Source: a virus
Taxonomy: Duplodnaviria > Heunggongvirae > Uroviricota > Caudoviricetes
DNA length: 38,211 bases
Reading direction: 5' to 3' (one strand)
Virus record (IMG/VR): IMGVR_UViG_2695420600_000008
Shown here: positions 1 through 38,211 of the stretch, piece after piece
Numbering within the stretch: position 1 is the first letter of the stretch
Layout: each line of letters opens with the position of its first letter
The notes under the pieces: generated by a model
What the model was told of the DNA's origin: nothing
The model's database searches: none
The model's input: the letters and a program-made list of their open reading frames with translations, nothing else
Position numbers and translations under genes: made by a program

Positions 1-190
1 TAAGTGATACTGGTTGTCTGGAGATTCAGGGGGCCAGTCTACCACCCCTGATGTCAGGTAGGAAAACACCATATGTTTCTGCTCTGTTTTTCCTTAGAAA
101 TAGGCATCCTTGCTGGAACAAAGCGAGCAGCTATATTGACTCTATGTTGTGAGTGTGTTGATCCGTTCTGAGTTAATACATTTAAGTTGC

Positions 191-1300
191 TCACTCTGTT
201 TCTGCTATCCATTCCGGGATTTTTGCCTCAAGCTCAAGCTGCGTGGTAAAGCCGCTGTTATCAATGGTGTGCTCGGCTTTTGCAATAATCCAGTCCTGAT
301 TATCAATCTCGCTTTTAAATCCTGTTACCGTGCCATGCATTTCGGGGTAGAGTTCTGCACGTCCATGCGCCAGTGTGATGGAGAATGATGCGGCTCCGCG
401 TTGTAGCTGCTGCCACTTTGCCGCCGCTGCACGTCTTGCTGCCTGCTCGTTCTGATAAGTTTTGCGTAACACAAACACGTTGCCTTCCGCACCTTCCATA
501 TAGTCGCCTTCCCGGCTGCTGCTTTTCTCCTTTTTTGGTTTTGACGGTTTGCGGCGTTTCACGCTGACTTTTTTCTTTTTCCCGTAATTAAGATCAAGCC
601 AGTAAGCGCGTACCCCCGTATACGCTTCGCGGTCAGCAATGCGGAACTGATGGCGATCGCCGCTGCTGCGTGTGATGGCGAACGAGGGCAACGGCTGGCC
701 CTGTGCGTTCACGCCACCACCGGGCATGATGAATAACAGATTACCGCTTTTTACCGTGGTGATTGCGCCCAGCATTTCCGCCATGCGCGTAAGGAAGGAC
801 ATGTCGCTTTCTTCGGTCTGGTCGGCGTGGTCGATTTCGATATCCATCAGCATTTCGCTGATTTGCGGTTTCAGACCATACCGATGAGCGATGGCGGATA
901 CCACACGCTCAACGGTCACATCATGCCAGGACACCTCACGTTTAACGTTAAATTCAGCCCGAAAATCTGCGCTTCTGGCTGAAACAGTCAGCCTGTCCGG
1001 CGGTCCTTCGTGAGCGATTTCATCAACAATGTAAGTGCCTTTTTCTGTCAGCGGTTCTCCCTTCCAGCCAATGAGAACCGTCAGGCGCGCGCCCCGTGGC
1101 GGTAGCTGCAACTGACCATCCGCATCATCCAGCGTGATGGTGAGCTGGTCCGCCTCAAATCCCCGGTTGTCGGTCAGTGACAGGCTCATCAGGCGCTCTG
1201 CCACGCCTGACAGCGTTTTACCCTCCGCGAGAATATCAAAATCCGGCATTTTCACGGGGTCTGTGCCCTGACTGAGCAATTGCATGGTGGTGTCGGTCAT
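191..1300 (-). CDS. D: P2-type tail protein gpD (late control D family)
   Basis: ORF 191..1432 (-); preferred start is the Met at 1300 (MTDTTMQLL...). Internal basic linker KKKKVSVKRRKPSKPKKEK and overall pattern match the gpD family as I recall it. Confidence 0.8.
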   Translation of the reverse strand: MTDTTMQLLSQGTDPVKMPDFDILAEGKTLSGVAERLMSLSLTDNRGFEADQLTITLDDADGQLQLPPRGARLTVLIGWKGEPLTEKGTYIVDEIAHEGPPDRLTVSARSADFRAEFNVKREVSWHDVTVERVVSAIAHRYGLKPQISEMLMDIEIDHADQTEESDMSFLTRMAEMLGAITTVKSGNLLFIMPGGGVNAQGQPLPSFAITRSSGDRHQFRIADREAYTGVRAYWLDLNYGKKKKVSVKRRKPSKPKKEKSSSREGDYMEGAEGNVFVLRKTYQNEQAARRAAAAKWQQLQRGAASFSITLAHGRAELYPEMHGTVTGFKSEIDNQDWIIAKAEHTIDNSGFTTQLELEAKIPEWIAETE

Positions 1301-1457
1301 CTGCTCCCTCCCTGTGTGGCATGGTCGCATGTGCGTGCGGAGGGGGTTACTGCTTTTTGTTGTCGCCGTGGCGGGAGAATGGCGCAGGGGTGAGATTACG
1401 CGCGTGGTGGGTGATGATTGTTGCCGAATCATTTAACGGATACAAGGGGTTGAAGCT

Positions 1458-2642
1458 ATGAGTGAAACTCGTTTTCATGGTGCCCGTGTTACGGAAAATA
1501 CCGACCTGGTAACAGCGATTAACGATGTTGATTCCAGCGTTATCGGTATCGTGGCAACGGCGGATGATGCGGACGCGGAGCTGTTCCCGCTGAACAAGCC
1601 CACACTGCTGCCCCGCGTCAATGACGTGCTGGGAAAATGCGGAACAACGGGGACGCTTTATCGTGCGCTTAAGGCCATCGCAGACCAGGTGAGCACAAAG
1701 GTGATCGTCGTTCGCGTGGCTGAACACAAAGAAGAAGACGGAAAAACGCAGGATCAACTGGTTATCGGTGGTTCTGAATCTGACGGCAGCTATACGGGGA
1801 TGTATGCGCTGCTTGTTGCAGAGCAGGATGAAAGCATCGGATACCGTCCGCGTATTCTGGCCGCGCCGGAGCTGGACACGGAGGCGGTGACAAAATCCCT
1901 GTGCGTGATTGCGGGTAAACTGCGCGCGTTTGTGTATGCCTCATGTCATGACTGTAACACGATGGCTGAGGCAATTACCTACCGCCAGAAATTCAACGAA
2001 CGTGAGGTGATGCTCTTATGGCCGGACTTCATCGCCTACAACCCGAAAAGTGGCAAAAACGAAACGTTCCCCGCGCCTGCCTATGCGTGCGGCCTTCGTG
2101 CGTACATTGACCATGAGCAGGGCTGGCACAAATCGCTGTCCAACGTTCCGGTTAAAAATGTGCTGGGGATGTCCAGGCATGTGTTCTGGTCGTTGCAGGC
2201 CGAAGACAGTGATGCCAACAGCCTCAACAACAAAGAAATCACGACCATTATTCGTCGCAACGGGTTCCGCTTCTGGGGCAACCGCACACCGGAAACGAAC
2301 GCCTACATCTTTGAGGTGTATACCCGAACCGCACAGGTGCTGGCTGATTCAATTGCGGAAGCGCAGTTTGAAACCATCGACAGTCCACTGACGCCTGCGA
2401 ACGTGAAGGATGTTATCGGTGCCATCAGGGCAAAACTGGATTCACTGGTTACTGCCGGGAAACTGATTGGGGCGTCGTGCTGGTATGACGTGGTGGATAA
2501 CGGCACCACGAATTTACGTCAGGGGCGCGTGCGTATTCGCTACAAATATACGCCTGTTCCCCCGCTGGAAGACATGGAGCTTTACCAGTCGTTTACTGAT
2601 GAATTCTTTGGTCCCGCATTTGCGGTGCTGGGAGGTGCCTGA
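1458..2642 (+). CDS. FI: contractile tail sheath protein (P2 gpFI-like)
   Basis: 394-aa ORF; C-terminal motifs WPDF...GLRA.IDHEQGWHK.LSNV...RRNGFRFWGNRT...YTRTAQV...YTPVPPLE match my recollection of P2 FI; followed directly by the tube gene. Confidence 0.85.
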   Translation: MSETRFHGARVTENTDLVTAINDVDSSVIGIVATADDADAELFPLNKPTLLPRVNDVLGKCGTTGTLYRALKAIADQVSTKVIVVRVAEHKEEDGKTQDQLVIGGSESDGSYTGMYALLVAEQDESIGYRPRILAAPELDTEAVTKSLCVIAGKLRAFVYASCHDCNTMAEAITYRQKFNEREVMLLWPDFIAYNPKSGKNETFPAPAYACGLRAYIDHEQGWHKSLSNVPVKNVLGMSRHVFWSLQAEDSDANSLNNKEITTIIRRNGFRFWGNRTPETNAYIFEVYTRTAQVLADSIAEAQFETIDSPLTPANVKDVIGAIRAKLDSLVTAGKLIGASCWYDVVDNGTTNLRQGRVRIRYKYTPVPPLEDMELYQSFTDEFFGPAFAVLGGA

Positions 2643-3154
2643 TGGCTGTACCAAAACATCTTCGCTTTTTTACGCTGTTTGTGGATGGTGAAAACGAAGT
2701 GGGTAAGGTGACGTCCGTCACTCTGCCTAAGCTGACGCGCAAAACCGACAGCTACCGGGGTGGTGGCATGATGGGAGCGGTAAGTATTGATCTCGGCCTG
2801 GATGACTCCGCGCTTGATGCGAGCTTTGTCATGGGGGGCGCAGTTCGTGAGCTGTTCCTTAAGTATGGCGGCACGATTGACGGTACGCTGCTGCGTTTTG
2901 CGGGTGAATACTACACCGACGCTGAAAGCGACCTGTATGAAGTCGAAATGCGCGGACGTGTGACGGAAATTGATATGGGGGAAGCCAAACAGGGCGAAGC
3001 CACATCACACACTTACGCCATTAAAAACACCTACTACAAGCTGAGTGTTAACGATCGCCCGTTGTGGGAGATTGACCTGCTGAACTTCATTTACCGGAAG
3101 GACGGCAGGGACATTGTGCCCGATCGCATCCGTTCCGCGCTCGGGCTTGGCTGA
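2642..3154 (+). CDS. FII: tail tube protein (P2 gpFII-like)
   Basis: 170-aa ORF; N-terminal F.LFVDG...VTLPKLTRK...YRGGGM resembles P2 FII; start overlaps FI stop. Confidence 0.85.
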   Translation: MAVPKHLRFFTLFVDGENEVGKVTSVTLPKLTRKTDSYRGGGMMGAVSIDLGLDDSALDASFVMGGAVRELFLKYGGTIDGTLLRFAGEYYTDAESDLYEVEMRGRVTEIDMGEAKQGEATSHTYAIKNTYYKLSVNDRPLWEIDLLNFIYRKDGRDIVPDRIRSALGLG

Positions 3155-3208
3155 TAAGTAATATGCAGGCGGCGCAGTGCGTCGCCTCTGACTGAAAGGA
3201 GTTTCCTG

Positions 3209-3574
3209 ATGAAAGAGACGAAAAACATCGATACCGAAAACACGGTCGTTGCTGACACTGTGAAAGAAACCAGTGAGCGTGGCGTAAAACTTACCCAACC
3301 AATTGAGCGAGGCGGCGAAAAAATCACGTATGTGGAGATCACCGGGGCTATTGAGCAGGCTGGATCTCTGCGAGATTTGTCGCTGTCTGATGTGCTGAAT
3401 TTGAAAGCGGAATCCATGTTTACGCTGCTGTCACGCGTGACATCACCGCGACTGGATGAAGTGACGATCAAAAAAATGGCATCCCGTGACTTTATTCAGT
3501 TATGTGTGGTTGCCGTAAATTTTTTGAGCGGTGCGGACTCTGGCGAGAAGAACGAACAGGCGACGGAAGCCTGA
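3209..3574 (+). CDS. E: tail assembly chaperone gpE
   Basis: 121-aa ORF between tube and tape measure; contains slippery heptamer TTTTTTG (3520..3526) near its 3' end with an overlapping -1 frame ORF (3502..3738). Confidence 0.75.
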   Translation: MKETKNIDTENTVVADTVKETSERGVKLTQPIERGGEKITYVEITGAIEQAGSLRDLSLSDVLNLKAESMFTLLSRVTSPRLDEVTIKKMASRDFIQLCVVAVNFLSGADSGEKNEQATEA

Positions 3575-3738
3575 TCACGGTTGTGTGCTTTGAGCACATA
3601 GAAGACTTTGTGGCGGATATTGCCGCCATTTTTAACTGGTCGCCCGCCGAAATCTTCATGATGACGCCCGGCGAAGTGGTTAGCTGGCGTGAGCGGGCGG
3701 CACTTCGCAGCGGGAATGCAGACAATGAAGACTCTTGA
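3209..3738 (+). CDS. gpE+E' fusion produced by programmed -1 translational frameshift
   Basis: E frame reads aat-ttt-ttg (N F L) across 3518..3526; the -1 frame reads ttt-ttt-gag and stays open to the stop at 3736..3738. Same arrangement as the P2 E/E' frameshift as I recall it. Confidence 0.65.
3520..3526 (+). other. slippery heptamer TTTTTTG (E/E' -1 frameshift site)
   Basis: Sequence read directly; sits at the overlap of the E and E' reading frames. Confidence 0.65.
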
Positions 3739-6532
3739 TATCCGGGTCGCTTTCAGCGCCGTTGACAGGCTGACCCGGCCTGCCGAAAACGCCCGCCGCC
3801 TGATGGGGCAGTTTGGTGACTCCATCCAGCGAACGCAGGGGGCGATCAAAAATCTCGAGCGTCAGGCGCGTTCATTTGAGCGCGCCCGTGACGCTGTCAG
3901 TAAAGCGGATGCGGGCATCGTGAAAGCACGACGCCAGCTTAACGCCCTTAATCAGTTACAACGCACGGGTACAGTGCTCAGCGAAAAACAACAAAAGCTG
4001 ATGCAGCAGTTAAGCACCCGGCTTGAACGCCTGAATGAATCGCGCACACGGGAAATTCAGAAAATGCGGGAACTTGGCGGAGAGCTGAAACGCCACGGCA
4101 TTTCCCTGACAGGCAGCGATAACACCATCCAGCAGGCCATCAGACGCACCGGACAATACAACAACCAGCTTGAACGCGAACGGCGGGCGCTTGCGCGTGT
4201 AACGCAGGCGCGTGAGCGGTATTCACGCGCGCAGGAAACAGCGGGAAAACTGAAAACAGGTGGTGCGCTGGCAACAGGTGCGGCGGCAGCGGGCGGCTAT
4301 GCTGCCGGGCGTTTTTTGCAGCCCGCTATCGGGTTCGGGAAAGAGATGTCCCGTGTTCAGGCACTGACGCGAATCGATAAAAACAGCCCGCAGTTTAAGG
4401 CGCTGCGTGAGCAGGCGTTAAAACTTGGCTCTGAAACGCAGTTCACCGCAGGCGATGCCGCCAGTGGACAGGCATTTCTTGCAATGGCTGGTTTCACACC
4501 GCAGGCCATTCAGGCTGCGCTTCCCGGCGTGCTGAGCATGGCAACGGCTGGCGGTATGGACCTCGGCGAGACGGCGGATATTGGTTCCAATATCCTGACG
4601 CAGTTCGGCCTCTCTGCTGACCAGATGGACCGGGTCGGTGACACACTTACCGCAGCGTTTACCCGTACCAACACTGACCTTCGCGCACTGGGCGAAACCA
4701 TGAAATATGCAGGTCCGGTGGCGGGTAAGCTGGGAATATCGCTGGAGCAGGCCGCAGCGATGGCGGGCGTGCTGGCGAAGATGGGTATCAGGGGGAGTGA
4801 TGCAGGTACAGCGTTGCGTAAAAGCCTGGCCAATCTGTCATCACCGCCAAAGGCAGCGGCAGAAGCACTGAAAGAGCTGGGGGTGTCAGTTGCTGACGCC
4901 AAAGGCAAAATGCGCCCGATGGAGAATGTGCTGGCCGATCTCTATAAAGCCACCCGCAAATACGGGGAGGTTGACCGGGTATCGTTCTTTAAGGACATTG
5001 CCGGAGAAGAGGCTTTCACATCATTTATGGGCCTCGTTGATGCGGCAGGTGACGGCTTCTTAGCCAAACTGAGAAAAGAACTTGAAGGCGCGCGCGGTGA
5101 GGCAGAACGCACGGCAAAGGTTATGGCCAATAACCTTGATGGCAACCTGAAATCACTCGGCAGTGCATGGGAAGGTCTGCGTATTCGCATCAGTGATCTG
5201 GTTGACGGTCCGCTGCGTTCTGTCACGCAGTGGCTCACGCGGGTTGTCTCAAAGGTGACGGCGCTGGCGCAGGCCCACCCGGCACTGACGCGCCAGTTAC
5301 TGATAGCGGGAGGCGCACTGCTGGCGACAACAGCAACGGTTGGTTCGTTGTCTCTGGTTATTGGGGTGCTTCACGGGAAGCTGGCTACGTTGCGTCTCGG
5401 TTTTTCTCTCCTGACCGAATCAATGAATGTTGTCAGGGTTCTGCCTGCATTATGGGGAATGGTGACGGGTTCCGTTTCTTTACTTGGTGGCGCTATCGGG
5501 GCGCTGTTCAGTCCGGTTAGTCTTATCGTGGCTGCGCTTGCCGGAGCTGCCGTTCTTATCTGGAAATACTGGGATCCCATCAGGGCATTTTTTGCCGGGG
5601 TGTTCAGCGGGATTATGGAAAGGCTGACCCCGTTGCGCGAAACCTTTGAACGGTTTGGCCCTGTTTTTGATGTCGTGCGCGATGGGATTATTCAGGTCTT
5701 TAACTGGTTTAAATCGCTGCTGTCACCGATGGAGTCCAGCAAGGAAACGCTGGATAAATGTGCCAGTGCTGGCGAGATATTCGGTAACGTTCTTGGCGGT
5801 GCGTTACAACTTGTTCTGACACCTGCAAAAATGCTACTGGATACGCTGGCGTGGATACTTGAAAAACTTGGCGTCCTTCCGGATGAAGCGGAAAGGGCGC
5901 GCAAGAAAATCGAAGACGCACAGCGTGCGGCCATTCTTCAGGACAAGGTTGCCTTGCTTCAGGGGGACCTGGCGAAAATCAATCCGCCGAAGCCTGTGGA
6001 AAATGGCAATGGCACCGGAGGTGATAAACCCAAAGACAACAAACCGCTCACAGACAGCAATACCGGGACGCTACGCAGACTCAGCAAAATTGCTGATAAC
6101 ACAGGTAAGCTGGTTGATGAGACGAAAAAACGCATTGGCCCCGGCGATATTGTCTTTAAGAACCTGCCCCGCGCACTTGCTGTTCGTGGGGAGTGGCAGG
6201 AGCGGAAGATTGCGCAGGTCAGTAAGCCTGCCCCCGCAATTAATATCACACCCGTGGTCCCGGCTCCGCTGCCTCCGGCGCTGGTCCCTGTTGTTGCGGC
6301 CAGCTCCCGCCCGGTGGCGGAGGCCATACGCTCTCCAGTGGCATCAGTTCCTGTAACTTCCCGTAACCGGGAGCCTGTTGCCTCCGGATTTGGTGGTGAA
6401 ATTCATGTTCATCTGCATAACGTTGTTACGCAGAATCCCCGCGAACTGGCGAAACTGGTCGGTGAAATGGTCAGGGCAGAAATGGAACGGCGCGCCCGTG
6501 CCGGGCGTGGCAGTTTTTACGATAAAGATTGA
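3716..6532 (+). CDS. T: tail tape measure protein (P2 gpT-like)
   Basis: Long ORF (3689..6532); alternative starts GTG 3689, ATG 3716, ATG 3725. Ala/Gly-rich central region, hydrophobic segment LLIAGGALLATTATVGSLSLVIGVL, positioned after E/E'. Confidence 0.85.
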   Translation: MQTMKTLDIRVAFSAVDRLTRPAENARRLMGQFGDSIQRTQGAIKNLERQARSFERARDAVSKADAGIVKARRQLNALNQLQRTGTVLSEKQQKLMQQLSTRLERLNESRTREIQKMRELGGELKRHGISLTGSDNTIQQAIRRTGQYNNQLERERRALARVTQARERYSRAQETAGKLKTGGALATGAAAAGGYAAGRFLQPAIGFGKEMSRVQALTRIDKNSPQFKALREQALKLGSETQFTAGDAASGQAFLAMAGFTPQAIQAALPGVLSMATAGGMDLGETADIGSNILTQFGLSADQMDRVGDTLTAAFTRTNTDLRALGETMKYAGPVAGKLGISLEQAAAMAGVLAKMGIRGSDAGTALRKSLANLSSPPKAAAEALKELGVSVADAKGKMRPMENVLADLYKATRKYGEVDRVSFFKDIAGEEAFTSFMGLVDAAGDGFLAKLRKELEGARGEAERTAKVMANNLDGNLKSLGSAWEGLRIRISDLVDGPLRSVTQWLTRVVSKVTALAQAHPALTRQLLIAGGALLATTATVGSLSLVIGVLHGKLATLRLGFSLLTESMNVVRVLPALWGMVTGSVSLLGGAIGALFSPVSLIVAALAGAAVLIWKYWDPIRAFFAGVFSGIMERLTPLRETFERFGPVFDVVRDGIIQVFNWFKSLLSPMESSKETLDKCASAGEIFGNVLGGALQLVLTPAKMLLDTLAWILEKLGVLPDEAERARKKIEDAQRAAILQDKVALLQGDLAKINPPKPVENGNGTGGDKPKDNKPLTDSNTGTLRRLSKIADNTGKLVDETKKRIGPGDIVFKNLPRALAVRGEWQERKIAQVSKPAPAINITPVVPAPLPPALVPVVAASSRPVAEAIRSPVASVPVTSRNREPVASGFGGEIHVHLHNVVTQNPRELAKLVGEMVRAEMERRARAGRGSFYDKD

Positions 6533-6538
6533 GGAGTC

Positions 6539-7033
6539 ATGGCCATGATGATGATCTACGGCATGTTTGTTTTTGAGCTGCGTACATTGCCGCATCAGCA
6601 GTTACAGCAAAACAAAAGCTGGCGGCATGTGAAAAATGAACGCGTTAACCGTTCGGCAAGCTGGCAGTATATCGGTGCAGGTGATGAGCGCATCGTTCTT
6701 TCTGGTGTGCTTTATCCTGAAATTACAGGTGGCGAAGTGTCGCTGTCGCTGCTGACCACGCAGGCGTATACAGGACGACCCTGGCCTCTGATTGATGGCG
6801 TCGGGCAGATTTACGGCATGTATGTCCTGACCGAAACGAATACGACCCGCTCCGAGTTTGATCGCTACGGTAAGGCGAAAAAGATAGAATTTTCACTGAC
6901 TCTTGAACGCTGTGATGAGGATTTGCGGGAGCGCCTGCAATCCTCATCGTTCAGCGATATGCTGTCCGGCTTCAAAGATAAGGTAACATCATCCCTTAAC
7001 AGCGCGGCCAGTTCAGTTAAAGGGTTGTTCTGA
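6539..7033 (+). CDS. U: tail protein gpU
   Basis: 164-aa ORF; GAGGAG Shine-Dalgarno upstream; motifs FVF.L.T.P.Q.LQ...SWRH and LSG.L.PE.TGG resemble P2 gpU. Confidence 0.8.
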   Translation: MAMMMIYGMFVFELRTLPHQQLQQNKSWRHVKNERVNRSASWQYIGAGDERIVLSGVLYPEITGGEVSLSLLTTQAYTGRPWPLIDGVGQIYGMYVLTETNTTRSEFDRYGKAKKIEFSLTLERCDEDLRERLQSSSFSDMLSGFKDKVTSSLNSAASSVKGLF

Positions 7034-7037
7034 TTTA

Positions 7038-7068
7038 ACACAAAAACCGCTAATGGTCAGATTAGCGG
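7038..7068. terminator. bidirectional rho-independent terminator between convergent U and invertase genes
   Basis: Hairpin aaccgctaat-ggtcag-attagcggtt flanked by T-runs on both strands. Confidence 0.6.
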
Positions 7069-7656
7069 TTATTTTGTTTCCTGACTCTTCTCTATTGTTC
7101 CGATTGATTCTCCTGCGGGGTGGTAACGATAAATCGTCGATATACCAATGCCGTAAATTATTGCCAGTTGTTTTCTGTCGTGCCCGTTTTTGATCAGCCT
7201 TGCTATTTGCTCATGCTGTTCTTTTGTCAGCTTCGGTCGACGTCCGCCTGTGCGCCCCCGTGCGCGTGCTGCCGCCAGTCCGGCCAGTGTACGTTCAACA
7301 ATTAATTCACGTTCCATTTCAGCCAGGGCACCCATCACGTGGAAGAAAAAACGCCCCATTGGAGAAGATGTATCTATGCTGTCGGTCAGACTGCGAAAAT
7401 TAATTCCTCGCTCCCGTAGTTCCCCGACGAGAGAAATCAGATGTTTCATGCTTCGCCCGAGGCGATCCAGTTTCCAGACAACCAGCGTGTCACCTTTTTG
7501 AAGGCGCTTTAAAGCGCGTTTTAATCCCGGTCGGTCTGTCTTTGTCCCGCTTAATTTATCTTCAAATATTTGTTCACATCCTGCACAAACAAGAGCGTTT
7601 CGTTGCAGGTCTGTATTCTGGTCATTTGTTGATACCCTTACATAGCCAATCAGCAC
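7069..7656 (-). CDS. serine DNA invertase (Gin/Cin/Pin/Hin family)
   Basis: ORF 7069..7674 (-); likely GTG start at 7656 giving MLIGYVRVSTNDQNTDLQRNAL..., the canonical N-terminus of Gin-family invertases with the catalytic serine in the VSTNDQ motif; GGGAG SD upstream; C-terminal helix-turn-helix (GISTIYRY). Confidence 0.9.
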   Translation of the reverse strand: MLIGYVRVSTNDQNTDLQRNALVCAGCEQIFEDKLSGTKTDRPGLKRALKRLQKGDTLVVWKLDRLGRSMKHLISLVGELRERGINFRSLTDSIDTSSPMGRFFFHVMGALAEMERELIVERTLAGLAAARARGRTGGRRPKLTKEQHEQIARLIKNGHDRKQLAIIYGIGISTIYRYHPAGESIGTIEKSQETK

Positions 7657-7683
7657 GCTGAATCTCCCGTCCAAAAGCGCAAA

Positions 7684-7744
7684 TCATGCCATGCAGGCCG
7701 GAAACGGCCATTATCTAAAACCTCGGTTTACAGGAAACGGTAAA
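7684..7744. repeat. left arm of 61-bp perfect inverted repeat (pairs with 10778..10838)
   Basis: Reverse complement of 7684..7744 is identical to 10778..10838; contains the 26-bp gix-like site plus a 27-bp outer flank. Confidence 0.9.
7711..7736 (+). other. gix/hix-like 26-bp invertase crossover site 1 (TTATCTAAAACCTCGGTTTACAGGAA)
   Basis: Differs at one position from the Mu gix sequence as I recall it (TTATCCAAAACCTCGGTTTACAGGAA); central TC dinucleotide at 7723..7724. Confidence 0.85.
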
Positions 7745-8747
7745 CAAGGCTGGTAACGCCGTGCAAAAAAATGGCGATACGTTGTCCGGTGGACTTACTT
7801 TTGAAAACGACTCAATCCTTGCCTGGATTCGAAATACTGACTGGGCAAAGATTGGGTTTAAAAATAATTCGGATGCAGACACCGATTCCTACATGTGGTT
7901 TGAAACAGGCAACAACGGCAATGAATATTTCAAATGGAGACACCGCATCATTGGCACCCGGCCTAAAGACCTGATGAATCTTAAATGGAATGCTTTGTCT
8001 GTTCTTGTTGAAGCCCTTTTCAGCAGTGAAGTGAAAATATCGACAGTCAATGCACTGAGGATATTTAATTCATCTTTTGGTGCCATTTTTCGTCGTTCTG
8101 AAGAATGCCTGCATATCATCCCTACACGAGAGAATGAAGGGGAAAATGGTAATATAGGGCCACTACGCCCCTTTACGCTTAATCTCAGAACTGGCCGGAT
8201 AAGCATGGGGCATGGTCTTGATGTTACAGGGGATATATTTGCAAACCGTTTTGCAATTAACAGTAGTACCGGCATGTGGATTCATATGCGTGACCAGAAT
8301 GTTATTTTGGGACGTAATGCGGTATCCACTGATGGTGCTCAGGCTTTGCTCCGTCAGGACCATGCCGACCGCAAATTTATGATTGGCGGTCTGGGAAATA
8401 AGCAATTTGGCATCTACATGATTAATAACTCAAGGACAGCCAATGGCACCGATGGTCAGGCGTACATGGATAATAACGGGAACTGGCTTTGCGGCTCGCA
8501 AGTTATTCCCGGCAACTATGGCAATTTTGATTCCAGATATGTGAAAGATGTTCGACTTGGTTCACAGCAATATTATGGAGTGAACAACTGGCAAACATGG
8601 AATTTTCAGTGCCCGTCAGGCTATGTACTGACGGGGATTAACGTACAGGATACCGGAAAAAACTCTGCCGATAATATTGCAGGCGTTCATTACAGGCCAG
8701 TGCAAAAGTATATAAATGGCACTTGGTATAATGTGGCGAGTATTTAA
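7737..8747 (+). CDS. tail fibre C-terminal variable cassette Sv' (no start of its own; expressed only after inversion fuses it to H)
   Basis: Frame is open from crossover site 1 through ORF 7761..8747; encodes [46 protein letters not shown]...YVKDVRLG...[11 protein letters not shown], which matches the C-terminal portion of P2 gpH as I recall it. Confidence 0.8.
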
Positions 8748-8748
8748 T

Positions 8749-9276
8749 ATGATGCACTTAAAGAACATAAAAGCAGGTAATGCTAAAACAGTGGAGCAGT
8801 ATGAGTTAACAAAGAAGCACGGAGTCATCTGGCTTTACTCTGAGGACGGAAAAAACTGGTATGAGGAAGTGAAGAACTTTCAGCCAGACACAATAAAGAT
8901 TGTTTACGATGCAAATAATATTATTGTCGCCATCACCAAAGATGCCTCCACGCTTAACCCTGAAGGTTATAGCGTCGTTGAGGTTCCTGATATTACAGCT
9001 AATCGTCGTGCTGATGATTCCGGTAAGTGGATGTTTAAGGACGGAGCTGTGGTTAAACGGATTTATACGGCTGACGAACAGCAACAACAGGCCGAATCAC
9101 AAAAGGCCGCATTGCTTTCCGAAGCTGAATCAGTCATCCAGCCGCTGGAACGCGCTGTCAGGCTGAATATGGCGACGGACGAGGAACGCACACGACTGGA
9201 AGCATGGGAACGCTACAGTGTTCTGGTCAGCCGTGTGGATACGGCAAAGCCAGAATGGCCACAAAAGCCTGAGTAA
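8749..9276 (+). CDS. tail fibre assembly protein (tfa, P2 G / Mu U family) paired with cassette Sv'
   Basis: ORF 8716..9276; start ATG 8749 directly after the Sv' stop; [11 protein letters not shown]...[13 protein letters not shown]... typical Tfa N-terminus. Confidence 0.85.
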
Positions 9277-9282
9277 AAATTA

Positions 9283-9302
9283 AGGCCCGATATCGGGCCT
9301 TG
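9283..9302. terminator. bidirectional terminator hairpin between convergent tfa genes
   Basis: aaggcccgatatcgggcctt perfect hairpin with a flanking T-run. Confidence 0.55.
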
Positions 9303-9304
9303 TT

Positions 9305-9838
9305 TCATTCTGGTTGTTCGGGAAACGTTACTGGCAGGCTGGAGGTGTCTGTGGATTCAACCTTCTGCGCATAGAGCATCCACTCGGTTAATTTTTGTTT
9401 ATTCTCGTCGGAAATAATGCCCAGCCGTAGCTGTGAGTCCCATAGCTGGGTTTTATCCCTGACGAGCTGTAGCAGGCTTTGCTTTTCATTTTCCGCTTGT
9501 TGCCTCTGCTCTTCCCCGGTATAAGTTCGCTTTATCACTACGCCATCTTTGAACATCCATTTACCTGAAATATCAGCCCGGCGATTTGCTGTAATATCAG
9601 GAACCTCAACGACGCTTGCGCCTTCCGGATTAATTGCTGAAACATCCTTTTCAATACAAATAATAACGCCGTTGTGGTCATAGACCATTTTCAACGTATC
9701 AGGCTGAAAGTTCTTTTGTTCCTCATACCAGTTTTTCCCATCCTCTGTATAAAGCCATTTGATGTTAAATTGTTTCGTTAGCTGGTATTGCTCTTTTGTT
9801 TCAGGATTACCAGCAGAAATGTTTTTTAAGTGCATCAT
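9305..9838 (-). CDS. tail fibre assembly protein (tfa) paired with cassette Sv
   Basis: 177 aa; [40 protein letters not shown]...; paralogous to 8749..9276. Confidence 0.85.
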   Translation of the reverse strand: MMHLKNISAGNPETKEQYQLTKQFNIKWLYTEDGKNWYEEQKNFQPDTLKMVYDHNGVIICIEKDVSAINPEGASVVEVPDITANRRADISGKWMFKDGVVIKRTYTGEEQRQQAENEKQSLLQLVRDKTQLWDSQLRLGIISDENKQKLTEWMLYAQKVESTDTSSLPVTFPEQPE

Positions 9839-9840
9839 CG

Positions 9841-10785
9841 TTAAATACTCCCCGCGTTATACCACGTCCCATTAATGCAATACTGAATTGGCCTTGCCTG
9901 AGTTGTATCAATTAGTTCATCTCTGTTTGAGTTAACGGAACCGGTAACAACATAACCTGACCTGTCAGACCATCCGGGACCATTCCATGTCTGAACAGAT
10001 AACAGACCACCAAGGCGAATACCTGTAATAAACCTTGAGTTACATTCTGCCTGCGTATATGCACCAACATCTCCCGCAGAGGGTTTGCGGGTTGTGGTGT
10101 AAAACTCTGACCAGTCAGCTTCAAAGCCATAACCATCACGCGCTGAACGATAAAAAATACCGCCGTTCCTGTAATTCACGCGGAACTGTACAGCAGGGCA
10201 GCTCCCCGTATTCATATTGAAGTGGAGGATTAATGTCGATGCGCCACCAATGTTTGCGTTATAGACCCCGCTATTCCAGTTCCAGCCAACAGCTTTATCA
10301 TTTCCGACAGTGCTTCCTGTTTGCCCTAAAGCAAATGCAGGTTGTTGATTTTTCGTGTTGTAGTCTCGTCGCCAGCCAGGAGCGTAAGCATCACCATGAT
10401 TAATATAAGTGAATTGAGCGTTAGTAATTCCGCCACCGCTGGACGTGCTCGGCGTGGTAACGCGTATGGTCATTGCGCCGCGAGTGCCAATAACTTCCAC
10501 CACAGCACCTGCAAGACAAATATTTCCGCAACCTGTATCTGTAATGACCTTATTATTTGCATAAGCCCATGAGCCTTTGCACATCCAGTAAGGATGGTTA
10601 AATGCTCCCTGACTCTCCAGCCACGAAATAAATTGCGCGGTTGTCCAGACCTGACTATCGCCACCAATATTCAGCCATGAGCTATATGCGCGGCAGGCAC
10701 CAATATTTTTGGTGAAGGTATCTTTCCCCGGAATATCTGCGCCGTTCTGGTTTTTCTGTAATGCGCCAGAAGCCTGATTTACCGT
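9841..10785 (-). CDS. tail fibre C-terminal variable cassette Sv (start-less, in frame with crossover site 2)
   Basis: ORF 9841..10584 stays open upstream to site 2 (…[27 protein letters not shown]…); ends INGTWYNAGSI like cassette Sv'. Confidence 0.8.
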   Translation of the reverse strand, partial: TVNQASGALQKNQNGADIPGKDTFTKNIGACRAYSSWLNIGGDSQVWTTAQFISWLESQGAFNHPYWMCKGSWAYANNKVITDTGCGNICLAGAVVEVIGTRGAMTIRVTTPSTSSGGGITNAQFTYINHGDAYAPGWRRDYNTKNQQPAFALGQTGSTVGNDKAVGWNWNSGVYNANIGGASTLILHFNMNTGSCPAVQFRVNYRNGGIFYRSARDGYGFEADWSEFYTTTRKPSAGDVGAYTQAECNSRFITGIRLGGLLSVQTWNGPGWSDRSGYVVTGSVNSNRDELIDTTQARPIQYCINGTWYNAGSI

Positions 10786-10838
10786 TTCCTGTAAACCGAG
10801 GTTTTAGATAATGGCCGTTTCCGGCCTGCATGGCATGA
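10778..10838. repeat. right arm of 61-bp inverted repeat (pairs with 7684..7744)
   Basis: Perfect reverse-complement identity to 7684..7744. Confidence 0.9.
10786..10811 (-). other. gix-like crossover site 2 (exact reverse complement of site 1)
   Basis: TTCCTGTAAACCGAGGTTTTAGATAA read directly. Confidence 0.85.
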
Positions 10839-10841
10839 CTA

Positions 10842-11994
10842 AATAGCTGCGCTTAATACCGCTACACTTTTGCCAGCCCATGTTTGCCTCCGGGGAATGG
10901 GCTGACGGTTTCCATAAAATGGCGAACTTTTTTCAACAGTTGCCACATTGAGCTGCACTGATGATTACGCGTTATTGTGTCGTGAAGTGCCTGCCATAGC
11001 CGTTCAACATGATTCACCCATGGCGAGTAAACCGGCTGATAAATGACCCTGAACTTCGGGTTCTCCTTCAGCCAGCTCTGTGTTTCCCGGCTTTTGTGGA
11101 TAATGTAGTTGTCCACGATCAGCGTGATGGTTTTCGCCCGACGGTATGTCGCTTTAAGCCGCTTCAGCAGGCTGATGAACAGCGCCGAACTTTTGCTGTT
11201 GCCGCCCACACAGCTGACTTTACCTGTCCCGCTGTGCAGCGCTCCGGCCAGATAATATTTTTCATTCTGTCCCGGCGTGACCACCCGTTTTTGCTGTCCG
11301 CGCAGTTGCCAGTCCGCACCGATTTTGGGATTAAGATGGATATCCACTTCATCTTCATAAAAGACCGGATGCTCTGCGCTGCATTCGTCCAGTGCTTTAT
11401 GGATTGCTGCCATCTTTTCATCTTTATGCGGGTCACGGATACGCAGAGTTGGCGCAGCCCTTCGCCACACAATCCCCGCAGACGGCAACCAGCGGCGAAC
11501 GGTTCCGGCATTTAACTGGCAACCGGTTATCTCATTGATTTTTATTGCCAGCAGTTCTGTACTCCAGCGTGAACGCTGGTAGCCAAAGTCGCCGGGAGAA
11601 TGTTTTACCAGCTCACGTAACAGTGTGCAGATATGCTCAAACGGCCAGCGACGGGCACGCCCGGCAGGTAATGATTTCAGTCCCTCAACACCCGACTGCG
11701 TGAACCAGTTAATCCAGCGTCCAACAGAGGAACGGGCGCAGCAGAGCGTTCTGGCAACGTCGCTGACACGGTCGCCCCGGTGCAGCATCAGCATGGCAGT
11801 CAGTCTGCGGGCATAATTTTTATCGTGTGTTTTATGGATGGCTTTCTGCATCAGGCGTCGTTCGTCACGGGAAATTGGTGCTATGATCGGCATTGCTCAG
11901 TCCGGTTGGTGATTTGTTTTGATTTGGCGATTGATCAGATCGCACAATCCGGGCTAAGTTCCCTCAAAGTGATCTACTATTCCGCGCAGCTATT
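10842..11994 (-). mobile_element. complete IS630 insertion sequence (1153 bp) with TA target duplication in a CTAG site
   Basis: Element length 1153 bp; flanked by C-TA (10839..10841) and TA-G (11995..11997), the expected IS630 CTAG/TA signature; imperfect terminal inverted repeats starting aatagctgcgc; encodes a 343-aa transposase. Confidence 0.9.
10862..11893 (-). CDS. IS630 transposase (IS630/Tc1-mariner superfamily DDE transposase)
   Basis: 343-aa ORF wholly inside the element; size and position match IS630 transposase. Confidence 0.9.
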   Translation of the reverse strand: MPIIAPISRDERRLMQKAIHKTHDKNYARRLTAMLMLHRGDRVSDVARTLCCARSSVGRWINWFTQSGVEGLKSLPAGRARRWPFEHICTLLRELVKHSPGDFGYQRSRWSTELLAIKINEITGCQLNAGTVRRWLPSAGIVWRRAAPTLRIRDPHKDEKMAAIHKALDECSAEHPVFYEDEVDIHLNPKIGADWQLRGQQKRVVTPGQNEKYYLAGALHSGTGKVSCVGGNSKSSALFISLLKRLKATYRRAKTITLIVDNYIIHKSRETQSWLKENPKFRVIYQPVYSPWVNHVERLWQALHDTITRNHQCSSMWQLLKKVRHFMETVSPFPGGKHGLAKV

Positions 11995-13284
11995 TAGACC
12001 TCCTTTAATTTTGGCCCCGTGGCTGACAGATATAGCACCTGTTCTCAGATTTATAGCGAATGGCCTTAATGGGCCGATATTACCGTTTTCGCCTTGTCCT
12101 TCAGCCGTCGGAATGAAATGAAGAAAATCTTCTGAACGACGGAAAATTAGACCGAAGGTATCATTGAAAATTCGCAGCGCATTCACCGTGCCAATTTTCA
12201 GTTCTCCGGTCATTTTATCGCCGGAACGCTGAACGGCGTTACCAGCCTTGTTTACCGTTTCCTGTAAACCGAGGTATTCGATAACGGCAGCAACGGTCGA
12301 TTTCGCAAGAATATCCCGCCCGACTTTTGTCAGGGTTGCCAGGCTGGCGACATCATTCCCCGTAAAATACGGAAACCTGTCTGCCGCAGTAGCAAGCCCC
12401 GCCAGCGCCGTCAGAGTGGCATCTTTCGGTTGCTTACCCGCAAGCGCGTTAGTCATGGTGGTCGCAAAATTCGGGTCGTTGCCCAGCGCCGCCGCCAGCT
12501 CGTTCAGTGTGTTCAGTGCATCAGGCGAAGAGTCTACAAGTGCGGCAATCGCAGCCATAACGAAAGCCGTGCTTGCGATTTGGGTATTATTCGTTCCCTG
12601 TCGCGCAGTTGGTGTTGTTGGCGTTCCGGTCAGTGCCGGGCTGTTTAATGGGGCTTTCTTGTTCGTTTCATCCATTACTGCCTTAACGGCTTTTGGTGTC
12701 GCTGCCAGCGTTTCAGACGTGCTGTTGGTGGCGTTGCTGAGCTGGACAAGGCCTTTTGCGGTCAGCGAGGCGTCCGGGTGACGTCGTGACTGTTCATGCT
12801 CTTTCAGTTTGTCATCCACGTAATTCACTGTGGCCATCACCATGGTGTTATCCACGGTAAGCGCCACAGTGGCAGTGCTGGATACGGTCAGAATGGTGCG
12901 AAATGTTTGTGCACGTCCGGATCCTTCGGCAACGGTTGGCTTGTAACTTTCGGCAGTATTGCCTACCGCGATCAAATCGCCGTGCTCATCAAACACACCA
13001 ATTTCCCGGATCCAGAATCCGCCCGTTTCAGGAGGAATAACCAGCTCCGCAATAATGTGGTTCTGATGTGTTGCGTCCAGGGTGACGCGATTAACGGTAT
13101 GTCGCCACACCTCATGCACAAGACGGGTCTGCTTACTGTCTGGCGTGGGTAAAGTACCGCCGCCGTCACCCACGGCCATATGTGTCAGGCGGACAGGTTT
13201 CCCATCTGGCGCGGTTGCCTGCGCTAATTTTTTTGCACCCGTATCGGTGATAATGGTTTTAAATTTTCGTGTTGTGGTACTCAT
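11977..13284 (-). CDS. H: tail fibre protein gpH: constant N-terminal part fused in the current orientation to a truncated third cassette and terminated inside IS630 (functionally truncated fibre)
   Basis: 435-aa ORF; N-terminal ~330 aa resemble P2 gpH (…TAKGLVQLSNATNSTSETLAATPKAVK…AAVIEYLGLQETV); after crossover site 3 it encodes a collagen-like stub (…[22 protein letters not shown]…GAKIKGG) and then reads LNSCAE-stop from IS630 sequence. Confidence 0.8.
   Translation of the reverse strand: MSTTTRKFKTIITDTGAKKLAQATAPDGKPVRLTHMAVGDGGGTLPTPDSKQTRLVHEVWRHTVNRVTLDATHQNHIIAELVIPPETGGFWIREIGVFDEHGDLIAVGNTAESYKPTVAEGSGRAQTFRTILTVSSTATVALTVDNTMVMATVNYVDDKLKEHEQSRRHPDASLTAKGLVQLSNATNSTSETLAATPKAVKAVMDETNKKAPLNSPALTGTPTTPTARQGTNNTQIASTAFVMAAIAALVDSSPDALNTLNELAAALGNDPNFATTMTNALAGKQPKDATLTALAGLATAADRFPYFTGNDVASLATLTKVGRDILAKSTVAAVIEYLGLQETVNKAGNAVQRSGDKMTGELKIGTVNALRIFNDTFGLIFRRSEDFLHFIPTAEGQGENGNIGPLRPFAINLRTGAISVSHGAKIKGGLNSCAE
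12259..12284 (-). other. gix-like crossover site 3 (TTATCGAATACCTCGGTTTACAGGAA on the coding strand), in-frame junction of constant H
   Basis: Two mismatches to sites 1/2 (TCGAAT vs TCTAAA); unlike sites 1 and 2 it has no in-frame TAA, so H reads through it; 12233..12275 is also the reverse complement of the inner flank of site 1. Confidence 0.8.
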
Positions 13285-13286
13285 GC

Positions 13287-13817
13287 TTAATCGTCCGGAT
13301 AAATGGTAATGACTTCACCGTCGTAAGTTGCTGCTGCCGCGAAAATATCTCCCTGAATCTCCTGAATGATATTCAGCCCTGTCATGTGGCGGCTGACCGG
13401 GCGGGCATCAGCAATCAACCGCTCCATTTCCAGATACATTTCCTCCGTCACGCCACTGTCCAGCGTGCCAACATCAATCTTGAATGTTCCGGGTTCGCCG
13501 TTGAACTCCCACCACTCAGACACGCGAATGAGGTATCCCAGCGGCTCAATGGCCCGTCGCAGGGCGCTGATGGTTCCTTTGTGTCGGTGTATCAGCCATG
13601 CATCACGAATCACCTGTCGCTTTGTCTCTTCCGGCCAGTTGCGATCCCAGCGGTCAACGGAAAACGCCCAGGCGAGATAAGGCAGCAGATGCACCGGGCA
13701 GGTGTCCGGCGACCACAGCGTGTTGAGGTCTGCCGGAATGTCTGTAATGCGTGTTCCGACGGCTTCGGCACAACGCATGAAATTGCTGGCTGATGGTGGT
13801 AACAGTGAATTACTCAT
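13287..13817 (-). CDS. I: baseplate/tail protein gpI
   Basis: ORF 13287..13850; preferred start 13817 (MSNSLLPP…); motif LWSPDTCP.HLLPYLAWAFSVDRWD..WPE matches P2 gpI. Confidence 0.85.
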   Translation of the reverse strand: MSNSLLPPSASNFMRCAEAVGTRITDIPADLNTLWSPDTCPVHLLPYLAWAFSVDRWDRNWPEETKRQVIRDAWLIHRHKGTISALRRAIEPLGYLIRVSEWWEFNGEPGTFKIDVGTLDSGVTEEMYLEMERLIADARPVSRHMTGLNIIQEIQGDIFAAAATYDGEVITIYPDD

Positions 13818-14706
13818 TACGCCCACCTTCGCTGATGGTGAATGACTCACAGCGCGCCGCCTGTATGTCGCTGATGGCCATATTCTGTGTGGGTTCGATT
13901 ATCTCCACGCGTTGCACACCGTGCACATGCAGTGCGGCAGCAATGGCGGACAACGCCACGTCCTGACCGATAAGCCCCTGCTCAGCCAGCCACTTCCTGA
14001 ACGACGATTCAGCCGCAGCCAGAATAGGTTCGGATTCCGGACCGGGGTAAAAGTACAGTTTTGCATTCAGCCGCCATGTCACGATTCTGGCACTCTGTAC
14101 GGTCAGGCGGTCGGCCACCGGGCGGGTATCCTCTGCATTCAGAACGGCGCGAACGGTATTAAGCAACGCCTCCGTTGCTGTGCCGTCGCCCTCAGTGGAC
14201 AGGATGGAAACCGTCACATTTGCCGGAGACGGACTGATGGCCCGCGCATCGCGCACCAGACCGCTGGCGCTGCGGGCAAAATACTCGTATGCGCCTGACG
14301 GGCCTGCAACACTCAGGCCGTCATACGCCCGCTGCGCCCGCAGTCTCAGCGAGGTGTCGTTCTCCATCACCACGTCGGTGGTATCCGTTGCCGGAGTGAT
14401 AACCAGGCGCTTTGTGTTCATATTGCCCGCGAGGTTGTCCAGGTCTGTTCCGGCGCTGTGGCTCAACATGCAGGCGCGTGCGGCCTCATTGACCCGCTGG
14501 CGTAACAGCATTTCACGAAACGACATGGTTTGAGCGATAACGTTCAGGGGTTCCGATTCCAGTTCCAGTGCGGCGGAGACGACTTCACGCTGTTCGGCGG
14601 GATAAGCTGCAATCATCATGGCCTTTGTGTCAGCCAGAATTGCCTCAAAGTCAGGCTCCGCGATGATGGCGGGTTCCGGTAACTGGGAAAGGTCAACGGC
14701 AGGCAT
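13810..14706 (-). CDS. J: baseplate assembly protein gpJ
   Basis: 298 aa; position between W and I; size and synteny match P2 J. Confidence 0.8.
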   Translation of the reverse strand: MPAVDLSQLPEPAIIAEPDFEAILADTKAMMIAAYPAEQREVVSAALELESEPLNVIAQTMSFREMLLRQRVNEAARACMLSHSAGTDLDNLAGNMNTKRLVITPATDTTDVVMENDTSLRLRAQRAYDGLSVAGPSGAYEYFARSASGLVRDARAISPSPANVTVSILSTEGDGTATEALLNTVRAVLNAEDTRPVADRLTVQSARIVTWRLNAKLYFYPGPESEPILAAAESSFRKWLAEQGLIGQDVALSAIAAALHVHGVQRVEIIEPTQNMAISDIQAARCESFTISEGGRNE

Positions 14707-14709
14707 GAT

Positions 14710-15060
14710 TTACTCCCTCAGCGTGATGGTTAATTCAACATTCTGCATGGTCTGCATGACAGTGCCCGACAGCGTCACCCCGGCGTGGCCTCCTGCCTTC
14801 CAGACAACGTCGATGGCGTTCAGGGCAATGCGTGGTTCCCATCGTGTCAGTGCAATCACGGTAGCACTCATGCATTGCAGACGCGTGGTGTTATTCATGG
14901 GTTCGTCAATCAAATCAGGCACAAGGCTGCCATATTCCCGTCGCATAACCCGGCTTGCCAGCGGGGTGGTCAGGATGTCCCTGACTGACTGTTTCAGGTG
15001 CGCCATATCGTTCAGGTTTCCCGTCCCGTCCGGGTTCATTCCTGTGTAGCGGGTTGTCAC
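14710..15060 (-). CDS. W: baseplate assembly protein gpW (gp25-like)
   Basis: 116 aa; MTTRYTGMN…SVRDILTTPLASRVMRREYGS resembles P2 gpW. Confidence 0.85.
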   Translation of the reverse strand: MTTRYTGMNPDGTGNLNDMAHLKQSVRDILTTPLASRVMRREYGSLVPDLIDEPMNNTTRLQCMSATVIALTRWEPRIALNAIDVVWKAGGHAGVTLSGTVMQTMQNVELTITLRE

Positions 15061-15638
15061 TGCGGGCCTCCTGTCGAATCGCTGCCACCTTTAACGCCAC
15101 CGTGCTTATGCGTATGCACTGTGATGCCGTTTGAGGTGAAATCGCCGCCGCTGTGCGTGATATTGCCGCTCATCGTTCCCCCTTTTGTGACGTCAAGCGT
15201 CGCTGTTCTCAGAAGGTCTGTGCATTCCACGACAGGCGTGTTCAGTGTCACGCTGATGGATGCCTGCAAAGTGGCCGTTTTCATGCCGCTTGCGCTCAGT
15301 GCGCCTGCGTCCGCGTCGTAGCGGAACACCGCGCCGTCCGGCGCGCTGACCACGATTTCTTTCAGGCTTTTGCCGGGTGCCGGAATGGCATCACTCCACA
15401 GGCTGCCGATTATCATGGCGGTTTCCGGGTTGCCGCCGATGCAGGCAATTGCCACCTGTTCGCCTGGTGATGGCGGAAACCACACGTTGAAGTCTCCCGC
15501 GCGCGTGGTGTTCCAGCGCAGCCAGCCTGTTTCCAGTTCGCCGCTGCGAACGCGCACGCACCAGGATTCCTCATCAACTTCAGAGATGATCCCGGTGCGG
15601 ATGATATTGCTCAGCAGTCGCATGAGTTCTGCGCTCAT
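15057..15638 (-). CDS. V: baseplate spike/assembly protein gpV
   Basis: 193 aa; glycine-rich C-terminus GITVHTHKHGGVKGGSDSTGGP; synteny. Confidence 0.8.
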   Translation of the reverse strand: MSAELMRLLSNIIRTGIISEVDEESWCVRVRSGELETGWLRWNTTRAGDFNVWFPPSPGEQVAIACIGGNPETAMIIGSLWSDAIPAPGKSLKEIVVSAPDGAVFRYDADAGALSASGMKTATLQASISVTLNTPVVECTDLLRTATLDVTKGGTMSGNITHSGGDFTSNGITVHTHKHGGVKGGSDSTGGPQ

Positions 15639-16270
15639 CGTACAGCCTCCGCAATCCGGCCCAGCACCGTGTTATAAATCAGGCGCTCATCTGCCTGGCT
15701 GATACCCAGCAGCTCACGTACCGGGTAATCGGTGAAAATGCCCGGCGCAACCTGATCGCGCTCACCGAACTGATGAACGCGTGCAATACGTGCGGCCACG
15801 CCGCTGTAACCCACCGTCACACCGGAAGCATCTGCACGGGCTTTCAGGTAGCGGGCGGTGCGCAGTTTTACGAACATGGAGACGCGCCTGGTGCTGTCCT
15901 GGTTGATGCGCCGGGTGCGTATTTCCAGAAAACGGTCGATGTCATCCCGGTAAAACGTGCGGATATTGTTTTTATCCTCATCCCACCCGGTGATGGTTCG
16001 CCCGTATTTCCCCGTGTCGTGATGCCAGTTTTTCAGCGTGCGTGCTTCGTTATTCCAGATAAAGCGAATGCGCTCCTGTATCCGGGTTACGCGGCGTCTG
16101 CGTGGTGTCCATGCGGTCCCGTCCGGCGCTTTCTGTGACCGGATACGCGCCTGCTGGGCGCGGCGTAAATCCTGTGCCAGCTTTCTGGCGATGTTATTAA
16201 TGGCCTGCTGATTCAGGCTGTCGCGGATAGCCTCAAAGGTTTCATCCACGCGGGTGAATGCCTTATCCAT
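15635..16270 (-). CDS. phage virion morphogenesis / tail completion protein (gpS-like)
   Basis: 211 aa at the S position between R and V; C-terminal VHQFGERD motif resembles the tail-completion S family. Start uncertain. Confidence 0.6.
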   Translation of the reverse strand: MDKAFTRVDETFEAIRDSLNQQAINNIARKLAQDLRRAQQARIRSQKAPDGTAWTPRRRRVTRIQERIRFIWNNEARTLKNWHHDTGKYGRTITGWDEDKNNIRTFYRDDIDRFLEIRTRRINQDSTRRVSMFVKLRTARYLKARADASGVTVGYSGVAARIARVHQFGERDQVAPGIFTDYPVRELLGISQADERLIYNTVLGRIAEAVR

Positions 16271-16730
16271 CGCTTTCCCCCCACGTCACATCCTGGAATA
16301 CATGCGACCAGTCGCCTTCGGAAGAGGGCAGGCGGGGTTTTGGCTCCGGCAGGTGTTCTGCCTGCGGTGTGCCCTGACTGCTGCGCGTGATGCGAACGCG
16401 TTCCCGCAGGGGGAGCGTAAACAGGAGATCGGCGCTGTCATCGTCATTGATAACGGCGGAAAATTTGATGTCCTGATTACGCTCCGGATTGAGCAACAAC
16501 TGTGGCTGATTTTCGGATAACCACGCCAGCAGCGGCAGCGTGAGGTCGTCCAGCTCTCCGGCGTAATCCATGACAAACATCACTATCTGATAGCGGTAAA
16601 CAAACGATGGGGTTTCTCCGGTCGTTTCAATGTTGCCGCTCTCCACGAAAATGGTGAATTTTTCCGGGTTGGCATGACACCACCGGCATGAACGGGTCAT
16701 GGCTTCACGCAGGGAATCAGTTTTCAGCAT
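16263..16730 (-). CDS. R: tail completion protein gpR
   Basis: 155 aa; MLK.DSLR…IFV..G…L.AWL.ENQP resembles P2 gpR. Confidence 0.8.
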   Translation of the reverse strand: MLKTDSLREAMTRSCRWCHANPEKFTIFVESGNIETTGETPSFVYRYQIVMFVMDYAGELDDLTLPLLAWLSENQPQLLLNPERNQDIKFSAVINDDDSADLLFTLPLRERVRITRSSQGTPQAEHLPEPKPRLPSSEGDWSHVFQDVTWGESDG

Positions 16731-17007
16731 GGTTGTTGTCCTCGTTGTTCAGTCGTTGCAGCCTGCGCTGTTCCAGTAATTCAATGGCCCGCTTATCGGC
16801 GTTACAGGTTTCCAGTGCGTCCATGAGGCTGTCGCTCCATATCCCGATGTTTCCCCATGATGGCGTCACCGGAAACGGCGGGGGAAGTACGGGGGCGGTC
16901 AGCCCTTCCGGGATGAAACGGAACGACGGCGGCGGCGCGGACGCGTTCTGCGTGCTGGTGCAACCGCTCAGTAAAGCGAGCGTCAGGAACAGCGCGGGCA
17001 CATGCAT
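16717..17007 (-). CDS. outer-membrane spanin (o-spanin lipoprotein, LysC/Rz1-like)
   Basis: Start at Met 17007 gives MHVPALFLTLALLSGCTS, a signal peptide with an L-S-G-C lipobox; proline-rich; overlaps the 3' end of the i-spanin gene in another frame. Confidence 0.7.
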   Translation of the reverse strand: MHVPALFLTLALLSGCTSTQNASAPPPSFRFIPEGLTAPVLPPPFPVTPSWGNIGIWSDSLMDALETCNADKRAIELLEQRRLQRLNNEDNNHAEN

Positions 17008-17275
17008 CTGTCGTGATATCGTTGCGTAGCTGTTCACGTCGGATTTCCCCTTCCTGTTGTCGGTTCTGGCGCGCTGTCATGACGTCACGCAGTACACCGG
17101 ATGCGGTGCTGATGATGGTGCCGGCCTCTTTCAGGGTCCGGCTGTAATCGTCCAGTTGCGCCTGTGTATAACGGTTGTGTCCGTCTTCCTGCCCCAGTCT
17201 GAATGTCTGCCAGAGTGTTATGGTCAGCAGCGTGAGGACGGTCAGTGCCATCATCAGGATGTAACGCACTTTCAT
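16802..17275 (-). CDS. inner-membrane spanin (i-spanin, LysB/Rz-like)
   Basis: N-terminal transmembrane helix (ILMMALTVLTLLTITLW) followed by a charged helical region; directly downstream of the endolysin; the spanin pair is overlapped rather than embedded or separate. Confidence 0.65.
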   Translation of the reverse strand: MKVRYILMMALTVLTLLTITLWQTFRLGQEDGHNRYTQAQLDDYSRTLKEAGTIISTASGVLRDVMTARQNRQQEGEIRREQLRNDITTDACARAVPDARFTERLHQHAERVRAAAVVPFHPGRADRPRTSPAVSGDAIMGKHRDMERQPHGRTGNL

Positions 17276-17820
17276 GACTGGCCTCCGGTGTCACGTAAGC
17301 ACCATGCACGAAAATCAGTACGACGGTTAACCAGTCCCTGTGAGCGTTCGCCGCCGCTGTTCACGAAGTCAGTCAGTCTGTTGCACATGTCAGGCCAGTT
17401 GTGCGCCTGTGCATGTTTCCAGATAGTGGTGCGGTGGTAGTTACGGTTCTTATCCCTGAACCACATAAGATTTCTGCATCCAAGATTAAAGGCGGCATCT
17501 GTCATTGCCTCAAACGCGGACTGTGGCATGGCGTTGCCGCTGAAGTTCTGATTTATGCAGTTTTCTGCATGTTGCATATCATTAACCCAGCGCCCGGCGA
17601 CTTCCGTTTCGGTGTACAGACGATTTTCCACATGCCCGGTCGAGCCGCACCCCACGGTCATTACCCCGGCAATATCCCGGTAAGGCGTTGCGCGACAGTC
17701 CTCCCATGTGGCAATGCGGATTTGCGCTTCCGGGCTGGTCCGGAGTTTGTGAGGGGCAATGGAGAACCCCAGCGCCACAATGGCGGCTACGGCGTAACGT
17801 TTAACGGGCAGCTTTATCAT
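17272..17820 (-). CDS. endolysin, lysozyme-like (GH24-type), probable signal-anchor-release (SAR) N-terminus
   Basis: 182 aa; N-terminal hydrophobic segment YAVAAIVALGFSIAP followed by E-x8-D-x5-T spacing (WEDCRATPYRDIAGVMTVGCG) resembling P21 R21-type SAR endolysins; this is not the P2 gpK type. Confidence 0.7.
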   Translation of the reverse strand: MIKLPVKRYAVAAIVALGFSIAPHKLRTSPEAQIRIATWEDCRATPYRDIAGVMTVGCGSTGHVENRLYTETEVAGRWVNDMQHAENCINQNFSGNAMPQSAFEAMTDAAFNLGCRNLMWFRDKNRNYHRTTIWKHAQAHNWPDMCNRLTDFVNSGGERSQGLVNRRTDFRAWCLRDTGGQS

Positions 17821-18103
17821 GTGTATCGTTATCCCGCAGAATGTTCAGAGCCTGACGCTCACTGTCGTGAAGTGGCCGTGCGTCTGACTGCGCCAGGATA
17901 CTGGCGATGAGTTCATTGCGACGCTGCATGGCGGTTTCCATCAGGCGGCGATGTCGCCAGGCATGTAATGCAGACAGAGAACCGAGTAACAACCCGGCAA
18001 GGGCGATTTTTTCACTGATGGTCATCACGCCTATTGTGGTGGCTGTGACTGATGCCCAGAAGGTGATCCAGTCACTCACCCGCTGAAAAAAACCTGTTAC
18101 CAT
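17801..18103 (-). CDS. holin (putative)
   Basis: ORF 17801..18310; preferred start at Met 18103 giving ~100 aa with two hydrophobic helices (WITFWASVTATTIGVMTI / IALAGLLLGSLSALHAW) and a charged C-terminus; lies upstream of the endolysin. Confidence 0.55.
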   Translation of the reverse strand: MVTGFFQRVSDWITFWASVTATTIGVMTISEKIALAGLLLGSLSALHAWRHRRLMETAMQRRNELIASILAQSDARPLHDSERQALNILRDNDTHDKAAR

Positions 18104-18294
18104 AGCTGTATCATCTCTCGTTGTTTTTTCTTCTCCGGCTCCGGCATTTCCACCTCCTGTCCGGCTTCCAGAAATACCTGTCGGCAGAGTCCGGGGTTGG
18201 CATCCAGCACCTTTTCGGTGACGCCCTGCGTCGTGCCGTAGTACCGGAAACAGAGCGAATCCACGGTGTCGCCTTCCAGTGTCTTCACTTTCAT
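18097..18294 (-). CDS. X: tail protein gpX (LysM-like)
   Basis: Start at Met 18294: MKVKTLEGDTVDSLCFRYYG…ANPGL… closely resembles P2 gpX. Confidence 0.8.
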   Translation of the reverse strand: MKVKTLEGDTVDSLCFRYYGTTQGVTEKVLDANPGLCRQVFLEAGQEVEMPEPEKKKQREMIQLW

Positions 18295-18797
18295 CAGCAC
18301 AACTCCGCAAAGATTCGCGGGCGGCACAGAATGTCAGAGATGGCCCAGCTCACATCGCGCCACAAATCCGATGTCTGTATATCCAGTGCGTCCGCCCGGC
18401 GGTCGCCCTTGTCCGTTGTGTCCGCATCGCGGTAACGCTCCAGAATCAGGGCGCGTGTGGCGGTATAAACAGCATTGCGCCAGTGCCAGAGATTGACGCT
18501 TTCTCCGTTAATTACAGGTGCCGGAACATCGGCCAGCGTCTGATGGCCAGCCGCCTGCTGTTCCTGCTGCCATGCTTCCAGCTCGCGGGTAACGTGTGCC
18601 ACGGCCCCGGTGGCGGTATGCAGCAGGCGGGAGGTGGTCACGCGGCCCGGCAGTCGTACCGCCAGACGCAGCTCGCGCAGCACAATATCCGGCCAGAATG
18701 CACCCGCTGAAATACGGGTATCGCCATCTTCGGTGTCGGTGATGTCGTCCTCTGCGGGTCCGGGTTCAGTTCTGGCAACCATACTCATGGGGTTCAC
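18294..18797 (-). CDS. L: head completion/stabilisation protein gpL
   Basis: 167 aa; motifs FWPDI…LADVPA…GES…ERYRD.D.T.KGD.RADA.D…LWRDV match P2 gpL. Confidence 0.8.
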   Translation of the reverse strand: MNPMSMVARTEPGPAEDDITDTEDGDTRISAGAFWPDIVLRELRLAVRLPGRVTTSRLLHTATGAVAHVTRELEAWQQEQQAAGHQTLADVPAPVINGESVNLWHWRNAVYTATRALILERYRDADTTDKGDRRADALDIQTSDLWRDVSWAISDILCRPRIFAELC

Positions 18798-18889
18798 TCC
18801 TGAAAAAATCGGGCGGTGGGTGCGCGGTGTAAACGGTCACGGAGCCAAACCGGAACACCGCGCACGCCGCCCGCTGACGGGGTCAGTCG

Positions 18890-19690
18890 TTAACCGCGCT
18901 TCGCCTTCTGCGTCGCGGTGGTTTTTCGTGTTGCAGGCTTCCGCGTTGTCTTTTTACTTTCGCTGCTTTCGTCCTGCGCCTGCTGTGCGCTGGCGTCTTC
19001 TGGTGCGGCTGCGGAATCGGCTTTTTTCAGGGCGCGGGAAAGGGTTGCAATCTCGCGTTTCACACCTGCGTTCTGGTTCAGATGCATCGCTTCGCGCAGC
19101 AGCTTCAGTGATGAGGCCATGCTGTCCGCATCGCTCAGGCCACGGCGGGCAAAGGCGCACGCCTTGCATAATTTGGCGCGCACTTCGTCCGGCATATCCT
19201 GGTTGGCGACAATTTCCCAAAGTGTGTCCAGTGGTTCGATAAAGACGGACAAATCCGCGTCGGCATCCGTCCCGGCCTGCGTCAGTACCGGATTGCAGAT
19301 TTCTTCGGTCAGCACTGTGGCAGCAGTACGGCCAAAGTTATCCGGCATGATGAGGTTGTGACGGACCGCATACGCACCAATACGCAGCGCAAGCGGAAGA
19401 TCGCCGCAGTCAATCGCCCACACCATCAGCGTGGCAATCACTTCGTCCTGTTGCCCGCCGTCAGCCTCCAGCGTTCCCTCAATCCAGCCGGAAAAGTCCG
19501 GCAACAACGCTTTTTTGATGTCGGCTTTCGCGCTTCTGGCCTGTACGCCCTTAAGCCGGGCCTGTGCCAGACGCAGACGATACAGCACCTCTTCATGCGC
19601 GGTACGCGCGGCGTGGTCCACACCTTCATTCGCCCGGCCTGCGCGCTGTGCCATCACGTTCTGCCAGTGTTGCTGTGCAGGAGTAATCAT
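18890..19690 (-). CDS. M: terminase endonuclease (small) subunit gpM
   Basis: 266 aa; DMPDEVRAKL motif and basic C-terminal tail as in P2 gpM; synteny after N. Confidence 0.8.
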   Translation of the reverse strand: MITPAQQHWQNVMAQRAGRANEGVDHAARTAHEEVLYRLRLAQARLKGVQARSAKADIKKALLPDFSGWIEGTLEADGGQQDEVIATLMVWAIDCGDLPLALRIGAYAVRHNLIMPDNFGRTAATVLTEEICNPVLTQAGTDADADLSVFIEPLDTLWEIVANQDMPDEVRAKLCKACAFARRGLSDADSMASSLKLLREAMHLNQNAGVKREIATLSRALKKADSAAAPEDASAQQAQDESSESKKTTRKPATRKTTATQKAKRG

Positions 19691-19735
19691 TTTTTCTCTC
19701 CGTTACAGGCGGGCATGATGCCCGCCGTGAGTTGA

Positions 19736-20788
19736 TTAGCTGTCGGCGAACTTCAGGCCAGTGACCATCGCGCACTTGCCATAGTCTTCAACGACATAAG
19801 CGTCATTGATGGACTGGTAGGTGGCGATGCGGTTGTATTCCGGTTCGTCTTTCATCAGACGACGCATTGAACCTTTCTGCCAGTAAATCGACAGGTTGTT
19901 GAATGAGGTGATCAGCATCGTTGCATCCGGGAAGAACGGTGCAAGGAACACACCCAGCCCGCCAATGGTGCGCGATGACAGGATGAGCTGCCCGGCAAGT
20001 AATTCCGCATTGGGATTCTGGCCGCTGATGCTGTTCAGCACTGGCAGACGCAGCGAGTTAAACAGGTTGCGCCCCATAATCACCACGAGGTCGTCAGCTT
20101 CCTTGTGCCATTCATCCAGCAGAGATGAGCGCGCGTCCTGTACCAGTGCATCAGGGTTCGCGTATTTACCCGCGTGCGCCACGGTGTTGTCCATGTTGCG
20201 GGAAGTCAGCGTCACGTCATTCATTACGCGCTCGCTGGCATTGGTTCTGATGTGCTCCAGCCACCCCACGTTAACGTCCTGAAGCAGCTTGTTGGTGCTG
20301 AAGTTGGACTCATCCGCGTGAGATGTGCCGTTGAAACCGATCATGATGCGGTCAAGTGCCACCTGTCGGGCAATCTGTGCGCTGATGCGGGACTGAAAAT
20401 CGCTGTGTGCCGACCAGGCATCAAGCTGCGGATACGAAATAAACGTGTCGTAGTTCACCTGTTCGCACTGGTATTTGCGGTTTTTCAGATCAACCACGTT
20501 ATTCGGGTTACGGCGTTTTGTTCCGTCATAACTGGTATTTGTGCGTGCAATCGGTCCTGTGGTGTCCAGGAGGATTTTTTCGCCTTTCTGGTCGGTCACG
20601 CCGATCACGTTAATTTTTTTTGTAAGTTCGGTGCTATCCTTTGAGGCGTTTTCAAAACGTTGCTGCACCGCAGGTTCCACGGTAAATCGCGATACCAGTG
20701 CAGAAACCGGGATATTGTTAAGCGACGCCTGCTGCGCCATATAGCAACCCAGCTTGTTGCGGGTAATATCTGACATCACCAGATTCAT
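19736..20788 (-). CDS. N: major capsid protein gpN
   Basis: 350 aa; RFTVEP…GEKI…MIGFNG…LQDV.VGWL…YVVEDY pattern of P2 gpN; AAGGAG SD 10 nt upstream. Confidence 0.85.
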   Translation of the reverse strand: MNLVMSDITRNKLGCYMAQQASLNNIPVSALVSRFTVEPAVQQRFENASKDSTELTKKINVIGVTDQKGEKILLDTTGPIARTNTSYDGTKRRNPNNVVDLKNRKYQCEQVNYDTFISYPQLDAWSAHSDFQSRISAQIARQVALDRIMIGFNGTSHADESNFSTNKLLQDVNVGWLEHIRTNASERVMNDVTLTSRNMDNTVAHAGKYANPDALVQDARSSLLDEWHKEADDLVVIMGRNLFNSLRLPVLNSISGQNPNAELLAGQLILSSRTIGGLGVFLAPFFPDATMLITSFNNLSIYWQKGSMRRLMKDEPEYNRIATYQSINDAYVVEDYGKCAMVTGLKFADS

Positions 20789-20811
20789 AAAAAATTTGCT
20801 CCTTTGTCTTA

Positions 20812-21648
20812 TCAGAAGTCAGCCAGCTGGTCGGAGGCTGCGCCCGTTGCGGTGAACCGGTTCTGCGGATCGCCGTCCTGCGTGCGCAGTTTTTCCTTCA
20901 GTGCTGTCAGCTCCGTGGTCAGTAAAGTGATTTTCTGGCTGTCCTGCTGATGGCGTGTTTCCAGCGCATTAAAACGGTCGATAATGTCGGCCTGTGACGT
21001 TGCGACGCTTTCCACCGCTTCCTGAATACGGGAGAAACTGGCGTCATCCGCTTTGCGGCCACGACCAATAATCCCCATTACGCGGTTAAACCACTGGGTG
21101 CCTTCTTCCTGGCGTTGTTCTGCCATTTCGATGATTTCAGACTCGATGGCTTCGGAGATAAGCGGTGCTTCACCCTGGATACTGTTGAACGTCATCACCG
21201 CCTGACGTTGCTGTGCCGTGAATTTCAGGCGCTCAGTGCCCAGGCTTGCCGGGGTGTCGGTCATCGCCAGCCCGACCAGATAGGCGCGCCCGTTAACGGA
21301 GAACTGCGGGTGCAGTTCGATACTGGAATAGATTTTCTTGCCGTCCGCGACAAGCTGCTTCATGCGCTCGGTCGGTTCGATTTCTGCATACAGCGCAGTA
21401 CGTCCGGCCAGCGGACCTTCCGTAATGTCTTCCGTACTCAGTGCGGTGACATCGCCCATTGCGGAAAATTCGCTTGACGGGCATGGCGAGAGATAGTGCT
21501 CAACGTTCACGCGGGCAGCGTAAACATCCGGGTTGAAGTTCTCGGCGGCTTCACGCAGATGCACCGGACTGATTTCACGGCCATCAACAGTTGATCCGGA
21601 GACAGCCACGCGAAACTTTTTGCGGGATGTCTTTTTTTCATTAGCCAT
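20812..21648 (-). CDS. O: capsid scaffolding protein gpO
   Basis: ORF 20812..21681; preferred start 21648 (MANEKK…); motifs KYLVGLAMTDTPASLGTE and N-terminal F.V.V.G.T.DGR.IS resemble P2 gpO. Confidence 0.8.
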   Translation of the reverse strand: MANEKKTSRKKFRVAVSGSTVDGREISPVHLREAAENFNPDVYAARVNVEHYLSPCPSSEFSAMGDVTALSTEDITEGPLAGRTALYAEIEPTERMKQLVADGKKIYSSIELHPQFSVNGRAYLVGLAMTDTPASLGTERLKFTAQQRQAVMTFNSIQGEAPLISEAIESEIIEMAEQRQEEGTQWFNRVMGIIGRGRKADDASFSRIQEAVESVATSQADIIDRFNALETRHQQDSQKITLLTTELTALKEKLRTQDGDPQNRFTATGAASDQLADF

Positions 21649-21802
21649 AGTTTTTGCCCCTCTGACTGGTTCTTCAGTCATGATGGCAAAGCGTAACAGG
21701 CTGATACAAAGGGCTTTTGTTGTAAGAAAACGGCCAGAACAGGGGGTTAAGGAGAACGGTTTCGCGCGCGGGTAATCTTCCTGTAATTACTCAGGGGGAG
21801 CA

Positions 21803-23554
21803 ATGATTCAGGACGCTTTTGTGCGCCAGCGTGCGCGGCAACTTTACTGGCAGGGTTATCCGCCCGCAGAAATATCACGTCTGATGGGAATAAACCCGAA
21901 CACGATTTATGCGTGGAAAAAACGCGACCAGTGGGATGAAACGCCACCCGTGCAGCGTGTCACGCAGTCCATCGATGCGCGCCTCATCCAGCTTACTGAA
22001 AAACAGAATAAAACAGGTGGTGACTTTAAGGAAATAGACCTGCTGACCCGGCAGCTTAAAAAACTGCATGATGGCCAGCCGGATGCGACGGCCACAGGAA
22101 AGAAAGGCCGGGCGAAAAAACTCAAAAATCATTTCACGCCGGAACAGATTGCCGCACTGCGGGAAAAAATCATCAGCAGGCTGGAGTGGCATCAGCGGGG
22201 CTGGTTTGACTCCCTGACGCTTTGCAGGGAAGCCGGGATACGTAACAGGATGATCCTGAAATCCCGACAGATTGGGGCGACCTGGTATTTTGCACAGGAA
22301 GCACTGCTGATGGCGCTGCGTGACGATGTGGCACAACCTTACCAGCGTAACCAGATTTTTTTGTCTGCGTCGCGTCGTCAGGCGTTCCAGTTTAAAAGCA
22401 TTATTCAGAAGGCCGCGGCTGAAGTCGATGTGGAGCTGAAAGGGGGCGATAAAATCATCCTCTCCAACGGCGCAGAGATGCATTTTCTCGGCACTTCTGC
22501 TGCGACGGCGCAATCTTACACGGGCAATTTTTATTTTGATGAATTTTTCTGGGTCAGTCGCTTTGCTGAACTGCGCAAGGTGGCTGGCGCTATGGCAACC
22601 CTCAGCGGACTGCGGCGCACCTGCTTCTCCACGCCATCCACCGAAACGCACGAGGCATACGCCTACTGGAACGGCGACCGCTGGAACGAGAAAAAGGCCG
22701 CGCATAAACGCCAGCGTTTTTCTGTGGACTGGAAAACGCTGCATAACGGGCTTATCTGCCCTGACCGGACGTGGCGGCAAATTGTCACGCTGGAAGATGT
22801 GGTTAATCACGGCTGGAAACACACCGATATTGATGAAATTCGTGATGAAAACACCGAAGACGAGTTCCGCAATCTCTATATGTGTGAGTTTGTCCGCGAA
22901 GGGGAATCGGCATTTAACCTGAATATCCTGATTGGCTGCGGTGTTGACGGATACGACGACTGGAAAGACTGGAAACCCTTTGCCCCCCGCCCGATGGGGA
23001 ATCGTCCGGTATGGATTGGGTATGACGCAAACGGCAGCAGTGGTAACGGCGACAGCGGCGCTGTGTCCGTGGTGGTTCCTCCGGCTGTTCCTGGTGGTCG
23101 TTTCAGAACGGTGGAGACGCGACGCGTTCAGGGGCTGGAATTTGAAGAGCAGGCCAGAGTTATTGAAGAGTTCACGTATCGCTACAACGTGGAACACATC
23201 GGCATTGATGCGACGGGAGGGCACGGGGATGCCGTCTATCAGATAGTGAAACGGTTTTTTCCCGCCGCCATCCCTTACACCTTCACGCTGTCATCAAAAC
23301 GGTCGCTGGTACTGAAAATGCTGCAAATAATGCGTGCCGGGCGGTGGGAATACGATCGCGCCGAACGCGAGCTGGTTGCGGCCTTTAACGCCGTGCGTAA
23401 GGTGAAAACACCGGGCGGTTTTATCACTTACGAAACGGACCGCGCGAGGGGGATCAGCCACGGCGACCTTGCGTGGGCAACCATGCTTGCTGTCATTAAC
23501 GAACCGATTGGCGGCGAAGGAGAAAACGAGCGTTTCACGGTTATGGAGTTCTGA
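21803..23554 (+). CDS. P: terminase large subunit (ATPase) gpP
   Basis: 583 aa; divergent from O as in P2; N-terminal helix-turn-helix-like region and central ATPase region. Confidence 0.8.
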   Translation: MIQDAFVRQRARQLYWQGYPPAEISRLMGINPNTIYAWKKRDQWDETPPVQRVTQSIDARLIQLTEKQNKTGGDFKEIDLLTRQLKKLHDGQPDATATGKKGRAKKLKNHFTPEQIAALREKIISRLEWHQRGWFDSLTLCREAGIRNRMILKSRQIGATWYFAQEALLMALRDDVAQPYQRNQIFLSASRRQAFQFKSIIQKAAAEVDVELKGGDKIILSNGAEMHFLGTSAATAQSYTGNFYFDEFFWVSRFAELRKVAGAMATLSGLRRTCFSTPSTETHEAYAYWNGDRWNEKKAAHKRQRFSVDWKTLHNGLICPDRTWRQIVTLEDVVNHGWKHTDIDEIRDENTEDEFRNLYMCEFVREGESAFNLNILIGCGVDGYDDWKDWKPFAPRPMGNRPVWIGYDANGSSGNGDSGAVSVVVPPAVPGGRFRTVETRRVQGLEFEEQARVIEEFTYRYNVEHIGIDATGGHGDAVYQIVKRFFPAAIPYTFTLSSKRSLVLKMLQIMRAGRWEYDRAERELVAAFNAVRKVKTPGGFITYETDRARGISHGDLAWATMLAVINEPIGGEGENERFTVMEF

Positions 23555-24600
23555 TGAGCAGAAAAAATAAAAAAGTGCGCATGAGTTCACGCATTGATCT
23601 CGCTGATGCGCTCAGGAAAGAATCGTCGCTCAGTGCATTCACATTTGATGGTCCTTACCGCCTGACCGGGCATGACCTGCTGGACAATATGTACTGTGCT
23701 GATAACGGGCGGTGGTATGAAACCCCGGTGGACTGGTACGGTCTGGCAAGAGCTGCCCGGCAAACGTCCTGGCATCAGTCTGCGCTTTACTTTAAGCGCA
23801 ATGTATTGCTCGGCTGCTATATTCCGCACCCGCTGCTTTCCCGGCAGGATTTCTCGGCGCTGGCGCTGGACTGGTTTGTGTTCGGTAACGCATTCCTTGA
23901 GCTTCGGAGCAATATGCTCGGCGAACCGCTTAAATTACGGCACGCCCTGGCGAAATACATGCGACGCGGAAGCGATCTTGAATCATGGTGGTATGTGCAG
24001 GATGGCAAGGATGCGTTTCAGTTTCGTCCTGGCAAAGTGTGCCACCTGATGAATCCGGATATTAACCAGGAAATCTACGGCATGCCGGAATATCTTGGCG
24101 CATTACTCTCGGCCAGCCTTTCTCATTCGGCGGACATGTTCAGAAAACTGTACTACGACAACGGATCCCACGCCGGGTGCATCATCTACATCGGTGCAGC
24201 GCAGGTAAACCGCGAAAGCATGGACTCCCTGAAAGAAACGCTACAGGGGGCACGTGGTGGTGGTGCGTTTAAAAACGTGCTCATTCATGCGCCCAACGGG
24301 GGCAAAGAGGGGGTGCAAATTTTGCCGTTCCAGCAGATCACCGCAAAGGATGAGTTCATGAATGTTAAGGCGGCATCCCGTGATGATGTGCTGGCTGCGC
24401 ACCGCGTTCCGCCGCAACTGATGGGGGCGATGCCGGGCGAAAAAAGTGCGTTTGGTGATGTGGAGAAGGCCGCGCGGGTTTACGCAATTAACGAGCTGAT
24501 GCCCGTCATGGAGGCCATGAAGCACATCAATGACTGGCTTGGCGAAGAGGTGATCCGCTTTAACCCTTACGCACTGTTAGACACCCAGCCCACATCCTGA
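23554..24600 (+). CDS. Q: portal (capsid portal) protein gpQ
   Basis: 348 aa directly downstream of P with an ATGA overlap; P2 Q position and size. Confidence 0.8.
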   Translation: MSRKNKKVRMSSRIDLADALRKESSLSAFTFDGPYRLTGHDLLDNMYCADNGRWYETPVDWYGLARAARQTSWHQSALYFKRNVLLGCYIPHPLLSRQDFSALALDWFVFGNAFLELRSNMLGEPLKLRHALAKYMRRGSDLESWWYVQDGKDAFQFRPGKVCHLMNPDINQEIYGMPEYLGALLSASLSHSADMFRKLYYDNGSHAGCIIYIGAAQVNRESMDSLKETLQGARGGGAFKNVLIHAPNGGKEGVQILPFQQITAKDEFMNVKAASRDDVLAAHRVPPQLMGAMPGEKSAFGDVEKAARVYAINELMPVMEAMKHINDWLGEEVIRFNPYALLDTQPTS

Positions 24601-25091
24601 CGCGCTTCGCTTGTCTGCTGCTTCGCCGGGGCATAAAAAATTTATGCCCCGACTCTCCAGCTCCTGTATCAGTCAGATAATTTCACGACGCTTTCCTGCT
24701 GATTGCCATCATCGACAGTCAGACTCTTACGCAATCCCACCTCGTTGACTGCATATTCTCGCCGTCTCAGTGCGATTTTGACGGCCTTACCTTTCACCCC
24801 ATCAAATCAAAAGCCCTCACGTCTTTTTCACGCTCAGCGTGAGAAATACAGCCATTCTGTTGTATCTCTGCGACATCGTTCAGGGAATGCTATTTACCCC
24901 CTGAAACGCGGGCTGTTCCCCCGTCACCTGCGCGCAGAAAAAACGCGTTTTTTTGTGCATGCACGGATCCTTGACGGATCCAGCCGCCACGCGGGCCGGA
25001 AGGGCAAAAAGTCGTTCAAAAAAATTGTGCAAATTTGTGCACTATTGTGCATTTATAAAATCAACTAAAAAACACCTAGTGTGACTTACCT
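24601..25091. other. probable cos/packaging region (non-coding, repeat- and palindrome-rich)
   Basis: Non-coding gap between portal and the end of the early operon, where P2 cos lies; contains palindrome ggggcataaaaaatttatgcccc (24628..24650), palindrome aaaaaacgcgtttttt, direct repeat acggatcc x2 and phased TTGTGCA repeats. The exact P2 19-nt cos sequence was not found. Confidence 0.4.
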
Positions 25092-25277
25092 CTACCACTC
25101 GATCGGCACGTAGTCATTAAGTTCCGGAGACCAATTGCACTTTTCACATCTGTGTTTTCCATTCTGGCAGATACATAAACGATAACGGCCACAATGCGGG
25201 CACCCATTTTCACCATTATCATAATCACCGAGCGACCATTCCTGCATAAGCAGCTCTTCTTCATCATCATTTAGCAT
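25092..25277 (-). CDS. hypothetical zinc-ribbon protein (cysteine-rich, 61 aa)
   Basis: CPHCGRYRLCICQNGKHRCEKC cysteine cluster; acidic N-terminus; last gene of the early operon next to cos. Confidence 0.5.
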   Translation of the reverse strand: MLNDDEEELLMQEWSLGDYDNGENGCPHCGRYRLCICQNGKHRCEKCNWSPELNDYVPIEW

Positions 25278-25291
25278 TAATCCCCCTTGAG

Positions 25292-25531
25292 CTATTTACT
25301 CTTCTCGGCCCTCAAAATCATACGAGAACCATCATCCAGCTCCCAATTAATTTCACCGCCTTCTGCCATGACTAGATGCCAAACGAGTTGAGCGGCCTCG
25401 TTGGTTACATCGCGACCGCGATCATTTCCTACGCGGCGTTTTGTTCCGTCTCCTAAGTCACGCATTTTTGCCAATACGATGGTTTTTGATAGCGGTGAAA
25501 AACCAAGCTGTAGTCGTGCTGAATTACTCAC
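25292..25531 (-). CDS. hypothetical protein (79 aa)
   Basis: ORF in operon context, overlapping the upstream gene by 4 nt; no recognisable motif. Confidence 0.45.
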   Translation of the reverse strand: MSNSARLQLGFSPLSKTIVLAKMRDLGDGTKRRVGNDRGRDVTNEAAQLVWHLVMAEGGEINWELDDGSRMILRAEKSK

Positions 25532-26052
25532 TGGCTGCCCCCTTTGTACTGTGTTAACTCTTCCTGCTCCTGCATCATGCGATTGACCTGAACGCGTGTG
25601 CGTCGAACGGCAAAATTAAATTGAAACATGAGCCGGAACATTTCTGATGCTTCCGTGTGAGCATCACGGATAGGTGACAGGCGGTACAGTTCTGCCTCCG
25701 TAGCTTGTTGAATCAATGACAGATCAAATTGAAGTGCGGGTCTGGTACATTTTGCACATCTGGCAGCAAGCTCCGGTATTAGTCTCTTAACGAAGGTGTT
25801 TTGCACCGCTTTGTTGATTTGTGTCTGCATCCAAATCGCAAATTTCAGCGAACGCATAAGTTTGATAGCCTCGGGCAGCGGCAGATAGATCATGCTGGTA
25901 GATTTGGGTGGTTGGTGAACCATCTTCACGGATACGCGATTTCGCAGCGTTCGGAAAATCGTGTTCCCAACAACAGCTTCTACGGATACAGGACAGGGAG
26001 CCAGACCAGCCCGCAGTGCTTCTTTCATTAGCATGTATTCGTATTTTTTCAT
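25528..26052 (-). CDS. hypothetical protein (174 aa)
   Basis: ORF in operon context; no recognisable family by eye. Confidence 0.5.
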   Translation of the reverse strand: MKKYEYMLMKEALRAGLAPCPVSVEAVVGNTIFRTLRNRVSVKMVHQPPKSTSMIYLPLPEAIKLMRSLKFAIWMQTQINKAVQNTFVKRLIPELAARCAKCTRPALQFDLSLIQQATEAELYRLSPIRDAHTEASEMFRLMFQFNFAVRRTRVQVNRMMQEQEELTQYKGGSQ

Positions 26053-26112
26053 CGTGTTTTCCTCGTGCGGGGCGACAGTGCACCCCGATAAAATTAAAAG
26101 CCGTCAAATTCG

Positions 26113-26424
26113 TCATTCAGGAAATAATGCCCGGATATTCCCTGCTATCTGACTGGTTATCTGTGCGGTTGGTACTGGCTGTGGCACGGGGCGTTCTGTC
26201 CTGGTTTGTGTCACCGATAACGCCTCATCGTCAGCCCATGCAGCCAGTCGGTAAGCCTCTGCTGGATTCATTTTCAGAAGTGCCAGCCCGGCCAGAAAAG
26301 CCACGCGTTGGCCGCTTTTGCGGGCTTCTGGTGTAAGGCTGCCCAGCCAGGCGCATGCTTCGCTTTCGTTCTTGACGGCCGCAGGCTTCAGATAGAAACT
26401 TATCCGTCTGGTTGGTGTCGTCAT
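26113..26424 (-). CDS. parR: ParR/StbB-like centromere-binding protein (putative)
   Basis: ORF 26113..26559; preferred start 26424, giving ~104 aa directly downstream of parM; resembles plasmid R1 ParR as I recall it (RRISFYLKP vs RRTIAFKLNP; C-terminal IRALFPE vs LRSLFPKE). Confidence 0.55.
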   Translation of the reverse strand: MTTPTRRISFYLKPAAVKNESEACAWLGSLTPEARKSGQRVAFLAGLALLKMNPAEAYRLAAWADDEALSVTQTRTERPVPQPVPTAQITSQIAGNIRALFPE

Positions 26425-26428
26425 TGGT

Positions 26429-27388
26429 TTACTCCTTGTCCATTGCGTACAGCCCATTAACCAGAGCAAACTGTGGCACCCCGTCCGCGATGAAAGTCGC
26501 ATTAACTCCGCAGGCTTCGCGGATAGCGGGTGCCACAATCTCCGCCCCTCCACCGACAACCATCACCCGCCCGTAACCCGAAAAACCCGCCAGCGCGCGG
26601 ATCACGCGTTGTTTCAGTGTTTCTTCCTTTTCACGAATAACCGCCATCAGGCTGGCGTAATGCGCGTCATTGTGGATGTGCTGGCGCAGCCAGGCTTCAT
26701 CATGGCGATGTTCGATAATGGTATTGGCGATGTGGTGACTGGTGCGCATACCGTTAGTGGCCATCACCGACAGTACGGCATCGGCCATCAGAGAAACGCC
26801 TACGTGTGGATCGCAAAACACCTGGCTGATACCTGCCAGTTGCCCCTGAACCTTTGCCACATCCAGCGTGGTTCCGCCCAAATCCACAATCAGCAGGGAT
26901 TCAAACGGACTCATGTCAGCCAGTGCCTTAAAGCCAGCCGGAATGGATTCAGGCATAACCCGCACGTTACGGATAGTGAATGCTTCGCCGTTCTGGTACT
27001 CCACCGGGCGCATAACGTTCGCTTTTTTGCGGTTGATGTTGGCCATGTCCGGCTGTGCGTTTGTGTCGAAATACTCGCTCAGTGGCAGGGTGACAACCAC
27101 ATCCACCTCCTGTGGCGTGATGCCTGATTTGACCAGCGCGTGATGAATGGCAATGACATTTACATCGCTGTACTGGTATTGCGTGTCGGTTGTCTGGACA
27201 AAGCGATCGCTGACCGGATCAAAACCATAGCGCACGCCATCAAGCATGTAGTTCGCGGGCTGCATGCCACCGAACGGCGCAGACCATTCCGACTTGAAGC
27301 TGTTCGGGCTGATGGCGTTGCGGCGTTCGCCGTTCTCAGTCCATGCCAGCTTGATGTTGGTGGAGCCGTCGTCGATACAAATTTTCAT
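26429..27388 (-). CDS. parM: ParM/StbA-like actin-type plasmid segregation ATPase
   Basis: 319 aa; MKICIDDGSTNIKLAW…ISPNSF…YSDVNVIAIHHAL…VMPESIPAG…LIVDLGGTTLDV…GVSL…VVGGGAEI strongly resembles R1 ParM including the actin-fold phosphate loops. Confidence 0.8.
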   Translation of the reverse strand: MKICIDDGSTNIKLAWTENGERRNAISPNSFKSEWSAPFGGMQPANYMLDGVRYGFDPVSDRFVQTTDTQYQYSDVNVIAIHHALVKSGITPQEVDVVVTLPLSEYFDTNAQPDMANINRKKANVMRPVEYQNGEAFTIRNVRVMPESIPAGFKALADMSPFESLLIVDLGGTTLDVAKVQGQLAGISQVFCDPHVGVSLMADAVLSVMATNGMRTSHHIANTIIEHRHDEAWLRQHIHNDAHYASLMAVIREKEETLKQRVIRALAGFSGYGRVMVVGGGAEIVAPAIREACGVNATFIADGVPQFALVNGLYAMDKE

Positions 27389-27415
27389 GTCGCTTTTCCT
27401 TATGTTGATTAATTA

Positions 27416-27531
27416 ATCGTTTACGGGATTCTGAAATCCCGTTTTTGCCTGTTTTGTGCGCGCTTCATATATCGCTGCGCGTTTTTTGCTCATTTACGGG
27501 ATTCGTGAGTCCCGTTTCTGTCTGTTTTTTG
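27416..27531 (+). repeat. two copies of a ~42-bp hairpin-containing direct repeat upstream of parM (candidate parC centromere/operator)
   Basis: Copy 1 hairpin acgggattctgaaatcccgt (27423..27442) then ttttgcctgttttgtg; copy 2 hairpin acgggattcgtgagtcccgt (27496..27515) then ttctgtctgttttttg; copy 2 lies in the 3' end of the A coding region. Confidence 0.5.
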
Positions 27532-30287
27532 TTTCCACTGGTCAGGCCACCCCGCAGCAGGTCTGCTTTGCGGCGGGCGCGTTCAGTGGTTTCACTGATT
27601 CTCTGTGCGTGCTCTGCGTCGCGGATGGCGCGCAGCATGTCAGAAAGCACGGTAACGGGTGTTTTCATGGTGTTCTGGTCCTGCTGAAGTGTGGATGCCA
27701 GGCGTGCGGCGGCTTCAGGGTCTGATGCCCCCAGCTGTGTCAGATAGCTGGCGACCGGGTTATGGCGGATCTCCGTGCTGCTTACGCCATGATTACGGCT
27801 CAGGCGCTGCCAGAGCTGCGTGATTCGGCTGTCCGGGCGGGTATCCGGTTTGCGTACAATTTCAAATCCCTGCGGTGCAATGATGCTGCCGTCAACGTAC
27901 AGACTGCCGCCCCGTAACAGGTGCTGCATCTGTTGTTCACCGATATGCAGGCCGAGAGATTCAGCAGACTCCCGCCATTCTTTAGCGAGTAATTCGTGGT
28001 TATCAGGCAAAGGCCGCTGCTGTTTGCGGCTCTGTGTCCAGCTCTGCATTTCATCACTGCTGTTTTTTGCCTGTTTGTCACGAAGCGAACGCATCAGCGC
28101 CCGGCGTTCGTGCCGTTTCAGTGAGCGCATCCATTCATCCACATCAACGCCGTCAGGGAGCTGCGGCCACGGTGCTGGCCGTTCTTCCGGCTGTTCTGTC
28201 CCGTTGTTGTCCGTTTCCTGTACACGGGGACAGTTATTGCCACGAGTCCAAGGGGCGGCAGGGCCGCCCTGAAGGTCAAAACCATTTTCGCGGGCGCTGT
28301 CTTCCGCTTCCGGTTTGCGTCTTACCAGCTTCCAGTTATCCGGATGCGTGCACACACGGGAGGATTCCCCGATGAGTGGTGACCAGATCCCGTAAATCTG
28401 TACGCTCTGTTCGCCGTAATCGTTCAGCTCATCGGCGAGGTCGTAGGCGGTGCGAATCAGGTAGTCTTTGCGTGGAACAAGTACGCCGCCCTGTTTCTCT
28501 ATGTAGGTGGCAAAACATCCGGCATCAGCGGCGGCAAGAACCGCATCCATTGCGTCATCCTTCAGCCGTTGCGGGCCTTCCGGGTTGCGTGCCATCTGGC
28601 TGGCAAGGCGGCGCAGTTCACGCCATACCTGGCGGGAGGGGATGCCAAAGAACTGGAACTGGCGGACCCGGTGAAGGCGCGCCCAGCCGATGGCGCGTTC
28701 CACGCTCTCGGCCATTGATTTTCCGGTTTCGTGGTCAACGCGTGGCTTGCCCGTTTTCGGGTCGATGCCATCCACGGCGCGGCTGTCCAGGTTTTTCCCG
28801 ATGTAGGTGGCGATGTAGCTGGTTGGCGTGCCTTTTGAGCCGTCTACATACTCCGCCTTAAAGCGCGGAGTTATGTCATCGCCCAGCTCGTGACGATCTT
28901 CCTGAATGGCAATATCGCGGGTGTGGGACACAATGGTGTCGATTTCTTCCGGATGAGCAAAGACCATCATATGCCAGTGCACGGTGCCGTCATGGTGAGG
29001 CTCCGCCGTGCGGATGCCATACCAGCGCAGGCCGTCGCGGTTCAGTTTTTTGCGGACCGTCGCAAAAAACGTGTTAACCAGGTAATCGCTGGAGTCGCGC
29101 ATTGTGGCCCCGTTCCATTTGGGATTCGGATGACCGTTCTCCGTTGTGGCGTGGTATTTTGACGGGCAGGTGACAGTCAGAAACACCGCTTTGTCGCCAC
29201 GGGCTTCGGCCAGAAGTTCCAGCCCCTTCATGGTGGCCATCATTTCTGCCTTACGGTGAACCGGGTTACTTACTCCCGCGTAATACACCGTCTCGAGATC
29301 AATCGTGAACCCGTCTTCATTTTCCAGCATGAAACTTTTCAGGAAATCGCGTGTTTTCTCGCGCTGTGCGCGAAACTCGCTTAACGCGTCCTGGCTCAGA
29401 TAGGGCGATGTTTTTCTGGAAACCAGACAGGCGGCGCGAAGTTGTTCTTCTCTCCACTCGCAACGTAACAGCCACAGTTTGCGTTTCCACCATTCCGCAC
29501 AGGTCAGGCGAAGGATTGCGCCCGGCAGCAGTTCTGTGTCCGGTTCGTGCCTCCGGTCTTTGTCTGTTGTCAGTGCGTCATAATGCGGAGGCATGGCGTG
29601 TAAGTGTAACGCCATGCGGGCCAGCATCTGATACGCCTTCAGCGTTACATCCATGGTCAGCTCGCCATCAGTCGCGCCAAAACCATCGCAGAGTTTTTCG
29701 AAGGTGCTGCTGAACATCGCCGCCGTCATGGTGGCCAGCGTCTGTATCTGGTGTTTGTTGAGTTGCGGCAGGTAAAGCAAATCGTCCAGGCGTTCACGTC
29801 CGGCAAGGGAGCGATAACCCGGTGTCAGCCAGTGTCCGTCAGTGCGATCCAGACGTTCGAATATTTTGCGCAGGGTTCCGCGTGCATAGCGTTCCGCCTG
29901 CCAGCTCTTTTTGCCTTTCCGGCGATCGGCTTCCTGTTTTTTGCGCAGGAAGGAGAGGTGGCGAATAAGCGGATCGCGCAGATAGGACGGCAGCAGGCGC
30001 AGCGAGGCCATGGCTTCATCCACCGCGCCGCGTGCCTGTTTTCTGGCGTCTCCTGCCAGTGTGATGGTTTTGTCCTGTTTTTCCTGTGCGTCCAGGCTTT
30101 TATTAATCAGGTTGCCCAGTGGCGTGGCGGAGAACGCCGCATCAGCCATTTCCTGGCGGCGCTCGTTCTCTGCCCGGTGGGCATCCAGCCAGGAGGAAAG
30201 CGCGGATTCAGGAGCGGGGATCCCCGTTCCTTCACGCCCCACTGCGTGGCGCGGTTGTTGCCAGTCCCTGATGTACTCTGCCGTCAT
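27465..30287 (-). CDS. A: replication initiation endonuclease gpA (rolling-circle initiator)
   Basis: 940-aa ORF; central region (…FLTVTCPSKYH…WYGIRTAEPHHDGTVHWHMMVF…YIATYIGKNLD…) resembles the P2/186 GPA family; long C-terminal extension relative to my memory of P2 A (~760 aa). Confidence 0.8.
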   Translation of the reverse strand: MTAEYIRDWQQPRHAVGREGTGIPAPESALSSWLDAHRAENERRQEMADAAFSATPLGNLINKSLDAQEKQDKTITLAGDARKQARGAVDEAMASLRLLPSYLRDPLIRHLSFLRKKQEADRRKGKKSWQAERYARGTLRKIFERLDRTDGHWLTPGYRSLAGRERLDDLLYLPQLNKHQIQTLATMTAAMFSSTFEKLCDGFGATDGELTMDVTLKAYQMLARMALHLHAMPPHYDALTTDKDRRHEPDTELLPGAILRLTCAEWWKRKLWLLRCEWREEQLRAACLVSRKTSPYLSQDALSEFRAQREKTRDFLKSFMLENEDGFTIDLETVYYAGVSNPVHRKAEMMATMKGLELLAEARGDKAVFLTVTCPSKYHATTENGHPNPKWNGATMRDSSDYLVNTFFATVRKKLNRDGLRWYGIRTAEPHHDGTVHWHMMVFAHPEEIDTIVSHTRDIAIQEDRHELGDDITPRFKAEYVDGSKGTPTSYIATYIGKNLDSRAVDGIDPKTGKPRVDHETGKSMAESVERAIGWARLHRVRQFQFFGIPSRQVWRELRRLASQMARNPEGPQRLKDDAMDAVLAAADAGCFATYIEKQGGVLVPRKDYLIRTAYDLADELNDYGEQSVQIYGIWSPLIGESSRVCTHPDNWKLVRRKPEAEDSARENGFDLQGGPAAPWTRGNNCPRVQETDNNGTEQPEERPAPWPQLPDGVDVDEWMRSLKRHERRALMRSLRDKQAKNSSDEMQSWTQSRKQQRPLPDNHELLAKEWRESAESLGLHIGEQQMQHLLRGGSLYVDGSIIAPQGFEIVRKPDTRPDSRITQLWQRLSRNHGVSSTEIRHNPVASYLTQLGASDPEAAARLASTLQQDQNTMKTPVTVLSDMLRAIRDAEHAQRISETTERARRKADLLRGGLTSGNKKQTETGLTNPVNEQKTRSDI

Positions 30288-30293
30288 AGTGAT

Positions 30294-30659
30294 TTACTTC
30301 GTCATGCCATTCAGGGTGTCGCGGCAGACTGTAGCCAGCCGCTGAATTTCCAGCACGGTGTCTTCTGTGTCGGCATGGCGATGTGTGATGCGGATGCTGT
30401 CGGCAATCACATCGACGATTGCAGAGGATGGGCGCTGGTAAATGCCAATAACGGACGGGGTGCCACCTTCAATGCGGTAAAGCCTGTAATTTCCCTCGTG
30501 GCTGTCAATCATGTAGCGACCATCAATAACAATCTTTCCGTCAGCGAGCTGCGGTACAGGCAGGGATTTCAGGTACATGTCATAACGATCACGCACGCGA
30601 GCGGCAAGATCACGCTCTGTGTTGAGCAGGTATTCAAGAAAGTCGTTGGCGAGAATCAT
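30294..30659 (-). CDS. hypothetical early protein (121 aa)
   Basis: ORF immediately upstream of A in the early operon. Confidence 0.5.
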   Translation of the reverse strand: MILANDFLEYLLNTERDLAARVRDRYDMYLKSLPVPQLADGKIVIDGRYMIDSHEGNYRLYRIEGGTPSVIGIYQRPSSAIVDVIADSIRITHRHADTEDTVLEIQRLATVCRDTLNGMTK

Positions 30660-30800
30660 TGCGGCAATCCTCTTGTTACAGATGTGCGAAGGCCTCCCGC
30701 CGCAAGGTGCAGGAAAGGCCCGGAACAGGAATTAATGGAGTTTGTTTTGCTGCCGGATGAGCTGCTGAAGCCCGACGTGGTTTCCGGCAGTTGGAGGTGC

Positions 30801-31046
30801 TCATGCTCTGATTTCCCTCAGTAGCTGGTTGAACATCTGGGTTAGTGGGTTGCTACACCCAAACGGCATCAGGTTTACCTGATAAGAAAAGCGACCGCCT
30901 GTTTTGCGCTCTTTTCTTGTGACTAAACCGCTGCGCCAGAGACGGCGTAGCTCCGCATTAATGGTTGTGGTTGGTGTATTCAGTGCTGCGGCGATTTCTC
31001 CACTGCTACAACCCGGATTGGCAGCGATGTAGTCCAGAATGGTCAT
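30801..31046 (-). CDS. small winged-helix-like DNA-binding protein (putative)
   Basis: 81 aa; MTILDYIAANPGCSSGEIAAALNTPTTTINAELRRLWRSGLVTRK… helix-turn-helix/winged-helix signature. Confidence 0.5.
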   Translation of the reverse strand: MTILDYIAANPGCSSGEIAAALNTPTTTINAELRRLWRSGLVTRKERKTGGRFSYQVNLMPFGCSNPLTQMFNQLLREIRA

Positions 31047-31297
31047 CTGCGTGACTCCTGTACCTGTCTGATAAGATTCACCTGCACCACGTTGGTGGCG
31101 CAGAAGTAAGTGCCGTCAGTGAGATAGATATGATGTGCATCCTTTTCTGAACGGTGTTTGTCGATTGTGGTAATCAGGCGTTCGTCAACTTCGTATTCAC
31201 GTCCTCTGGAGGTGAAACGAACGACAGGAAAATGCTTAATTGCCATTACGCCTCCTTGGCGTGTGCGAATACCTCCGCGAATGCGGATTGTTTTCAC
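31043..31297 (-). CDS. hypothetical early protein (84 aa, start uncertain)
   Basis: ORF in operon, 4-nt overlap with the downstream gene. Confidence 0.4.
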   Translation of the reverse strand: MKTIRIRGGIRTRQGGVMAIKHFPVVRFTSRGREYEVDERLITTIDKHRSEKDAHHIYLTDGTYFCATNVVQVNLIRQVQESRR

Positions 31298-31338
31298 ATT
31301 TTCTTATTTAACCTGGGGTCTTATTTGCGCGGTTATTC

Positions 31339-31446
31339 TTCAGTGAAAAAGCGTTCAATCTTTTTTACTGAATTAATAATTCGCATAATCCCAATGGCGC
31401 AGACCACCGAAATAATCAGAACAAGCCATGAAATAAATATACTCAT
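31339..31446 (-). CDS. putative 35-aa small hydrophobic (single-TM) protein
   Basis: Unannotated ORF MSIFISWLVLIISVVCAIGIMRIINSVKKIERFFTEE; ATGA start/stop overlap with the upstream gene (31443..31688). Confidence 0.3.
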
Positions 31447-31688
31447 GCGATATTTCCCAGCTTATACGGTTCAATATGTTCCCCGCATTCTGCGGCACAG
31501 ATCAGCTCGGAAAGTTCGTTAAGTGCATCCAGATCATCAGCGTAAAAAGCCACGTCATACAGACTTCGGATTGCTCTGGTCAATGAGTCACGGGCCGCAC
31601 GTTCAGCATGAGCGCCTGATGCACTTAAGCGAAAATAAAAACGCTCAAGTGCTTTGTTAATGAGAGTTTTATATTCTTTGCCCATCAC
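31443..31688 (-). CDS. hypothetical early protein (81 aa)
   Basis: ORF in early operon. Confidence 0.45.
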   Translation of the reverse strand: MMGKEYKTLINKALERFYFRLSASGAHAERAARDSLTRAIRSLYDVAFYADDLDALNELSELICAAECGEHIEPYKLGNIA

Positions 31689-31696
31689 AACGCCCT

Positions 31697-31984
31697 TTAA
31701 TCTGCTTTCTGTATTTCAGCTTCTGAATCCATACAAATAATTTCGATATAGGGTTCATCGCCATTAACCTGGCGTGCCTTTTCATCTTCGCTGATGATTT
31801 CTCGTACGGTCTGGTACGGAAGTTCCACAAGCAGTCGCGTGCCGTTCAGATAAACGTAAGTGGCTTCGTCGGCTCCGTTTTTACCCGCCGGAGTCACTCC
31901 GTCAATAGCGGATGCACGTAATAACAGTTCACCGCGAAAATCAATAAAACGGATAAATACACCTTGTGCATTGTCTTTGGTCAT
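31697..31984 (-). CDS. hypothetical early protein (~95 aa)
   Basis: ORF 31697..32098 trimmed to the internal Met at 31984 (MTKDNAQGV…) to avoid overlap with the upstream gene. Confidence 0.4.
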   Translation of the reverse strand: MTKDNAQGVFIRFIDFRGELLLRASAIDGVTPAGKNGADEATYVYLNGTRLLVELPYQTVREIISEDEKARQVNGDEPYIEIICMDSEAEIQKAD

Positions 31985-31994
31985 AAAGCACCTG

Positions 31995-32333
31995 TTATAA
32001 ATCAGCCTGTTTAATAAAACTTTGCCCGCGAAGCAGACGATCAACCGTGCGAAGTGCTTCGTATAATGTGAAATCCTGCCCGAACTGATTGTCGCCACAG
32101 CTCAGTGCAAAAATGCGGTTTCCGGTAAACGGATTGCGTGGGCATTTGTGGATCACGATTCCAGCTTTCTCAATCAGCCAGGCGTGCTCGCCGATTTGTT
32201 TTACTGGGTAGCCATCCGGCGTTGCGTGTGTATCACTCAGGCTGTAGCGGATGTTGCTGCGTGATGCACTGGTAGTGAAACGGTTAGCGTGGCGTTCTGT
32301 TCCGGTACAAAAATTACGGCGTTGCTTCAGCAT
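31995..32333 (-). CDS. hypothetical early protein (112 aa)
   Basis: ORF directly downstream of the cox-position gene. Confidence 0.45.
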   Translation of the reverse strand: MLKQRRNFCTGTERHANRFTTSASRSNIRYSLSDTHATPDGYPVKQIGEHAWLIEKAGIVIHKCPRNPFTGNRIFALSCGDNQFGQDFTLYEALRTVDRLLRGQSFIKQADL

Positions 32334-32347
32334 AAAATGACACCTCG

Positions 32348-32626
32348 TTATTTTGTCATCTGCACGTATTTCTCTGCGTTTCTGATGGTTTTCAGGAAAA
32401 TTGCGAAGAGATTTACTTTGCGTTTTGTGTTTCTTCCTTCTTGAGTAACGGGAATTACCGATCTATCAGCCTGCCTTCTTACAGCGAGAATGCTTTGATT
32501 TGTGCGTTTCGCATAATCCTCTAGGCTTTCTTCAAGTACCGGTAGCCCATGTTCATTACGGTATGGGTAGAACGCCGCCAAACGCTCAAAATCCGCTTGT
32601 TCGTATGTGTTAAGGACTTTTGCCAT
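32348..32626 (-). CDS. Cox/Apl-position early regulator (putative excisionase/repressor of lysogeny)
   Basis: 92-aa first gene of the leftward early operon, divergent from the C repressor gene; assigned by position only. Confidence 0.45.
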   Translation of the reverse strand: MAKVLNTYEQADFERLAAFYPYRNEHGLPVLEESLEDYAKRTNQSILAVRRQADRSVIPVTQEGRNTKRKVNLFAIFLKTIRNAEKYVQMTK

Positions 32627-32721
32627 GGTGTGATAACCTATTCAATCTGGTGCTATTTGTGGCTCTTTGTAGCGTCAAGTGGTACTCAACTGATAACCAA
32701 TATAGTATTCAGGTGCACACC
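32627..32721. promoter_or_regulatory. immunity switch region: divergent early (Pe) and repressor (Pc) promoters with candidate operators
   Basis: 95-bp gap between divergent cox-like and C genes; direct repeat TGATAACC at 32628..32635 and 32683..32690. Confidence 0.45.
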
Positions 32722-33033
32722 ATGTCAATAGAGATATCAAAGAAGCTAAAAGCAATTCGAGAATCTGAGGGGCTTAGTCAGGCAAAGTTCGCGGATTCAA
32801 TAGGTATTGCGGTTGGTACGGTTAAGCAATACGAGACTGGTATTCGAGGTGTGGGAACGGAGGTTTTACTGAAAATCACAATGCACCCGGAATTTAAAAA
32901 ATACACTACGTGGTTGATGAGTAACGAAACAAATGAGGCTGCTGGGCAGATCAGTCCTTCTCTCTCCCCTGATGGGCCAGAAAACACATCGTCTTCTCAA
33001 AAATCCCGCAAGACTGGCACACAGCCCGGCTAA
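32722..33033 (+). CDS. C: P2 C-type immunity repressor
   Basis: ORF 32620..33033; preferred start ATG 32722 giving 103 aa; helix-turn-helix LSQAKFADSIGIAVGTVKQYETG and the C-terminal …FKKYTTWLMSNE…GQISP… pattern resemble P2 C. Confidence 0.75.
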   Translation: MSIEISKKLKAIRESEGLSQAKFADSIGIAVGTVKQYETGIRGVGTEVLLKITMHPEFKKYTTWLMSNETNEAAGQISPSLSPDGPENTSSSQKSRKTGTQPG

Positions 33034-33082
33034 TCATGGAACGCTGGGGGCATGGTGGTCTTGTAACGCTGGGGCTTCACGA

Positions 33083-34060
33083 ATGAGCATAAAATCAATT
33101 CCGGGAGGGTATCTTCTTGACATGCGTCCTGAGGGGCGTAAAGGCAAACGCATTCGCAAAAAATTTAAAACGAAATCGGATGCAGTTTTATATGAGCGGT
33201 GGGTGCTGGCGCAACAGCATAACAATGAGTGGAAAGGAAACTCCATTGATCGCCGTCCGCTGTCAGTGCTTATTGACTTGTGGTGGAAATACCACGGCCA
33301 GCTAATGAAGTCAGGGCATAACACGCGCCTTAAATTGCTGCGCTTGAGTGAGGCAATGGATGACCCGTGCGTGCATAAACTTAATACAACGATGCTCACC
33401 GAGCTACGTGTGTCCAGGATAGAGCAGGGGATACAGCCCAGCACCATAAATCGAGAGATTGGGGCGTTAAGCGCGATGTTTACCGCACTCATCTCATCCG
33501 GCCATTTTCTTAACGATAACCCCGTTCAAGGCCTTAAAGGAATGAAGGTTAACGAGCGTGAAATGGGATATCTGAGTAAGTCTGAATGTGTTCAGTTGCT
33601 GGATGCACTGGCTGAAAATCCCGATGAACGGCTGGCCGTCGAAATCCTTCTGTCGACCGGGGCGCGATGGGGCGAGGTAGCGGCACTGGAGCAGCGCCGT
33701 GTTCTTCATTGTCGAATCACTTTTTCAAAAACGAAGAACAGCAAAAACCGTACCGTTCCTATTTCTGAAAGCCTGTTTGAAAAGATCAAAAAACGGGGCG
33801 GGAAACTGGTGTTTCCGACGCTGGATTATTCATTGGTTCGCGATGTCATCAAAACGGTCGCACCTGATGTTCCTGACGGCCAGGCTGTTCATGCGCTGCG
33901 CCACACCTTCGCCAGTCATTTCATGATGAACGGCGGCAATATTCTGACGCTCCAGAAAATTCTGGGGCACGCAAAGATTCAGACAACGATGATTTATGCC
34001 CATCTTGCGCCGGATTACTTGCAGGATGCGGTGAGGTTTAATCCCTTGGGAGGAATGTAA
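33083..34060 (+). CDS. int: P2-type integrase (tyrosine recombinase)
   Basis: ORF 32933..34060; preferred start 33083 (MSIKSIPGGYLLDMRPEGRKGKRIRKKF…), ~325 aa; C-terminal catalytic motifs LSTGARWGE, HALRHTFASHFMMNGG.ILTLQKILGH and MIYAHLAPDYLQDA (catalytic Tyr) match P2 Int. Confidence 0.9.
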   Translation: MSIKSIPGGYLLDMRPEGRKGKRIRKKFKTKSDAVLYERWVLAQQHNNEWKGNSIDRRPLSVLIDLWWKYHGQLMKSGHNTRLKLLRLSEAMDDPCVHKLNTTMLTELRVSRIEQGIQPSTINREIGALSAMFTALISSGHFLNDNPVQGLKGMKVNEREMGYLSKSECVQLLDALAENPDERLAVEILLSTGARWGEVAALEQRRVLHCRITFSKTKNSKNRTVPISESLFEKIKKRGGKLVFPTLDYSLVRDVIKTVAPDVPDGQAVHALRHTFASHFMMNGGNILTLQKILGHAKIQTTMIYAHLAPDYLQDAVRFNPLGGM

Positions 34061-34062
34061 CT

Positions 34063-34563
34063 ATGGAAATAAAAAAACCTACAAAAAAAGAGTTATATGA
34101 CTATTTACTATCGAAATATATAGAAGATAAATGCAAAGAAGAAGCTGATGAAATCAATAAGAAGTCGATGAGTCGTGTCAAAAAACATAAAGAGCGGCTG
34201 ATGGAGATTACGCCAGAAATCTTCTTCCGTTTCTTGTCTGAGAAGGGGGTCTCCAGTGTCTGCCCTTCATGTGGATCGTCGCGATTATCTGTTCCAGAAA
34301 GTATGGATCTTTGCTGGGATAAAAATAAGAAACCAGAAAATTTTAACAATCTACCCCTGGAGGAACAGAGTGAGTTAATTAAAGAGAACATAAAGCATTA
34401 TGTATCTTATGCTTTTTTGGGTGATGTTAAGAGCATACCTGATATGCGCAAAACTTATTACACGCTGCATTGCCTGAATTGTGGTTACCTGAGCCTTTAT
34501 CGTACGTCTGCGGTGCTGAAGTGGTTGGAGAAAGACAAAGCGCAGGATGGTGATAATGGGTAA
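34063..34563 (+). CDS. hypothetical zinc-ribbon protein (166 aa), AT-rich moron gene
   Basis: Low GC by eye; two CxxC pairs (CPSCGSS … CLNCGY); lysine/glutamate-rich N-terminus; no homologue recognised. Confidence 0.55.
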   Translation: MEIKKPTKKELYDYLLSKYIEDKCKEEADEINKKSMSRVKKHKERLMEITPEIFFRFLSEKGVSSVCPSCGSSRLSVPESMDLCWDKNKKPENFNNLPLEEQSELIKENIKHYVSYAFLGDVKSIPDMRKTYYTLHCLNCGYLSLYRTSAVLKWLEKDKAQDGDNG

Positions 34564-35101
34564 TGTAGCAAGAAATCTTTTCGGTAATTCAGCAGGTAGT
34601 GTGTCGCATTCTGAGCGTGATGTGCTTTATCATGGTGGCGATGGCGGCAGTAGTGGAGGCGGAATGTCAGATAAACTTGAAAGGCGAATTGAGCGGCTCG
34701 AAGGTGATTTATCGCTAACAAGAAACGACCTTGCGACGCTTGCTGAACGCACTACAAACCTCTCAACTAAAGCCGATGTTGGTGAGGTGAAAGGTGAACT
34801 CAAAGCAGACATAGCACATCTGAAAGGTGATCTTGAATGCGATATTGCGAATCTGAAAGGTGAGCTTAAATCTGATACAGCTAACCTGAAAGAGCAGCTC
34901 AAATCAGACATTAACAGCCTGAAGGGTGAGCTTACCGAAGCGATGGATAAACGCTTTGACAAGATTATGGATGAGATGAATCGGCGGTTTGACAAGGTTG
35001 ATGATAATACGAAGTGGCGTTGGAGTGGCATTATTGTGCCAGTGTGCACAACCATTTTCACAGCGGCGGTTGCTGTATTTGTTGCTAAATTTGTTGGCTG
35101 A
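34547..35101 (+). CDS. hypothetical tail-anchored coiled-coil membrane protein with five 11-residue repeats (184 aa)
   Basis: Repeats LKGELKADIAH / LKGDLECDIAN / LKGELKSDTAN / LKEQLKSDINS / LKGELTEAMDK; glycine-rich N-terminus; C-terminal transmembrane helix WSGIIVPVCTTIFTAAVAVFVAKFVG; overlaps the upstream gene by 17 nt. Confidence 0.55.
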   Translation: MVIMGNVARNLFGNSAGSVSHSERDVLYHGGDGGSSGGGMSDKLERRIERLEGDLSLTRNDLATLAERTTNLSTKADVGEVKGELKADIAHLKGDLECDIANLKGELKSDTANLKEQLKSDINSLKGELTEAMDKRFDKIMDEMNRRFDKVDDNTKWRWSGIIVPVCTTIFTAAVAVFVAKFVG

Positions 35102-35293
35102 TGATCCACAAATTGACCACATCTCTGTTATTTGTTGTGGTTGGCTGTGTTTTTGTGTGTCTGTAAGTCTTTGATAATTACCTAACTTATTGATTTTTGT
35201 TTGTGTTTATGGCCGCTCTGCGGCCTTTTTTCTTTTCACTGTCGAAGAGTCACCGTAAAATCAACGCCATGACACTTCAGCAGAACGGATACC

Positions 35294-36274
35294 ATGCTGA
35301 CACTTGCCCGCCAACAACAGCGACAAAATATTCGCTGGTTATTATGCCTGTCAGTTTTGATGCTGCTGGCGCTTCTCTTAAGCCTTTGCGCCGGTGAACA
35401 ATGGATTTCGCCAGGTGACTGGTTTACTCCTCGTGGCGAACTGTTCGTCTGGCAAATTCGCCTGCCACGTACGCTGGCTGTATTGCTGGTTGGTGCGGCG
35501 CTGGCTATATCCGGCGCTGTAATGCAGGCGTTGTTTGAAAATCCTCTGGCAGAACCTGGACTACTTGGCGTCTCTAACGGCGCAGGCGTGGGGCTTATCG
35601 CCGCGGTATTGCTTGGGCAAGGGCAACTCCCCAACTGGGCGCTAGGGCTGTGTGCGATTGCTGGCGCGCTTATCATCACTTTAATACTCTTACGTTTCGC
35701 CCGTCGTCATCTTTCGACCAGTCGGTTATTGCTGGCTGGCGTTGCATTAGGGATTATCTGTAGCGCACTAATGACGTGGGCTATCTACTTTTCCACCTCT
35801 GTTGATTTACGTCAGCTGATGTACTGGATGATGGGCGGTTTTGGCGGCGTAGACTGGCGGCAAAGCTGGCTGATGCTGGCATTGATCCCCGTGTTGTTGT
35901 GGATCTGTTGTCAGTCCAGGCCGATGAATATGTTAGCACTTGGCGAGATCTCGGCGCGGCAACTGGGTTTACCCCTGTGGTTCTGGCGCAATGTGCTGGT
36001 GGCAGCGACCGGCTGGATGGTTGGCGTCAGTGTGGCGCTGGCGGGTGCTATCGGCTTTATTGGTCTGGTGATCCCACATATTCTTCGGTTGTGTGGTTTA
36101 ACCGATCATCGCGTATTACTTCCCGGCTGCGCGCTGGCAGGGGCGAGCGCAGTGCTGCTGGCCGATATTGTAGCGCGCCTGGCATTAGCTGCCGCAGAGC
36201 TGCCTATTGGCGTGGTCACCGCAACGTTGGGTGCGCCGGTGTTTATCTGGTTATTGTTAAAAGCAGGACGTTAG
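35294..36274 (+). CDS. btuC: vitamin B12 ABC transporter permease BtuC
   Basis: 326 aa, [25 protein letters not shown]…, full-length match to E. coli BtuC as I know it. Confidence 0.95.
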
Positions 36275-36336
36275 CCGCAAAAAGACGGTCTATGATTAAA
36301 AGCTAAGATTTTTACTGACCACACCCAGGAGAAACG

Positions 36337-36888
36337 ATGCAAGATTCCATTCTGACGACCGTAGTGAAAGATATCGACGGTGAAGTGACCACGCTGGAGA
36401 AGTACGCCGGTAATGTGCTGTTGATTGTCAATGTCGCCTCAAAGTGTGGCTTAACGCCGCAATATGAGCAGTTGGAGAATATTCAGAAAGCCTGGGCCGA
36501 TCGAGGTTTTGTGGTGCTGGGATTCCCGTGCAACCAGTTTCTGGAACAAGAACCGGGCAGCGATGAAGAGATTAAAACTTACTGTACCACCACATGGGGG
36601 GTGACGTTCCCGATGTTCAGTAAGATTGAAGTTAACGGCGAAGGACGCCATCCGCTGTATCAAAAATTGATTGCCGCAGCGCCGACCGCAGTCGCGCCGG
36701 AAGAGAGCGGATTCTATGCCCGTATGGTCAGCAAAGGTCGTGCACCGCTGTACCCTGATGATATTTTATGGAATTTTGAGAAATTTTTAGTTGGCAGGGA
36801 CGGATTGGTCATCCAGCGTTTTTCCCCGGATATGACGCCGGAAGACCCCATTGTGATGGAAAGCATTAAACTGGCGTTGGCAAAATAA
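36337..36888 (+). CDS. btuE: glutathione peroxidase-family protein BtuE
   Basis: 183 aa; [47 protein letters not shown]…; btuCED synteny. Confidence 0.95.
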
Positions 36889-37637
36889 TGTCTATTGTGA
36901 TGCAGTTACAGGATGTTGCGGAATCTACCCGCCTGGGGCCACTTTCTGGCGAGGTTCGGGCTGGGGAGATCCTGCACCTGGTGGGGCCGAATGGCGCGGG
37001 TAAGAGTACCTTACTGGCACGAATGGCCGGAATGACCAGCGGTAAGGGAAGTATTCAGTTCGCGGGGCAACCACTGGAAGCATGGTCCGCAACAAAACTC
37101 GCGCTGCATCGCGCCTATCTTTCACAACAGCAGACGCCGCCGTTTGCAATGCCGGTCTGGCACTATCTGACACTGCATCAGCACGATAAAACGCGTACCG
37201 AACTACTGAATGATGTCGCAGGGGCGCTGGCTCTTGATGACAAACTCGGACGTAGCACCAATCAACTTTCCGGCGGTGAATGGCAACGCGTACGTCTTGC
37301 TGCGGTGGTGCTGCAAATCACACCACAAGCCAATCCCGCAGGCCAATTGCTGCTTCTTGATGAGCCGATGAACAGTCTTGATGTTGCGCAACAAAGTGCG
37401 TTAGACAAAATTCTGAGCGCTCTGTGTCAGCAAGGACTGGCGATTGTGATGAGCAGTCACGATCTCAACCACACATTGCGTCATGCGCATCGGGCGTGGT
37501 TGCTAAAAGGTGGAAAAATGCTGGCCAGTGGACGCAGAGAAGAGGTGCTCACGCCGCCAAATCTGGCGCAGGCCTATGGGATGAATTTTCGCCGTCTGGA
37601 TATCGAAGGTCACAGAATGCTGATTTCGACCATCTGA
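36888..37637 (+). CDS. btuD: vitamin B12 ABC transporter ATP-binding protein BtuD
   Basis: 249 aa; Walker [10 protein letters not shown], signature LSGGEWQR, Walker B LLLLDEP. Confidence 0.95.
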
Positions 37638-37714
37638 TTTCATTAGTATCTTGAAAATCGGGTAATTACGACGCTAAATTAATGCAAGAATAAAAAACAG
37701 AGGAACCGTACGGA

Positions 37715-38179
37715 ATGCGTTTCTGCCTTATTTTGATCACAGCACTGTTTCTGGCCGGGTGTAGCCACCATAAAGCACCGCCGCCAAATGCCAGACTTTC
37801 TGATTCGATTACCGTTATTGCCGGTTTGAACGACCAGCTACAAAGCTGGCATGGCACGCCGTATCGTTATGGTGGCATGACGCGGCGCGGTGTGGACTGT
37901 TCGGGATTTGTGGTTGTAACGATGCGCGATCGTTTCGATTTGCAGCTGCCCCGAGAAACCAAAGAACAAGCCTCTATCGGCACGCAAATTGATAAAGACG
38001 AGTTGCTGCCTGGTGACCTGGTCTTTTTCAAAACGGGTTCCGGACAAAATGGTTTGCATGTAGGTATTTACGATACCAACAACCAATTTATCCACGCCTC
38101 TACCAGCAAGGGAGTGATGCGTTCCTCACTTGATAATGTCTATTGGCAGAAAAATTTCTGGCAGGCGAGACGAATCTAA
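37715..38179 (+). CDS. nlpC: NlpC/P60-family lipoprotein NlpC
   Basis: 154 aa; lipoprotein signal LFLAGCS; catalytic Cys in DCSGFV; follows btuD as in E. coli. Confidence 0.9.
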   Translation: MRFCLILITALFLAGCSHHKAPPPNARLSDSITVIAGLNDQLQSWHGTPYRYGGMTRRGVDCSGFVVVTMRDRFDLQLPRETKEQASIGTQIDKDELLPGDLVFFKTGSGQNGLHVGIYDTNNQFIHASTSKGVMRSSLDNVYWQKNFWQARRI

Positions 38180-38211
38180 ATAGCTGCGCGGAATAGTAGA
38201 TCACTTTGAGG
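38179..38211 (+). mobile_element. terminus of a second IS630 copy (truncated by the window edge), inverted relative to the copy at 10842..11994
   Basis: 38176..38211 is the exact reverse complement of 11962..11997, i.e. 33 bp of IS630 end plus the C-TA target junction; insertion begins immediately after the nlpC stop codon. Confidence 0.8.

Follow-up and report, generated by a model that had tools for sequence, protein, structure and literature searches.

P2 carries FI through U and D on a single strand; its U and D genes overlap, and its Z/fun slot lies between G and FI. FI-FII-E-E'-T-U-D form one operon in that phage (PMC3931495). In the window analysed here, the whole 38,211-nucleotide stretch of viral DNA deposited as IMG/VR record IMGVR_UViG_2695420600_000008, FI-FII-E/E'-T-U (1458-7033, +) run opposite to D (191-1300, -), and this raises the questions of where the flipped order came from and how D might stay under late control. 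Comparison of the window proteins with P2 by tblastn confirmed the orientation described in an earlier note on this DNA. Homologues of the P2 late genes Q, P, O, N, M, L, R, S, V, W, J, I, H, FI, FII, E, T, U and D were all present, and they were collinear with P2 and on the same relative strand, except that FI, FII, E, T and U were reversed.

D (191..1300, -) encodes the 369 aa baseplate hub, or 'late control D', with a Pfam Phage_GPD domain, and is 48% identical to P2 gpD and 96-99% identical to D of Xuanwuvirus members. The longest open reading frame with this domain spans 191-1432 (-) and begins at an ATG at 1432; we nevertheless assign the start of D to the ATG at 1300, given that the CAT at 1298-1300 is unvarying across genera, is accompanied by an upstream Shine-Dalgarno sequence and agrees with the P88 annotation. 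The D/FI spacer is therefore 1301-1457, and its 157 nt match the divergent spacing of 158 bp between FI and the D start given previously. The flipped block opens with the tail sheath gene FI (1458..2642, +; Pfam sheath domains), which shares 46% identity with its P2 counterpart and lies on the other relative strand, followed by the tail tube gene FII (2642..3154, +; Pfam Phage_tube, E-value 2e-46, with a match to P2 FII). The tail assembly chaperones are E (3209-3574, +; 32% identity to P2 E) and, in an overlapping reading frame, E' (ORF 3502-3738, +), and P88 annotates both at equivalent places. The tape measure gene T (3689..6532, +; Pfam PhageMin_Tail, with a match to P2 T) has its longest reading frame from a GTG at 3689, and the P88 annotation equates to a start at 3725. 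The block closes with the tail protein gene U (6539..7033, +; Pfam Phage_P2_GpU; 46% identity to P2 U).

The prophage in the window is a P88-like (Xuanwuvirus, Peduoviridae) element of the P2 family at the E. coli ihfA/btuC site. Its late-gene set and order, barring the FI-U orientation, are those of P2-like phages (Peduoviridae). ICTV delimits genera at about 70% nucleotide identity across the genome length; P88 matched 84% of window positions 1-9000 at 96.5% identity and 73% of positions 9001-34000 at 95.8% identity, so that membership in Xuanwuvirus is borderline but consistent. Across P88 and other Xuanwuvirus members, including phiSM of Citrobacter rodentium, the DNA is 94-96% identical over 73-84% of these two query stretches, and D (-), FI-U (+), the invertase gene (-), the fibre switch, the 157-nt spacer and the terminator are arranged identically. 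The window differs from P88 in an IS630-family insertion in a fibre gene, a third crossover site and other cargo sequence beyond D. No match to an Ogr/Delta-type zinc-finger activator gene was found within the window, which extends a mere 190 nt further than D and leaves ogr outside; an Ogr homologue lies directly past D in P88 and in four further relatives tested (phiSM and the Klebsiella and Salmonella relatives being among those compared), and ogr is annotated in E. coli O111, again adjoining D.

The earlier note had implied something unusual or local, and it had allowed that the order might instead be the ancestral norm in related prophages. The latter was found to be so. Near-identical DNA in identical order was present in P88, P884B11, phiSM, 500465-2, PhiR44_2 and Chuche, and the flipped order was also seen in Reginaelenavirus, Reipivirus, Senquatrovirus, Novemvirus and Serratia phage KSP20. 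Among records found in both the listed D and the listed FI matches, every one with D at least 62% identical had D and FI adjoining on opposite strands, whereas in the nearest outgroups among the matches listed the two genes share a strand and lie about 5 kb apart. A species-level scan of GTDB gave the same division: every locus whose D was 60% identical or more (61 loci, from about 27 genera of Enterobacterales) was inverted, and every locus whose D was no more than 54% identical (19 loci) had the canonical U-then-D order. In a D tree of the 80 loci (neighbour-joining, one gene, no support values), the inverted loci formed one clade on a stem branch of length 0.10, with no canonical tips inside. 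By its divergent FI beside D, and with D at least 60% identical to that of the members, the window is placed by its sequence within this clade. Phages with the flipped order are viable, as seen from the inducible and lytic P88, the active phiSM and the particle-forming PP4/KSP20.

Together, these data indicate that the flipped order is ordinary, being inherited and fixed in P88 and its relatives, which make up a large and known branch of the P2-like phages. As the arrangement is one of gene orientation, chance is not at issue, and it recurs in independent complete genomes. The origin of the flipped order is not recent, programmed or artefactual. The explanation that we favour as a whole, and regard as probable, is that the flipped module is a clade-wide order inherited from one ancient inversion, with D and FI under late control from a shared dyad; the single-event history is a deduction from sequence comparison.

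The other accounts of the flipped order fare poorly against this distribution. Misassembly, which had been raised as a possible cause, or an inversion that is recent and confined to this genome, has the departure from P2 order as the sole point in its favour, and we consider it vanishingly improbable, given that at least 80% of the D/FI junction is covered in 1,114 of 5,426 complete E. coli genomes (about a fifth) and also occurs in independently sequenced phage genomes. Repeated, independent flipping in different P2-like lineages has some precedent in other late-gene rearrangements of P2-like phages, for example in Smp131 (PMC3931495), but is very unlikely, as the inverted loci group together in the D tree, the split between inverted and canonical loci tracks D identity exactly, and the spacer architecture is homologous across the inverted loci. 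A further candidate is the neighbouring gene for a Gin/Cin/Pin-type serine DNA invertase (7069..7674, -; Pfam Resolvase and HTH_7), which abuts the block; such enzymes are able to use pseudo-sites, and the block might have been flipped by it either as a programmed switch or once at secondary sites. However, crossover cores, searched with at most three mismatches allowed, were found only at 7720, 10786 and 12259, all in the fibre region, and neither the core search nor an inverted-repeat search revealed inverted crossover sites at the two block ends. The absence of inverted repeats at the block borders, reported before, was upheld, in that none links 1301-1457 with 7034-7068. Invertase-mediated flipping of FI-U was therefore rejected. 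In addition, SEN5 and phiT5282H have the flipped block and yet have no annotated invertase in the interval between the fibre genes and U, and the orientation is unvarying across all 61 clade loci scanned, so that flipping by the invertase is contradicted for the present day and extremely unlikely overall. Like Gin of Mu, Cin of P1 and Pin of e14, the invertase of the window lies beside alternative C-termini of the fibre and their chaperones, with inverted crossover sites on the flanks, and what its system switches is the fibre cassettes (about 7.7-12.3 kb), with the FI-U block outside its sites.

In the single ancient inversion that we favour, the inverted piece would have begun slightly upstream of the late promoter of FI and ended at the U/D boundary, so that D would no longer have been co-transcribed or translationally coupled with U, and the FI promoter would have moved together with the block. 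The dyad-symmetric Ogr-type site of that promoter would thereby have been brought beside the 5' end of D, and the former fibre-to-FI junction would have become convergent and closed by a two-way terminator. The latter junction agrees with its first description: U ends at 7033 and the convergent invertase gene at 7069, with a 35-nt gap and a common hairpin. A terminator scan matched both strands at 7045-7070, where a hairpin with a 10-bp stem has U-runs on both strands (7045..7070) and folds at -16.8 kcal/mol on the plus strand (z -3.3) and -15.7 kcal/mol on the minus strand (z -2.9). This GC-containing hairpin, followed by a U-run in either direction, is by its predicted fold a two-way intrinsic terminator shared by U and the invertase gene.

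D is cut off from co-transcription with FI-U, as had been stated. The divergent D/FI control region (1301..1457) was compared with homologous spacers, of which 8, and later 59 distinct ones, were aligned. Conservation across the 59 was limited to discrete promoter-like elements, and the conserved columns corresponded to a dyad, two -10 signatures, the Shine-Dalgarno sequences and the start codons. The most conserved non-coding columns were the TGT and A-N-A of the dyad, which in the window is an Ogr/Delta-type activator dyad, TGTCGCCGTGGCGGGAGA (TGT-N12-AGA; 1361..1378), centred between 1369 and 1370. The consensus for Ogr-type dyads is TGT-N12-ACA (PMC3931495). A perfect copy was present in 34 of the 59 relatives and TGT-N12-AGA in 21, the window having the one mismatch of AGA for ACA. 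An exact search for TGT-N12-ACA returned no site in any late spacer of the window, because the sites there end in AGA; they were found by allowing one mismatch and by comparison with relatives. A sigma-70 consensus scan of 1301-1457 likewise found no promoter, as expected because the promoters would be activator-dependent.

A search of this spacer for two divergent late promoters, proposed in the earlier note, gave two mirror-placed -10-like hexamers round the one dyad, with both transcript starts standing as predictions. On the FI side, the predicted -10 of P_F is GATGAT (1413..1418, +), with a predicted start near 1425, and on the D side a predicted extended -10, TG-c-GACCAT (1321..1329, -), would give a start near 1314. 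Measured from the dyad centre, the signature nAnnnT (A2, T6) stood at 43 nt in 56 of 59 spacers on the FI side, in 49 on the D side and in 49 on both sides at once, compared with at most 14 of 59 at any other offset and at most 8 at other offsets on the D side; these counts come from related sequences and are partly non-independent evidence. The conserved columns of the D-side element were TG, A2, A5 and T6. The dyad-to--10 spacing of the window equals that of P2 P_F, in which the FI-side -10 element is present and the mirrored one absent, and the gene set downstream and the order of the other late genes are alike. The dyad of the window, with its one mismatch, would thus fit an Ogr-dependent late promoter, lying about 55 bp upstream of the inferred transcript start. 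Several points weigh against this promoter model: the -10 predicted for D (GACCAT) is weak and would leave a D leader of just some 14 nt, the dyad of the window has its one mismatch, ogr lies outside the window, and the conserved CGCGCGCG block beside this -10 could serve as a site for something else.

The region between O and P served as a comparator. It has a single dyad TGT-N12-AGA (21721..21738), with the -10-like TAATCT (21773-21778, +) on one flank and TG-c-CATCAT (21688-21680, -) on the other, a geometry equal to that of the D/FI region with the O side off by one base. In P2, the P_P/P_O pair has one dyad, and on each side a -10-like hexamer lies 43-48 nt away from the dyad centre. In Smp131, the annotation treats P_P' and P_O' as a single site that is read from both strands (PMC3931495). 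P and O of the window's phage and of P2 therefore appear to use a one-site, two-way design; the P_P/P_O pair is family-ancestral and serves packaging and head genes, whereas the D/FI pair is exclusive to the inverted clade.

This geometry suggests that FI and D are both driven from a single activator site in the manner of P and O, with one dyad (1369/1370) about 55 bp upstream of back-to-back late promoters, P_F rightward and P_D leftward. P_D would have newly evolved at the mirror position, with its extended -10 at 1329-1321, and D would thereby stay late-controlled; the starts near 1314 and 1425 and their Ogr dependence are inferred from motif placement. The previous statement that D is separated from the FI promoter holds for co-transcription and is otherwise misleading, since D now adjoins the activator site of that promoter. 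D may instead have a promoter independent of the shared dyad, be it constitutive, weak or under another regulator acting, for example, via CGCGCGCG, with the symmetry being incidental. The poor D-side hexamer is in keeping with this, as are the GC block at 1330-1339 (CGCGCGCG), conserved as strongly as the dyad, and a similar GC block upstream of the -10 of P. We consider an independent D promoter rather unlikely, given that the exact 43-nt D-side offset is kept in 49 of 59 diverged sequences, a regularity hardly to be expected unless the distance to the dyad is constrained, and that the mirror geometry recurs at O/P in the window's phage and in P2. Our estimate is evenly balanced for the further step from shared-dyad control, namely that the inversion was tolerated because the Ogr-type site is a dyad and that a mirror -10 then evolved, yielding a second bidirectional, single-site late control region in which D dosage and timing are uncoupled from sheath and tube, and which would mark the clade.

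Gene orientation and the inversion are not discussed in the P88 and SEN4/5 papers, in 'Global diversity of P2-like viruses', in the phiSM paper or in two hotspot papers. No mention of the clade-wide inversion or of this promoter design was found in the literature searched, and an earlier description may exist, for instance in reviews. The results mean that the 'P2 order' is not universal in Peduoviridae and that annotators should not treat the flipped orientation as anomalous or misassembled. Easily scored, the inversion cleanly marks a large P2-like prophage clade that spans Enterobacterales, and a dyad-symmetric activator site may let an operon be flipped and split with late control kept. 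The removal of the Z/fun cargo position, stated in the earlier note, is not supported, as the convergent fibre/U junction still accepts cargo in relatives: in Reipivirus it holds a DUF262 gene and one more gene, and in the window the slot at this junction is occupied by the invertase gene.

Forty-five ORFs of the window were compared with a complete P2 record by tblastn, and all P2 late genes from Q/P through D were found in collinear order; strand orientation relative to P2 was reversed for FI, FII, E, T and U only. Pfam assignments placed the tail sheath gene FI (1458-2642), the tube gene FII (2642-3154), the tape measure gene (3689-6532) and the GpU gene (6539-7033) on the plus strand, and gene D (Phage_GPD, longest ORF 191-1432) and a resolvase-type invertase gene (7069-7674) on the minus strand; two tail-fiber assembly genes come next. 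Together, these data confirmed that the FI-U block (1458-7033) is inverted relative to D and to the P2 order, as the earlier note had read from the sequence alone. The longest-ORF ATG of D at 1432 was rejected in favor of the ATG at 1300, since the CAT at 1298-1300 shows no variation between genera, has a Shine-Dalgarno sequence before it and agrees with the P88 annotation. Because D starts at 1300, the coordinates and spacings in that note are also correct: 157 nt separate D from FI, and 35 nt separate U from the invertase gene, the latter gap containing a hairpin (7045-7070) that scores as a terminator in both directions (folding energies -16.8 and -15.7 kcal/mol, z-scores near -3).

The block might be a misassembly or a departure from the norm of its lineage, and neither reading held. 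Of 5,426 complete E. coli genomes, 1,114 cover at least 80% of the D|FI junction, which excludes misassembly. Megablast of window positions 1-9000 recovered P88, P884B11, phiSM, 500465-2, PhiR44_2 and Chuche at 94-96% identity, each as one collinear piece covering D, the spacer and FI-U, and in most the invertase gene too; the remainder of the prophage also matches this group, and the P88 and phiSM annotations give the block and D the same strands as in the window. The flipped order was also found in the more distant Reginaelenavirus and Reipivirus, in Senquatrovirus SEN5 and in Novemvirus phiT5282H, and the deposit of Serratia phage KSP20 carries gpD-like and gpFI-like genes on opposite strands. 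According to published work, P88, phiSM and PP4/KSP20 are viable phages with this order. In the phage collection, among records present in both the D and the FI matches listed, D and FI were adjacent and on opposite strands wherever D was at least 62% identical; in the nearest outgroups among these matches (D about 50-53%), the two genes shared a strand and were about 5 kb apart. One genome was scanned for each GTDB species with a D alignment, which gave 80 loci, and the results showed that FI was divergent and directly upstream of D in 61/61 loci with D at least 60% identical, and that U was directly upstream on the same strand in 19/19 loci with D at most 54% identical. The 61 flipped loci span about 27 genera of Enterobacterales, including Salmonella, Klebsiella, Enterobacter, Serratia, Erwinia, Pantoea, Pectobacterium, Yersinia, Hafnia, Providencia, Morganella, Xenorhabdus and Photorhabdus, and the flipped order is the norm of this lineage. 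The arrangement is already known as data, being part of the public annotation of many phage genomes and of five ICTV genera; no comment on it was found in the papers searched. In phiSM (OR565851.1, 2294-4745), GenBank gives 'ogr/Delta-like zinc finger' as the name of gene D and 'late control gene D protein' as that of the sheath gene FI; these labels look displaced by one gene. D and FI genes 95-98% identical to those of the window also occur on a 226-kb contig (NZ_JBQPOM010000071.1) of 'Vagococcus sp. WN89Y', a Gram-positive assembly, most likely as contaminating enterobacterial DNA.

In a neighbor-joining tree of D, the flipped loci formed a single clade of 60 tips with no canonical members inside, and one inversion in the ancestor of the clade is the simplest history. 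Of its mechanism no trace is left: a search of both borders found no inverted repeats joining them, in agreement with the earlier note. The adjacent invertase was considered as the agent and rejected: copies of its crossover core TTCCTGTAAACCGAGGT were confined to 7720, 10786 and 12259 in a search that tolerated up to three mismatches, none of them at the block borders, and SEN5 and phiT5282H are flipped with no annotated invertase between the fiber genes and U. The enzyme is part of the fiber switch and merely sits at the junction. This switch has three cores in place of the usual two, namely A (7720-7736, minus), B (10786-10802, plus) and C (12259-12275, plus), B and C being direct repeats that are both inverted relative to A. 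Site B abuts the end of an IS630-family insertion sequence (10839-11997; 20-nt terminal inverted repeats at 10839-10858 and 11978-11997; transposase ORF 10862-11893, minus, with DDE_3 and HTH_23 domains) lying within the variable part of the tail-fiber gene H. The H reading frame (11977-13284) is ended by the IS a few codons beyond the IS end, and therefore the fiber expressed in the present orientation is probably truncated. Inversion between A and C would give H an intact P2-H-like C-terminus (7761-8747, 75% identity to P2 H) behind its own N-terminus, together with a P2-G-like chaperone (8716-9276, 89% identity).

In P2, U and D overlap, and transcription of the FI-FII-E-E'-T-U-D operon comes from P_F, an Ogr-dependent promoter recognizable by its TGT-N12-ACA (PMC3931495); D of the window would need transcription from the 157-nt spacer. 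The earlier note had proposed searching 1301-1457 for two divergent late promoters, and the search returned a single predicted activator dyad (1361-1378) with a candidate -10 hexamer 43 nt from its center on either side. An alignment of 59 distinct D|FI spacers confined conservation to discrete elements: on the D side, the start codon with its Shine-Dalgarno sequence, TG-n-nAnnAT read on the D strand (1329-1321) and a CGCGCGCG block (1330-1339); in between, TGT (1361-1363) with A-N-A (1376-1378); and on the FI side, a weak -35-like GTGA (1390-1393), nAnnAT (1413-1418), and the leader, Shine-Dalgarno sequence and ATG of FI. A perfect TGT-N12-ACA dyad is present in 34/59 spacers, and 21/59, including the window, have TGT-N12-AGA. 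Hexamers with A and T at positions 2 and 6, respectively, were then counted by distance from the dyad center, and one lay at exactly 43 nt in 49 spacers on the D side and in 56 on the FI side, 49 having it on both; any other offset occurred in at most 14 of the 59. With the dyad at about -55, D transcripts would be predicted to start near 1314 and FI transcripts near 1425. The FI-side element is present at equal spacing in P2 P_F, whose mirror position is empty. The gene for an Ogr homolog lies just past D in relatives, a place beyond the left edge of the window.

Judging from the sequences, the P2 family seems already to use two-way activation from a single site, because the P2 P_O/P_P spacer and the window O/P spacer share this design, with -10-like hexamers flanking a single dyad in each (21721-21738 in the window). 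In the window, O probably starts at the ATG at 21648 (Shine-Dalgarno GAGGGG, N-terminus MANEKK...; 21648-21802) and not at the longest-ORF ATG at 21681, and with this start the spacer holds the single dyad and both -10-like elements. The inversion would have created a second instance at D|FI. This shared-dyad promoter model, which we infer, seems undescribed and would be a modest extension of known P2 regulation. A conserved CGCGCGCG-type block lies directly upstream of the predicted -10 of both D (1330-1339) and P (21764-21772). Exact TGT-N12-ACA matches number two in the whole window, one of them (24858-24875) in non-coding DNA that follows Q, a place possibly near cos but not a late promoter.

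The earlier reading was partly supported: the inversion itself, the spacings and the lack of border repeats stood, and the claim that the inversion removed the Z/fun position was not supported. The fiber|U junction still carries variable genes: the invertase in Xuanwuvirus and, in Reipivirus ST16-OXA48phi5.4 (778-2681), a DUF262-domain gene with a second gene between the fiber genes and the U end, a probable defense cargo in the corresponding slot. A second variable position is the interval between D and ogr, occupied in E. coli O111 by a PIN-domain gene. O111 prophages match the window from position 40 and are unlike its first 39 nt, and therefore the element at 1-39 sits in this D-to-ogr cargo position. 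A 190-nt query including these 39 nt gave 18,452 matches, both chromosomal and plasmid-borne, in 4,486 E. coli genomes; these many copies may stem from positions 1-39, probably an IS fragment. At the other end, the integrase gene (32933-34060) and two ORFs of no clear family (34063-35101) are followed, to 38179, by host genes resembling btuC (FecCD), btuE (GSHPx), btuD (ABC) and an NlpC/P60 gene; together with ihfA, which adjoins the opposite prophage end in E. coli O111, these genes place the prophage at the ihfA/btuC site.

Follow-up and report, generated by a model that had tools for sequence, protein, structure and literature searches.

The question raised by this locus is whether a copy of IS630 has broken the tail-fibre gene of the prophage in which it lies, and whether the interrupted cassette was already a remnant, beside a third crossover site, when the element arrived. 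The stretch analyzed (the window; 38,211 nt) holds a P2-like prophage and is the entire contig CXCN01000033.1 from the draft assembly of a Shigella sonnei isolate (GCA_001251255.1, WGS prefix CXCN01) (Table 1). The IS630 copy inside a phage tail-fibre cassette is genuine, but neither the element nor its kind of target is new; IS630 at the CTAG of a prophage gene is routine in the IS-rich genome of S. sonnei, and the finding is ordinary. Whether this prophage has a broken fibre gene in the first place is doubtful, and its ORF labelled tail fibre protein H may be chimeric.

Table 1. Coordinates of the fibre locus and of the IS630 copy in the window.
Feature	Position	Strand	Remarks
Gin/Pin-type serine DNA invertase gene	7069..7656	(-)	195 aa; Pfam Resolvase + HTH_7
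Crossover site 1	7711..7736	(+)	Beside invertase gene, before Sv'A
Sv'A variable cassette and fibre-assembly gene U'A	7761..9276	(+)	Sv'A 7761-8747; U'A 8749-9276
SvB variable cassette	9841..10777	(-)	Followed by fibre-assembly gene UB, 9305-9838
Left-hand contig end, 60 nt	10778..10837	(-)	Outer crossover-site half + 22 nt pin-leader flank
Crossover site 2	10786..10811	(-)	TTATCTAAAACCTCGGTTTACAGGAA; before SvB
Scaffold gap, then C-TA	10838..10841	.	C-TA opens the right-hand contig; L004 reads ...GCTATTTAG N CATGCC
IS630, complete copy	10842..11994	(-), transposase gene's strand	1153 bp; termini AATAGCTGCGC; ~99.5% identity to RefSeq IS630
IS630 transposase gene	10862..11893	(-)	343 aa, intact; Pfam DDE_3 (PF13358) + HTH domains
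ORF annotated tail fibre protein H	11977..13284	(-)	435 aa; CSP49952.1; constant part + stub + 5 IS codons
Right IS junction, TA-G	11995..11997	.	Read sequence, at native CTAG of SvC cassette
Repeat common to lambdoid stf locus	11995..12376	(-)	382 nt; last 87 nt of H constant part, T 12289, site 3, whole stub
Stub	11997..12251	(-)	First 85 SvC variable-cassette codons; 97.9% identical to E. coli cassettes, 100% to S. sonnei siblings
Crossover site 3	12259..12284	(-)	TTATCGAATACCTCGGTTTACAGGAA; end of H constant part
SvC 3' part			TAGCTATTGGAGC, expected after the IS630 end

The initial annotation described a complete IS630, and the length, the termini, the intact transposase gene and the identity to RefSeq copies (named "IS630-like element IS630 family transposase") all agree with this. 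The terminal inverted repeat is perfect over its 11 outermost nucleotides and imperfect further inward, and the 343-aa transposase scores 258.6 bits against NCBIfam NF033545 (cut-off 100) and is in sequence exactly the Shigella IS630 transposase, present on 670 contigs. Two hallmarks of the IS630 family were thereby found, namely a length of ~1.15 kb with short terminal inverted repeats and a single DDE transposase with an N-terminal HTH. IS630 prefers CTAG/TA targets (Tenzen and Ohtsubo 1991, as cited in PMC6811581 and PMC2170065). Around the element the window has C at 10839, TA at 10840-41, TA at 11995-96 and G at 11997, which had been taken for a TA duplication within CTAG. On the right side the CTAG target is confirmed: intact SvC cassettes (L002, L007) read GGAGGTCTAGCTATTGG at the insertion point, so the CTAG there is native to SvC, and from the edge of the IS outward window positions 11995-23287 are 100% identical over 11.3 kb to positions 11290-1 of the sibling contig L007. 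What is present is a genuine, complete IS630 at the native CTAG of an SvC-type cassette, which it cuts after 85 codons. The reading frame, too, is as first described, with H running through ...LGLQETVN into a stub of 85 residues and stopping inside the element, five codons in (...GGL-NSCAE-stop). Other parts of that description are not upheld. The stub is not collagen-like, the impression being due to a single chance G-x-y run (GENGNIGPL); it represents the N-terminal, conserved portion of a fibre cassette that is already known. Nor is a cassette reduced to a stub before the IS arrived supported, since the CTAG is native to intact copies and the siblings that are identical over 11.3 kb carry a full 637-aa H-SvC. 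A search through protein clusters for the contig of this assembly with the 3' part of SvC gave only a 126-aa ORF for the SvC C-terminal part, which several S. sonnei genomes have and which could not be linked to this assembly. In other S. sonnei assemblies, the same fibre gene is truncated in other ways.

The left side of the element does not have the same standing. In the public record of the same contig (L004), position 10838 is an N where the window file has A, and this is the sole difference across 21,308 compared bases. The left IS junction is therefore a scaffold join and not read sequence. Moreover, the C-TA to the left of IS630 is common to other copies of the element and opens the right-hand contig next to the N, so that it does not demonstrate a TA duplication at this locus. 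The same N bears on everything that had been built across it. The element does sit 1 bp outside a 61-bp inverted repeat in the window file, where 7684-7744 and 10778-10838 match exactly, but this geometry spans the N, and the sequenced part of the repeat is 60 nt only. Removal of the IS does give a frame that reads GGLVMPCRPETAII-stop as computed, but the empty site so reconstructed spans the scaffold gap. Neither an illegitimate joint nor a third site on the same molecule is demonstrated, because in the public record the N stands between the IS and the sequence beyond it; the window file has three crossover sites, but the N falls between site 2 and site 3. Sibling scaffolds of the same accession series also have single Ns between unrelated sequences (L006 9740, L008 6938), and identical blocks of 450-987 nt and of 3.4 kb are each present twice in them. 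According to PMC5320598, a Velvet/SSPACE/GapFiller pipeline used for 299 S. sonnei genomes leaves Ns where read pairs join contigs, and false joins are warned of there. The same pipeline may lie behind this contig.

The prophage carries three of the features by which Gin, Pin, Cin and Hin systems are recognized: an adjoining serine invertase gene, two inverted crossover sites, and an in-frame swap of the C-terminal cassette. The invertase matches the solved Gin invertase structures 4M6F and 3UJ3 (E = 4e-101), the core CCTCGGTTTACAGGAAAC is found in every crossover site of the window, and sites 1 and 3 match over 59 nt at 93%. Complete S. sonnei genomes with this prophage have two crossover sites only. 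Three loci (L018, L009 and L011) align to window positions 3305-10815 and 12244-17311, the two blocks sharing one site, and in the complete genome L013 the SvB-site-flank sequence adjoins pin. Excision of 10816-12243 in silico restores the structure of the complete genomes and yields an Hc-SvB fusion with an H of 656 aa, while inversion in silico between sites 1 and 3 yields an H of 678 aa; each is identical to a sibling protein, proteins of both lengths are also called in complete genomes, and both orientations of the segment occur among genomes. The prophage had been judged probably fibre-defective. Since the link from the IS to H is a repeat that also lies behind the lambdoid stf gene, and since the excision leaves an intact fibre gene, this judgment is not supported. 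In other S. sonnei assemblies, the pin-proximal crossover site is split by an IS3-family element.

The reading that we favor, at a probability of roughly 70%, is that two contigs were falsely joined, that site 3, the stub and IS630 form a detour, and that IS630 truly lies in an SvC cassette elsewhere. The left-hand contig (1-10837) would carry the invertible segment as it normally occurs in the P2-like prophage of S. sonnei (pin, site, Sv'A/U'A, UB/SvB), and its end would be the 60-nt de Bruijn overlap tail (k-1, with k=61 inferred solely from the length of the tail) of the alternative inversion junction, pin flank/site/SvB. This contig stops exactly 60 nt beyond the last SvB-specific base, its last 60 nt are identical to the reverse complement of 7685-7744, and the flank/site/SvB junction next to pin is found in the complete genomes L013 and L016 and in the sibling L006. 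An overlap tail of the inverted-state junction would imply that the culture sequenced contained the segment in both orientations. The right-hand contig (10839-38211) would start where the flanks of different IS630 copies cease to be identical, at C-TA, and would reach H through the 382-nt repeat that sibling strains also have behind a lambdoid stf gene. From 12376 downward, L006 8294-9046 and L008 6026-6778 match the window with 100% identity, and this copy lies behind a 918-aa stf gene, itself after lambda J and Lom genes. The piece comprising site 3, the stub and IS630 would then have been set between the two halves of a single Hc/SvB crossover site. The actual arrangement of the prophage would be the normal Hc-site-SvB (or Sv'A), with IS630 interrupting an SvC cassette whose 3' part is on another contig, in whichever fibre locus has SvC. 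Because the 382 nt are shared with stf and the excision restores the structure of complete genomes, the third site, the empty site as reconstructed, and a stub older than the IS would all be assembly products; comparison with related genomes thus essentially points to the misassembly that the initial annotation had itself named as fatal to its account. Several points speak against a detour, among them that a true joint would likewise leave a single N. The scaffolder needed read pairs to set the two contigs side by side, and with inserts shorter than the IS the linking pairs would have to fall within IS630 itself. Also, L019 shows that a P2 H-SvC gene exists in some S. sonnei strains.

The latter point is part of the case for a simple insertion, in which the H of this prophage is truly fused to SvC, IS630 lies in its CTAG, and only the attachment of the SvB contig is false; the remaining SvC and its assembly gene would be on another contig, and H would stay truncated for as long as no inversion supplied a different cassette. 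Four sibling contigs and the independent assembly L019 have the P2 late region followed by the 637-aa H-SvC gene, the right junction is at a native CTAG, and the perfect identity to L007 extends over the 11.3 kb up to the IS. We nevertheless consider this unlikely, if worth keeping in mind. Base 12289 is T in the window and in the stf-linked copy and C in every complete genome, and the window pairs this T with a constant region of the complete-genome type, which lacks the 12 SNPs found together with SvC both in L019 and in the stf-linked copies (in L019, where P2 late genes are linked to SvC, these stf-type SNPs lie at window 12377-12541). Moreover, the H-SvC copies of the siblings are exact duplicates of the stf-linked copies on the same scaffolds, and complete genomes join this H to SvB or Sv'A only. 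Two distinct P2-like late regions were considered as the source of the two Hc haplotypes and rejected: across window 12290-15700, almost every S. sonnei copy is identical or differs by at most 1 base, and this holds for both copies of the sibling scaffolds, with L016 as the divergent exception.

If the structure were real exactly as written, an illegitimate head-to-tail joint of the cassette to the pin-leader flank (...GGTCTAG / TCATGCC...) would have made the third site and an 85-codon null cassette, IS630 would have entered the CTAG of the joint later or been there already, and the N would be one unread base. The invertase would in that case switch the prophage among two working fibres and an OFF state lacking a fibre, and enumerating the inversions of the window as written does give four isomers, two of them expressing full-length fibres. 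The polarity of the joint fits a tandem duplication of the natural block of flank, site and SvC 5' part, as in L002 4927-5243, and the scaffolder found linking pairs. The single N is exactly the base count that completes the 61-nt repeat; hence a true joint would also leave a single N, and a bridging node shorter than 2k could have been dropped. We rate this as quite improbable all the same. It demands that the break fell no more than 1 bp from the sole CTAG of the cassette, at a joint without microhomology; neither TA nor CTAG stands before the flank in any natural copy examined; and the Ns of the sibling scaffolds, the two-site complete genomes, the stf-identical 11995-12376 and the L019 SNPs all oppose it. 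With or without the IS, the joint was found in no genome searched. Across 5,426 complete E. coli genomes, the IS-free joint (stub-CTAG-flank-site-SvB) was nowhere matched over 80% or more of its length, the best matches being Hc joined to SvB via one site, and neither IS junction was found, IS630 itself being the sole match. The 441-aa "empty-site" protein was absent from the top matches among 5.8 billion protein clusters, which returned the 637-aa intact H-SvC of S. sonnei. The other real events that we tried (a deletion next to the IS, a tandem duplication of flank, site and SvC 5' part, integration of a circle with one site, inversion between the Hc site and a site at the pin remnant, and invertase acting at a pseudo-site) are disfavored by the same lack of microhomology and the same constraint on the breakpoint, and the N at 10838 in the public record makes them unnecessary; the variant flank of the pin remnant (GGCCAGAAACCGCC) mismatches that of the window. 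Homologous recombination between two IS630 copies, one in SvC and one beside the invertible segment, by which two loci would have been fused around a single IS whose flanks are unrelated, seems to us very improbable indeed. S. sonnei carries multiple copies of IS630, deletions between such copies have been suggested for its fliC region (PMC6811581), and a hybrid of any two would keep the appearance C-TA...TA-G, since each copy lies in a CTAG. This would, however, require TA, preferably in CTAG, directly before TCATGCC, and the left junction is unread. Every S. sonnei or E. coli locus fetched reads ...AAA TCATGCC at this point, mostly with GCGCAAA. A natural CTAG before TCATGCC, which a second canonical insertion would need as well, was absent among the best-scoring of 624 natural flank copies in E. 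coli; their matches all begin at TCATGCC, and about 105 records that match the 61 nt perfectly are among them.

The biological importance of the locus is small, an invertible fibre segment being a textbook Gin/Pin-type system. The main lesson is one of method: a single base in place of an N gave a scaffold join the look of a joint by illegitimate recombination, of a perfect repeat of 61 nt and of a third crossover site. Short-read scaffolds may string alternative junctions together where invertible segments are of mixed orientation and where cassettes are common to several prophages, and structural claims at such places require read-level or long-read support.

Set beside known systems, the insertion resembles IS-driven gene decay in S. 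sonnei, where a strain-specific IS630 likewise lies at a CTAG within fliC (PMC6811581), although the target there is a chromosomal operon and here a prophage fibre cassette. The element does not differ from the IS630 of S. sonnei (IS630/Tc1/mariner family) in length, terminal repeats, transposase or a CTAG with TA adjoining the end, but only one of its junctions is sequenced in the window. Multi-site inversion systems are represented by Min of plasmid p15B and by the shufflons, and the window as written likewise has three sites and three cassettes. Unlike those systems, its third site lies beyond a scaffold gap and complete genomes have two sites, and the resemblance is most likely a product of the assembly. 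Further parallels are the G segment of Mu, the C segment of P1 and the P region of e14, which likewise have a Gin-like serine invertase, 26-bp inverted crossover sites and two opposed alternative cassettes for the fibre C terminus, each with its own assembly gene and fused in frame after inversion; the start of SvB, taken with its site and flank, shares 93.7-95.4% identity with the right boundary of the G segment in Mu and D108. Unlike in Mu, P1 and e14, the segment here belongs to a P2-like prophage, with the tail-sheath-to-U genes converging from the other side, and the same layout of the segment in a P2-like prophage is found in E. coli O103 strain 12009.

A complete IS630 lies in the window with the coordinates and bordering bases that the initial annotation had read (C at 10839 and TA at 10840-41 on the left; TA at 11995-96 and G at 11997 on the right). 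It is ~99.5% identical to RefSeq copies annotated "IS630-like element IS630 family transposase", and its 343-aa ORF, with DDE_3 and HTH domains (NCBIfam NF033545, 258.6 bits; cut-off 100), is identical to the Shigella IS630 transposase found on 670 contigs. The CTAG/TA target behaviour of IS630 is published (Tenzen and Ohtsubo 1991, as cited in PMC6811581 and PMC2170065), and S. sonnei genes hit by IS630, fliC for example, are documented (PMC6811581). The reading of the tail-fibre gene H also held: H continues past crossover site 3 for 85 residues, ending ...IKGGL, and then reads NSCAE-stop within the element, and in-silico removal of IS630 leaves the frame ...GGLVMPCRPETAII-stop, as claimed. 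What did not survive is the description of this stub as collagen-like. Its sole G-x-y run is GENGNIGPL, and the stub forms the conserved beginning of SvC, a fibre cassette already known; it is 97.9% identical to cassettes in E. coli P2-like prophages.

The right side of the element argues for a genuine transposition. Uninterrupted SvC reads GGAGGTCTAGCTATTGG in E. coli (locus L002) and in S. sonnei (L007), so that CTAG is native to the intact cassette. CTAG occurs 4 times in the 38,211 nt of the window, against ~61 expected from dinucleotide-preserving shuffles, and therefore the prophage offers very few preferred IS630 targets. A 637-aa H-SvC protein from four sibling S. sonnei contigs matches the window's product at 100% identity over 98% of the query, that is, as far as the IS, and L007 11290-1 is 100% identical to window 11995-23287. 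The switch from cassette to IS630 exactly at CTAG is good evidence for a real insertion.

On the left of IS630, the sequence is not the cassette continuation CTATTGG... but TCATGCCATGCAGGCCGGAAACGG, followed by site 2 and cassette SvB. The normal place of TCATGCCATGCAGGCCGGAAACGG, the flank, is between a crossover site and the invertase gene. The joint, with or without IS630, was absent from all 5,426 complete E. coli genomes searched; among 624 E. coli flank copies, the matches of the best-scoring ones start at TCATGCC and leave out the CTAG that precedes it in the joint; every fetched locus reads ...AAA TCATGCC, mostly GCGCAAA; and no 441-aa "empty-site" protein was among the top matches in the protein collection.

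The ORF at 11977-13284 (minus strand, 435 aa) is found on one public contig only, CXCN01000033.1 (GCA_001251255.1; 38,211 nt, the entire window), as "tail fiber protein [Shigella sonnei]" (CSP49952.1). When the fetched loci were scanned for the flank, the public record of this contig proved to read ...GCGCAGCTATTTAG N CATGCCATGCAGG..., with N at window 10838, where the window file has A; this is the sole difference, base by base, over 21,308 nt (window 1977-23284). IS630 therefore has a scaffold gap at its left junction, and the window reads as two contigs, 1-10837 and 10839-38211. Several features fit such a join. The first contig ends exactly 60 nt past its last SvB-specific base, and these final 60 nt are the reverse complement of 7685-7744; such a tail fits the de Bruijn node overlap expected for an inferred k of 61, with the SvB-site-flank path re-entering the invertase-side node. 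The second contig begins with C-TA, which is the limit of agreement among IS630 copies, because the copies sit in CTAG sites; other copies align to the window from 10839 to 11997.

Single Ns between unrelated sequences also occur in sibling scaffolds (e.g., L006 9740 and L008 6938), and alignments of these scaffolds to the window begin or end at those Ns. Blocks of 450-987 nt and of 3.4 kb also occur there as exact duplicates, and independent duplicates of this kind are not something that a de Bruijn assembler can generate. In L008, exact S-V-W-J-I-Hc duplicates (Hc being the constant part of H) at 56-3467 and 7585-10995 are split by single Ns and carry a different cassette on each copy; L006 has three Hc-site junctions. 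The duplicated blocks look like gap filling in which the same reads were reused, and the fibre locus is unreliable in sibling draft assemblies. A Velvet/SSPACE/GapFiller pipeline used for 299 S. sonnei genomes sets k at 66-90% of read length and places Ns where read pairs link contigs, and its authors warn that two of its tools are greedy and may produce false joins (PMC5320598); its genome list includes S. sonnei assemblies with accession prefixes neighbouring the window's.

By gene content, the prophage is P2-like: one strand bears the terminase, capsid, lysis, R, S, V, W, J, I, and H genes, and from the opposite side the tail sheath, tube, E, T, and U genes run towards them. Between these blocks lie a serine invertase gene and the fibre cassettes. 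The crossover core CCTCGGTTTACAGGAAAC has three copies in the window file, with sites 2 and 3 as direct repeats and site 1 inverted relative to both. In-silico inversion between sites 1 and 3 yields an H of 678 aa, and joining sites 2 and 3 yields one of 656 aa; each is residue-for-residue identical to a protein annotated in sibling S. sonnei assemblies, and gene calls in complete genomes include proteins of both lengths. A perfect palindrome, AAGGCCCGATATCGGGCCTT (9283-9302), separates the two convergent fibre-assembly genes and probably acts as a bidirectional terminator; a sibling contig stops right next to it, at a position matching window 9301.

Coordinates of the invertase gene, crossover sites, and IS630 in the window
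Feature	Coordinates	Strand	Remarks
Invertase gene	7069-7656	minus	Matches solved Gin invertase structures, E = 4e-101
Site 1	7711-7736		Adjoins invertase gene; precedes cassette Sv'A and its assembly gene
Site 2	10786-10811		Precedes cassette SvB and its assembly gene
IS630	10842-11994		1153 bp; AATAGCTGCGC at both ends, inverted orientation
Site 3	12259-12284		End of H's constant part

Complete S. sonnei chromosomes, reached via the exact UB protein, show a simpler arrangement. Three of them (L018, L009, and L011) align to window 3305-10815 and 12244-17311 with one 45-nt site common to both alignments, and therefore read Hc-site-SvB directly. L016 and L013 (HE616528.1, strain 53G) have the opposite orientation, with SvB-site-flank continuing into the invertase leader. 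Thus, the prophage is a plain two-site, two-cassette system, both orientations of which are found among genomes, and the flank-site-SvB at the end of the first contig is the alternative inversion junction. The initial annotation had allowed that related genomes might expose the stub-IS arrangement as a misassembly, and in essence they do. Set against the complete genomes, the window is 1,428 bp longer (10816-12243), the surplus being made up of flank, gap, IS630, stub, and a further copy of the site. In other complete genomes (L010 3771-4992, also L014, L015, and L017), an IS3-family element with a 385-aa transposase lies within the invertase-side crossover site (flank: ...CCATTATCTAAAAC|TGAGGTAGCCTGAG), an insertion that should lock the invertible segment of those strains in one orientation.

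IS630 is probably not in this prophage's own H. Window 12290-15700 is identical, or different by at most 1 base, in nearly every fetched S. sonnei copy, including complete genomes (L016 is the divergent exception). The one marker nearby is position 12289: the window has T, but all of the complete genomes, whose H joins SvB or Sv'A, have C. Siblings L006 and L008 carry a lambdoid stf (918 aa) after lambda J C-terminal and Lom genes, and this stf shares its terminal crossover site and SvC with H. Between 12376 and 11995, T 12289 included, the stf-linked copy matches the window at every base, and it differs only upstream of 12376; within L006 and L008, stf-linked and H-linked SvC agree over 987 and 453 nt, until a single N. 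With the single T/C difference at 12289 set aside, H and stf share an identical run of ~144 nt (roughly 12233-12376); this exceeds the inferred k and lets an assembly path cross between the two genes there. L019 (AAUVWZ010000046.1, of a different accession style) links P2 late genes to the 637-aa H-SvC, and its H is a mosaic: besides the T, it carries 12 substitutions of the stf type within window 12377-12541. The window is without these 12, and its combination of complete-genome-type constant region, T, and SvC looks chimeric.

More broadly, stf in L006 (6914-9740) and L008 (6026-6937) shares with the P2-like H its last ~450 nt (95.8% identity), the crossover site, and SvC; fibre cassettes and sites are thus common to two prophage kinds in one genome. 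L007 13922-14187 (also L006, L008, and L019) holds an invertase remnant with a variant crossover site, CCTCGGTTTACGAGAAC, and a variant flank; only ~190 nt of the invertase gene is left, and beyond it lies a fragment similar to the terminal part of a lambdoid fibre-assembly gene. Differently truncated H proteins are annotated in other S. sonnei assemblies (P0125, P0128, P0129, and P0133, in the cluster of the window's H): two leave the crossover region and enter the invertase gene on its reverse strand (window 7120-7305 and 7353-7418), and one is broken within SvB. They may reflect genuine deletions, IS insertions, or further pipeline joins. The last 126 SvC residues stand as a separate protein (P0179; relatives P0193 and P0202) on eight S. 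sonnei contigs, one a complete chromosome, and some contigs with this ORF start or break at ...LYKD|IESNGSN..., which suggests that SvC is interrupted elsewhere in other strains.

The reading that we favour, with a probability of about 0.7, is that IS630 really inserted at the CTAG of some SvC cassette in this genome, and that the site-stub-IS630 piece was threaded onto the P2 H contig via the shared repeat. The threaded piece would then have been scaffolded beside H's true neighbour, the end of the invertible segment that carries SvB, with one N marking the join and the SvC remainder on another contig. The fibre gene of this prophage would probably be intact, and the initial annotation's view of a probably fibre-defective prophage is not supported. 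Against threading, the scaffolder required linking read pairs, a true joint also would leave one N, and P2 H-SvC genes exist, as in L019.

That IS630 truly lies in this prophage's H-SvC, with only the link to SvB false, we consider unlikely. It is very improbable that the structure is real as written and the N is one unread base, even granting that the polarity of the joint is that of a tandem duplication of the natural block of flank, site, and SvC 5′ part (L002 4927-5243); if true, four inversion isomers would result, and two of them would have full-length fibres. Recombination between two IS630 copies is scarcely credible and is contradicted by the flank, which has no TA or CTAG ahead of it in the best-scoring of the 624 copies or in the fetched loci. 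No part of this is new in kind, and the interesting inference is most likely an assembly artefact.

The element is IS630 itself, and the layout of the window's prophage recurs in E. coli O103:H2 strain 12009. Multi-site inversion systems are exemplified by Min of p15B, and resemblance to these depends on the site beyond the scaffold gap. The fibre switch belongs with the Gin/Pin/Cin systems, and the right boundary of the Mu and D108 G segment is 93.7-95.4% identical to the window's SvB start, site 2, and flank.

Follow-up and report, generated by a model that had tools for sequence, protein, structure and literature searches.

Four TGCA boxes as putative terminase recognition sites in the unannotated cos of a P88-like prophage

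Our analysis of a 38,211-nucleotide stretch of DNA (the window) suggests that the TTGTGCA copies lying beside its portal gene are four TGCA boxes of a prophage cos, putative sites of terminase recognition and assembly, a reading to which, judging from sequence, we give a probability of about 0.75. The feature itself is ordinary and explained: it belongs to the P2-family cos sites, has not hitherto been annotated, and combines boxes of the GTGCA type with a diverged core. The initial annotation held that the region was cos, and the genomic context, a probable core homologue and matching box offsets bear this out. Its proposal that the repeats take part in packaging is also supported, in that the packaging signal includes these boxes as a conserved component, found at the offsets of the family and kept by satellites that share nothing else with the phages.

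The window is a P88-like (Peduoviridae), P2-like E. coli prophage, 94–98% identical to its nearest records, P88, phiSM, Chuche and 500465-2 (P88-like; Xuanwuvirus and Gemsvirus). Its map is reversed relative to P2 and runs from terminase P through portal Q, the cos region, variable cargo and ParM/StbB to replication gene A, with homologues of gpM, N, O, P and Q encoded, the capsid N and scaffold O among them. The cos module spans ~24906–25051, between Q and the cargo and gpA side, a layout shared with the P2 and 186 records. Searching by sequence, we found no solved homologue of the gpM-like or gpP-like terminase subunit. Many relatives with the same cos are without the StbB/ParM module. The features of the window discussed here are the following:

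18890–19690, minus strand: gpM-like small terminase subunit (Pfam Phage_term_smal, E = 1.3e-36), candidate reader of the boxes
21803–23554, plus strand: gpP-like large terminase, an N-terminal HTH (Terminase_5) followed by ATPase and nuclease (Pfam Terminase_5, Terminase_6N, Terminase_6C)
23554–24600, plus strand: gpQ-like portal (Pfam Phage_portal), at a fixed distance from the cos module
24912–24930, minus strand: probable homologue of the P2-family cos core (19-nt cohesive-end segment), reading CAGGTGACGGGGGAACAGC; the P2 segment is GGCGAGGCGGGGAAAGCAC
24931–24955, no strand: 25-nt spacer from core to box 1, holding the palindrome AAAAAACGCGTTTTTT (24938–24953) and a conserved T-run (24948–24954)
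24953–24959, plus strand: box 1, TTGTGCA, with its TGCA at +26 from the core; counterpart of TTAATGCA in P2, 186 and P4
24960–25016, no strand: middle segment, with a GGATCC pair (24965–24981) and the G-rich box GGGCCGGAAGGGCAAAAAG (24992–25010)
25017–25024, plus strand: A-tract CAAAAAAA, directly before the triplet
25025–25051, plus strand: boxes 2, 3 and 4, three TTGTGCA at 10-bp spacing, with TGCA at +98, +108 and +118
25052–26052, minus strand: start of the variable cargo hotspot, with a 64-aa ORF, a DUF7446 ORF (79 aa) and a 174-aa ORF, all within 25076–26052
26113–27388, minus strand: actin-type partition module of StbB and ParM (StbA), with the cargo on one side and gpA on the other
27465–30287: gpA-like replication gene

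The four TTGTGCA copies are present on the plus strand as initially annotated (24953–24959, 25025–25031, 25035–25041 and 25045–25051), all in direct orientation, and the lone copy precedes the first of the triplet by 72 bp, or ~7 helical turns. While the heptamer is not enriched across the window (9 copies vs 10.7 expected), only ~2e-8 clusters of three at exact 10-bp spacing are expected for a sequence of this size, so the triplet is not a product of chance. That the repeats are real is argued more strongly by their conservation than by this spacing statistic. The palindromes AAAAAACGCGTTTTTT (24938–24953) and GTGCATGCAC (24955–24964) are likewise present, as are two copies of ACGGATCC (24963–24970 and 24974–24981), the start first given for that repeat being one base off. 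The roles suggested for these three elements did not stand up to comparison. GTGCATGCAC reflects a C/T polymorphism in this lineage, GTGCACGCAC being the form in most relatives. The restriction of AAAAAACGCGTTTTTT and the second ACGGATCC to the P88-like clade speaks against their having a general role; outside this clade AAAAAACGCGTTTTTT is absent, and within it AAAAAACGCGTTTTTT is itself polymorphic. At the positions of these two elements other clades carry unrelated sequence of equal length. What is conserved across clades is the core, the length of the 25-nt spacer, the T-run with box 1, the A-tract with boxes 2–4 and, in part, the G-rich box. The spacer measures exactly 25 nt in P2, 186, P4, phiRSA1, L122, L332, L044 and the satellite compared with L044; GATCC and GGGCGGAAAGGGCA of the partly conserved middle segment recur in enterobacterial clades, and the A-tract persists in different genera and also in satellites. 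Folded as single-stranded DNA, the module is unremarkable (z = -1.29).

The initial annotation had been unable to match the P2 cos end. A probable, diverged homologue lies at 24912–24930, just left of the features that had been noted. The key to locating it was L332, a distant relative (portal 53% identical) in which CTGCTCCCCCGCCTCGCC, downstream of the portal gene, is an evident relative of the P2 19-mer in reverse complement; the 19-nt registers compared are ACTGCTCCCCCGCCTCGCC in L332 and GCTGTTCCCCCGTCACCTG in the window (24912–24930). P2, 186 and P4 have 19-nt 5′ cohesive ends. The window core is identical to the cores of P2 and 186 at only 10 of 19 positions, and its ends are predicted from sequence. 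The cores of L332 (12/19 vs the window, 13/19 vs P2) and L122 (15/19 vs P2) are intermediate in sequence between the window and P2. Identity alone is unconvincing, and we propose this register on the strength of the matching TGCA offsets together with the 25-nt spacer; the nicks would be placed at this core. The core ranks among the best-conserved segments of the region and is common to satellites.

Once a register with identical TGCA offsets was available, three other positions considered for the cohesive end were set aside: 24937–24955, beside GCGCGCA and chosen by analogy with the TGCGCGC adjoining the P2 core; 24973–24991, where the 9-mer CCGCCACGC is common to 186; and 24988–25006, where the plus strand resembles the P2 19-mer and LR595891 ends. 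This record (LR595891.1 / NC_049391.1, Xuanwuvirus P884B11) is the sole linear record ending in this region and starts elsewhere than the proposed core. Its nucleotide 1 corresponds to the window junction 25006|25007, inside the module and 76 bp from the core homologue, and its linearization puts boxes 2–4 at the record end and the core with box 1 at the record start. P2-like records of the same study begin at P2 nucleotide 1 or 20, and the authors' methods state that contig-end repeats were removed and nucleotide 1 was chosen relative to reference genomes. As this start is thus the authors' choice, it says little in either direction. Among IMG/VR contigs, what looked like physical ends close to the repeats proved to be storage cuts or assembly breaks, and our search for mapped physical DNA ends of any P88-like phage found none. 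In the contig L267 (IMGVR_UViG_2681813261_000011), an IS1 terminal repeat (GGTAATGACTCCAACTTATTGATAGTG...) directly follows CCCCCGTCACCTG, ~340 nt past the portal stop. This junction coincides with the cargo-side edge of the proposed cos core, and the prophage is probably not packageable.

The register places the boxes of the window in line with those of distant lineages. Counted from the cargo-side end of the core, with sequences registered on the core and ungapped, the offsets are:

Window, TGCA: +26, +30, +98, +108, +118
P2, TGCA: +26, +98, +108, +120
186, TGCA: +26, +32, +98, +108, +117/121
P4, TGCA: +26, +32, +72, +98, +108, +121
L122 (Arsenophonus locus), TGCA: +26, +32, +98, +108, +118, +128
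L044 (Pantoea prophage) and satellite, TGCA: +26, +98, +108, +118
L332: TGCA at +26, +34, +118; TGCG at +98; GGCA at +108
phiRSA1 (Ralstonia), TGCA: +26, +32, +97, +107, +126
phiCTX (Pseudomonas), TGC(A/G): +25, +34, +80, +96, +106

In the window a T-run leads into TGCA (TTTTTTTGTGCA), and this TGCA falls at +26 here and in the compared lineages (+25 in phiCTX). Between the boxes (+30 to +97) identity to P2 is 0.19, the random level, and the DNA is not alignable; the probability of three shared offsets is ~1e-4 under random placement. Because the offsets from the core match, we regard the copy at 24953 as the counterpart of TTAATGCA and the phased triplet as the counterpart of the distal TGCA triplet of P2, 186 and P4. 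Alignment with the cos regions of related phages, which had been named as a check on the repeats, thus finds the boxes at the same core offsets as the TGCA of P2, 186, P4 and phiRSA1, the first three being mutually related, such that their agreement does not amount to three independent observations. In the P2 record (33449–33486, L010) the distal triplet sits a short way upstream of the old/tin mRNA starts, which are annotated at 33424/33426 on the opposite strand, and the P2 boxes may overlap the old/tin promoter region.

Conservation among close relatives follows the same outline. Relatives were gathered via the portal protein, which makes their choice independent of the repeats, and yielded 60 distinct sequences. 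The triplet stands at the same offset in 67 of 68 anchor-carrying contigs, the exception ending at a contig edge. Of the remaining portal-collected contigs, one carries an IS1 end inserted at the core, and the others are truncated or differ slightly in the anchor. Across the 60 relatives, boxes 2 and 3 show no variable column (0/7 each), box 1 shows one (1/7) and box 4 two (2/7); the core (3/19) and the A-tract (2/8) vary at low frequency. The G-rich middle box (24984–25016) varies in 24 of 33 columns and the intergenic DNA from Q to the core in 192 of 279, and to the right of 25051 no alignment is possible. In P88, phiSM, Chuche and 500465-2, homology to the window extends from the portal gene to 25051, the end of box 4, and then stops. 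The same break after box 4 occurs in 120 viral contigs, and at least 17 unrelated cargo flanks begin directly after this box. In most of the 120 contigs the portal gene ends ~370–427 nt left of the triplet (~1,050 nt in a subset with inserted DNA), and the distance from the triplet to ParM or gpA ranges from ~0.4 to >4 kb. The module is found at 1,250 places in 1,101 of 5,426 complete E. coli genomes (~20%), most sampled matches ending at 25051.

A cos-proximal hotspot of variable, often antiviral, cargo has been described in P2-like phages (PMC9122126). In the window, the 174-aa cargo protein has no family match in Pfam, and a PADLOC search of the three cargo ORFs gave no match. Read from the DNA, the reverse strand of the 64-aa ORF suggests paired cysteines. 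The identical cargo trio is found in the IMG/VR contigs L146 and L165, and the 64-aa ORF alone adjoins the boxes in the more distant phages L136 and L138.

P4-like satellites without portal or terminase have only this ~145-bp module in common with the phages, similarity starting near the core (~24906) and ending at box 4; they were found by a triplet search, so that the triplet is there by construction, unlike the core, box 1 and the identical spacings that they also share. The metagenome contig QAKE01000006.1 (L092 + L123) closes through a 507-bp terminal overlap into a 12,207-bp circle that encodes an integrase, a P4-alpha-like primase, an epsilon-type derepression protein, Ash, AlpA and a P2-family major capsid protein, and at least four further loci (L043, L027, L073 and L247) are similar to it. 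Each satellite group carries the core and the box flavour of its own helper group. P2 and P4 share a core cos signal and have only cos in common (PMC9122126). A P2-family major capsid gene of the satellite's own (PF05125, 360–470 aa) lies beside cos in L092 + L123, L073 (4118–5524), L247 (1198–2610) and L043, and these satellites may constitute a capsid-encoding branch of the P4-like satellites.

The known cos systems offer likenesses as well as differences. A passage in PMC5694545 attributes a 55-bp conserved core of the P2, 186 and P4 cos to Ziermann and Calendar (1990) and mapped cohesive ends of phiRSA1 to Fujiwara (2008). Like these three enterobacterial elements, the window has a probably homologous G/C-rich core beside portal Q, boxes that face away from Q (towards the cargo hotspot in the case of the phages), a 25-nt spacer ending in a T-run with TGCA at +26, a distal TGCA triplet at +98, +108 and ~+118–121, and a module common to phage and satellite. 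Unlike them, it has TTGTGCA in place of (A/T)ATGCA boxes and a triplet regularly spaced at 10 + 10 after an A-tract, where P2, 186 and P4 have spacings of 10 and then 9–13; the dyad within the 25-nt spacer also differs. The same box layout recurs in phiRSA1 and phiCTX, well beyond enterobacterial hosts, but these phages have other hosts, offsets shifted by 1–2 nt and DNA that is not alignable outside the core, and phiCTX differs further in its 21-nt end and its CTGCR motif. Around cos, the record of phiCTX carries annotations for an IHF site and for repeats R3–R6. In lambda, cosB comprises the gpNu1 sites R3, R2 and R1 and the IHF site I1, the sites being 16 bp long and of mixed orientation. 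They are believed to give the small terminase subunit its anchorage and to bring the nuclease into position, and in lambda the end on their side is packaged first. By analogy, the window may be likened to cosB in having short repeated sites beside a nicking site, proximal and distal, with bendable DNA between them; it differs in that neither sequence nor protein is homologous and IHF involvement is not indicated.

We hypothesize that the phage terminase reads the boxes, most plausibly as a gpM-like oligomer, possibly helped by the N-terminal HTH of the gpP-like subunit. Because the direct repeats lie roughly on one helix face, a single multimer could occupy the proximal box and the distal triplet at once, with the DNA between them bent or wrapped with the aid of the A-tract. 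The nuclease would thereby be placed on the core 26 bp away, producing the staggered nicks from which packaging starts, and satellites would be packaged through possession of the same module. The exact nick positions, the binding protein and the looping geometry of this scheme are inferred.

The alternative that fares best, and that we consider improbable, leaves the boxes as packaging elements but has them read by a host architectural protein (IHF, Fis or similar) or acting as curved DNA, with the terminase contacting the core region only. Curved DNA typically shows features like the A-tract and the phased A/T runs seen here (AAAAAAATTGTGCAAATTTGTGCACTATTGTGCA), lambda cosB uses IHF and, as noted, an IHF site is annotated near the phiCTX cos. 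What is conserved across lineages, however, is the TGCA tetranucleotide at fixed offsets and not the A/T phasing, and by direct reading the closest IHF-like match (ATCAA-N5-TTG) is one base off in spacing. The flavour of the boxes, moreover, differs by helper clade, being ATGCA in P2, 186 and P4 and GTGCA here, and satellites follow their helper, a pattern more readily explained by a reader that the phage encodes than by a host protein common to the clades.

Clearly less probable still is a minus-strand intrinsic terminator made up of the A-tract and boxes 2 and 3 (GTGCACAAATTTGCAC and then a T-run), which would shield cos from transcription of the cargo or early operon. A terminator scan does report a site on the minus strand at 25042–25027, and the cargo here, like the integrase in some satellites, is transcribed towards it. 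The hairpin, however, has 5 pairs only, and the segment (-6.1 kcal/mol, z = -0.54 vs shuffles) is folded at least as well by 64 of 200 shuffles. P2, 186, P4 and phiRSA1 keep the TGCA offsets without an adjacent T-run, 186 has a separate proper terminator, t95b, upstream, and neither box 1 nor box 4 is accounted for by a terminator.

Direct repeats spaced by 10 bp beside genes also resemble operator arrays, and the P2 triplet lies close to the old/tin transcript start; that the repeats are operators or a promoter for the adjacent cargo genes or, as the initial annotation also offered, for the end of the early operon is in our view very unlikely. A promoter scan reported no promoter-like site overlapping the repeats on either strand, and the boxes stay fixed whatever cargo adjoins them, this cargo differing in at least 17 ways and lying in either orientation. 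The distance of the boxes is fixed to the cos core and the portal gene and not to any cargo-side gene, and satellites keep them beside quite different genes. Least credible of all is a centromere (parC-like iterons) of the ParM/StbB module 1–2 kb away: ParM (StbA) and StbB are encoded in the window (26113–27388), and a search beside parM/stbB found no iterons there, but in many phages that carry the identical triplet ParM is missing from the surrounding 5–7 kb and gpA is only distantly related, ParM is likewise lacking in the satellites and in P2, 186 and P4, whose boxes are homologous, and the distance from boxes to parM varies from 431 to >4,000 nt.

The reading of the boxes as a terminase-recognized part of cos matters in that how P2-type terminases recognize DNA is still poorly defined, and we found no binding-site map. 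The family and its conserved core are already known; the offset rule that holds across the family offers a useful lead that can be tested, giving a concrete layout of core, proximal box and distal triplet at fixed offsets from E. coli to Ralstonia phages. The distal triplet and the offsets are not annotated in the P2, 186 or P4 records, and our literature search, which did not extend to Ziermann and Calendar (1990), returned no description of TGCA boxes or of a P88 cos. A speculative extension, which we presently lean against, is that four TGCA boxes at fixed offsets constitute a Peduoviridae-wide terminase recognition code in which the GTGCA flavour and diverged core mark a separate packaging-specificity group. 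If so, P88-like phages and their own capsid-encoding P4-like satellites would form one group, insulated from cross-packaging with P2 and P4. At a practical level, the layout locates the unannotated cos of P88-like prophages, and could serve to set the correct nucleotide 1 of their records, to build cos plasmids or transducing particles for this phage group, to forecast helper–satellite packaging and to define the exact inner edge of the cos-proximal defence hotspot.

Outside Enterobacterales, a pattern scan of genome contigs returned tandem 10-bp arrays containing TTGTGCA (L012–L131) in Bryobacteraceae (several per genome), Akkermansia, Bacteroidota, Verrucomicrobiales and other MAGs; these matches are mostly from other phyla and unrelated to the cos locus. 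Lastly, L062 (NZ_JBQPOM010000071.1, labelled Vagococcus sp.) and QAKE01000006.1 (labelled a Bacillota MAG) carry enterobacterial P88-like prophage or satellite sequence, and their Firmicutes labels look like contamination or mis-binning.

Follow-up and report, generated by a model that had tools for sequence, protein, structure and literature searches.

The window, by which we mean the whole 38,211-nucleotide stretch of DNA that was analysed, holds an integrated P88-like prophage (Xuanwuvirus, P2 family). A gene A-type replication endonuclease (27465..30287, minus strand; taken from its ORF and the annotation of relatives, its homologues having a Phage_GPA domain) is the upstream gene of an operon that includes parM (26429..27388, minus strand), an actin-like segregation ATPase with Pfam StbA_N and ParM_N domains, and parR (26113..26424, minus strand; Plasmid_stab_B, Pfam E 5e-23), a 312-nt gene in the annotation of relatives. 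Three small genes, here called g1, g2 and g3, lie on the same strand as gene A, parM and parR. They are followed by a conserved non-coding block (24601..25051) and then by a GpQ-type portal gene (23554..24600, plus strand; an ORF annotated as portal in relatives). The initial annotation had reported three genes at 25092-26052, and they are indeed found there as minus-strand ORFs of 174, 79 and 61 amino acids.

The three genes occupy a variable cargo slot (25052..26111), which runs from the parR stop codon, its right-hand border, to the conserved cos-proximal block. Its bounds come from comparison with two relatives, L001 and L002, to which the flanks are 97-99% identical up to 25051 and from 26112. 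The non-coding block that separates the slot from the portal gene is also 97-99% identical in relatives that carry other cargo, and cos is presumed to lie within it (24601..25051), a placement taken from P2-like gene order. In P2-like phages cos sits between gpA and gpQ (PMC9122126), and this cos-proximal interval is their main defence hotspot (PMC9122126, PMC13586616). The order of gene A, parM, parR, g1-g3, non-coding block and portal gene, the left-hand landmark of the hotspot, agrees with that position, and variable content is found between near-identical flanks in 75 contigs. In a census of these 75 P88-like relatives and contigs the slot is 535-3715 nt long and shows 32 architectures built from 48 protein families. 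The slot corresponds in position to old/tin of P2 and matches the GpA-GpQ interval, as the initial annotation had proposed for this cos-proximal hotspot.

All three are real genes and not chance ORFs, with purifying selection on each. For g1 the ratio dN/dS lies at 0.27-0.33, and for g2 at 0.09-0.12; in g3 the synonymous sites are saturated and dN is 0.21-0.32. The stop of g1 overlaps the start of g2 by 4 nt (GTGA). A gap of 14 nt separates g2 from g3, which has its own ribosome-binding site (AAGGGGG), and because of this gap and this separate site strict overlap is limited to the g1/g2 pair. A terminator scan from parR to g3 found nothing except one terminator-like site inside g2 (25345..25323), discounted because it lies within conserved coding sequence. 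Just past g3 there is a weak terminator-like hairpin with a T-run (25027..25042, minus strand), found by the same kind of scan in a series of three TGCACAA repeats; the hairpin is likely to be the end of the early/partition transcription unit. A promoter consensus scan found no match upstream of g1, g2 or g3, including the gap between parR and g1, its sole promoter-like match being inside g2. No Rfam RNA family is present in 24400-27600. At the level of sequence these genes and parMR do look like the distal end of the early operon, as had been suggested, in the form of an A-parMR transcription unit. Promoters of the parMR type, such as that of R1 parMRC, tend to be active while the element is carried, so low-level expression of g1-g3 in the lysogen is possible.

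The first gene, g1 (25528..26052, minus strand), has an ATG start and a GAGGAA ribosome-binding site and encodes a basic protein of 174 amino acids with a pI of 10.0. It has no match in Pfam, PHROG, PADLOC or NCBIfam, and tblastn against 50,697 phage records gave none. Only eight clusters in a set of 5.8 billion proteins belong to the family; when a HMMER profile was run against 1.84 billion representatives, it recovered only three members and no remote relatives. Searches of PDB sequences and profiles found nothing. The AF2 model, built on a six-sequence alignment, is unreliable (pLDDT 49.8); g1 is probably a 20-kDa basic protein, largely helical in this low-confidence prediction. It is the counterpart of WP_000759755 in L001, where the block is 98.5% identical at the nucleotide level. 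In L001 the gene after it is ead/Ea22, and the same order is seen in numerous E. coli chromosomes and in relatives at 70% identity. It is present in 15 of the 75 census loci, the next gene being ead/Ea22 in nine, g2 and g3 in four and others in two. On these comparisons g1 is a lineage-restricted ORFan, confined to the hotspots of P88-like prophages.

The second gene, g2 (25292..25531, minus strand), has a GTG start and encodes 79 amino acids. The protein belongs to Pfam DUF7446 (PF24233; score 61 bits, cutoff 24.1, covering profile positions 2-67 of 70) and to phrog_1578 (E 2.1e-32). Its family has 372 clusters across the Enterobacterales. In 21 phage records a homologue occurs without g1 or g3, a P22-like phage (Lederbergvirus vB_EcoP-683R2) has one in its bet-Ea22-xis interval, and another is present in coliphage Bas82, isolated from river water. 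It is also found without g1 or g3 on non-mobilizable plasmids of roughly 48 kb and 90 kb that bear phage-type genes. We inspected g2 homologues of 131-138 amino acids as candidate g2-g3 fusions, they are not fusions. A literature search found no paper mentioning DUF7446. The AF2 model of g2 (30 sequences, pLDDT 58.6) is too poor to interpret, and a Foldseek search with it against PDB and BFVD returned nothing at E ≤ 0.001 besides a sequence homologue from phage EcP1. PDB sequence and profile searches also found nothing. It is probably an 8.8-kDa basic protein without a recognisable catalytic domain.

The third gene, g3 (25092..25277, minus strand), starts with ATG and encodes 61 amino acids. 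Residues 1-60 align to the full length of phrog_24897 (profile 1-60 of 60, E 2.6e-46), a family of 36 clusters. An overlapping ORF of 64 amino acids at 25076-25270 was rejected, the 61-residue frame being conserved across the 36 clusters. The initial annotation described an acidic cysteine-cluster zinc-ribbon protein, and this description fits: the pI is 4.4, and there are a CxxC…CxxC arrangement and six cysteines, five of which (C26, C29, C35, C44 and C47) are invariant across 27 homologues. Both C26-x2-C29 and C44-x2-C47, the spacing expected of a zinc ribbon, are invariant in this 27-sequence alignment, which also shows a conserved W-x-L-G-x-Y motif. Two CxxC knuckles, the ribbon spacing and weak profile matches are shared with C4 zinc-ribbon mini-proteins (eL43/L37Ae, TFIIB/TFIIS and Zn_ribbon_IS1595), but g3 differs from these in having two extra conserved cysteines and a family-specific W-x-L-G-D-Y-D-N-G motif, and its matches are all sub-threshold: 17.1 bits (cutoff 25.4) for Pfam Zn_ribbon_IS1595, and E 0.08-0.3 for the best PDB profile matches, the eL43 and TFIIB zinc ribbons. 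No curated zinc-ribbon model in Pfam and no solved structure among the PDB profiles was matched significantly. The protein is probably a 7.2-kDa acidic zinc ribbon without a recognisable catalytic domain. Phage contigs, P22-like ones among them, carry homologues with no g2, and so do P2-like prophages of Salmonella that have no ParMR.

The initial annotation treated the three genes as one module with no recognisable similarity to known proteins. The latter is true of g1, which has no family, but not of g2 (DUF7446/phrog_1578) or g3 (phrog_24897), and the idea of a module does not survive comparison with relatives. Each of the three genes recurs elsewhere with other neighbours. The slot is 100% identical in three relatives (L137, L138 and L139), which argues for a single origin of the trio. 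The trio is found only as 100% or 99.9% identical DNA of one lineage, so that it does not co-occur across diverged lineages, and it is absent from 5,426 complete E. coli genomes. The genes assort independently, and the g1/g2 overlap is a generic junction. Five P88-like loci have g2 or g3, and in each of them the two genes stand side by side; the five are 99-100% identical DNA, and the linkage of g2 with g3 could be functional. We conclude that g1-g3 do not form one new defence system but are three phage accessory genes, each shuffled on its own.

The overlap between g1 and g2 lies in a conserved 19-nt cassette junction, AAAGGGGGCAGCCAGTGAG (25527..25545, minus strand), which contains a ribosome-binding site, the codons of a KGG(S/N)Q tail and the GTGA stop/start overlap. 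Whichever gene lies upstream, the junction supplies its last five codons (KGGN/SQ). The same 19-mer also joins unrelated gene pairs in L001-L006. It occurs in more than 120 IMG/VR phage contigs, where it links at least five upstream with at least nine downstream gene families, and in enterobacterial temperate phages it connects many unrelated families around ead/Ea22 genes. In the window homology switches from L001-type to L002-type relatives at 25524-25552. The left half of one type of relative (A-parMR-g1, normally followed by ead/Ea22) is here combined with the right half of another (…DUF7446-g3-cos), and on this comparison the window is a recombinant at the 19-nt junction. The junction is probably the actual crossover site.

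A defence or exclusion function, offered in the initial annotation as a hypothesis only, gains nothing from the results beyond position. The checks suggested there included PADLOC and structure prediction with structure search. The search of PADLOC-DB 2.0 matched none of g1-g3 to a family, even with E values as high as 1 allowed, although genes in the slot of relatives gave clear positive controls (IetA 3.6e-89, AbiLi 2.4e-27, RmrA 2.8e-35). Structures were predicted for g1 and g2 and searched for g2; the models are of low confidence and the g2 search gave no informative fold match. It is decidedly doubtful that at least one of the genes, with g1 as prime candidate, is an undescribed anti-phage factor expressed at a low level in the lysogen by read-through starting at the ParR-autoregulated parMR promoter, as old and tin are expressed by P2. 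The slot does lie in the published GpA-GpQ hotspot, like the old/tin locus it has the replication gene-portal position by cos and hypervariable content, and in P88-like relatives it holds genes matching the PADLOC ietA, AbiLi/AbiLii, RmrA and PDC-M04A models. The confinement of g1 to the slot would also suit such a factor, and unknown hotspot genes are often defensive, six of eight unknown loci in the equivalent P4 hotspot having proved so (PMC13586616). Against this, g1-g3 are three small proteins in which family scans find no enzymatic, NTPase, nuclease or membrane domain. In the lysogen old and tin are transcribed from promoters of their own; for g1-g3 none was detected. Cargo on the opposite strand exists in relatives, some of it matching PADLOC models, whereas g1-g3 are co-oriented with the early operon and coupled to it. 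An IS3-family element is inserted in the g1 of one relative (L140), g1 therefore being dispensable for carriage, and g2 is carried by a river-water coliphage. Rousset et al. class the partition-system arrangements of the hotspot under 'other functions', and their Table S5A already lists the g1 arrangement, with WP_000759755, as 'hypothetical' and not as defence (PMC9122126).

Another reading is early lytic counter-defence, in which g2 and/or g3, as binding or mimicking proteins, would neutralise a host immune protein and so act in anti-restriction or against abortive infection. Both are small, rapidly shuffled early-operon genes, g2 occurs in temperate phages as well as the river-water isolate, and g3 has an acidic N-terminal tail beside its strongly conserved zinc ribbon. 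Among the sister cassettes of these arrays are one for a weakly Mom-like protein and one whose product resembles a methyltransferase by eye, without a Pfam match. We nevertheless consider this role unlikely: neither protein is homologous to a described anti-defence protein, PHROGs labels phrog_1578 and phrog_24897 as of unknown function, and the g2 model and Foldseek search lend no structural support. That g1 is a new single-protein exclusion factor, or g2 and g3 a new counter-defence pair, expressed by parMR read-through, seems distinctly unlikely. Should any of g1-g3 turn out to act in defence or anti-defence, this would be a modest addition and not a new principle; were the exclusion or counter-defence reading true, the co-oriented small-gene arrays of the hotspot would add a second layer, so far unrecognised, of genes for phage-phage conflict, and the 19-nt junction would be a dedicated exchange site for them. 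A role of g3 as a cos or packaging accessory factor would explain a position always last before cos or the terminase genes. In other P2-like prophages, three further backbones in all, the g3 homologue is the final gene before cos after unrelated genes, and in one P22-like contig it lies just upstream of two unannotated genes whose sizes suggest the small and the large terminase subunit, followed by the portal gene. The g3 block with about 190 nt of downstream non-coding sequence is 85-88% identical where the portal genes are only 72% identical. The end of an operon may simply be a permissive insertion site, though, and the conserved cos flank could be a recombination arm. As g3 is found in one of 5,426 complete E. 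coli genomes and is absent from most P88-like relatives despite a near-identical cos block, it is not needed for packaging, and we regard this role as very improbable. It is hardly credible that g1-g3 are ParMR accessories for stability of the plasmid state or prophage: they lie directly downstream of parR in a shared transcription unit, but parMR is conserved while the cargo runs through the 32 architectures, and g2 and g3 are found in phages without ParMR.

We therefore return to the genes as early accessory cassettes. The P88-like cargo slot is, somewhat more probably than otherwise, filled by three independent cassettes of exo-xis-like early accessory genes, and not by one system. Transcripts of the early/parMR operon would read through into g1-g3, as neither a promoter of their own nor a credible terminator is seen. 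The junction would provide translational coupling and would also serve as a short patch of homology for cassette exchange. The proteins would then bind factors of the host or phage soon after induction or infection and may in this way tune host physiology or the lysis-lysogeny balance, acting like lambdoid exo-xis/early-left genes and not as a prophage-expressed anti-phage system. Genes of the exo-xis region are expressed early and influence both lysogenisation and induction, with phenotypes in lambda and Phi24B (PMC3824215, PMC7093339). The exo-xis region (ea22/ead, ea8.5, orf60a, orf61, orf63) resembles the slot in being an array of small overlapping early genes. Homologues of g2 lie in it between bet and Ea22/xis, the order in vB_EcoP-683R2 being bet … DUF7446 … Ea22 … excisionase, and the shared junction connects g1 and g2 to genes of the ead/Ea22 kind. 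An exo-xis location is seen for g1 only as adjacency to Ead_Ea22 genes inside P88-like slots, and for g3 it is not seen. Cassettes that lie alongside in relatives are exo-xis-type early genes, for example Ead/Ea22 and zf-C4_ClpX. The slot differs from the exo-xis region in belonging to a P2-family myovirus, with its array on a replication/partition operon instead of the PL operon, and none of g1-g3 is homologous to a characterised exo-xis protein. With low-confidence models (pLDDT 49.8 and 58.6) and empty fold searches, the analogy is therefore drawn from neighbourhood and gene style and not from homology.

The case calibrates guilt by position at the cos-proximal hotspot of P2. In the quarter of P2-like phages that carry ParMR the slot holds two kinds of cargo, one comprising genes that match known or candidate defence models, some of them large or on the opposite strand, and the other read-through arrays of tiny exo-xis-type cassettes. 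Counting arrays of the second kind as defence would inflate lists of candidates.

The junction, with its ribosome-binding site and GTGA overlap (AAAGGRGGCARNCAGTGAG), offers a searchable handle with which to catalogue the cassette pool of enterobacterial phages. It also allows a test of whether short boundary sequences drive module exchange, as in the boundary-sequence model of phage mosaicism summarised in PMC3233612. Like the linkers of that model, it is a short conserved sequence exactly at gene boundaries, flanking swappable modules, and the breakpoint in the window maps to it. It differs from these linkers in that it overlaps coding sequence, giving a common KGGNQ C-terminus to upstream proteins that are unrelated and an 'MS' N-terminus to the downstream ones.

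The window, an integrated prophage of the P2 family, is of the P88 type (genus Xuanwuvirus); across the A-parM-parR-portal region it shares 94-98% identity with phage P88 and its relatives. The integrase gene is at 32933-34060. Beyond it, at 35294-37637, three genes encode FecCD permease, glutathione-peroxidase and ABC-ATPase domains; we read them as the host btuCED operon. The minus strand carries gene A (27465-30287), parM (26429-27388) and parR (26113-26424), followed by g1, g2 and g3, which occupy the variable slot between parR and the conserved cos-proximal block (25052..26111). About 490 nt of non-coding DNA lie between g3 and the convergent portal gene on the plus strand (23554-24600). 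The three ORFs are found exactly where the initial annotation placed them. g1 (26052..25528, 174 aa) has an ATG start and a good GAGGAA ribosome-binding site, g2 (25531..25292, 79 aa) has a GTG start that overlaps the g1 stop as GTGA, and g3 (25277..25092, 61 aa) begins 14 nt past g2 with its own AAGGGGG site.

These genes had been regarded as a single three-gene module; each of them recurs with other neighbours, and the trio represents one DNA type. In the Salmonella plasmid pS2122_1 and many E. coli chromosomes the gene next after g1 is ead/Ea22-like, and so it is for the g1 homologue in 70%-identical relatives, where the slot order is 66 aa, SSB, zf-C4_ClpX, g1 homologue, Ead_Ea22, 75 aa, 167 aa. 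The slot of E. coli FDAARGOS_943 contains zf-C4_ClpX, a 75-aa gene, DUF7446 (the g2 family) and g3, with no g1, and none of the 21 phage records carrying g2 has g1 or g3. A census of the slot, from parR to cos, in 75 P88-like IMG/VR contigs found lengths of 535-3715 nt, 32 architectures and 48 protein families. g1 is present in 15 of these loci, directly followed by ead/Ea22 in nine, by g2 and g3 in four and by other genes in two. The exact trio is confined to three contigs, the window itself among them, in which its DNA is 100% identical; none of the 5,426 complete E. coli genomes searched has it. A fourth copy (L140, IMGVR_UViG_2850808358_000008) is otherwise 99.9% identical, with g1 split after codon 57 by an IS3-family element of ~1.26 kb (slot positions 231-1490; ORFs of 100 and 300 aa). 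The mosaic, non-system architecture of the three genes is well supported, and the content of the window is a new combination within a known kind of variable phage cargo.

g1 and g2 overlap (GTGA) inside a 19-nt motif, AAAGGRGGCAAnCAGTGAG (25527..25545), which supplies a ribosome-binding site, codons for the final residues of the upstream protein (K-G-G-N/S-Q) and those for the 'MS' with which the downstream protein begins. In the related loci L001 and L004-6 this motif connects g1 with ead/Ea22; in L002 it connects a 75-aa gene with DUF7446, and in the plasmid locus L003 it connects ead/Ea22 with DUF7446. It is present in at least 120 IMG/VR contigs. Among the matches listed, 132 occurrences combine at least five real upstream families, including ead/Ea22 itself and the g1 family, with at least nine downstream families; ead/Ea22 is downstream in at least 100 cases and DUF7446 in at least 12, and one further partner is a 335-aa protein resembling PAPS reductase. 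The window is of the L001 type from 25524 rightwards and of the L002 type up to 25552; this switch of homology places the crossover behind its combination within the junction. The modular model of phage evolution invokes short conserved boundary sequences (PMC3233612), which the junction fits, and we infer that recombination acts on the motif itself.

Searches of Pfam, PHROGs, NCBIfam, PADLOC, the PDB and deposited phage genomes gave no match for g1. Its family comprises only eight clusters among 5.8 billion proteins, and an exhaustive profile search retrieved no more than three representatives out of 1.84 billion; every context recovered is the same slot of P88-like prophages. The protein is basic (pI 10.0) and its AlphaFold model is unreliable (pLDDT 49.8). 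g1 is a true ORFan.

g2 and g3 are members of uncharacterised protein families. g2 belongs to Pfam DUF7446, scoring 61 bits where the cutoff is 24.1, and to phrog_1578, with 372 clusters across Enterobacterales; we found no mention of DUF7446 in the literature. In one P22-like Lederbergvirus the homologue lies between bet and Ea22/excisionase, the classical exo-xis region, and in the river-water coliphage Bas82 it is in an early small-gene array. It is also found on non-mobilizable plasmids of ~48 kb and ~90 kb with phage-type neighbours, and in the single plasmid examined it adjoins an ead/Ea22-like gene. The g2 structure model is poor (pLDDT 58.6), and fold searches with it returned nothing.

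g3 matches phrog_24897 (E 2.6e-46), a family of 36 clusters. It is acidic (pI 4.4), with C26, C29, C35, C44 and C47 invariant, and its likeness to eL43/TFIIB zinc ribbons is sub-threshold only. Homologues in contigs of P22-like and other phages have no DUF7446 gene next to them. In Salmonella P2-like prophages without ParMR a homologue (90-95% identity) is the last gene before cos, preceded by an unrelated gene of 136, 532 or 230 aa.

All three genes are under purifying selection. For g1, dN/dS is 0.27 in comparison with a 70%-identical homologue and 0.33 with a close one, and for g2 it is 0.09-0.12; for g3, dN is 0.21-0.32 with synonymous sites saturated, and a 40-residue core is nearly invariant. 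A consensus scan found no promoter-like site 5' of g1, g2 or g3, its only match falling within g2. A terminator-like site inside g2 (25345..25323) was discounted, as the coding sequence there is conserved; the next such site, directly past g3 (25042..25027), is a weak hairpin that has a T-run. With no promoter-like site upstream and this hairpin downstream, it is reasonable to regard g1-g3 as the putative distal end of the early/partition operon.

Other signals surround the slot. The parR stop codon shares an ATGA overlap with an ATG at 26116; in some relatives (P0003, L128) such an ATG is in frame with g1, giving forms of 195-197 aa. In the window this ATG and the g1 start codon at 26052 are in different frames, so g1 starts at its internal ribosome-binding site. 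Three closely spaced, partly palindromic copies of TGCACAA (25021-25050), between the g3 stop and the cos-proximal block, coincide exactly with the left slot boundary (25051/25052). The inverted repeat ACGGGA-N8-TCCCGT occurs at 27423-27442, in the A-parM intergenic gap, and 73 nt away at 27496-27515, within the 3' end of gene A. Each copy is followed by TAAAyGA, with direct repeats at 27417-27427 and 27490-27500. The inverted repeats may serve as a parC/ParR-binding site or as an operator; they do not form terminators for minus-strand transcripts.

P2-like phages have their main defence hotspot in the gpA-gpQ interval, beside cos (PMC9122126; PMC13586616). The initial annotation placed the genes in such a hotspot, and this position is upheld by the interval itself and by PADLOC-matching cargo in the slots of P88-like relatives; the positional argument for defence cargo is sound. 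These cargoes include IetA (L210; E 3.6e-89) beside a 734-aa protein that we take to be its IetS partner, AbiLi and AbiLii (L185), an RmrA-like gene with a 183-aa partner (L144/L147) and PDC-M04A (L141). Some lie on the strand opposite to the early operon and some are large. Other slots contain a DUF4760 protein, or a Doc/Fic-like toxin and antitoxin pair so labelled from sequence reading, with only weak PDC-S23 matches in PADLOC.

The window genes belong to another class in the census, co-oriented and overlapping small-gene arrays, in which zf-C4_ClpX (~30 loci), Ead_Ea22 (~20), several unknowns and a weak Mom-like protein are found. PADLOC, one of the checks proposed for the idea of an undescribed three-gene defence module, matches none of g1, g2 and g3; together with their distribution as separate cassettes this leaves the idea unsupported. 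Table S5A of Rousset et al. has an entry 'StbA + Plasmid_stab_B + hypothetical (WP_000759755) + Ead_Ea22', and in L001 the g1 position is annotated with this same WP_000759755 protein. In the arrays of L186, L164 and L160, one cassette encodes a 176-aa protein whose Mom-family match (E 1.2e-4) is below threshold, and another a 161-aa protein that is methyltransferase-like by eye, with no Pfam match; both sister cassettes are possible candidates for anti-restriction functions.

We propose, as the most likely mechanism, that g1, g2 and g3 are independent early accessory cassettes, transcribed by read-through from the A-parMR unit, and that the shared junction would couple translation and also serve cassette exchange. 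The products are small, have no recognisable catalytic domain and would be expected to act by binding other factors. The exo-xis genes are expressed early and have effects on lysogenisation and induction (PMC3824215, PMC7093339); by this analogy we infer that g1-g3 probably act as early modulators of host physiology or of the developmental decision after induction or infection. Counter-defence by g2 or g3, both of them small and early and g2 known from a river-water isolate as well, is unlikely. Defence, with g1 as the foremost candidate, would draw on parMR promoters that may be active in lysogens and on the equivalent P4 hotspot, whose unknown genes often prove defensive; we consider it distinctly improbable.

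g3 is always the cos- or terminase-proximal gene, which would suit a cos-linked role. Between window 24898-25307 and the Salmonella prophages (L217-L223), g3 and ~190 nt of downstream non-coding DNA are 84-88% identical, more conserved than the adjoining portal genes at only 70-73%, which suggests either that the cos flank is conserved or that a block of g3 and cos has spread recently. The rarity of g3 (1 of 5,426 E. coli genomes) speaks against a cos-linked role, which we consider very improbable, and an accessory role in partition beside parMR is about equally improbable.

Two further regions of the window stand out. At 7069-10584 a Gin/Cin-like resolvase/invertase gene with an HTH_7 domain (7069-7674, minus) adjoins two oppositely oriented gene sets, each with a Caudo_TAP tail-fibre assembly gene and a larger ORF; of these two ORFs, the one on the minus strand encodes a gp37_C tail-fibre domain and the one on the plus strand (7761-8747) has no Pfam match. 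This looks like an invertible host-range segment. Between the integrase and host transport genes (35294 onwards), 34063-35101 may be a second cargo slot at the int-att-equivalent position. Its ORFs of 166 and 184 aa have no credible Pfam or PADLOC match; GC content is low (0.42), and the 184-aa ORF has coiled-coil-like matches.

Follow-up and report, generated by a model that had tools for sequence, protein, structure and literature searches.

Why strong purifying selection should preserve a plasmid segregation machine in a phage that integrates, as seen in about one in four of the complete E. coli genomes examined, is the puzzle raised by this locus. The window (the whole 38,211-nucleotide stretch of viral DNA analyzed here) is joined to the host chromosome, and the element that carries the locus is, as a sequence-only reading of the stretch had proposed, an integrated P2-like prophage; it is of the P88 type and belongs to E. 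coli. The integrase gene (32933..34060) is followed by genes for a FecCD-family permease, a glutathione peroxidase, an ABC ATPase and an NlpC/P60 protein, in this order, which are presumably btuC-btuE-btuD-nlpC. Identity of 97.8% at the nucleotide level to phage P88 over 81% of a 5.7-kb query, together with the same gene order, places the prophage in Xuanwuvirus (P88-like Peduoviridae). Outside the cassette, and part of its context, is gene A (27465..30287, minus strand), encoding a P2-type replication endonuclease of 940 residues (Pfam Phage_GPA, 6.6e-131) and ending in a stop codon at 27465–27467, so that its reading frame extends into the par cassette. This endonuclease gene is the sole replication gene noted in the window. 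The cassette lies at the edge of the gpA–gpQ interval, an anti-phage hotspot of P2-like phages in which old, tin and many defence systems are found (Rousset et al. 2022, PMC9122126).

The first gene at issue, parM (26429..27388, minus strand), encodes an actin-like segregation ATPase of 319 residues. Its earlier assignment to the ParM/StbA family was borne out by profile searches (Pfam StbA_N, 2.7e-82; ParM C-terminal domain, 1.3e-68) and by an end-to-end alignment with R1 ParM (PDB 1mwk, E 8.5e-93) in which the DDGSTNIK, DLGGTTLD and GGGAE motifs are retained, leaving the nucleotide-binding motifs of this actin-fold ATPase intact, one hallmark of a type II system. A second hallmark, a small adaptor gene of the StbB/ParR family directly 3' of parM, is also present, since four nucleotides beyond the parM stop codon comes the ATG (26424) of parR (26113..26424, minus strand). 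Its product, a putative centromere-binding adaptor of 103 residues, was likewise recognized by profile (Pfam Plasmid_stab_B PF10784, 2.1e-23; PHROG 2515, 'partition protein'), in keeping with the ParR-like gene anticipated after parM. A 148-residue frame initiated at a TTG, taken from a mechanical ORF list, was rejected as parR in favor of this ATG start.

Both genes are under purifying selection, which for parM is strong (dN/dS ~0.05), ParM being nearly invariant and the parM reading frame intact in 151 of 157 related loci. For ParR, dN/dS depends on the region, at 0.18–0.28 for the two ends and 0.70 for the linker. The TRRISFYLKP strand region at the N-terminus is invariant across alleles, which fall into two classes, the linker is hypervariable, and the C-terminal NIxxxFP tail is conserved, predicted to be helical, and aligns with the C-terminus of R1 ParR (KNAMKLIN), which is the ParM-binding tail of that protein. 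Comparison of ParR with PDB sequences gave no match at E ≤ 1. In an AlphaFold monomer of low confidence (pLDDT 59), helices 20–29 and 32–52 fit a ribbon-helix-helix (RHH) fold and the N-terminal strand is unformed; the model was too poor to serve as support for the ParR fold and was dropped.

Upstream of parM are two direct repeats of 42 nucleotides (27417–27458 and 27490–27531), 81% identical and 73 bp apart from start to start, each enclosing a palindrome, ACGGGATT-N4-AATCCCGT, with an 8-bp stem. Allowing up to three mismatches, this palindrome occurs in 38 kb at these two sites only, as against 0.11 sites expected, and none of 100 shuffles gave two. The proximal repeat (27417..27458, minus strand) holds a perfect palindrome at 27423–27442, and the left half of this repeat, AACAGGCAAAAACGGGA, has a 17-nucleotide identity with the region upstream of parM in a Serratia P2-like prophage. 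The distal repeat (27490..27531, minus strand), with its palindrome ACGGGAyT-N4-AATCCCGT at 27496–27515, marks the outer (5') edge of the cassette and overlaps the last ~22 codons of gene A; its palindrome has one mismatch in the window and is perfect in most relatives. The spacer between the repeats (27459..27489, minus strand) is GC-rich at both ends with an AT core between them (CGCGC..GATATAT..GCGCG), includes the stop codon of gene A and varies among relatives, and the parM leader (27389..27416, minus strand) contains an AAGGA ribosome-binding site and ATTAATCAA, a sequence also present in Plesiomonas and Hafnia loci. With a pi of 0.025, this leader has the lowest diversity of the non-coding stretches measured.

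Repeats, parM and parR make up a single unit of 1419 bp (26113..27531), in the order repeat, spacer, repeat, parM, parR. In L061 and L081, loci in phages with unrelated replication genes (gpA of 31% or 40% identity), homology begins at 27530–27532, where the distal repeat has its outer edge; in L061 it stops at 26112, at the parR stop codon, so that the limits drawn by the sequence-only reading are recovered by comparison. The cassette as a whole adjoins gpA genes of 31–100% identity. Because the repeats are transferred together with parMR, they belong to the par module rather than to gene A and qualify as a candidate parC/operator. The overlap between the distal repeat and gene A is incidental, since in L061 this repeat is located 3' of the stop codon of the preceding ORF. 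The repeats were also considered as a gene A origin or as a coding constraint within A, and these possibilities were rejected because beside gpA genes of 31–40% identity the repeats still accompany parMR. To judge from these homology boundaries, what is new here is that repeats, parM and parR travel together as one cassette with defined ends.

In Hafnia, Plesiomonas, Serratia and Enterobacter, P2-like prophages have diverged parMR pairs at the corresponding site, between gene A on one side and cos with the portal gene on the other, and the genes downstream of the pair are variable. The Plesiomonas prophage likewise has a pair of direct repeats, spaced 72 bp apart, that extend over the 3' end of its own gene A. 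Serratia ParM is 58% identical to the E. coli protein despite the 17-nucleotide identity upstream, where the A-tract and the CGGGA half are conserved and no such hairpin follows. ParM homologues of at least 54% identity are all located in P2-like prophages, and those of at most 52% are in plasmid or ICE contexts in the three of three examined. A k-mer test for a repeat or iteron motif common to all five genera performed no better than shuffles, and a signal of R1-like A-tracts phased at 10.5 bp was marginal, the observed value being reached by 125 of 2000 shuffles.

Within the E. coli clade, the diversity of the palindromes (pi 0.055–0.10) is about equal to that of synonymous sites (0.05–0.083) in a test based on loci retrieved by ParM and not by the palindrome, so that conservation beyond synonymous sites was not borne out. 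The repeat haplotype does not co-vary with ParR allele class. Such ordinary conservation without tracking of ParR alleles tells against a partition site, as does the presence of just two palindromes, far short of the ten iterons of R1 parC. No compensatory change was found among 65 variants, most changes in the stems being single transitions, and no Rfam family matched; a structured RNA was rejected on these two grounds. The fold z-score of the 166-nucleotide region is strong but uninformative, as the two palindromes pair with each other.

The hairpins had been offered as either centromere/operator or transcription terminators, and strand decides part of this choice. On the plus strand they do have the shape of a terminator (8-bp stem, 4-nucleotide loop, T-run) and fold at −10 to −11 kcal/mol. 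It is only on this strand, antisense to A, parM and parR, that T-runs come 3' of the hairpins, and on the minus strand the hairpin is followed by AAACGATT, with no U-run. Since the T-runs are on the antisense strand, the repeats are unable to terminate A or parM transcripts, and for the minus-strand genes they are not intrinsic terminators. Thus the two ~42-bp hairpin repeats and the distal overlap described earlier stand, with T-runs that turn out to be antisense; a centromere/operator remains credible because of co-transfer, and a terminator of A or parM is excluded. A narrower version would have the repeats act only as terminators or RNA hairpins that halt late or antisense transcripts on the plus strand before they reach gene A, with the ParR site elsewhere or the module defunct. 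The plus-strand shape and energies would suit this role, as would the near-neutral diversity of the stems and their mostly single transitions. However, the coding strand lacks a U-run, no plus-strand gene lies within ~2.8 kb upstream of the hairpins, the repeats move with parMR, independently of gene A and of the late genes, Serratia keeps the A-tract and CGGGA half without the following hairpin, the Rfam and compensatory-change results were negative, and both par genes are under purifying selection, all of which makes this version highly improbable.

No sense-strand terminator and no consensus promoter were found in the interval between A and parM, where the proximal repeat includes a weak −35-like TTCAGA at 27435. 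The cassette lies at the end of the early leftward operon, and a minus-strand terminator is located near cos (25042..25027). The lack of a sense terminator or good promoter between A and parM suggests that the cassette is probably expressed jointly with the replication genes. The cis region is best described as a candidate parC, consisting of non-random repeats that move with parMR and containing a weak promoter-like match only.

The cassette is neither rare nor new. It is present in 1308 of 5426 complete E. coli genomes (24%), O104:H4 and O26:H11 genomes being among those retrieved, it carries an annotation in RefSeq as well as in phage P88, and a 'putative plasmid partitioning system' has been noted in about a quarter of P2-like phages, with the speculation that these are 'maintained as plasmids' (Rousset et al. 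2022, PMC9122126). A literature search for a functional study of the module returned annotation-level mentions and one sentence in the same paper (PMC9122126). A type II module had seemed out of place in an integrating phage to the sequence-only reading, a view that has to be abandoned because the module is a standard, RefSeq-annotated feature of P88-like (Xuanwuvirus) phages.

The episomal lysogenic phase suggested by the same reading finds almost no support; a hybrid origin or co-option of the module, its two other suggestions, may apply. Within the 5426 complete genomes the cassette is chromosomal in 1454 places and on plasmids in two, and an integrase is present in all elements examined. 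In the two large-plasmid matches examined, NZ_MK439959.1 (IncC, 228 kb) and NZ_CP110658.1 (IncHI2, 272 kb), P88-like prophage sequence is embedded in the plasmid and P88-like phage genes surround the cassette, and on the basis of these two the idea that it serves as the partition system of ordinary plasmids was rejected. The one exception to the finding that lysogens do not keep the phage as an autonomous circular replicon is NZ_CP148288.1, a deposited circular 'plasmid' of 34,461 bp (34.5 kb) that is a complete P88-like genome with integrase; among 442 genomes with its integrase type, none has an unsplit attP. A facultative phage-plasmid, with P88-like phages persisting for many generations as low-copy circles instead of integrating, would explain the cassette, as low-copy episomes need a partition system and P2-type replication yields monomeric circles. 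This idea, also raised by Rousset et al. (2022, PMC9122126), draws on the circular record as well, but a single circular contig is explicable by spontaneous induction in the sequenced culture, and no plasmid-type replication-control module was noticed, though not in a systematic search. Given these observations and the overwhelmingly chromosomal locations, a facultative phage-plasmid is unlikely, as is stable plasmid maintenance by the par cassette. For annotation, the presence of the cassette should not lead to a contig being called a plasmid.

The location of the cassette at the edge of the anti-phage hotspot makes a role in trans possible. As lysogenic conversion or defence, ParMR expressed from the prophage might destabilize incoming plasmids, phage-plasmids or related superinfecting phages by partition incompatibility, or might act on the host chromosome at the site of integration. 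Among the neighbors of parMR in relatives are HicAB, a KAP NTPase and a DUF3800 protein, and diversification of the ParR linker together with two allele classes recalls arms-race evolution, although a disordered tether would also give linker variability. ParM, for its part, is nearly invariant rather than diversifying, the cassette has no PADLOC match, the repeats are unlike R1 parC iterons, and the cis repeats and the slot beside gene A are always kept, whereas true hotspot cargo varies. A function in trans thus appears doubtful.

The preferred reading, for which the case is evenly poised, is that a self-contained type II (ParMRC-like) partition cassette, spanning 26113..27531, acts on the transient circular phage genome. 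ParR dimers would bind four ACGGGAT half-sites through an N-terminal head of the ribbon-helix-helix type, and these half-sites, arranged as two palindromes 73 bp apart upstream of parM, would give rise to a small segrosome; such binding would probably also repress any promoter there, as in R1. The conserved C-terminal tail of ParR would then capture the ends of ParM filaments, whose ATP-driven polymerization would push the site-bearing DNA molecules apart. The substrate would be the circular extrachromosomal phage genome, present in the interval from infection to integration, once excision has occurred and while P2-type replication is under way, and expression with the replication genes would supply the proteins at the time when circles exist. 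The benefit may lie in fewer cells losing the unintegrated or excised genome at division, or in better spatial organization of replication and packaging.

If the cassette acts on transient circles in this manner, actin-like DNA segregation, familiar from plasmids, would also have a part in the life of a temperate phage that is common in enterobacteria. A bolder and distinctly tentative proposal is an active 'viral spindle' in an integrating phage, in which ParR-bound palindromes and ParM filaments segregate or position P88-like monomeric circles in the three situations just named, excision being here spontaneous. Were this so, a cytoskeletal system that sets lysogenization efficiency, prophage retention or burst size would be present in about one P2-like prophage in four, and in about one E. 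coli genome in four, and the hypervariable ParR linker might also set incompatibility groups among co-resident phages. The system is readily testable, P88 being inducible, the 1.4-kb cassette having defined ends, and the candidate half-sites being short and four in number.

A role on the circular form would have precedents in AlpAC of prophage CGP3 and in SrpMRC of the SXT/R391 ICEs. In the integrated Corynebacterium glutamicum prophage CGP3, an actin-like filament former is co-transcribed with an adaptor that binds sites (alpS) in the promoter region upstream of the operon; the system is induced early, and the phage DNA, once excised and circular, needs it to replicate efficiently (PMC4446434). 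The present prophage shares with it genes for an actin-like protein and an adaptor, and differs in being an unrelated phage of a host from another phylum, CGP3 having its adaptor gene first. SrpMRC is likewise a type II-like system on a normally integrated element, where it acts on the transient circular form and lowers element loss; its srpC, located upstream of the gene for the ATPase, is made up of four short repeats, both direct and inverted, whose half-sites are bound poorly (PMC4489591). Its carrier is an ICE and not a phage, and SrpR is without homology to known ParR proteins (PMC4489591), whereas the ParR described here is clearly of the StbB family.

Similarity to ParMRC (StbA/StbB) of plasmids R1 and R100 comprises alignment over the full length of ParM, membership of ParR in the same Pfam family (PF10784), an N-terminal RRxIxFxLxP strand region and a C-terminal tail aligning with KNAMKLIN as in R1 ParR, and the same order of cis site, parM and parR, with repeats directly upstream of parM. 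The cis site differs, as R1 parC has ten 11-bp A/C-rich direct iterons in place of two 20-bp palindromes 73 bp apart, and the repeat region here contains no consensus promoter. ParR is also shorter (103 residues, as against 117 in R1), the host element is a chromosomally integrated prophage, and the ParM lineage of the window was found only in P2-like phage genomes, the nearest plasmid ParM being at most 53% identical. Phage D6, P1-like and presumably of the kind maintained as a plasmid prophage, has a StbA-type ParM 47.8% identical to that of the window in a record that is a 91-kb phage genome; in contrast, the element studied here carries an integrase and, in nearly all genomes, sits within the chromosome. 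Members of Xuanwuvirus (Peduoviridae), phage P88 among them, have the same cassette, annotated as 'plasmid segregation protein ParM' and 'partition protein' and lying between gpA and gpQ according to Rousset et al. (PMC9122126). The integrase and attachment site of the window differ from those of some relatives, the hotspot cargo 3' of parR is different, and the distal palindrome carries a single mismatch. With 97.8% DNA identity across the region and a ParM 99.7% identical to that of P88, there is no essential difference between the two.

Downstream of gene A, which encodes the P2-type replication endonuclease (27465..30287, minus strand; 940 aa, Pfam Phage_GPA 6.6e-131), and separated from it by 76 bp, lies parM (26429..27388, minus strand), whose 319-aa product has hits to Pfam StbA_N (2.7e-82) and to the C-terminal domain of ParM (1.3e-68). 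It is followed after 4 nt by parR (26113..26424, minus strand), encoding a 103-aa protein assigned to StbB, the 'plasmid stability protein' family of Pfam (PF10784, 2.1e-23). The window ParM aligns end to end with ParM of plasmid R1 (PDB 1mwk, E 8.5e-93) with its phosphate-binding and adenosine-binding motifs intact, and PHROGs labels both proteins 'partition protein'; the ParM/ParR identity put forward in the sequence-only reading is thus confirmed by Pfam, the 1mwk alignment and PHROGs alike. Between parR and the cos-proximal region, three small minus-strand ORFs (174 aa; DUF7446, 79 aa; zinc-ribbon, 61 aa) occupy 25092..26052, part of the variable gpA-gpQ hotspot in which the genes of relatives differ, and the 174-aa ORF found no match in Pfam, PHROG or PADLOC. 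Past these ORFs and a non-coding stretch, in which by analogy with P2 cos should be located, come the plus-strand portal and terminase genes. A 10-bp-stem hairpin (GGGGCATAAA..TTTATGCCCC), lacking a T-run on both strands, is found directly 3' of the portal gene stop, and the cos-proximal region holds a AAAAAACGCGTTTTTT palindrome (sites at 24612..24650 and 24935..24958).

The limits of the cassette emerge from IMG/VR contigs gathered in two independent ways, by palindrome pattern and by ParM. In two pattern-fetched relatives, L061 and L081, the cassette adjoins replication genes 31% and 40% identical to the window gene A, and nucleotide homology to the window starts at 27530-27532, precisely where the distal repeat has its outer edge. 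The homology of L061 stops at 26112, one base beyond the parR stop codon. These homology edges indicate that repeat-spacer-repeat-parM-parR (26113..27531, 1419 bp) is one recombinational module, whose boundaries are the strongest evidence here for the repeats as a candidate cis element of the par system. As seen in L061, in phages with other gpA types the preceding ORF ends ahead of the cassette, and the distal repeat starts 3' of its stop codon; therefore the overlap in the window arises where the gene A frame continues into the cassette, the distal repeat and spacer supplying its final ~22 codons (27468..27531). Assignment of the repeats to gene A itself, to its origin or to its termination is ruled out by the cassette edges. 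In E. coli O104:H4 FDAARGOS_349, an 801-bp gene A segment is 100% identical to window 27540-28340, whereas the best cassette match in complete genomes (99.0%) belongs to another strain, a pattern indicative of mosaicism around the cassette boundary.

The two direct repeats of 42 nt (27417-27458 and 27490-27531) are 81% identical, lie 73 bp apart start to start, and each contain the palindrome ACGGGATT-N4-AATCCCGT. At up to 3 mismatches this palindrome has two sites in 38 kb, both of them the repeats, against 0.11 expected, and none of 100 shuffles reached two. On the coding strand, A-tracts lie 5' of the hairpins and AAACGATT or AAATGAGC 3' of them. The sequence-only reading had noted T-runs at the hairpins and considered the repeats as either parC or terminators; the T-runs are indeed present, but follow the hairpins only on the plus strand, antisense to A, parM and parR, and therefore the hairpins cannot be intrinsic terminators for the A or parM transcript. 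That the repeats are mere terminators or hairpins is very unlikely, considering also that no plus-strand gene lies within ~2.8 kb upstream of them and that the cassette edges take in the repeats along with parMR.

It is plausible that these candidate sites are bound by ParR. In the E. coli clade, palindrome diversity is close to that of synonymous sites (pi 0.055-0.10, versus 0.050 and 0.083 at third positions of parM and gene A, respectively), and the lowest non-coding pi measured, 0.025, belongs to the 28-nt stretch ahead of the parM ATG. The palindrome stems contain no compensatory pairs, their variants being mostly single transitions; a k-mer search for a motif repeated in, and common to, five genera performed no better than shuffles, and the A-tracts are only marginally phased at 10.5 bp (125 of 2000 shuffles do as well). 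Repeat haplotype does not track ParR allele class, which is expected if the invariant ParR strand reads the DNA and offers no positive support. Across genera, an exact 17-mer, AACAGGCAAAAACGGGA, is common to the upstream regions of E. coli and Serratia, whose ParM proteins are 58% identical; in Plesiomonas, a pair of direct repeats spaced by 72 bp straddles the end of gene A, and Serratia and Enterobacter carry a larger inverted repeat that likewise opens with the A-tract and GGGA element.

For parM, the median dN/dS is 0.05 (66 distinct sequences), and 151 of 157 related loci retain an intact ORF. The six exceptions include a 317-aa length variant (L034) and an internal cassette deletion (L129, 4002..4290), in which both repeats are kept and cassette nt 204-1327 are gone, fusing the parM start to the parR end; besides L129, occasional decayed copies include L099, L046, L036 and L067, and in a few loci the parM ORF is interrupted. 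Comparison of ParR alleles shows the pattern expected of an adaptor, with an invariant N-terminal TRRISFYLKP strand region, a conserved C-terminal NIxxxFP tail, and between them a hypervariable linker (residues ~65-92) defining two allele classes, T1 and T2, ~52% identical overall. ParR dN/dS is 0.18-0.28 at the two ends versus 0.70 in the linker. ParM beside this variable linker stays 95-100% identical (loci L017-L216). The C-terminus of R1 ParR is its ParM-binding peptide, and in an alignment with R1 ParR (sequence 100% identical to plasmid records) the NIxxxFP tail falls opposite the R1 C-terminus KNAMKLIN. A low-confidence AlphaFold monomer (pLDDT 59) predicts helices at 20-29, 32-52 and, C-terminally, 86-100, with disorder at 62-85, and may be taken as compatible with conserved ends and a variable linker, not as proof.

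Of 5426 complete E. coli genomes, 1308 carry the cassette, which occupies 1454 places on chromosomes and 2 on plasmids. The copy in phage P88 is 97.8% identical, and further members of Xuanwuvirus, as well as Citrobacter phage phiSM, have the cassette too. At the equivalent position, following gene A and preceding the portal gene, P2-like prophages of Hafnia, Plesiomonas, Serratia and Enterobacter encode 54-63%-identical ParM proteins, each with a PF10784 ParR; what lies further downstream varies from one to the next, with HicAB, a KAP NTPase, a DUF3800 protein and SSB among the genes there. Among plasmid ParM proteins, even the nearest reach no more than 53% identity, and three homologues examined at 52% identity or less neighbour Rep3, ParA or Tra genes, as in plasmids or ICEs. 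A neighbour-joining tree, from which monophyly is not claimed, places two prophage clusters apart from plasmid clusters. Distribution, synteny and ParM distances therefore suggest that this ParMR is an old, phage-adapted lineage and not a recent plasmid capture. A 98%-identical ParM on a 226-kb contig labelled 'Vagococcus sp. WN89Y', a Gram-positive (NZ_JBQPOM010000071.1), probably reflects enterobacterial contamination or assembly mislabelling.

The prophage in the window is integrated: its tyrosine integrase gene (32933..34060) is followed by genes for a FecCD-family permease, a glutathione peroxidase, an ABC ATPase and an NlpC/P60 protein, which we take to be btuC-btuE-btuD-nlpC. Between the integrase and permease genes lie two overlapping plus-strand ORFs (34063..35101; 166 and 184 aa, the latter coiled-coil-like) that could be phage cargo or host genes. 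A facultative plasmid-prophage lifestyle could be argued from NZ_CP148288.1, a 34,461-bp circular sequence entered as a plasmid of E. coli that is a complete P88-like genome. This record holds integrase, cox, repressor, parMR and all structural genes, and could represent either a genuine episome or the assembled product of induction. Such a lifestyle is nonetheless improbable given the ratio of 1454 to 2 places, and the unsplit attP junction was found in none of 442 genomes matching a 1.1-kb query spanning the NZ_CP148288.1 attP, a search that circular records split at their own start would escape. Two larger 'plasmid' matches that were examined also proved to be the cassette within P88-like phage genes on IncC and IncHI2 plasmids. 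In these large conjugative resistance plasmids (NZ_MK439959.1, a KPC plasmid, and NZ_CP110658.1, respectively) P88-like prophage sequence including A-parM-parR is embedded, adjoining IS26 and Tn3 transposases in the former. The normal lysogenic state is clearly integration, and the episomal phase envisaged earlier finds hardly any support as stable carriage.

The early leftward operon has the cassette at its distal end, and neither a sense-strand terminator nor a good promoter was found between it and gene A, the top sigma-70-like match being weak (TTCAGA-16-ATTAAT, 8 of 12 positions, its -35 within the proximal palindrome); a minus-strand terminator lies near the expected cos (25042..25027). 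The simplest reading is thus that the cassette would be expressed along with the replication genes. P2-type replication yields monomeric circles. The most likely reading, held with even confidence, is a ParMRC-type machine that would act in cis on the phage genome while it is circular: ahead of integration, following excision and in the course of P2-type replication. Defence or incompatibility in trans, or action on the host chromosome, seems an unlikely role.

RefSeq and the P88 annotation already name these genes ParM and partition or stability protein, and Rousset et al. (2022, PMC9122126) noted the system in about a quarter of P2-like phages and raised the idea of maintenance as plasmids; the feature and the hypothesis of the sequence-only reading are therefore known. 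The phiSM protein is listed as a fitness factor in a study of C. rodentium prophages (PMC6456863), and the literature searched held no functional study of the module. Added here are the exact cassette boundaries, the candidate parC anatomy, the ParM/ParR selection pattern, the cross-genus synteny and genome-survey evidence against stable plasmid carriage, and the module's role is a tractable question. Two known systems offer experimental precedents. In AlpAC of prophage CGP3, an actin-like protein is paired with an adaptor whose binding sites lie upstream of the alp operon itself, and the excised phage depends on the system to replicate efficiently (PMC4446434). SrpMRC of SXT/R391 ICEs stabilises a transient circular form, and its centromere has repeats, four in number, direct and inverted (PMC4489591).

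Follow-up and report, generated by a model that had tools for sequence, protein, structure and literature searches.

The interval between the integrase gene int and the host junction in a P2-like prophage of Escherichia coli is filled by two ORFs, here named A and B, which according to the comparison of their homologues are a conserved, coupled and mobile accessory unit of temperate Enterobacterales phages. Gene A encodes a predicted zinc-ribbon protein and gene B a tail-anchored protein with a repetitive coiled coil. We propose, with a probability of roughly 0.4, that this two-gene cargo is made from the C-int operon and acts at the inner membrane to protect the lysogen from other phages. All positions refer to the window, which is the complete stretch of 38,211 nucleotides that was analyzed.

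Location and limits of the module

The two ORFs (34063-34563 and 34547/34556-35101) occupy the space that goes from the int stop codon (34060) to the host junction (~35209), as an earlier note on this DNA had described. The features of this region are the following:

32722..33033, + strand: repressor C, a P2-type immunity repressor with an HTH_3 domain (PF01381, 1.1e-9)
33083..34060, + strand: int, tyrosine integrase (PF24624, 1.5e-28; PF00589, 1e-19)
34063..34563, + strand: gene A, a 166-aa soluble zinc-ribbon protein of the unnamed family phrog_4293 (8e-23)
34556..35101, + strand: gene B, long form, a tail-anchored coiled-coil protein of 181 aa that overlaps the stop of gene A by 8 nt (ATGGGTAA)
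35102..35208, no strand: non-coding spacer, AT-rich (32.7% GC), with short T/G-rich direct repeats
35209..35240, + strand: attR core region and prophage-host junction, placed by identity with K-12 and a terminator scan; attL is outside the window

Repressor C is the first gene of the lysogenic operon, and the order C-int-A-B recurs in related prophages. Gene A starts 2 nt past the int stop codon, and a scan of this gap for promoters and terminators detected neither a promoter-like site on the + strand nor any convincing terminator. From ~35209 onwards the window is identical to the ihfA-btuC spacer of K-12, including the ihfA terminator hairpin (35211-35225); according to the terminator scan this rho-independent terminator would also end the C-int-A-B transcription unit. 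The host genes btuC, btuE, btuD and nlpC follow the junction, and no RNA family of Rfam was found in 32400-35400. Most probably, genes A and B are transcribed together with C and int as part of the lysogenic operon, which would give products of both genes in the lysogen.

In phage P2 itself the attP core lies ~80 bp from the int stop codon with no gene in between, in agreement with the earlier note. By analogy with P2, whose core is flanked by Int arm, IHF and Cox sites, we presume that the attP arm region of the phage corresponds to the spacer at 35102..35208.

Base composition and selection

The GC content of the module (34063-35208) is 41.2%, with 38.5% for ORF1 (gene A) and 45.2% for ORF2 (gene B); the corresponding values are 49.4% for int, 53.1% for the prophage and 52.0% for the host. 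A lower GC than in the flanking DNA had been claimed before, and the windowed GC calculation bears this out, given that segments of the same size elsewhere in the prophage are never as low (at least 42.8%, median 54%). The early region next to the module, 31200-32720, is also low, with 45% GC. The distinct composition, the rarity of the pair, and its occurrence at different slots of unrelated phage backbones support the proposal that it was acquired separately, as a moron.

Among E. coli alleles pN/pS is 0.11 for gene A and 0.23 for gene B; both are real genes under purifying selection. It could be thought that these are chance ORFs or decaying remnants devoid of function, considering that gene A is annotated in RefSeq only as a hypothetical protein, that RefSeq disagrees with the long form on the start of gene B, and that in one Dickeya genome the B partner gene is broken in two inside its repeats. 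This reading is effectively refuted by the purifying selection, by cysteines that are invariant in 38 sequences, by a confidently predicted fold for A, and by the pairing of both genes in many genera.

Gene A encodes a predicted zinc-ribbon protein

The two CxxC pairs pointed out in the earlier note correspond to C67/C70 (CPSC) and C137/C140 (CLNC), and all four cysteines are conserved in each of the 38 homologues. In the AlphaFold2 model of A (pLDDT 88.8), strands flank both CxxC knuckles, so that the protein is predicted to be a zinc ribbon with two family-wide knuckles placed on beta-hairpins. No named zinc-ribbon family of Pfam was matched by A above threshold, no fold relatives were found in the PDB or among viral structures, and a Pfam scan of ten distant relatives of A yielded no family. 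The family comprises 51 clusters when 90% identity is applied; at the 50% level, 175 representatives were counted.

Gene B encodes a tail-anchored repeat protein with two probable starts

The description of the second gene product as a tail-anchored protein with five 11-residue repeats and a single C-terminal transmembrane helix was correct. Its elements, all of them within gene B, are:

34655..34666, + strand: internal start, with GGAGG at 34655-34659 and ATG at 34664, inside the glycine-rich linker
34760..34777, + strand: beta-layer motif LSTKAD (residues 69-74), at the start of the stalk
34787..34951, + strand: five tandem repeats of 33 bp, or 11 residues (hendecads; residues 78-132)
35024..35086, + strand: C-terminal membrane helix (~residues 157-177), with KWRW before it and only KFVG after it

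The repeat units are VKGELKADIAH, LKGDLECDIAN, LKGELKSDTAN, LKEQLKSDINS and LKGELTEAMDK. Their copy number is polymorphic; the B alleles have lengths of 192, 181, 170, 159 and 148 aa, that is, they differ by whole-repeat steps. The Kyte-Doolittle maximum for 19 residues is 2.43 and falls at 159-177, with 4 residues remaining beyond it, and the sequence TKW followed by a hydrophobic tail is kept in all the B partners. In the AlphaFold2 model, residues 1-35 are disordered (pLDDT <50), and these are followed by a helix at 38-147 and another at 150-180; only ~30 helical residues precede the beta-layer, and the model has no globular head. A search by sequence against the PDB returned nothing meaningful for either A or B.

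The start of gene B deserves separate consideration. An alternative in-frame ATG is present at 34547 (34547-35101, 184 aa), and the CDS annotated in RefSeq is a putative short form of 145 aa (34664-35101) that does not overlap gene A. The in-frame N-terminal extension of B is kept in divergent lineages, and its pN/pS is 0.22. Met37 is nearly invariant, and a GGAGG is found 3-7 nt 5' of the conserved Met in all of the 12 lineages examined, which makes two B isoforms likely. The comparative data favor an overlapping long B together with a second, internal start at 34664. The overlap of the two genes claimed in the earlier note applies to this probable long form, and RefSeq gives the non-overlapping 145-aa form.

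A and B are found together in many genera

The context of A homologues was read in E. coli, Salmonella, Klebsiella, Serratia, Dickeya, Morganella, Providencia, phage SPN3UB, and a free-standing chromosomal copy. In every case A is followed by a gene for a tail-anchored partner, and the start of this gene overlaps the stop of A or abuts it; the overlap is of 8 nt in most lineages, 11 nt in Dickeya and 1 nt in Serratia, and the genes abut in TUM1880. In P2/186-like prophages the pair is located to one side of attP or the other; it is also present in the lambdoid phage SPN3UB, and in one chromosome a copy stands free, without a phage, between cdaR and yaeH. In Dickeya the pair sits between the repressor and int. 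In Morganella the integration parts the pair from int, and a promoter judged by eye (TTGACT-17-TATTAT) lies upstream of it. A role of A-B as an accessory of excision or recombination was rejected, since the pair is also found away from int and free-standing.

The module is rare. Among 5426 complete E. coli genomes, the full pair is present in 23 and gene B in 39 (0.4-0.7%). When the module was compared at the nucleotide level with 50,697 phage records no match was obtained, and a tblastn search with gene A was likewise negative; matches in phages (SPN3UB-like Salmonella, Klebsiella and Enterobacter phages) were obtained only through divergent members of the family. A narrower alignment on contigs representing one genome per species recovered two related loci only.

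In other alleles the int-att slot holds alternative types of A. A different A type comes with a different N-terminal peptide of B, and the remaining part of B is at least 97% identical between alleles; the recombination breakpoint is in the glycine linker of B, at 34643-34651. That the A type and the B N-peptide are swapped together hints at a contact between the two proteins.

Among the neighbors of the pair in Providencia, SPN3UB, Serratia, Dickeya and a Klebsiella phage, none matched a known defence system significantly. Two weak PADLOC hits, to HEase and to the candidate family PDC-S05, were all that was obtained, and the neighbors otherwise showed only ORF6N, Bro-N/HNH and a lipoprotein signal.

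The gene order, the small sizes and the stop/start overlap are typical of type II toxin-antitoxin operons, and it could be considered that A-B is an addiction module, in which B is a membrane toxin, the coupled upstream gene A encodes the antidote, and loss of the prophage kills or arrests the cell. Supporting this idea, the pair moves as a self-contained unit, as the copy between cdaR and yaeH illustrates, and B is a membrane protein of a single helix with weak matches of the XhlA/holin type. However, no toxin or antitoxin family was matched in Pfam, NCBIfam or PADLOC, and the similarity is confined to the layout of the operon; A does not carry an HTH or RHH autoregulator domain, and a long rod of variable length would be superfluous for a simple membrane toxin. 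For these reasons we regard an addiction module as unlikely. This explanation overlaps with abortive-infection models.

Searches against known families

Neither A nor B matched a known defence, toxin or lysis family, and neither was above threshold in NCBIfam or Pfam. In PADLOC-DB v2.0.0 no component was matched significantly; the best E value for A was 0.0054 (DUF3800), and the matches of B were coiled-coil noise only (LmuB, LeoBC, ZorA; E 4e-5 to 3e-2, ≤21 bits). The homology and structure-based searches suggested in the earlier note brought out a resemblance of B to the DUF1640/CCDC90 family, and no real match in PADLOC, Pfam, NCBIfam or the PDB. This resemblance, the coupling of A and B, the probable dual start of B, and the polymorphism in repeat number were absent from that note. 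In the literature searched we found no description of the A-B pair, and searches on DUF1640 and on tail-anchored prophage exclusion proteins brought up no functional study of a bacterial family member.

At the sequence level, B resembles the DUF1640/CCDC90 family (PF07798). The window protein scores 24.1-24.5 bits (E ~3e-5), below the gathering threshold of 33.5 bits, and PF07798 is matched at E<1e-3 by 16 of the 21 aligned relatives (best 2.5e-11); in RefSeq, products of B are named 'DUF1640 domain-containing' and 'CCDC90 family' protein. The beta-layer motif, [aliphatic]-A-T-K-[polar]-[DE], is prominent in DUF1640 (PMC4786415). The LSTKAD of B follows this pattern with S in place of A, and its counterparts in relatives are FATKSD, FATKAD and YATRQD. 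As in the DUF1640 stalk, a predicted coiled coil ends in a single C-terminal membrane helix. No PDB sequence match of B to MCUR1 or CCDC90B was found. A tail-fibre-type DUF1640 protein, as in a T5-like phage, was rejected as a reading of B, because that annotation refers to a large structural protein that is not tail-anchored.

The mitochondrial proteins MCUR1 and CCDC90B are described as scaffold factors in two reports (PMC7519068; bioRxiv 10.1101/2025.10.14.682030), and on the basis of this proposed role B could also be a scaffold. If so, the pair could bring about a lysogenic conversion of host physiology, in which B would gather A or host factors at the inner membrane and thereby alter transport, stress tolerance or the envelope. 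The likeness to DUF1640/CCDC90, the beta-layer motif, and the position in the lysogenic operon are consistent with this possibility; against it, nothing points to a host partner, the distribution of the module is sparse and patchy and confined to phage-type contexts, and the B of the window remains below the Pfam threshold and has no globular head in its predicted model. Taken together, we consider such a conversion quite improbable.

The other similarity of B is to XhlA (PF10779; threshold 34.7 bits), for which the partners from Morganella and Dickeya score 24.6 and 17.3 bits, respectively. The shortest partners (99-107 aa) are the most XhlA-like and match phrog_1193 (9.5e-6); XhlA is absent among the 25 best Pfam families listed for the B of the window. 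It could be argued that the pair has an accessory role in lysis or in its timing, with B as an XhlA-like holin partner, its isoforms acting as holin and antiholin, and A as a regulator. The conserved dual start brings to mind lambda S105/S107, which also has a dual start, and the weak matches that B and its short relatives have to XhlA and to holin/hemolysin PHROGs point in the same direction. There is a precedent in PBSX of Bacillus subtilis, where the lysis-dependent vesicle phenotype requires xhlA, xhlB and xlyA together (PMC5589764). Nonetheless, the XhlA score is sub-threshold (24.6 vs 34.7), and no holin or endolysin adjoins A-B in any context read; in Dickeya the lysis genes are elsewhere and on the other strand. 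The pair is found in or beside the lysogeny module, 3' of int, and also free-standing in the absence of a phage. A function in lysis is, in consequence, very improbable.

Proposed role and mechanism

Since neither A nor B has a family match, defence, exclusion and lysogenic conversion are roles that we infer from position and architecture. We favor the protection of the lysogen, for which the position in the lysogenic operon, the behavior of the pair as cargo, and the published int-att hotspot speak; the purifying selection, the constant pairing of A with B, the co-swap that hints at an A-B contact, the weak XhlA similarity of the short partners, the architecture of B and the dual start were also counted in its favor. 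On the opposite side, A and B show no homology to a characterized defence, exclusion or toxin protein, and the pair has no enzymatic or obvious effector domain.

In the proposed mechanism, A would be a cytoplasmic zinc-ribbon protein with four cysteines. The cytoplasmic rod of B would be a coiled coil of ~16 nm, probably trimeric, including the beta-layer and the variable 11-residue repeats, and would carry at its tip the glycine-rich linker and the disordered N-terminal peptide. The long B would be translationally coupled to A, and the short B would be translated from the conserved internal ribosome-binding site. A could dock on the N-terminal peptide of the long B and in this way be held at the inner membrane. 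From there, the complex may interfere with the passage of incoming genomes across the inner membrane, as a form of superinfection exclusion. Alternatively, A may sense an infection cue, upon which the membrane helices of B would be released and the membrane permeabilized, as in an abortive infection of the kind known from lambda RexA/RexB or from holins. The single membrane helix per B chain gives the proposal of a pore a weak basis.

A more specific version, which we hold only tentatively and consider rather doubtful, is that A-B is an undescribed two-component anti-phage or exclusion system, in which a trimeric membrane 'ruler' related to MCUR1/CCDC90B would evolve in length as repeats are gained or lost, and the isoforms from the dual start would set the number of tethered zinc-ribbon sensors.

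If A-B protects lysogens, a compact effector type that does not rely on an enzyme, and that is missed by PADLOC, would be added to the prophage defence repertoire. It would also be the first functional handle on the prokaryotic DUF1640/CCDC90 proteins, whose mitochondrial counterparts MCUR1 and CCDC90B are still debated. Testable predictions follow from three features: the dual start, the polymorphism in repeat number, and the co-swap of A with the N-peptide of B. If no phenotype were observed, A-B would be an ordinary prophage moron in a cargo slot that has already been described.

Comparison with known systems

We take lambda rexA-rexB to be the closest functional analogue for the proposed mechanism. 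These two genes are likewise transcribed along with the immunity repressor in the lysogen; one product is cytoplasmic, the other is a membrane protein, and activation of the latter by the former aborts the infection. RexB has four membrane helices; in contrast, B has one, and no sequence similarity to Rex was detected.

With the DUF1640/CCDC90-like proteins, which include human MCUR1 and CCDC90B as well as prokaryotic members, B shares the anchor, the coiled-coil stalk and the beta-layer motif; it differs from the family in its sub-threshold score, its variable hendecads and its obligate zinc-ribbon partner. In place of a folded N-terminal head as in MCUR1 and CCDC90B, it is predicted to have just a helix of ~30 residues, the glycine linker and the disordered peptide. 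The XhlA protein of the B. subtilis PBSX lysis cassette is likewise a small tail-anchored coiled-coil phage protein, whereas A-B occurs in temperate phages of Gram-negative bacteria, outside of the lysis cassette, and B is always accompanied by gene A.

Regarding its position, A-B is comparable to conversion genes that lie next to att, for instance ctx of phiCTX. In P2-like prophages, a minor defence hotspot has been reported for the int-att interval, with 3% of the P2 defence systems (PMC13586616), so that the positional prior is modest. A-B lies in this cargo slot and shares with the reported cargo the prophage type, the low GC and the patchy distribution; however, the hotspot was defined through recognized defence systems, and A-B is not recognized by PADLOC. 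The int-att slot was already known as a minor defence hotspot of P2-like prophages, and what is new is A-B as a mobile unit, with its probable internal start, its repeat polymorphism and its co-swapped N-terminal peptide.

Genes between the integrase and the host junction

The earlier note had placed two open reading frames between the integrase gene and the host DNA of this P2-like prophage, referred to here as genes A and B (166 and 181 aa); both are present, and only the start of gene B required separate treatment. The region is organized as follows.

32722-33033: helix-turn-helix immunity repressor (C)
33083-34060: tyrosine integrase (int)
34063-34563, plus strand: gene A
34547/34556-35101, plus strand: gene B, with two alternative in-frame starts
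107 bp between gene B and the host junction: AT-rich spacer
35211-35225: ihfA rho-independent terminator hairpin, inside a stretch identical to K-12
35294-36274: btuC, followed by btuE, btuD and nlpC (Escherichia coli chromosome at the right end of the window)

In an alignment with E. coli K-12, the window matches the ihfA-btuC spacer exactly from approximately position 35209 onwards, and given that this identity includes the ihfA terminator, the P2-like prophage is integrated in that terminator, directly upstream of btuC (35209-35293). The att core rebuilds the hairpin, which should therefore stop prophage read-through into btuCED. The int stop codon of phage P2 lies about 80 bp from the attP core and the interval contains only protein-binding sites, so it was rightly stated that P2 has no genes in this place. 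At the other end, the window starts within the prophage: gene D, encoded on the minus strand, comes first and plus-strand sheath and tube genes follow it (1-3200). The Morganella and Providencia loci also have this D/ogr-then-sheath layout; attL and ogr are beyond the window limits. The structural-gene region carries a 60-nt direct repeat (10756-10815 and 12229-12288; 80% identity, 1473 bp apart).

The GC content is 38.5% for gene A, 45.2% for gene B and 41.2% for the whole module up to the junction, as compared with 49.4% for int, 53.1% for the rest of the prophage and 52.0% for the host DNA. A windowed calculation bore out the low GC reported previously, since none of 659 prophage windows of the same size was as low (minimum 42.8%). 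Among five E. coli alleles, pN/pS was 0.11 for gene A, 0.23 for the core of gene B and 0.22 for its N-terminal extension; A and B are real genes under constraint. That they could be non-functional reading frames is excluded by their conservation, and the probability left to this idea is negligible.

Gene A encodes a predicted zinc ribbon

The gene A product is near neutral (pI 8.1), has no membrane segment and includes the two CxxC pairs noticed before, CPSC (residues 67-70) and CLNC (residues 137-140). A 38-sequence alignment, in which the four cysteines are invariant, yielded a confident model (pLDDT 88.8, pTM 0.70), in which a long helix at the N-terminus (8-46) and a short one (51-60) are followed by a beta-sheet core, which bears the two CxxC knuckles, and by a C-terminal helix (148-163); on this model the protein is a predicted zinc ribbon. 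No entry of the viral structure library reached an E-value below 1e-3, the gene A profile matched no PDB sequence, and gene A together with its distant relatives matched no Pfam family. The family corresponds to phrog_4293, of unknown function.

Gene B encodes a tail-anchored stalk with two probable starts

The five tandem 11-residue repeats described for gene B span residues 78-132, with a matching 33-bp repeat in the DNA, and the single C-terminal hydrophobic helix was found at residues 159-177, with four residues behind it. AlphaFold2 predicts a disordered segment (1-35), one helix from 38 to 147 (approximately 16 nm if straight) and a terminal helix (150-180). All the gene B counterparts found behind gene A homologues share one plan: a short peptide at the N-terminus, in which a K[E/D]RD[V/I] motif is frequent; a linker rich in glycine with a nearly invariant methionine at its end; a LEKRVERLE-type helix; a beta-layer motif (LSTKAD in the window, FATKSD, FATKAD or YATRQD in others); and a stalk of very variable length followed by a TKW motif and the hydrophobic tail. 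The shortest have 99-107 aa, against 181 aa in the window, and the length differences among the E. coli alleles (192, 181, 170, 159 and 148 aa) correspond to complete 11-residue repeats. The Dickeya counterpart has instead seven tandem 9-residue ATKADLQ repeats (L017:6431-7063), the nonad pattern of alpha/beta coiled coils (PMC4786415). In a second Dickeya genome (L018:6431-6983) the gene is broken into two reading frames within these repeats, which points to slippage between the repeats, to a pseudogene or to phase variation.

RefSeq starts gene B at ATG 34664. The region upstream is nevertheless open in the same frame, begins at or beside the gene A stop and keeps protein-level similarity in lineages that are only 23-40% identical, which supports the long form. 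In addition, a perfect GGAGG, which the Gly-Gly codons in the linker supply, precedes the conserved internal ATG by 3-7 nt in 12 of 12 lineages. The simplest reading of these sequences would be that translation begins at either site, so that a long form, coupled to gene A, is made as well as a short one.

A and B form a mobile unit

The gene A family is small and has no name: searching with one sequence gave 18 clusters and searching with a profile 51, every one from Enterobacterales. At 50% identity, 175 representatives, nearly all of 80-180 aa, were present in a library of 1.84 billion proteins. Behind every homologue whose genomic context was inspected comes a gene for a tail-anchored partner, with a start that overlaps or adjoins the gene A stop. 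The C-int-A-B-btuC layout of the window recurs in E. coli and Salmonella, and Klebsiella and Serratia have C-int-A-B at different integration sites. In Dickeya the pair is enclosed by the repressor and int, and in Morganella and Providencia it is found on the opposite side of attP, flanked by the host junction and ogr. A good promoter (TTGACT-17-TATTAT), as judged by eye, precedes the Morganella copy. In the lambdoid Salmonella phage SPN3UB the pair is gp24/gp25, in a moron island adjoining arc/ant, between tail genes, and one enterobacterial chromosome has a free-standing copy, with cdaR and yaeH as its neighbors. The module is infrequent in E. coli, with the exact pair in 23 of 5426 complete genomes and gene B in 39; the best E. 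coli matches to the module are Shiga-toxigenic strains, e.g. O26 RM8426. A-B is thus one conserved, coupled, mobile unit. A role as a lysis accessory is very unlikely, because a holin or endolysin is never adjacent and the pair also occurs without any phage.

Two neighborhoods contain further genes. In Providencia rettgeri (L011:5869-7472) A-B is followed by two genes, whose products have 309 aa, with a membrane segment at the N-terminus, and 216 aa; neither is matched by Pfam or PADLOC, and the two might be additional parts of the module in this lineage. In Dickeya (L017:5285-5896) a Flk_N-domain protein is encoded just upstream of A-B, between the repressor and int, and is a second tail-anchored protein of that lysogenic operon.

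The E. coli prophages STEC388 and TUM1880, at the same site, carry a divergent 132-aa type of A (26% identical, motifs unchanged). From 34643-34651 onwards, a breakpoint within the glycine linker, their gene B and that of the window share at least 97% identity, and upstream of it the N-terminal peptide is of a different type; hence A and this peptide were exchanged together while the rod and anchor were kept. Such co-exchange would be expected if A contacts the tip of B, and is an indirect hint in that direction. The A variant of TUM1880 (L003:4520-4920) is apparently intact, and RefSeq has no annotation there between int and the DUF1640 gene.

Possible role and comparison with known systems

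The pair lies in or beside the lysogeny module, the int-A gap is 2 nt, a scan found no promoter or terminator in it, and the C-int-A-B unit ends at the att-core hairpin; together these features argue for a product that would be made in the lysogen. Cargo-like base composition, patchy occurrence and presence in accessory slots of unrelated phages support the separately acquired moron proposed in the earlier note, and together form the usual profile of genes that benefit the lysogen. The classical genes of this kind in P2-like phages are those for phage exclusion (old, tin, fun). A 2026 survey described the int-att interval as a minor defence hotspot, with 3% of P2 systems (PMC13586616); the location as such had already been described. 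New here is the recognition that A and B are a conserved coupled unit, that B probably has a dual start and has a stalk of polymorphic length, and that A and the B N-terminal peptide are exchanged jointly.

Given this position, these cargo traits and the hotspot slot, and since the only plausible effector element is membrane-associated, we tentatively favor protection of the lysogen at the inner membrane (probability about 0.4). A-B might block incoming genomes at this membrane, or might bring about a Rex-like triggered permeabilization, in which A would be the sensor or regulator. It is rather unlikely that A-B is an addiction or toxin-antitoxin module, an idea that overlaps with models of abortive infection. 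A defence or exclusion role is plausible but unproven.

A literature search returned no paper on the pair or on the function of any bacterial DUF1640 protein, and PADLOC models gave nothing beyond coiled-coil noise for A and B. The gene B product resembles DUF1640/CCDC90-like proteins, the name used by RefSeq, in its anchor, stalk and beta-layer; however, its predicted structure shows no folded head, and it scores 24.5 bits against a threshold of 33.5. The DUF1640 model is matched by 16 of 21 relatives, and B is DUF1640-like, not a proven member. A scaffold that alters host physiology, a role proposed for the mitochondrial relatives, seems quite unlikely for A-B. The short partners are weakly similar to the holin-associated XhlA, a family in which membership of B was ruled out by score and by context. 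DUF1640-annotated genes are carried by small Col(156) MOBQ plasmids of E. coli, and 161-aa single-helix XhlA-domain genes adjoin cI in lambda-like Mannheimia phages (PMC13516913; PMC4553209); from both cases, tail-anchored coiled-coil proteins may be a recurrent cargo of mobile elements. Lambda RexAB is comparable to A-B as a functional analogue only.

Follow-up and report, generated by a model that had tools for sequence, protein, structure and literature searches.

An attachment site of a P2-related prophage at the ihfA terminator of Escherichia coli

Considering that phage-like genes in the stretch of DNA analyzed in the current work (38,211 bp, hereafter the window) are followed by the bacterial gene btuC, the question was raised at which base the prophage ends and whether its presence alters the expression of the neighbouring host genes. 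The initial annotation had placed the last phage-like coding position at 35101 and the start of btuC at 35294, both of which are confirmed by the open reading frame coordinates, as the reading frame 34547..35101 closes with a TGA codon at 35099-35101. Within the intervening 192 bp it had noticed a GC hairpin followed by a T-run, which is indeed present and extends over 35211-35235, and it had expected the same interval to contain the attR site.

The position of the junction was derived from a comparison of genomes, and it is this comparison, not statistics on a single hairpin, that constitutes its proof. A 1-kb query covering the region matched every complete E. coli genome (5426/5426), the match starting at exactly 35211 in nearly all of them, and leftward of this position the window was matched by lysogens only. 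The junction is therefore located inside the 192-bp interval, and the hairpin represents the att core. Alignment to the prophage-free site, a check suggested in the initial annotation, sets the boundary at 35210/35211, so that, as judged from aligned sequences, phage DNA reaches up to 35210 while everything from 35211 rightwards is unchanged host DNA. The expectation of an attR site thus stood with regard to the junction and the interval; the hairpin and T-run, however, do not lie beside attR, being instead its 25-bp core, a host ihfA terminator that is duplicated by integration.

This 25-bp core is identical to the empty attB site of strain K-12 (L001 1501-1525) and is found as an exact copy at both attL and attR of the prophages of O26 RM8426 and EPEC E2348/69, and at attL of that of O111 RM9322. 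In these three lysogens, the ihfA side reads ...ctaactaaaaa-GGCCGCTCTGCGGCCTTTTTTCTTT-caataact..., after which phage DNA follows, and the btuC side reads ...gtgtttat-GGCCGCTCTGCGGCCTTTTTTCTTT-tcactgtc..., the flanks of the shared 25 bp differing at the very next base on either side. The window itself holds a single copy of the core; it starts inside the prophage next to gpD, with its own attL situated beyond the window, and the duplication is seen in the related lysogens. We consider it highly probable that positions 35102-35293 represent the attR site of a P88-like prophage, whose core recombined with the identical ihfA terminator in an essentially neutral insertion (features are listed in Table 1).

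Table 1 Features of the right prophage end and the adjoining host DNA (positions in the window)
Feature	Position	Strand	Remarks
Immunity repressor, P2 C-type helix-turn-helix (HTH) protein	32722..33033	+	Pfam HTH_3 E = 1.1e-9; helix-turn-helix regulator in the RM8426 annotation; first gene of the rightward C-int-cargo string
Tyrosine integrase of P2 type (325 aa), seemingly intact	33083..34060	+	Two Pfam domains exceed their cut-offs (Int_N 99.9 bits, Phage_integrase 71.4 bits); phrog_1 integrase
Cargo orf166, 166 aa	34063..34563	+	phrog_4293 (unknown function) E = 8e-23; starts 2 nt past the int stop codon; G+C 38-41%
Cargo ORF, coiled-coil with C-terminal hydrophobic segment, DUF1640-like	34547..35101	+	RefSeq start 34664; DUF1640 in the RM8426 annotation; phrog_9415 E = 4e-14
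Integrase-proximal attP arm (phage DNA, phage side of attR)	35102..35210	+	109 bp; missing from 5120 empty sites; in 304 genomes it adjoins the sequence upstream of btuC
Two candidate phased Int arm-type direct repeats, 11 bp apart	TGTGGATC 35103-35110, TGTGGTCA 35114-35121	-	Match the P2-type consensus tgTGGaCa at 6/8 and 7/8 positions
Two predicted IHF consensus sites	TATCAAAGACTTA 35164-35176, AATCAATAAGTTA 35183-35195	-	Consensus matches; between arm sites and core
att core	35211..35235	+	25 bp, GGCCGCTCTGCGGCCTTTTTTCTTT; identical to the intrinsic terminator of ihfA (and STnc540); stem-loop GGCCGC-TCT-GCGGCC 35211-35225, T-run TTTTTTCTTT 35226-35235
Candidate promoter-like site for btuCED	35233..35261	+	-35 TTTTCA 35233-35238, 17-nt spacer, -10 TAAAAT 35256-35261; 9/12 consensus matches
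btuC (host)	35294..36274	+	Followed by btuE, btuD and nlpC

The assignment of the core to a host terminator follows from the layout of the empty site. The ihfA-btuC spacer of K-12 (100 bp) consists, downstream of the ihfA stop codon, of tctgatctaactaaaaa, the identical hairpin and T-run, and an identical 58 bp up to btuC; since this element is thus separated by 17 nt from the stop codon of ihfA and by 58 nt from btuC, it is the host ihfA Rho-independent terminator. Its form is that of an intrinsic terminator, with six G-C pairs and a 3-nt loop preceding the T-run, and a terminator scan returned it as the only clean plus-strand terminator-like site of the intergenic region. At attR, the folding energy of the hairpin is -11.6 kcal/mol (z = -2.8 versus shuffles) and the T-run is wholly kept (6 T, C, 4 T), the structural change being confined to the loss of the upstream A-tract: A:U pairs formed by this tract extend the attB stem to 11 bp (-16.7 kcal/mol), as opposed to the 6-bp stem at attR. 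Because of this loss, the efficiency of the attR terminator could differ from that of the native copy.

With regard to the mechanism, Int would exchange strands within the core with the help of IHF. The terminator is contained in full within the phage core and is hence doubled upon integration, so that at attL the native 3' end of ihfA, A-tract included, would be retained; the predicted order at attL is ihfA, TAA, tctgatctaactaaaaa, the 25-bp core and caataactgattg. The second copy would be placed by attR between the rightward phage genes and btuC, and the attP junction of the excised form is predicted to read ...gtgtttatGGCCGCTCTGCGGCCTTTTTTCTTTcaataact....

The 109-bp segment on the phage side of the core has the organization of an attP arm. 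It is conserved in FDAARGOS_401 and in E2348/69, whose adjacent cargo differs from that of the window, as is expected of a functional arm. The P2-type arm-site consensus is tgTGGaCa (PMC3448106); next to the two candidate repeats of Table 1, the other arm, as present at attL of RM8426, contains TGTGGACA, which matches the consensus at 8/8 positions in the same orientation. Given a background of 0.63 matches per kb with at most one mismatch, the assignment of these arm sites is suggestive only and statistically weak. Across the 38,211-bp window, the IHF consensus WATCAANNNNTTR is matched perfectly just twice (1.43 matches expected overall), both times within the arm; the attL arms of RM8426 and E2348/69 contain a third IHF consensus site, 3 nt past the core. 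We infer from these matches that the arm and IHF motifs would be bound by Int and IHF, respectively.

The integrase gene that faces this arm encodes a protein with 48.6-48.9% identity over its full length to the Int proteins of P2 and Wphi. The motifs ARWGE (194), HALRH (270), LGH (294) and IYAH (304), assigned by eye, appear to supply the catalytic Arg, His-x-x-Arg, His and Tyr residues. The plus strand between int and the core showed no promoter-like site, and the int stop codon is separated from the next ATG by 2 nt, for which reason the cargo ORFs are probably co-transcribed with C and int. The C-int-cargo string would thus probably be expressed as one transcript ending at the core, in the prophage as well as in the free phage. 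Searches of both cargo ORFs against PADLOC, Pfam and NCBIfam gave sub-threshold coiled-coil noise only: orf166 had no family above threshold in any of the three, and the DUF1640-like ORF scored 24.1 bits against the Pfam CCDC90-like model (cut-off 33.5), the corresponding PHROGs families being of unknown function. The slot between int and attP was observed to be a variable cargo locus. It is occupied by orf166 and the DUF1640-like membrane coiled-coil protein in the window (34063-35101) and in 38 genomes, as opposed to a single 131-aa protein (phrog_14142) in FDAARGOS_401 (L003 3609-4004) and E2348/69 (L005 45026-45421). The window cargo (34063-35101) is low in G+C, at 38-46%.

Use of the site was quantified across the same 5426 complete E. 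coli genomes. A 500-bp empty-site query found it uninterrupted in 5120 genomes, and a query composed of the arm, the core and the start of btuC retrieved an attR of the same type from 304, so that empty and occupied counts together cover all but 2 genomes. Essentially one att type therefore uses this site, in approximately 5.6% of complete E. coli genomes.

The host locus has a second identity, in that it scores as a member of the Rfam family STnc540 (RF02082). In Salmonella, STnc540 has been located in the himA-btuC interval (PMC2515195) and described as a ProQ-associated sRNA derived from the ihfA 3'UTR (PMC6315103). Against a gathering threshold of 38 bits, the empty K-12 site (L001 1425-1583) scores 67.4 bits and attL of RM8426 (L004 36368-36524) scores 43 bits; the host locus therefore belongs to the STnc540 family, with the att core as its terminator. 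The attR copy (window 35170-35293) scores 22.1 bits, below the threshold, and is consequently not an STnc540 gene. As a separate observation, the attL arm of RM8426 has, as its first 12 nt after the core, CAATAACTGATT, which is nearer to the Rfam STnc540 consensus following the T-run (CAAGUAaaggAU) than is the E. coli sequence (TCACTGTCGAAG); this likeness may have arisen by chance, or may go back to an attB site of a different enterobacterial host.

Several alternative explanations were weighed against the placement of the boundary and the neutrality of the insertion. If the phage ended where its coding ends, at 35101, then 35102-35210 would be a variable host intergenic segment, and this segment is non-coding and AT-rich, as many intergenic regions are. 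It is missing, however, from 5120 of the 5426 genomes, where the ihfA-btuC spacer measures 100 bp and ihfA stands directly left of the hairpin; it occurs solely together with the prophage, and its IHF and arm motifs are of the kind that an attP arm should have. A host origin of the segment is ruled out by the empty-site alignments and by its occurrence with the prophage only, and we accord it practically no probability. More weight is due to the idea that C-int-cargo transcription, expressed in the lysogen, passes attR and changes the expression of btuCED (vitamin B12 uptake), similar to the read-through from moron genes that the initial annotation had envisaged. The phage genes do face btuC, the core is the sole terminator-like site between the last stop codon and btuC, and the attR hairpin is shorter than that of attB, its A-tract having been lost. 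Transcription of int in P2-type lysogens is generally low, which counts against read-through. The hairpin and T-run are moreover entirely kept at attR, and even at the empty site btuC follows the pheST-ihfA transcription unit with this terminator in between. Integration has left the last 83 bp before btuC exactly as they are in the empty site; they comprise the promoter-like -35 and -10 elements together with 22 bp beyond the -35 hexamer. The promoter itself is a candidate only, since the consensus scan found 4 sites versus 2.3 in shuffles, and the literature searched offered no usable mapping of a btuCED promoter. In Salmonella, RNA-seq showed no read-through into btuC at the orthologous ihfA terminator, even though rewiring of the gene that precedes the terminator raised btuC mRNA slightly but significantly in spite of it (PMC8942017). 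With a canonical terminator copy still standing between the phage genes and btuC, and the sequence before btuC unchanged, the read-through idea is weakened, and we judge it unlikely. We infer that the insertion should be essentially neutral for ihfA and btuCED, a small effect on the latter being possible.

The remaining alternatives concern the RNA made across the site. A functional second terminator copy might endow phage transcripts with the STnc540 stem-loop and U-tail, thereby creating a ProQ-bound 3'UTR RNA that would compete with, or mimic, the host sRNA. This would agree with the score of the empty site, well above the STnc540 threshold (67.4 versus 38 bits), with the ProQ association and ihfA 3'UTR origin of STnc540 in Salmonella, and with the stability of the 3'UTR upstream of the attR hairpin, which exceeds that of shuffles (z = -2.76). 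The attR copy, however, at 22.1 bits, has just the terminator in common with STnc540, terminator hairpins are generic, and protein-binding sites, with their inverted and direct repeats, would account equally well for the structure within the arm; such a transcript is therefore quite improbable. A broader version, in which the target was chosen as an RNA 3' module (shared by the ihfA mRNA and STnc540) and the attR copy gives the C-int-cargo transcript a ProQ-recognized 3' end by which it enters the host ProQ network, would be marginally less probable again. If it were true, the terminator of an IHF-subunit gene would serve as attB for a system whose attP has three IHF consensus sites. The preferred reading remains that of an attR site at a duplicated terminator, with probably little or no harm to the host.

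The prophage can be placed among known systems by means of its structural and integration modules. The region 700-2200 of the window was matched in one piece, at 97-98.5% identity, by P88, P884B11, PhiR44_2 and others; the divergent gpD/FI junction and the block FI-U, inverted relative to P2, are common to the structural module of P88 and Xuanwuvirus (Peduoviridae). Based on this gpD/FI junction, the prophage is a P88-like phage (Xuanwuvirus, a relative of P2) with a different integrase/att module. When int, cargo and arm were compared by megablast with 50,697 phage records, a weak Klebsiella integrase match was all that emerged, and the attR arm was found in none of these records. Integrases in phage records, including those of P88 and other Xuanwuvirus members, are at most 57% identical to that of the window and none of them is accompanied by the attR arm, meaning that this integrase/att module is represented by prophages only in the collections searched. 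The reconstructed attP junction (arm, core and other arm), searched as an exact pattern, was absent from IMG/VR and, at two pattern lengths, from metagenome contigs, an absence which does not equate to inactivity, and the attR and attL junction patterns had no matches among GTDB species representatives, which speaks neither for nor against use of the site outside E. coli.

The core, the attR arm and the gene order of the window recur in the prophages of E2348/69, RM8426 and RM9322. P2 and Wphi have the same integrase architecture (49% identity), with int downstream of the repressor and facing attP, and their recombination involves an attP with a core, two pairs of arm sites and an IHF site, acted on by Int, IHF and Cox; candidate tgTGGaCa-type arm repeats and predicted IHF sites likewise occur here, as consensus matches. 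Unlike in P2 and Wphi, two cargo genes are found here between int and attP. P2-type integrases direct integration into intergenic sites, not into tRNA genes (PMC3448106), as is also the case here, whereas P2 and Wphi use other chromosomal sites and the core and attB of the window differ from theirs (PMC3448106). The prophage can further be set beside phages that target the genes of structured RNAs. Phage 186 integrates in tRNA-Ile, and Fels-2 and SopE-phi integrate in ssrA, the 3' ends of these structured RNAs being reconstituted. As with these tRNA- and tmRNA-targeting phages, the 3' stem-loop of the targeted host RNA lies within the core, and the phage brings an identical replacement by which this RNA stays unaltered; unlike in 186, Fels-2 and SopE-phi, the target is the terminator hairpin of an mRNA and of a 3'UTR-derived sRNA, and the core is short (25 bp).

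A number of observations were made elsewhere in the prophage. Across the leftmost 10 kb, identity of the window to the best-matching complete genomes is only approximately 95%, and these genomes diverge left of position 40. The reverse complement of positions 1-41 is TAGACTGGCCCCCTGAATCTCCAGACAACCAGTATCACTTA, which we take to resemble the terminal inverted repeat of IS2, and a query of positions 1-420 gave up to 41 matches per genome, plasmids included, with related prophages diverging left of 40; an IS copy is probably situated in the prophage just beyond the left end of the window. The tail genes FI-FII-E-T-U (1458-7033, plus strand) are inverted relative to gpD (191-1432, minus strand) and to the baseplate and fibre genes, unlike in P2. 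Inverted repeats flanking the FI-U tail block, as a cause of its inversion, were not found, and the arrangement is the same in P88 and Xuanwuvirus.

A serine recombinase (invertase) gene (7069-7674, minus strand) is part of a tail-fibre inversion system in 7069-12288, within which a repeat at 7684-7771 is inverted relative to 10751-10838 and 12230-12288, the repeats being complementary at 89-93%. Both strands carry alternative fibre C-termini and assembly genes, which suggests a multi-inversion host-range switch. The locus between gpD and ogr, situated left of the window, is also variable in cargo among equivalent prophages: a 500-aa PIN-domain protein is encoded in O26 (L004 33822-35324) and O111 (L006 4424-5926), and a 221-aa hypothetical protein in E2348/69 (L005 10096-10761). 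A Hok/Gef toxin gene adjoins attL in O26 RM8426, O111 RM9322 and E2348/69. Finally, ParM-like and partition/stability genes adjoin the replication endonuclease gene (window 26429-27388 and neighbours), as identified by correspondence with the RefSeq annotation of RM8426 (L004 9173-10448); partition genes are unusual for an integrating P2-like phage.

The site has a published precedent. The genome paper of strain SE11 (Oshima et al. 2008) describes PP_SE11-4, a P2-like prophage of 35.8 kb located "between btuC and ihfA" and associated with a 25-nt duplication (PMC2608844); the prophages of E2348/69, RM8426 and RM9322 are its equivalents, the type measuring approximately 35-36 kb. Both the site and the length of the core were therefore already published, and the attR at the ihfA terminator is real, ordinary and already known. 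In the current work the boundary is fixed to the base, with phage DNA ending at 35210 and the core occupying 35211-35235, which has little weight beyond correct annotation. Integration should spare ihfA, its 3'UTR RNA and the btuCED promoter region, and the integrase/att pair, which has a 25-bp, single-copy and apparently neutral attB, could extend the set of orthogonal integration modules available for E. coli. That the core overlaps the STnc540 terminator adds a minor example to those att sites which fall on the 3' ends of structured RNAs.

Follow-up and report, generated by a model that had tools for sequence, protein, structure and literature searches.

Does the right-hand end of this prophage-bearing stretch of DNA mark one edge of an invertible chromosomal segment, or is it the place at which an assembly stopped inside a repeat? 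The window, by which we mean the whole 38,211-bp stretch that was analyzed, is the entire contig CXCN01000033.1 of assembly GCA_001251255.1, a draft made from short reads of an isolate in the Shigella sonnei lineage. An earlier note made from its sequence had proposed that the last 36 bp belong to a second copy of the insertion sequence IS630, set against the nlpC stop codon and inverted relative to an internal copy, so that the two would bracket most of a prophage together with btuCED-nlpC. The account that we very probably have to accept is a plain one: the second copy is an ordinary IS630 of this lineage located in the nlpC stop codon, and the contig breaks there in a repeat that has at least 10 identical copies. 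The features on which this account draws are collected in Table 1.

Table 1. Positions of the features discussed, in coordinates of the 38,211-bp window
Feature	Position	Strand	Basis
IS2 terminus, left contig end	1..41	-	100% match to thousands of E. coli sites
Serine invertase	7069-7656		Resolvase and HTH_7 domains
Inverted crossover sites, core TTCCTGTAAACCGAGGT	7707-7765 and 10756-10815		
Crossover site B and copy of 23-nt invertase-proximal flank, then CTA (non-native left flank of copy 1)	10751..10841	-	Comparison with L029, L030, and L031
IS630 copy 1, complete, 1,153 bp	10842..11994	-	100% identity to annotated IS630; domains
Transposase ORF of copy 1, 343 aa	10862-11893	-	DDE_3 and HTH
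X, first 235 bp of a third tail-fibre variable cassette, cut by copy 1	11995..12229	-	~98% identity to E. coli prophage cassettes
Interval between inverted IS630 copies, 26,184 bp	11995..38178		Gene content, homology
P2-like prophage part of interval, 23.2 kb, tail fibre H through integrase plus two cargo genes	11995-35210		Gene content
Chromosomal part of interval, 2.97 kb, btuC, btuE, btuD, nlpC	35211-38178		Homology to prophage-free E. coli
nlpC, NlpC/P60 lipoprotein, 154 aa	37715..38179	+	ORF; Pfam NLPC_P60 E = 1.1e-34
C and TA, left half of CTAG target	38176..38178	+	Comparison of empty and filled sites
IS630 copy 2, first 33 nt (IRL, transposase-proximal end), cut by contig end	38179..38211	+	Reverse complement of 11962-11994

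Results

The Window Ends Inside a Second, Inverted IS630

Read on the opposite strand, positions 38176-38211 are identical to 11962-11997, with no mismatches, and this 36-mer is present twice in the window, on the plus strand at its end and on the minus strand at the internal position. No match to it was found in 100 dinucleotide-preserving shuffles of the window even with three mismatches permitted. The reading of the window end as an IS630 end at a CTA/TAG junction is upheld. In a repeat search the match was one base longer, at 37 nt (11962-11998 and 38175-38211). The 11-nt terminal motif AATAGCTGCGC, searched for across the window, occurs at 10842, 11994, and 38179 only, the first two of these sites being the ends of the internal element (copy 1) and the third one end of copy 2. 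Because the motif found at the ends of copy 1 recurs at 38179, we assign 38179-38211 to the IRL end of a second IS630 in the opposite orientation. Immediately before it, 38176 is the C of CTAG and 38177-38178 is the TA, the duplicated target dinucleotide. The two homologous copies are inverted, copy 1 lying on the minus strand and the IRL of copy 2 on the plus strand, and the orientation proposed earlier is confirmed by the transposase gene: that of copy 1 reads from the minus strand, and related genomes have that of copy 2 on the plus strand.

Assignment of the element to IS630 is based on a transposase with DDE_3 and HTH domains, a length of ~1.15 kb, imperfect terminal repeats, a TA duplication, and identity to annotated IS630. 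The transposase of copy 1 matches DDE_3 (E = 9.9e-25) and, at its N terminus, HTH_23, HTH_32, HTH_29, and HTH_28, and an identical 343-aa transposase is encoded by copy 2 in relatives. The terminal inverted repeats are imperfect, the ends of copy 1 sharing AATAGCTGCGC..AATA with the first 11 nt identical, and the element is flanked as C-TA...TA-G, with TA at 10840-10841 and 11995-11996. Over 214 of 214 nt it is identical to regions annotated as "IS630-like element IS630 family transposase" in enteroinvasive E. coli (EIEC) and E. coli plasmids. According to the work cited in PMC2170065 (Tenzen 1990; Tenzen & Ohtsubo 1991), IS630 comes from S. sonnei and targets the TA in CTAG, and S. sonnei is significantly enriched in IS630 (PMC8072062). 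Length, transposase, repeats, and TA-in-CTAG duplication are the same here as in that S. sonnei element, the founder of the IS630 family in the Tc1/mariner superfamily; the element itself is no different, and its insertion sites alone are specific.

The same 343-aa transposase is encoded at no fewer than 10 sites of CP104423.1. All 10 copies examined there are 1,153 bp long with zero to one mismatches, and all 10 are flanked by TA, in the target context CTAG in eight and TTAA in two. Near-identical copies at 10 or more sites, together with a strain-specific extra copy, suggest that transposition would have been recent.

A Full IS630 Follows nlpC in Complete Genomes of the Lineage

Complete genomes of the same lineage were retrieved by using prophage proteins encoded near btuC as handles. 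An exact lookup of the NlpC protein returned IS-free E. coli only; the protein is identical to the commonest E. coli allele, present in 78,836 index blocks, which is too common to be useful. CP026802.1, which is S. sonnei ATCC 29930 (PMC9430107), is 100% identical to window positions 32065-38211, and CP032523.1 differs from the window by four mismatches over 14.1 kb. In both genomes a full IS630 runs on past the point that matches 38211, with 0 mismatches in 1,153 to the reverse complement of copy 1, and after it come TA, G, the usual spacer between nlpC and ydiV, and ydiV itself; the sequence after the element in CP026802.1 is TAGTATGTCG..., and CP032523.1 is alike. A complete 1,153-bp IS630 continues the same junction in the loci L014, L019, and L042, and the filled site in relatives reads cgaatCTA-[IS630]-TAGtatgtcg. 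The order nlpC-IS630-ydiV was collinear in every relative examined (13 of 26 contigs in one set and 19 of 29 in another), the btuCED-nlpC-IS630-ydiV place of CP104423.1 standing for the 19 of 29 contigs read. Continuation of the downstream sequence as IS630, on which the earlier note had made its reading depend, is thus what the complete genomes of relatives display, over the full 1,153 bp.

From these relatives we infer that, in this isolate too, a full IS630 and then ydiV would lie beyond 38211. Judged by the same comparisons, the insertion in the nlpC stop codon appears to be common to the S. sonnei lineage, lineage-fixed, and old. It is also already known, in the sense that nlpC::IS630 is present in public complete S. 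sonnei genomes, that of the type strain ATCC 29930 included. A synthetic 409-nt query for the nlpC-IS630 junction was matched in 0 of 5,426 complete E. coli genomes, a result that directed attention to Shigella, and 32-33-mers across that junction were absent from a genome-contig collection and a metagenome-contig collection, which evidently contain no S. sonnei.

IS630 Overlaps the nlpC Stop Codon and Leaves NlpC Intact

At the corresponding site E. coli carries cgaatCTAGtatgtcg, and the empty site CGAATCTAGTATG is shared by E. coli and S. boydii, also where the same prophage is present. IS-free genomes, namely those of E. coli and of CP026836.1, which is S. boydii (PMC12817139), read CGAAT-CTAG-TATGTCG, several of them with the same prophage. 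The comparison with IS630-free genomes that had been proposed as a check accordingly sets an empty CTAG against a filled C-TA-[IS]-TA-G at nlpC. The target is the TA of CTAG, and the TAG of that CTAG is the nlpC stop codon. IS630 integrated into this TA, overlapping the stop, and the TA was duplicated in the process.

The stop codon is TAG in the empty site and TAA in the window (38177-38179), composed of the target TA and the first A of IS630. The earlier description of an IS630 abutting the nlpC stop holds in that the two adjoin, but it falls short in that the relation is not mere abutment: the element overlaps the stop codon, and its first base completes it. Since that A restores a TAA stop, the NlpC protein is unchanged.

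In relatives, the IS630 transposase gene lies between nlpC and ydiV and is codirectional with both. A perfect 15-bp hairpin starts 12 nt past the nlpC stop in the empty site (-28.9 kcal/mol, z = -6.7 by folding) and is probably the nlpC terminator. In the empty-site locus L001 (4490-4522), this hairpin is flanked by an A-run and a short U-run. The IS630 insertion of S. sonnei displaces it 1,155 bp downstream, and the 246-bp region upstream of ydiV is intact after insertion. A scan for consensus promoters and terminators around the filled site of L014 gave fewer sites than in shuffles and was uninformative. That the insertion may affect nlpC termination or downstream expression, as suggested earlier, is a reasonable textbook expectation, and the functional consequences are probably small.

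Both Contig Ends Are Assembly Breaks in Insertion Sequences

Both ends of the contig sit inside IS termini, 41 nt of IS2 on the left and 33 nt of IS630 on the right. In NZ_AP018488.1 the match to window positions 1-41 is located 51 bp upstream of an "IS3-like element IS2 family transposase," and the IS-free relative L015 is collinear with the window only from position 40 on. Because IS2 and IS630 termini are found there, the two contig ends are assembly breaks in multi-copy ISs. The window end at 38211 is such a break in multi-copy IS630 and no biological boundary, and structural claims across IS630 anywhere in this contig therefore need read-level support. As in other short-read assemblies that break at multi-copy ISs, both ends lie a few tens of nucleotides into an IS; what differs from the usual pattern is that copy 1 was assembled through. 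That the assembler resolved this element and broke off in copy 2 makes one ask how far its route across copy 1 can be trusted. The left IS2 terminus is inserted just downstream of prophage gpD (ORF 191-1432, minus strand), and the ogr/attL side of the prophage therefore lies outside the contig.

The Interval Between the Copies and the Prophage That Occupies It

The ~26 kb between the copies does contain, as claimed, most of the prophage (23.2 kb) and btuCED-nlpC. The prophage part encodes H, baseplate, head, terminase, and portal proteins, gpA, and integrase, with two cargo genes. From 35211 onward, a point within the ihfA terminator hairpin, the sequence is again homologous to prophage-free E. 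coli. It is possible in principle that RecA-dependent recombination between the copies could invert the 26 kb. This pair of elements is not special in that respect, because the lineage has at least 10 identical copies and thus many possible partners.

The P2-like prophage lies between ihfA and btuC, inserted into the ihfA terminator hairpin (GGCCGCTCTGCGGCCTTTTTT; 35195-35240), and S. boydii CP026836.1 and several E. coli genomes have the same prophage at this site. On the P2 map, the tail operon, the H/tail-fibre genes, and gpD all point in one direction; in the window, the tail operon FI-FII-E-T-U (1458-7033) is on the strand opposite to the H/tail-fibre genes (12000-13284) and gpD. The IS-free relatives L026 and L028 are arranged alike, and the opposed tail operon is therefore native to the prophage lineage rather than the product of an IS-mediated inversion. 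A partition-like pair, ParM/StbA and Plasmid_stab_B, adjoins gpA (26113-27388). Between the integrase gene and the attachment site (34063-35101) are the two cargo genes, one encoding a 166-aa protein that has four cysteine pairs of the CxxC type and belongs to no Pfam family, and the other a 184-aa coiled-coil protein with a C-terminal hydrophobic segment; Pfam and PADLOC scans of these genes returned weak coiled-coil matches only.

Positions 7069-10838 form a Pin/Cin-type invertible tail-fibre switch that comprises two genes for tail-fibre assembly and two alternative cassettes for the fibre C terminus. Among relatives the switch segment is present in both orientations (L029 versus L023, L025, and L030), and it thus flips in nature. 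The region also differs among individual strains: ATCC 29930 has an IS3-family insertion near cox/C of the same prophage (L019 6783-7939), CP032523.1 has two IS3-family insertions in the invertible segment (L024 12977-14133 and 15937-17093), and btuE of S. boydii CP026836.1 is split into two ORFs (L013 12275-12825). These differing IS3-family insertions and the split btuE point to ongoing, strain-specific IS decay of the region.

Copy 1 Has Non-Collinear Flanks

Copy 1 is unique to this contig, the relatives examined being without it, and an exact-protein lookup placed the chimeric 435-aa tail-fibre protein H', which ends inside copy 1, on this contig only. At copy 1 the window is 1,473 bp longer than S. 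sonnei ATCC 29930; IS630 and TA account for 1,155 bp of the difference, and 318 bp are other sequence. This 1,473-bp module (10751-12288) is made up of crossover site C, a 235-bp foreign cassette, IS630, a 23-nt invertase-proximal flank, and crossover site B, and it is bracketed by sites B and C as direct repeats of the Pin/Cin type. By way of crossover site C (12230-12288), the cassette fragment, X, is fused to the constant portion of gene H. X-like cassettes with ~98% identity adjoin the invertase gene in other E. coli prophages (for example, L031); the identity of X to this prophage's own cassette at 8028-8194 is only 68%. In L031 the cassette reads AATAG-CTAG-ACCTCC, a genuine IS630 target. 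The left flank of copy 1 is not the remainder of the X cassette, and it forms an inverted repeat with 7684-7771 (88 nt at 89%).

When the flanks of copy 1 were joined without the IS, the resulting sequence matched 0 of 5,426 E. coli genomes, these being 318 bp shorter there, and a simple insertion was therefore rejected for copy 1. The 32-33-mers across its two junctions (J1 and J2) were found 0 times in the genome-contig and metagenome-contig collections, evidently without S. sonnei, and none of the 10 IS630 neighborhoods of CP104423.1 offered a tail-fibre cassette context as a donor of copy 1. Three further routes to the module were considered, a tandem lysogen, a deletion between direct IS630 copies, and a Pin inversion between sites A and C, none of which works in one step without unobserved intermediates. 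Copy 1 is the outcome either of a further rearrangement, IS630-IS630 or invertase-mediated, or of an assembler path that joined the ends of different copies. Because it is unique to the contig and its flanks are non-collinear, the assembled geometry around it is less secure than it looks.

Discussion

The identification of the window end as the start of a lineage IS630 has to be set against other readings of the same sequence. The window itself shows only 33 nt of copy 2, from which it might be argued that no full element starts here and that this terminus is a lone IS630 end or an artefact of assembly, such as a chimeric read; with the same junction and a full element present in many independent assemblies of the lineage, and with a canonical C-TA target at the junction, such an explanation is exceedingly improbable. 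A separate proposal accepts both elements and holds that they have recombined in this isolate, or do so appreciably, so that the 26-kb segment exists in both orientations and the contig represents one isomer or the choice of the assembler. The copies are 1,153 bp long, inverted, and identical where both are visible, neither pairing of the copy 1 flanks matches an IS-free genome, and precedents exist in Shigella: 103 of 114 reconstructed inversions fall on Shigella branches (PMC8072062), and lineages of S. sonnei have fixed IS-flanked inversions of 20-45 kb (PMC12795559). Those lineage-fixed inversions are flanked by IS4- or IS3-family copies (PMC12795559) and share the substrate geometry found here, identical inverted IS copies tens of kilobases apart, but they were seen in complete genomes and confirmed by long reads, whereas the present case offers a substrate only, with one arm visible as 33 nt. 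The prophage sequence on both sides of copy 1 in the contig corresponds to the non-inverted state. The collinearity of nlpC-IS630-ydiV in all relatives examined might seem to count against inversion as well, but none of these genomes carries copy 1, so that this inversion could not take place in them. Taking both sides together, we regard recombination of the two copies in this isolate as very unlikely.

The geometry of the bracketing pair could also be partly wrong, if the assembled copy 1 joins the ends of two different IS630 copies through an assembler path or an earlier recombination. The right flank continues the cassette CTAG seen in L031 and the left flank consists of site B with the invertase-proximal flank; the IS-free join, the H' protein, and the junction k-mers were searched for with the results given above (0 of 5,426 E. 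coli genomes, this contig only, and absence from two other collections); and 1,153 bp is too long for short reads to span. Nevertheless, both flanks come from the same 1.5-kb stretch of the tail-fibre switch of the same prophage, a remarkable coincidence if 10 or more copies had been mis-joined at random, and each junction k-mer of copy 1 must be present in the reads. We therefore consider a composite copy 1 unlikely. To the more elaborate idea that the 1,473-bp module arose by invertase-mediated capture or exchange of a cassette fragment with its IS, we attach very little probability. If it were true, the import of DNA into the tail-fibre switch would be due to a DNA invertase working between molecules or on direct sites, and together with the copy at nlpC, nested invertible segments would be possible, of ~3 kb and 4.6 kb through Pin and of 26 kb through IS630 homology.

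For the nlpC insertion, the reading that we prefer remains an ordinary, lineage-wide IS630 in the stop codon, with the contig broken inside it. The importance of this finding is small, and its practical value is interpretive, in that the end of the window is to be read as an assembly break. As a biological matter it is a curiosity of the S. sonnei lineage: an element that targets CTAG landed in a TAG stop codon, and its first base rebuilt the stop as TAA, so that the protein is unaltered.
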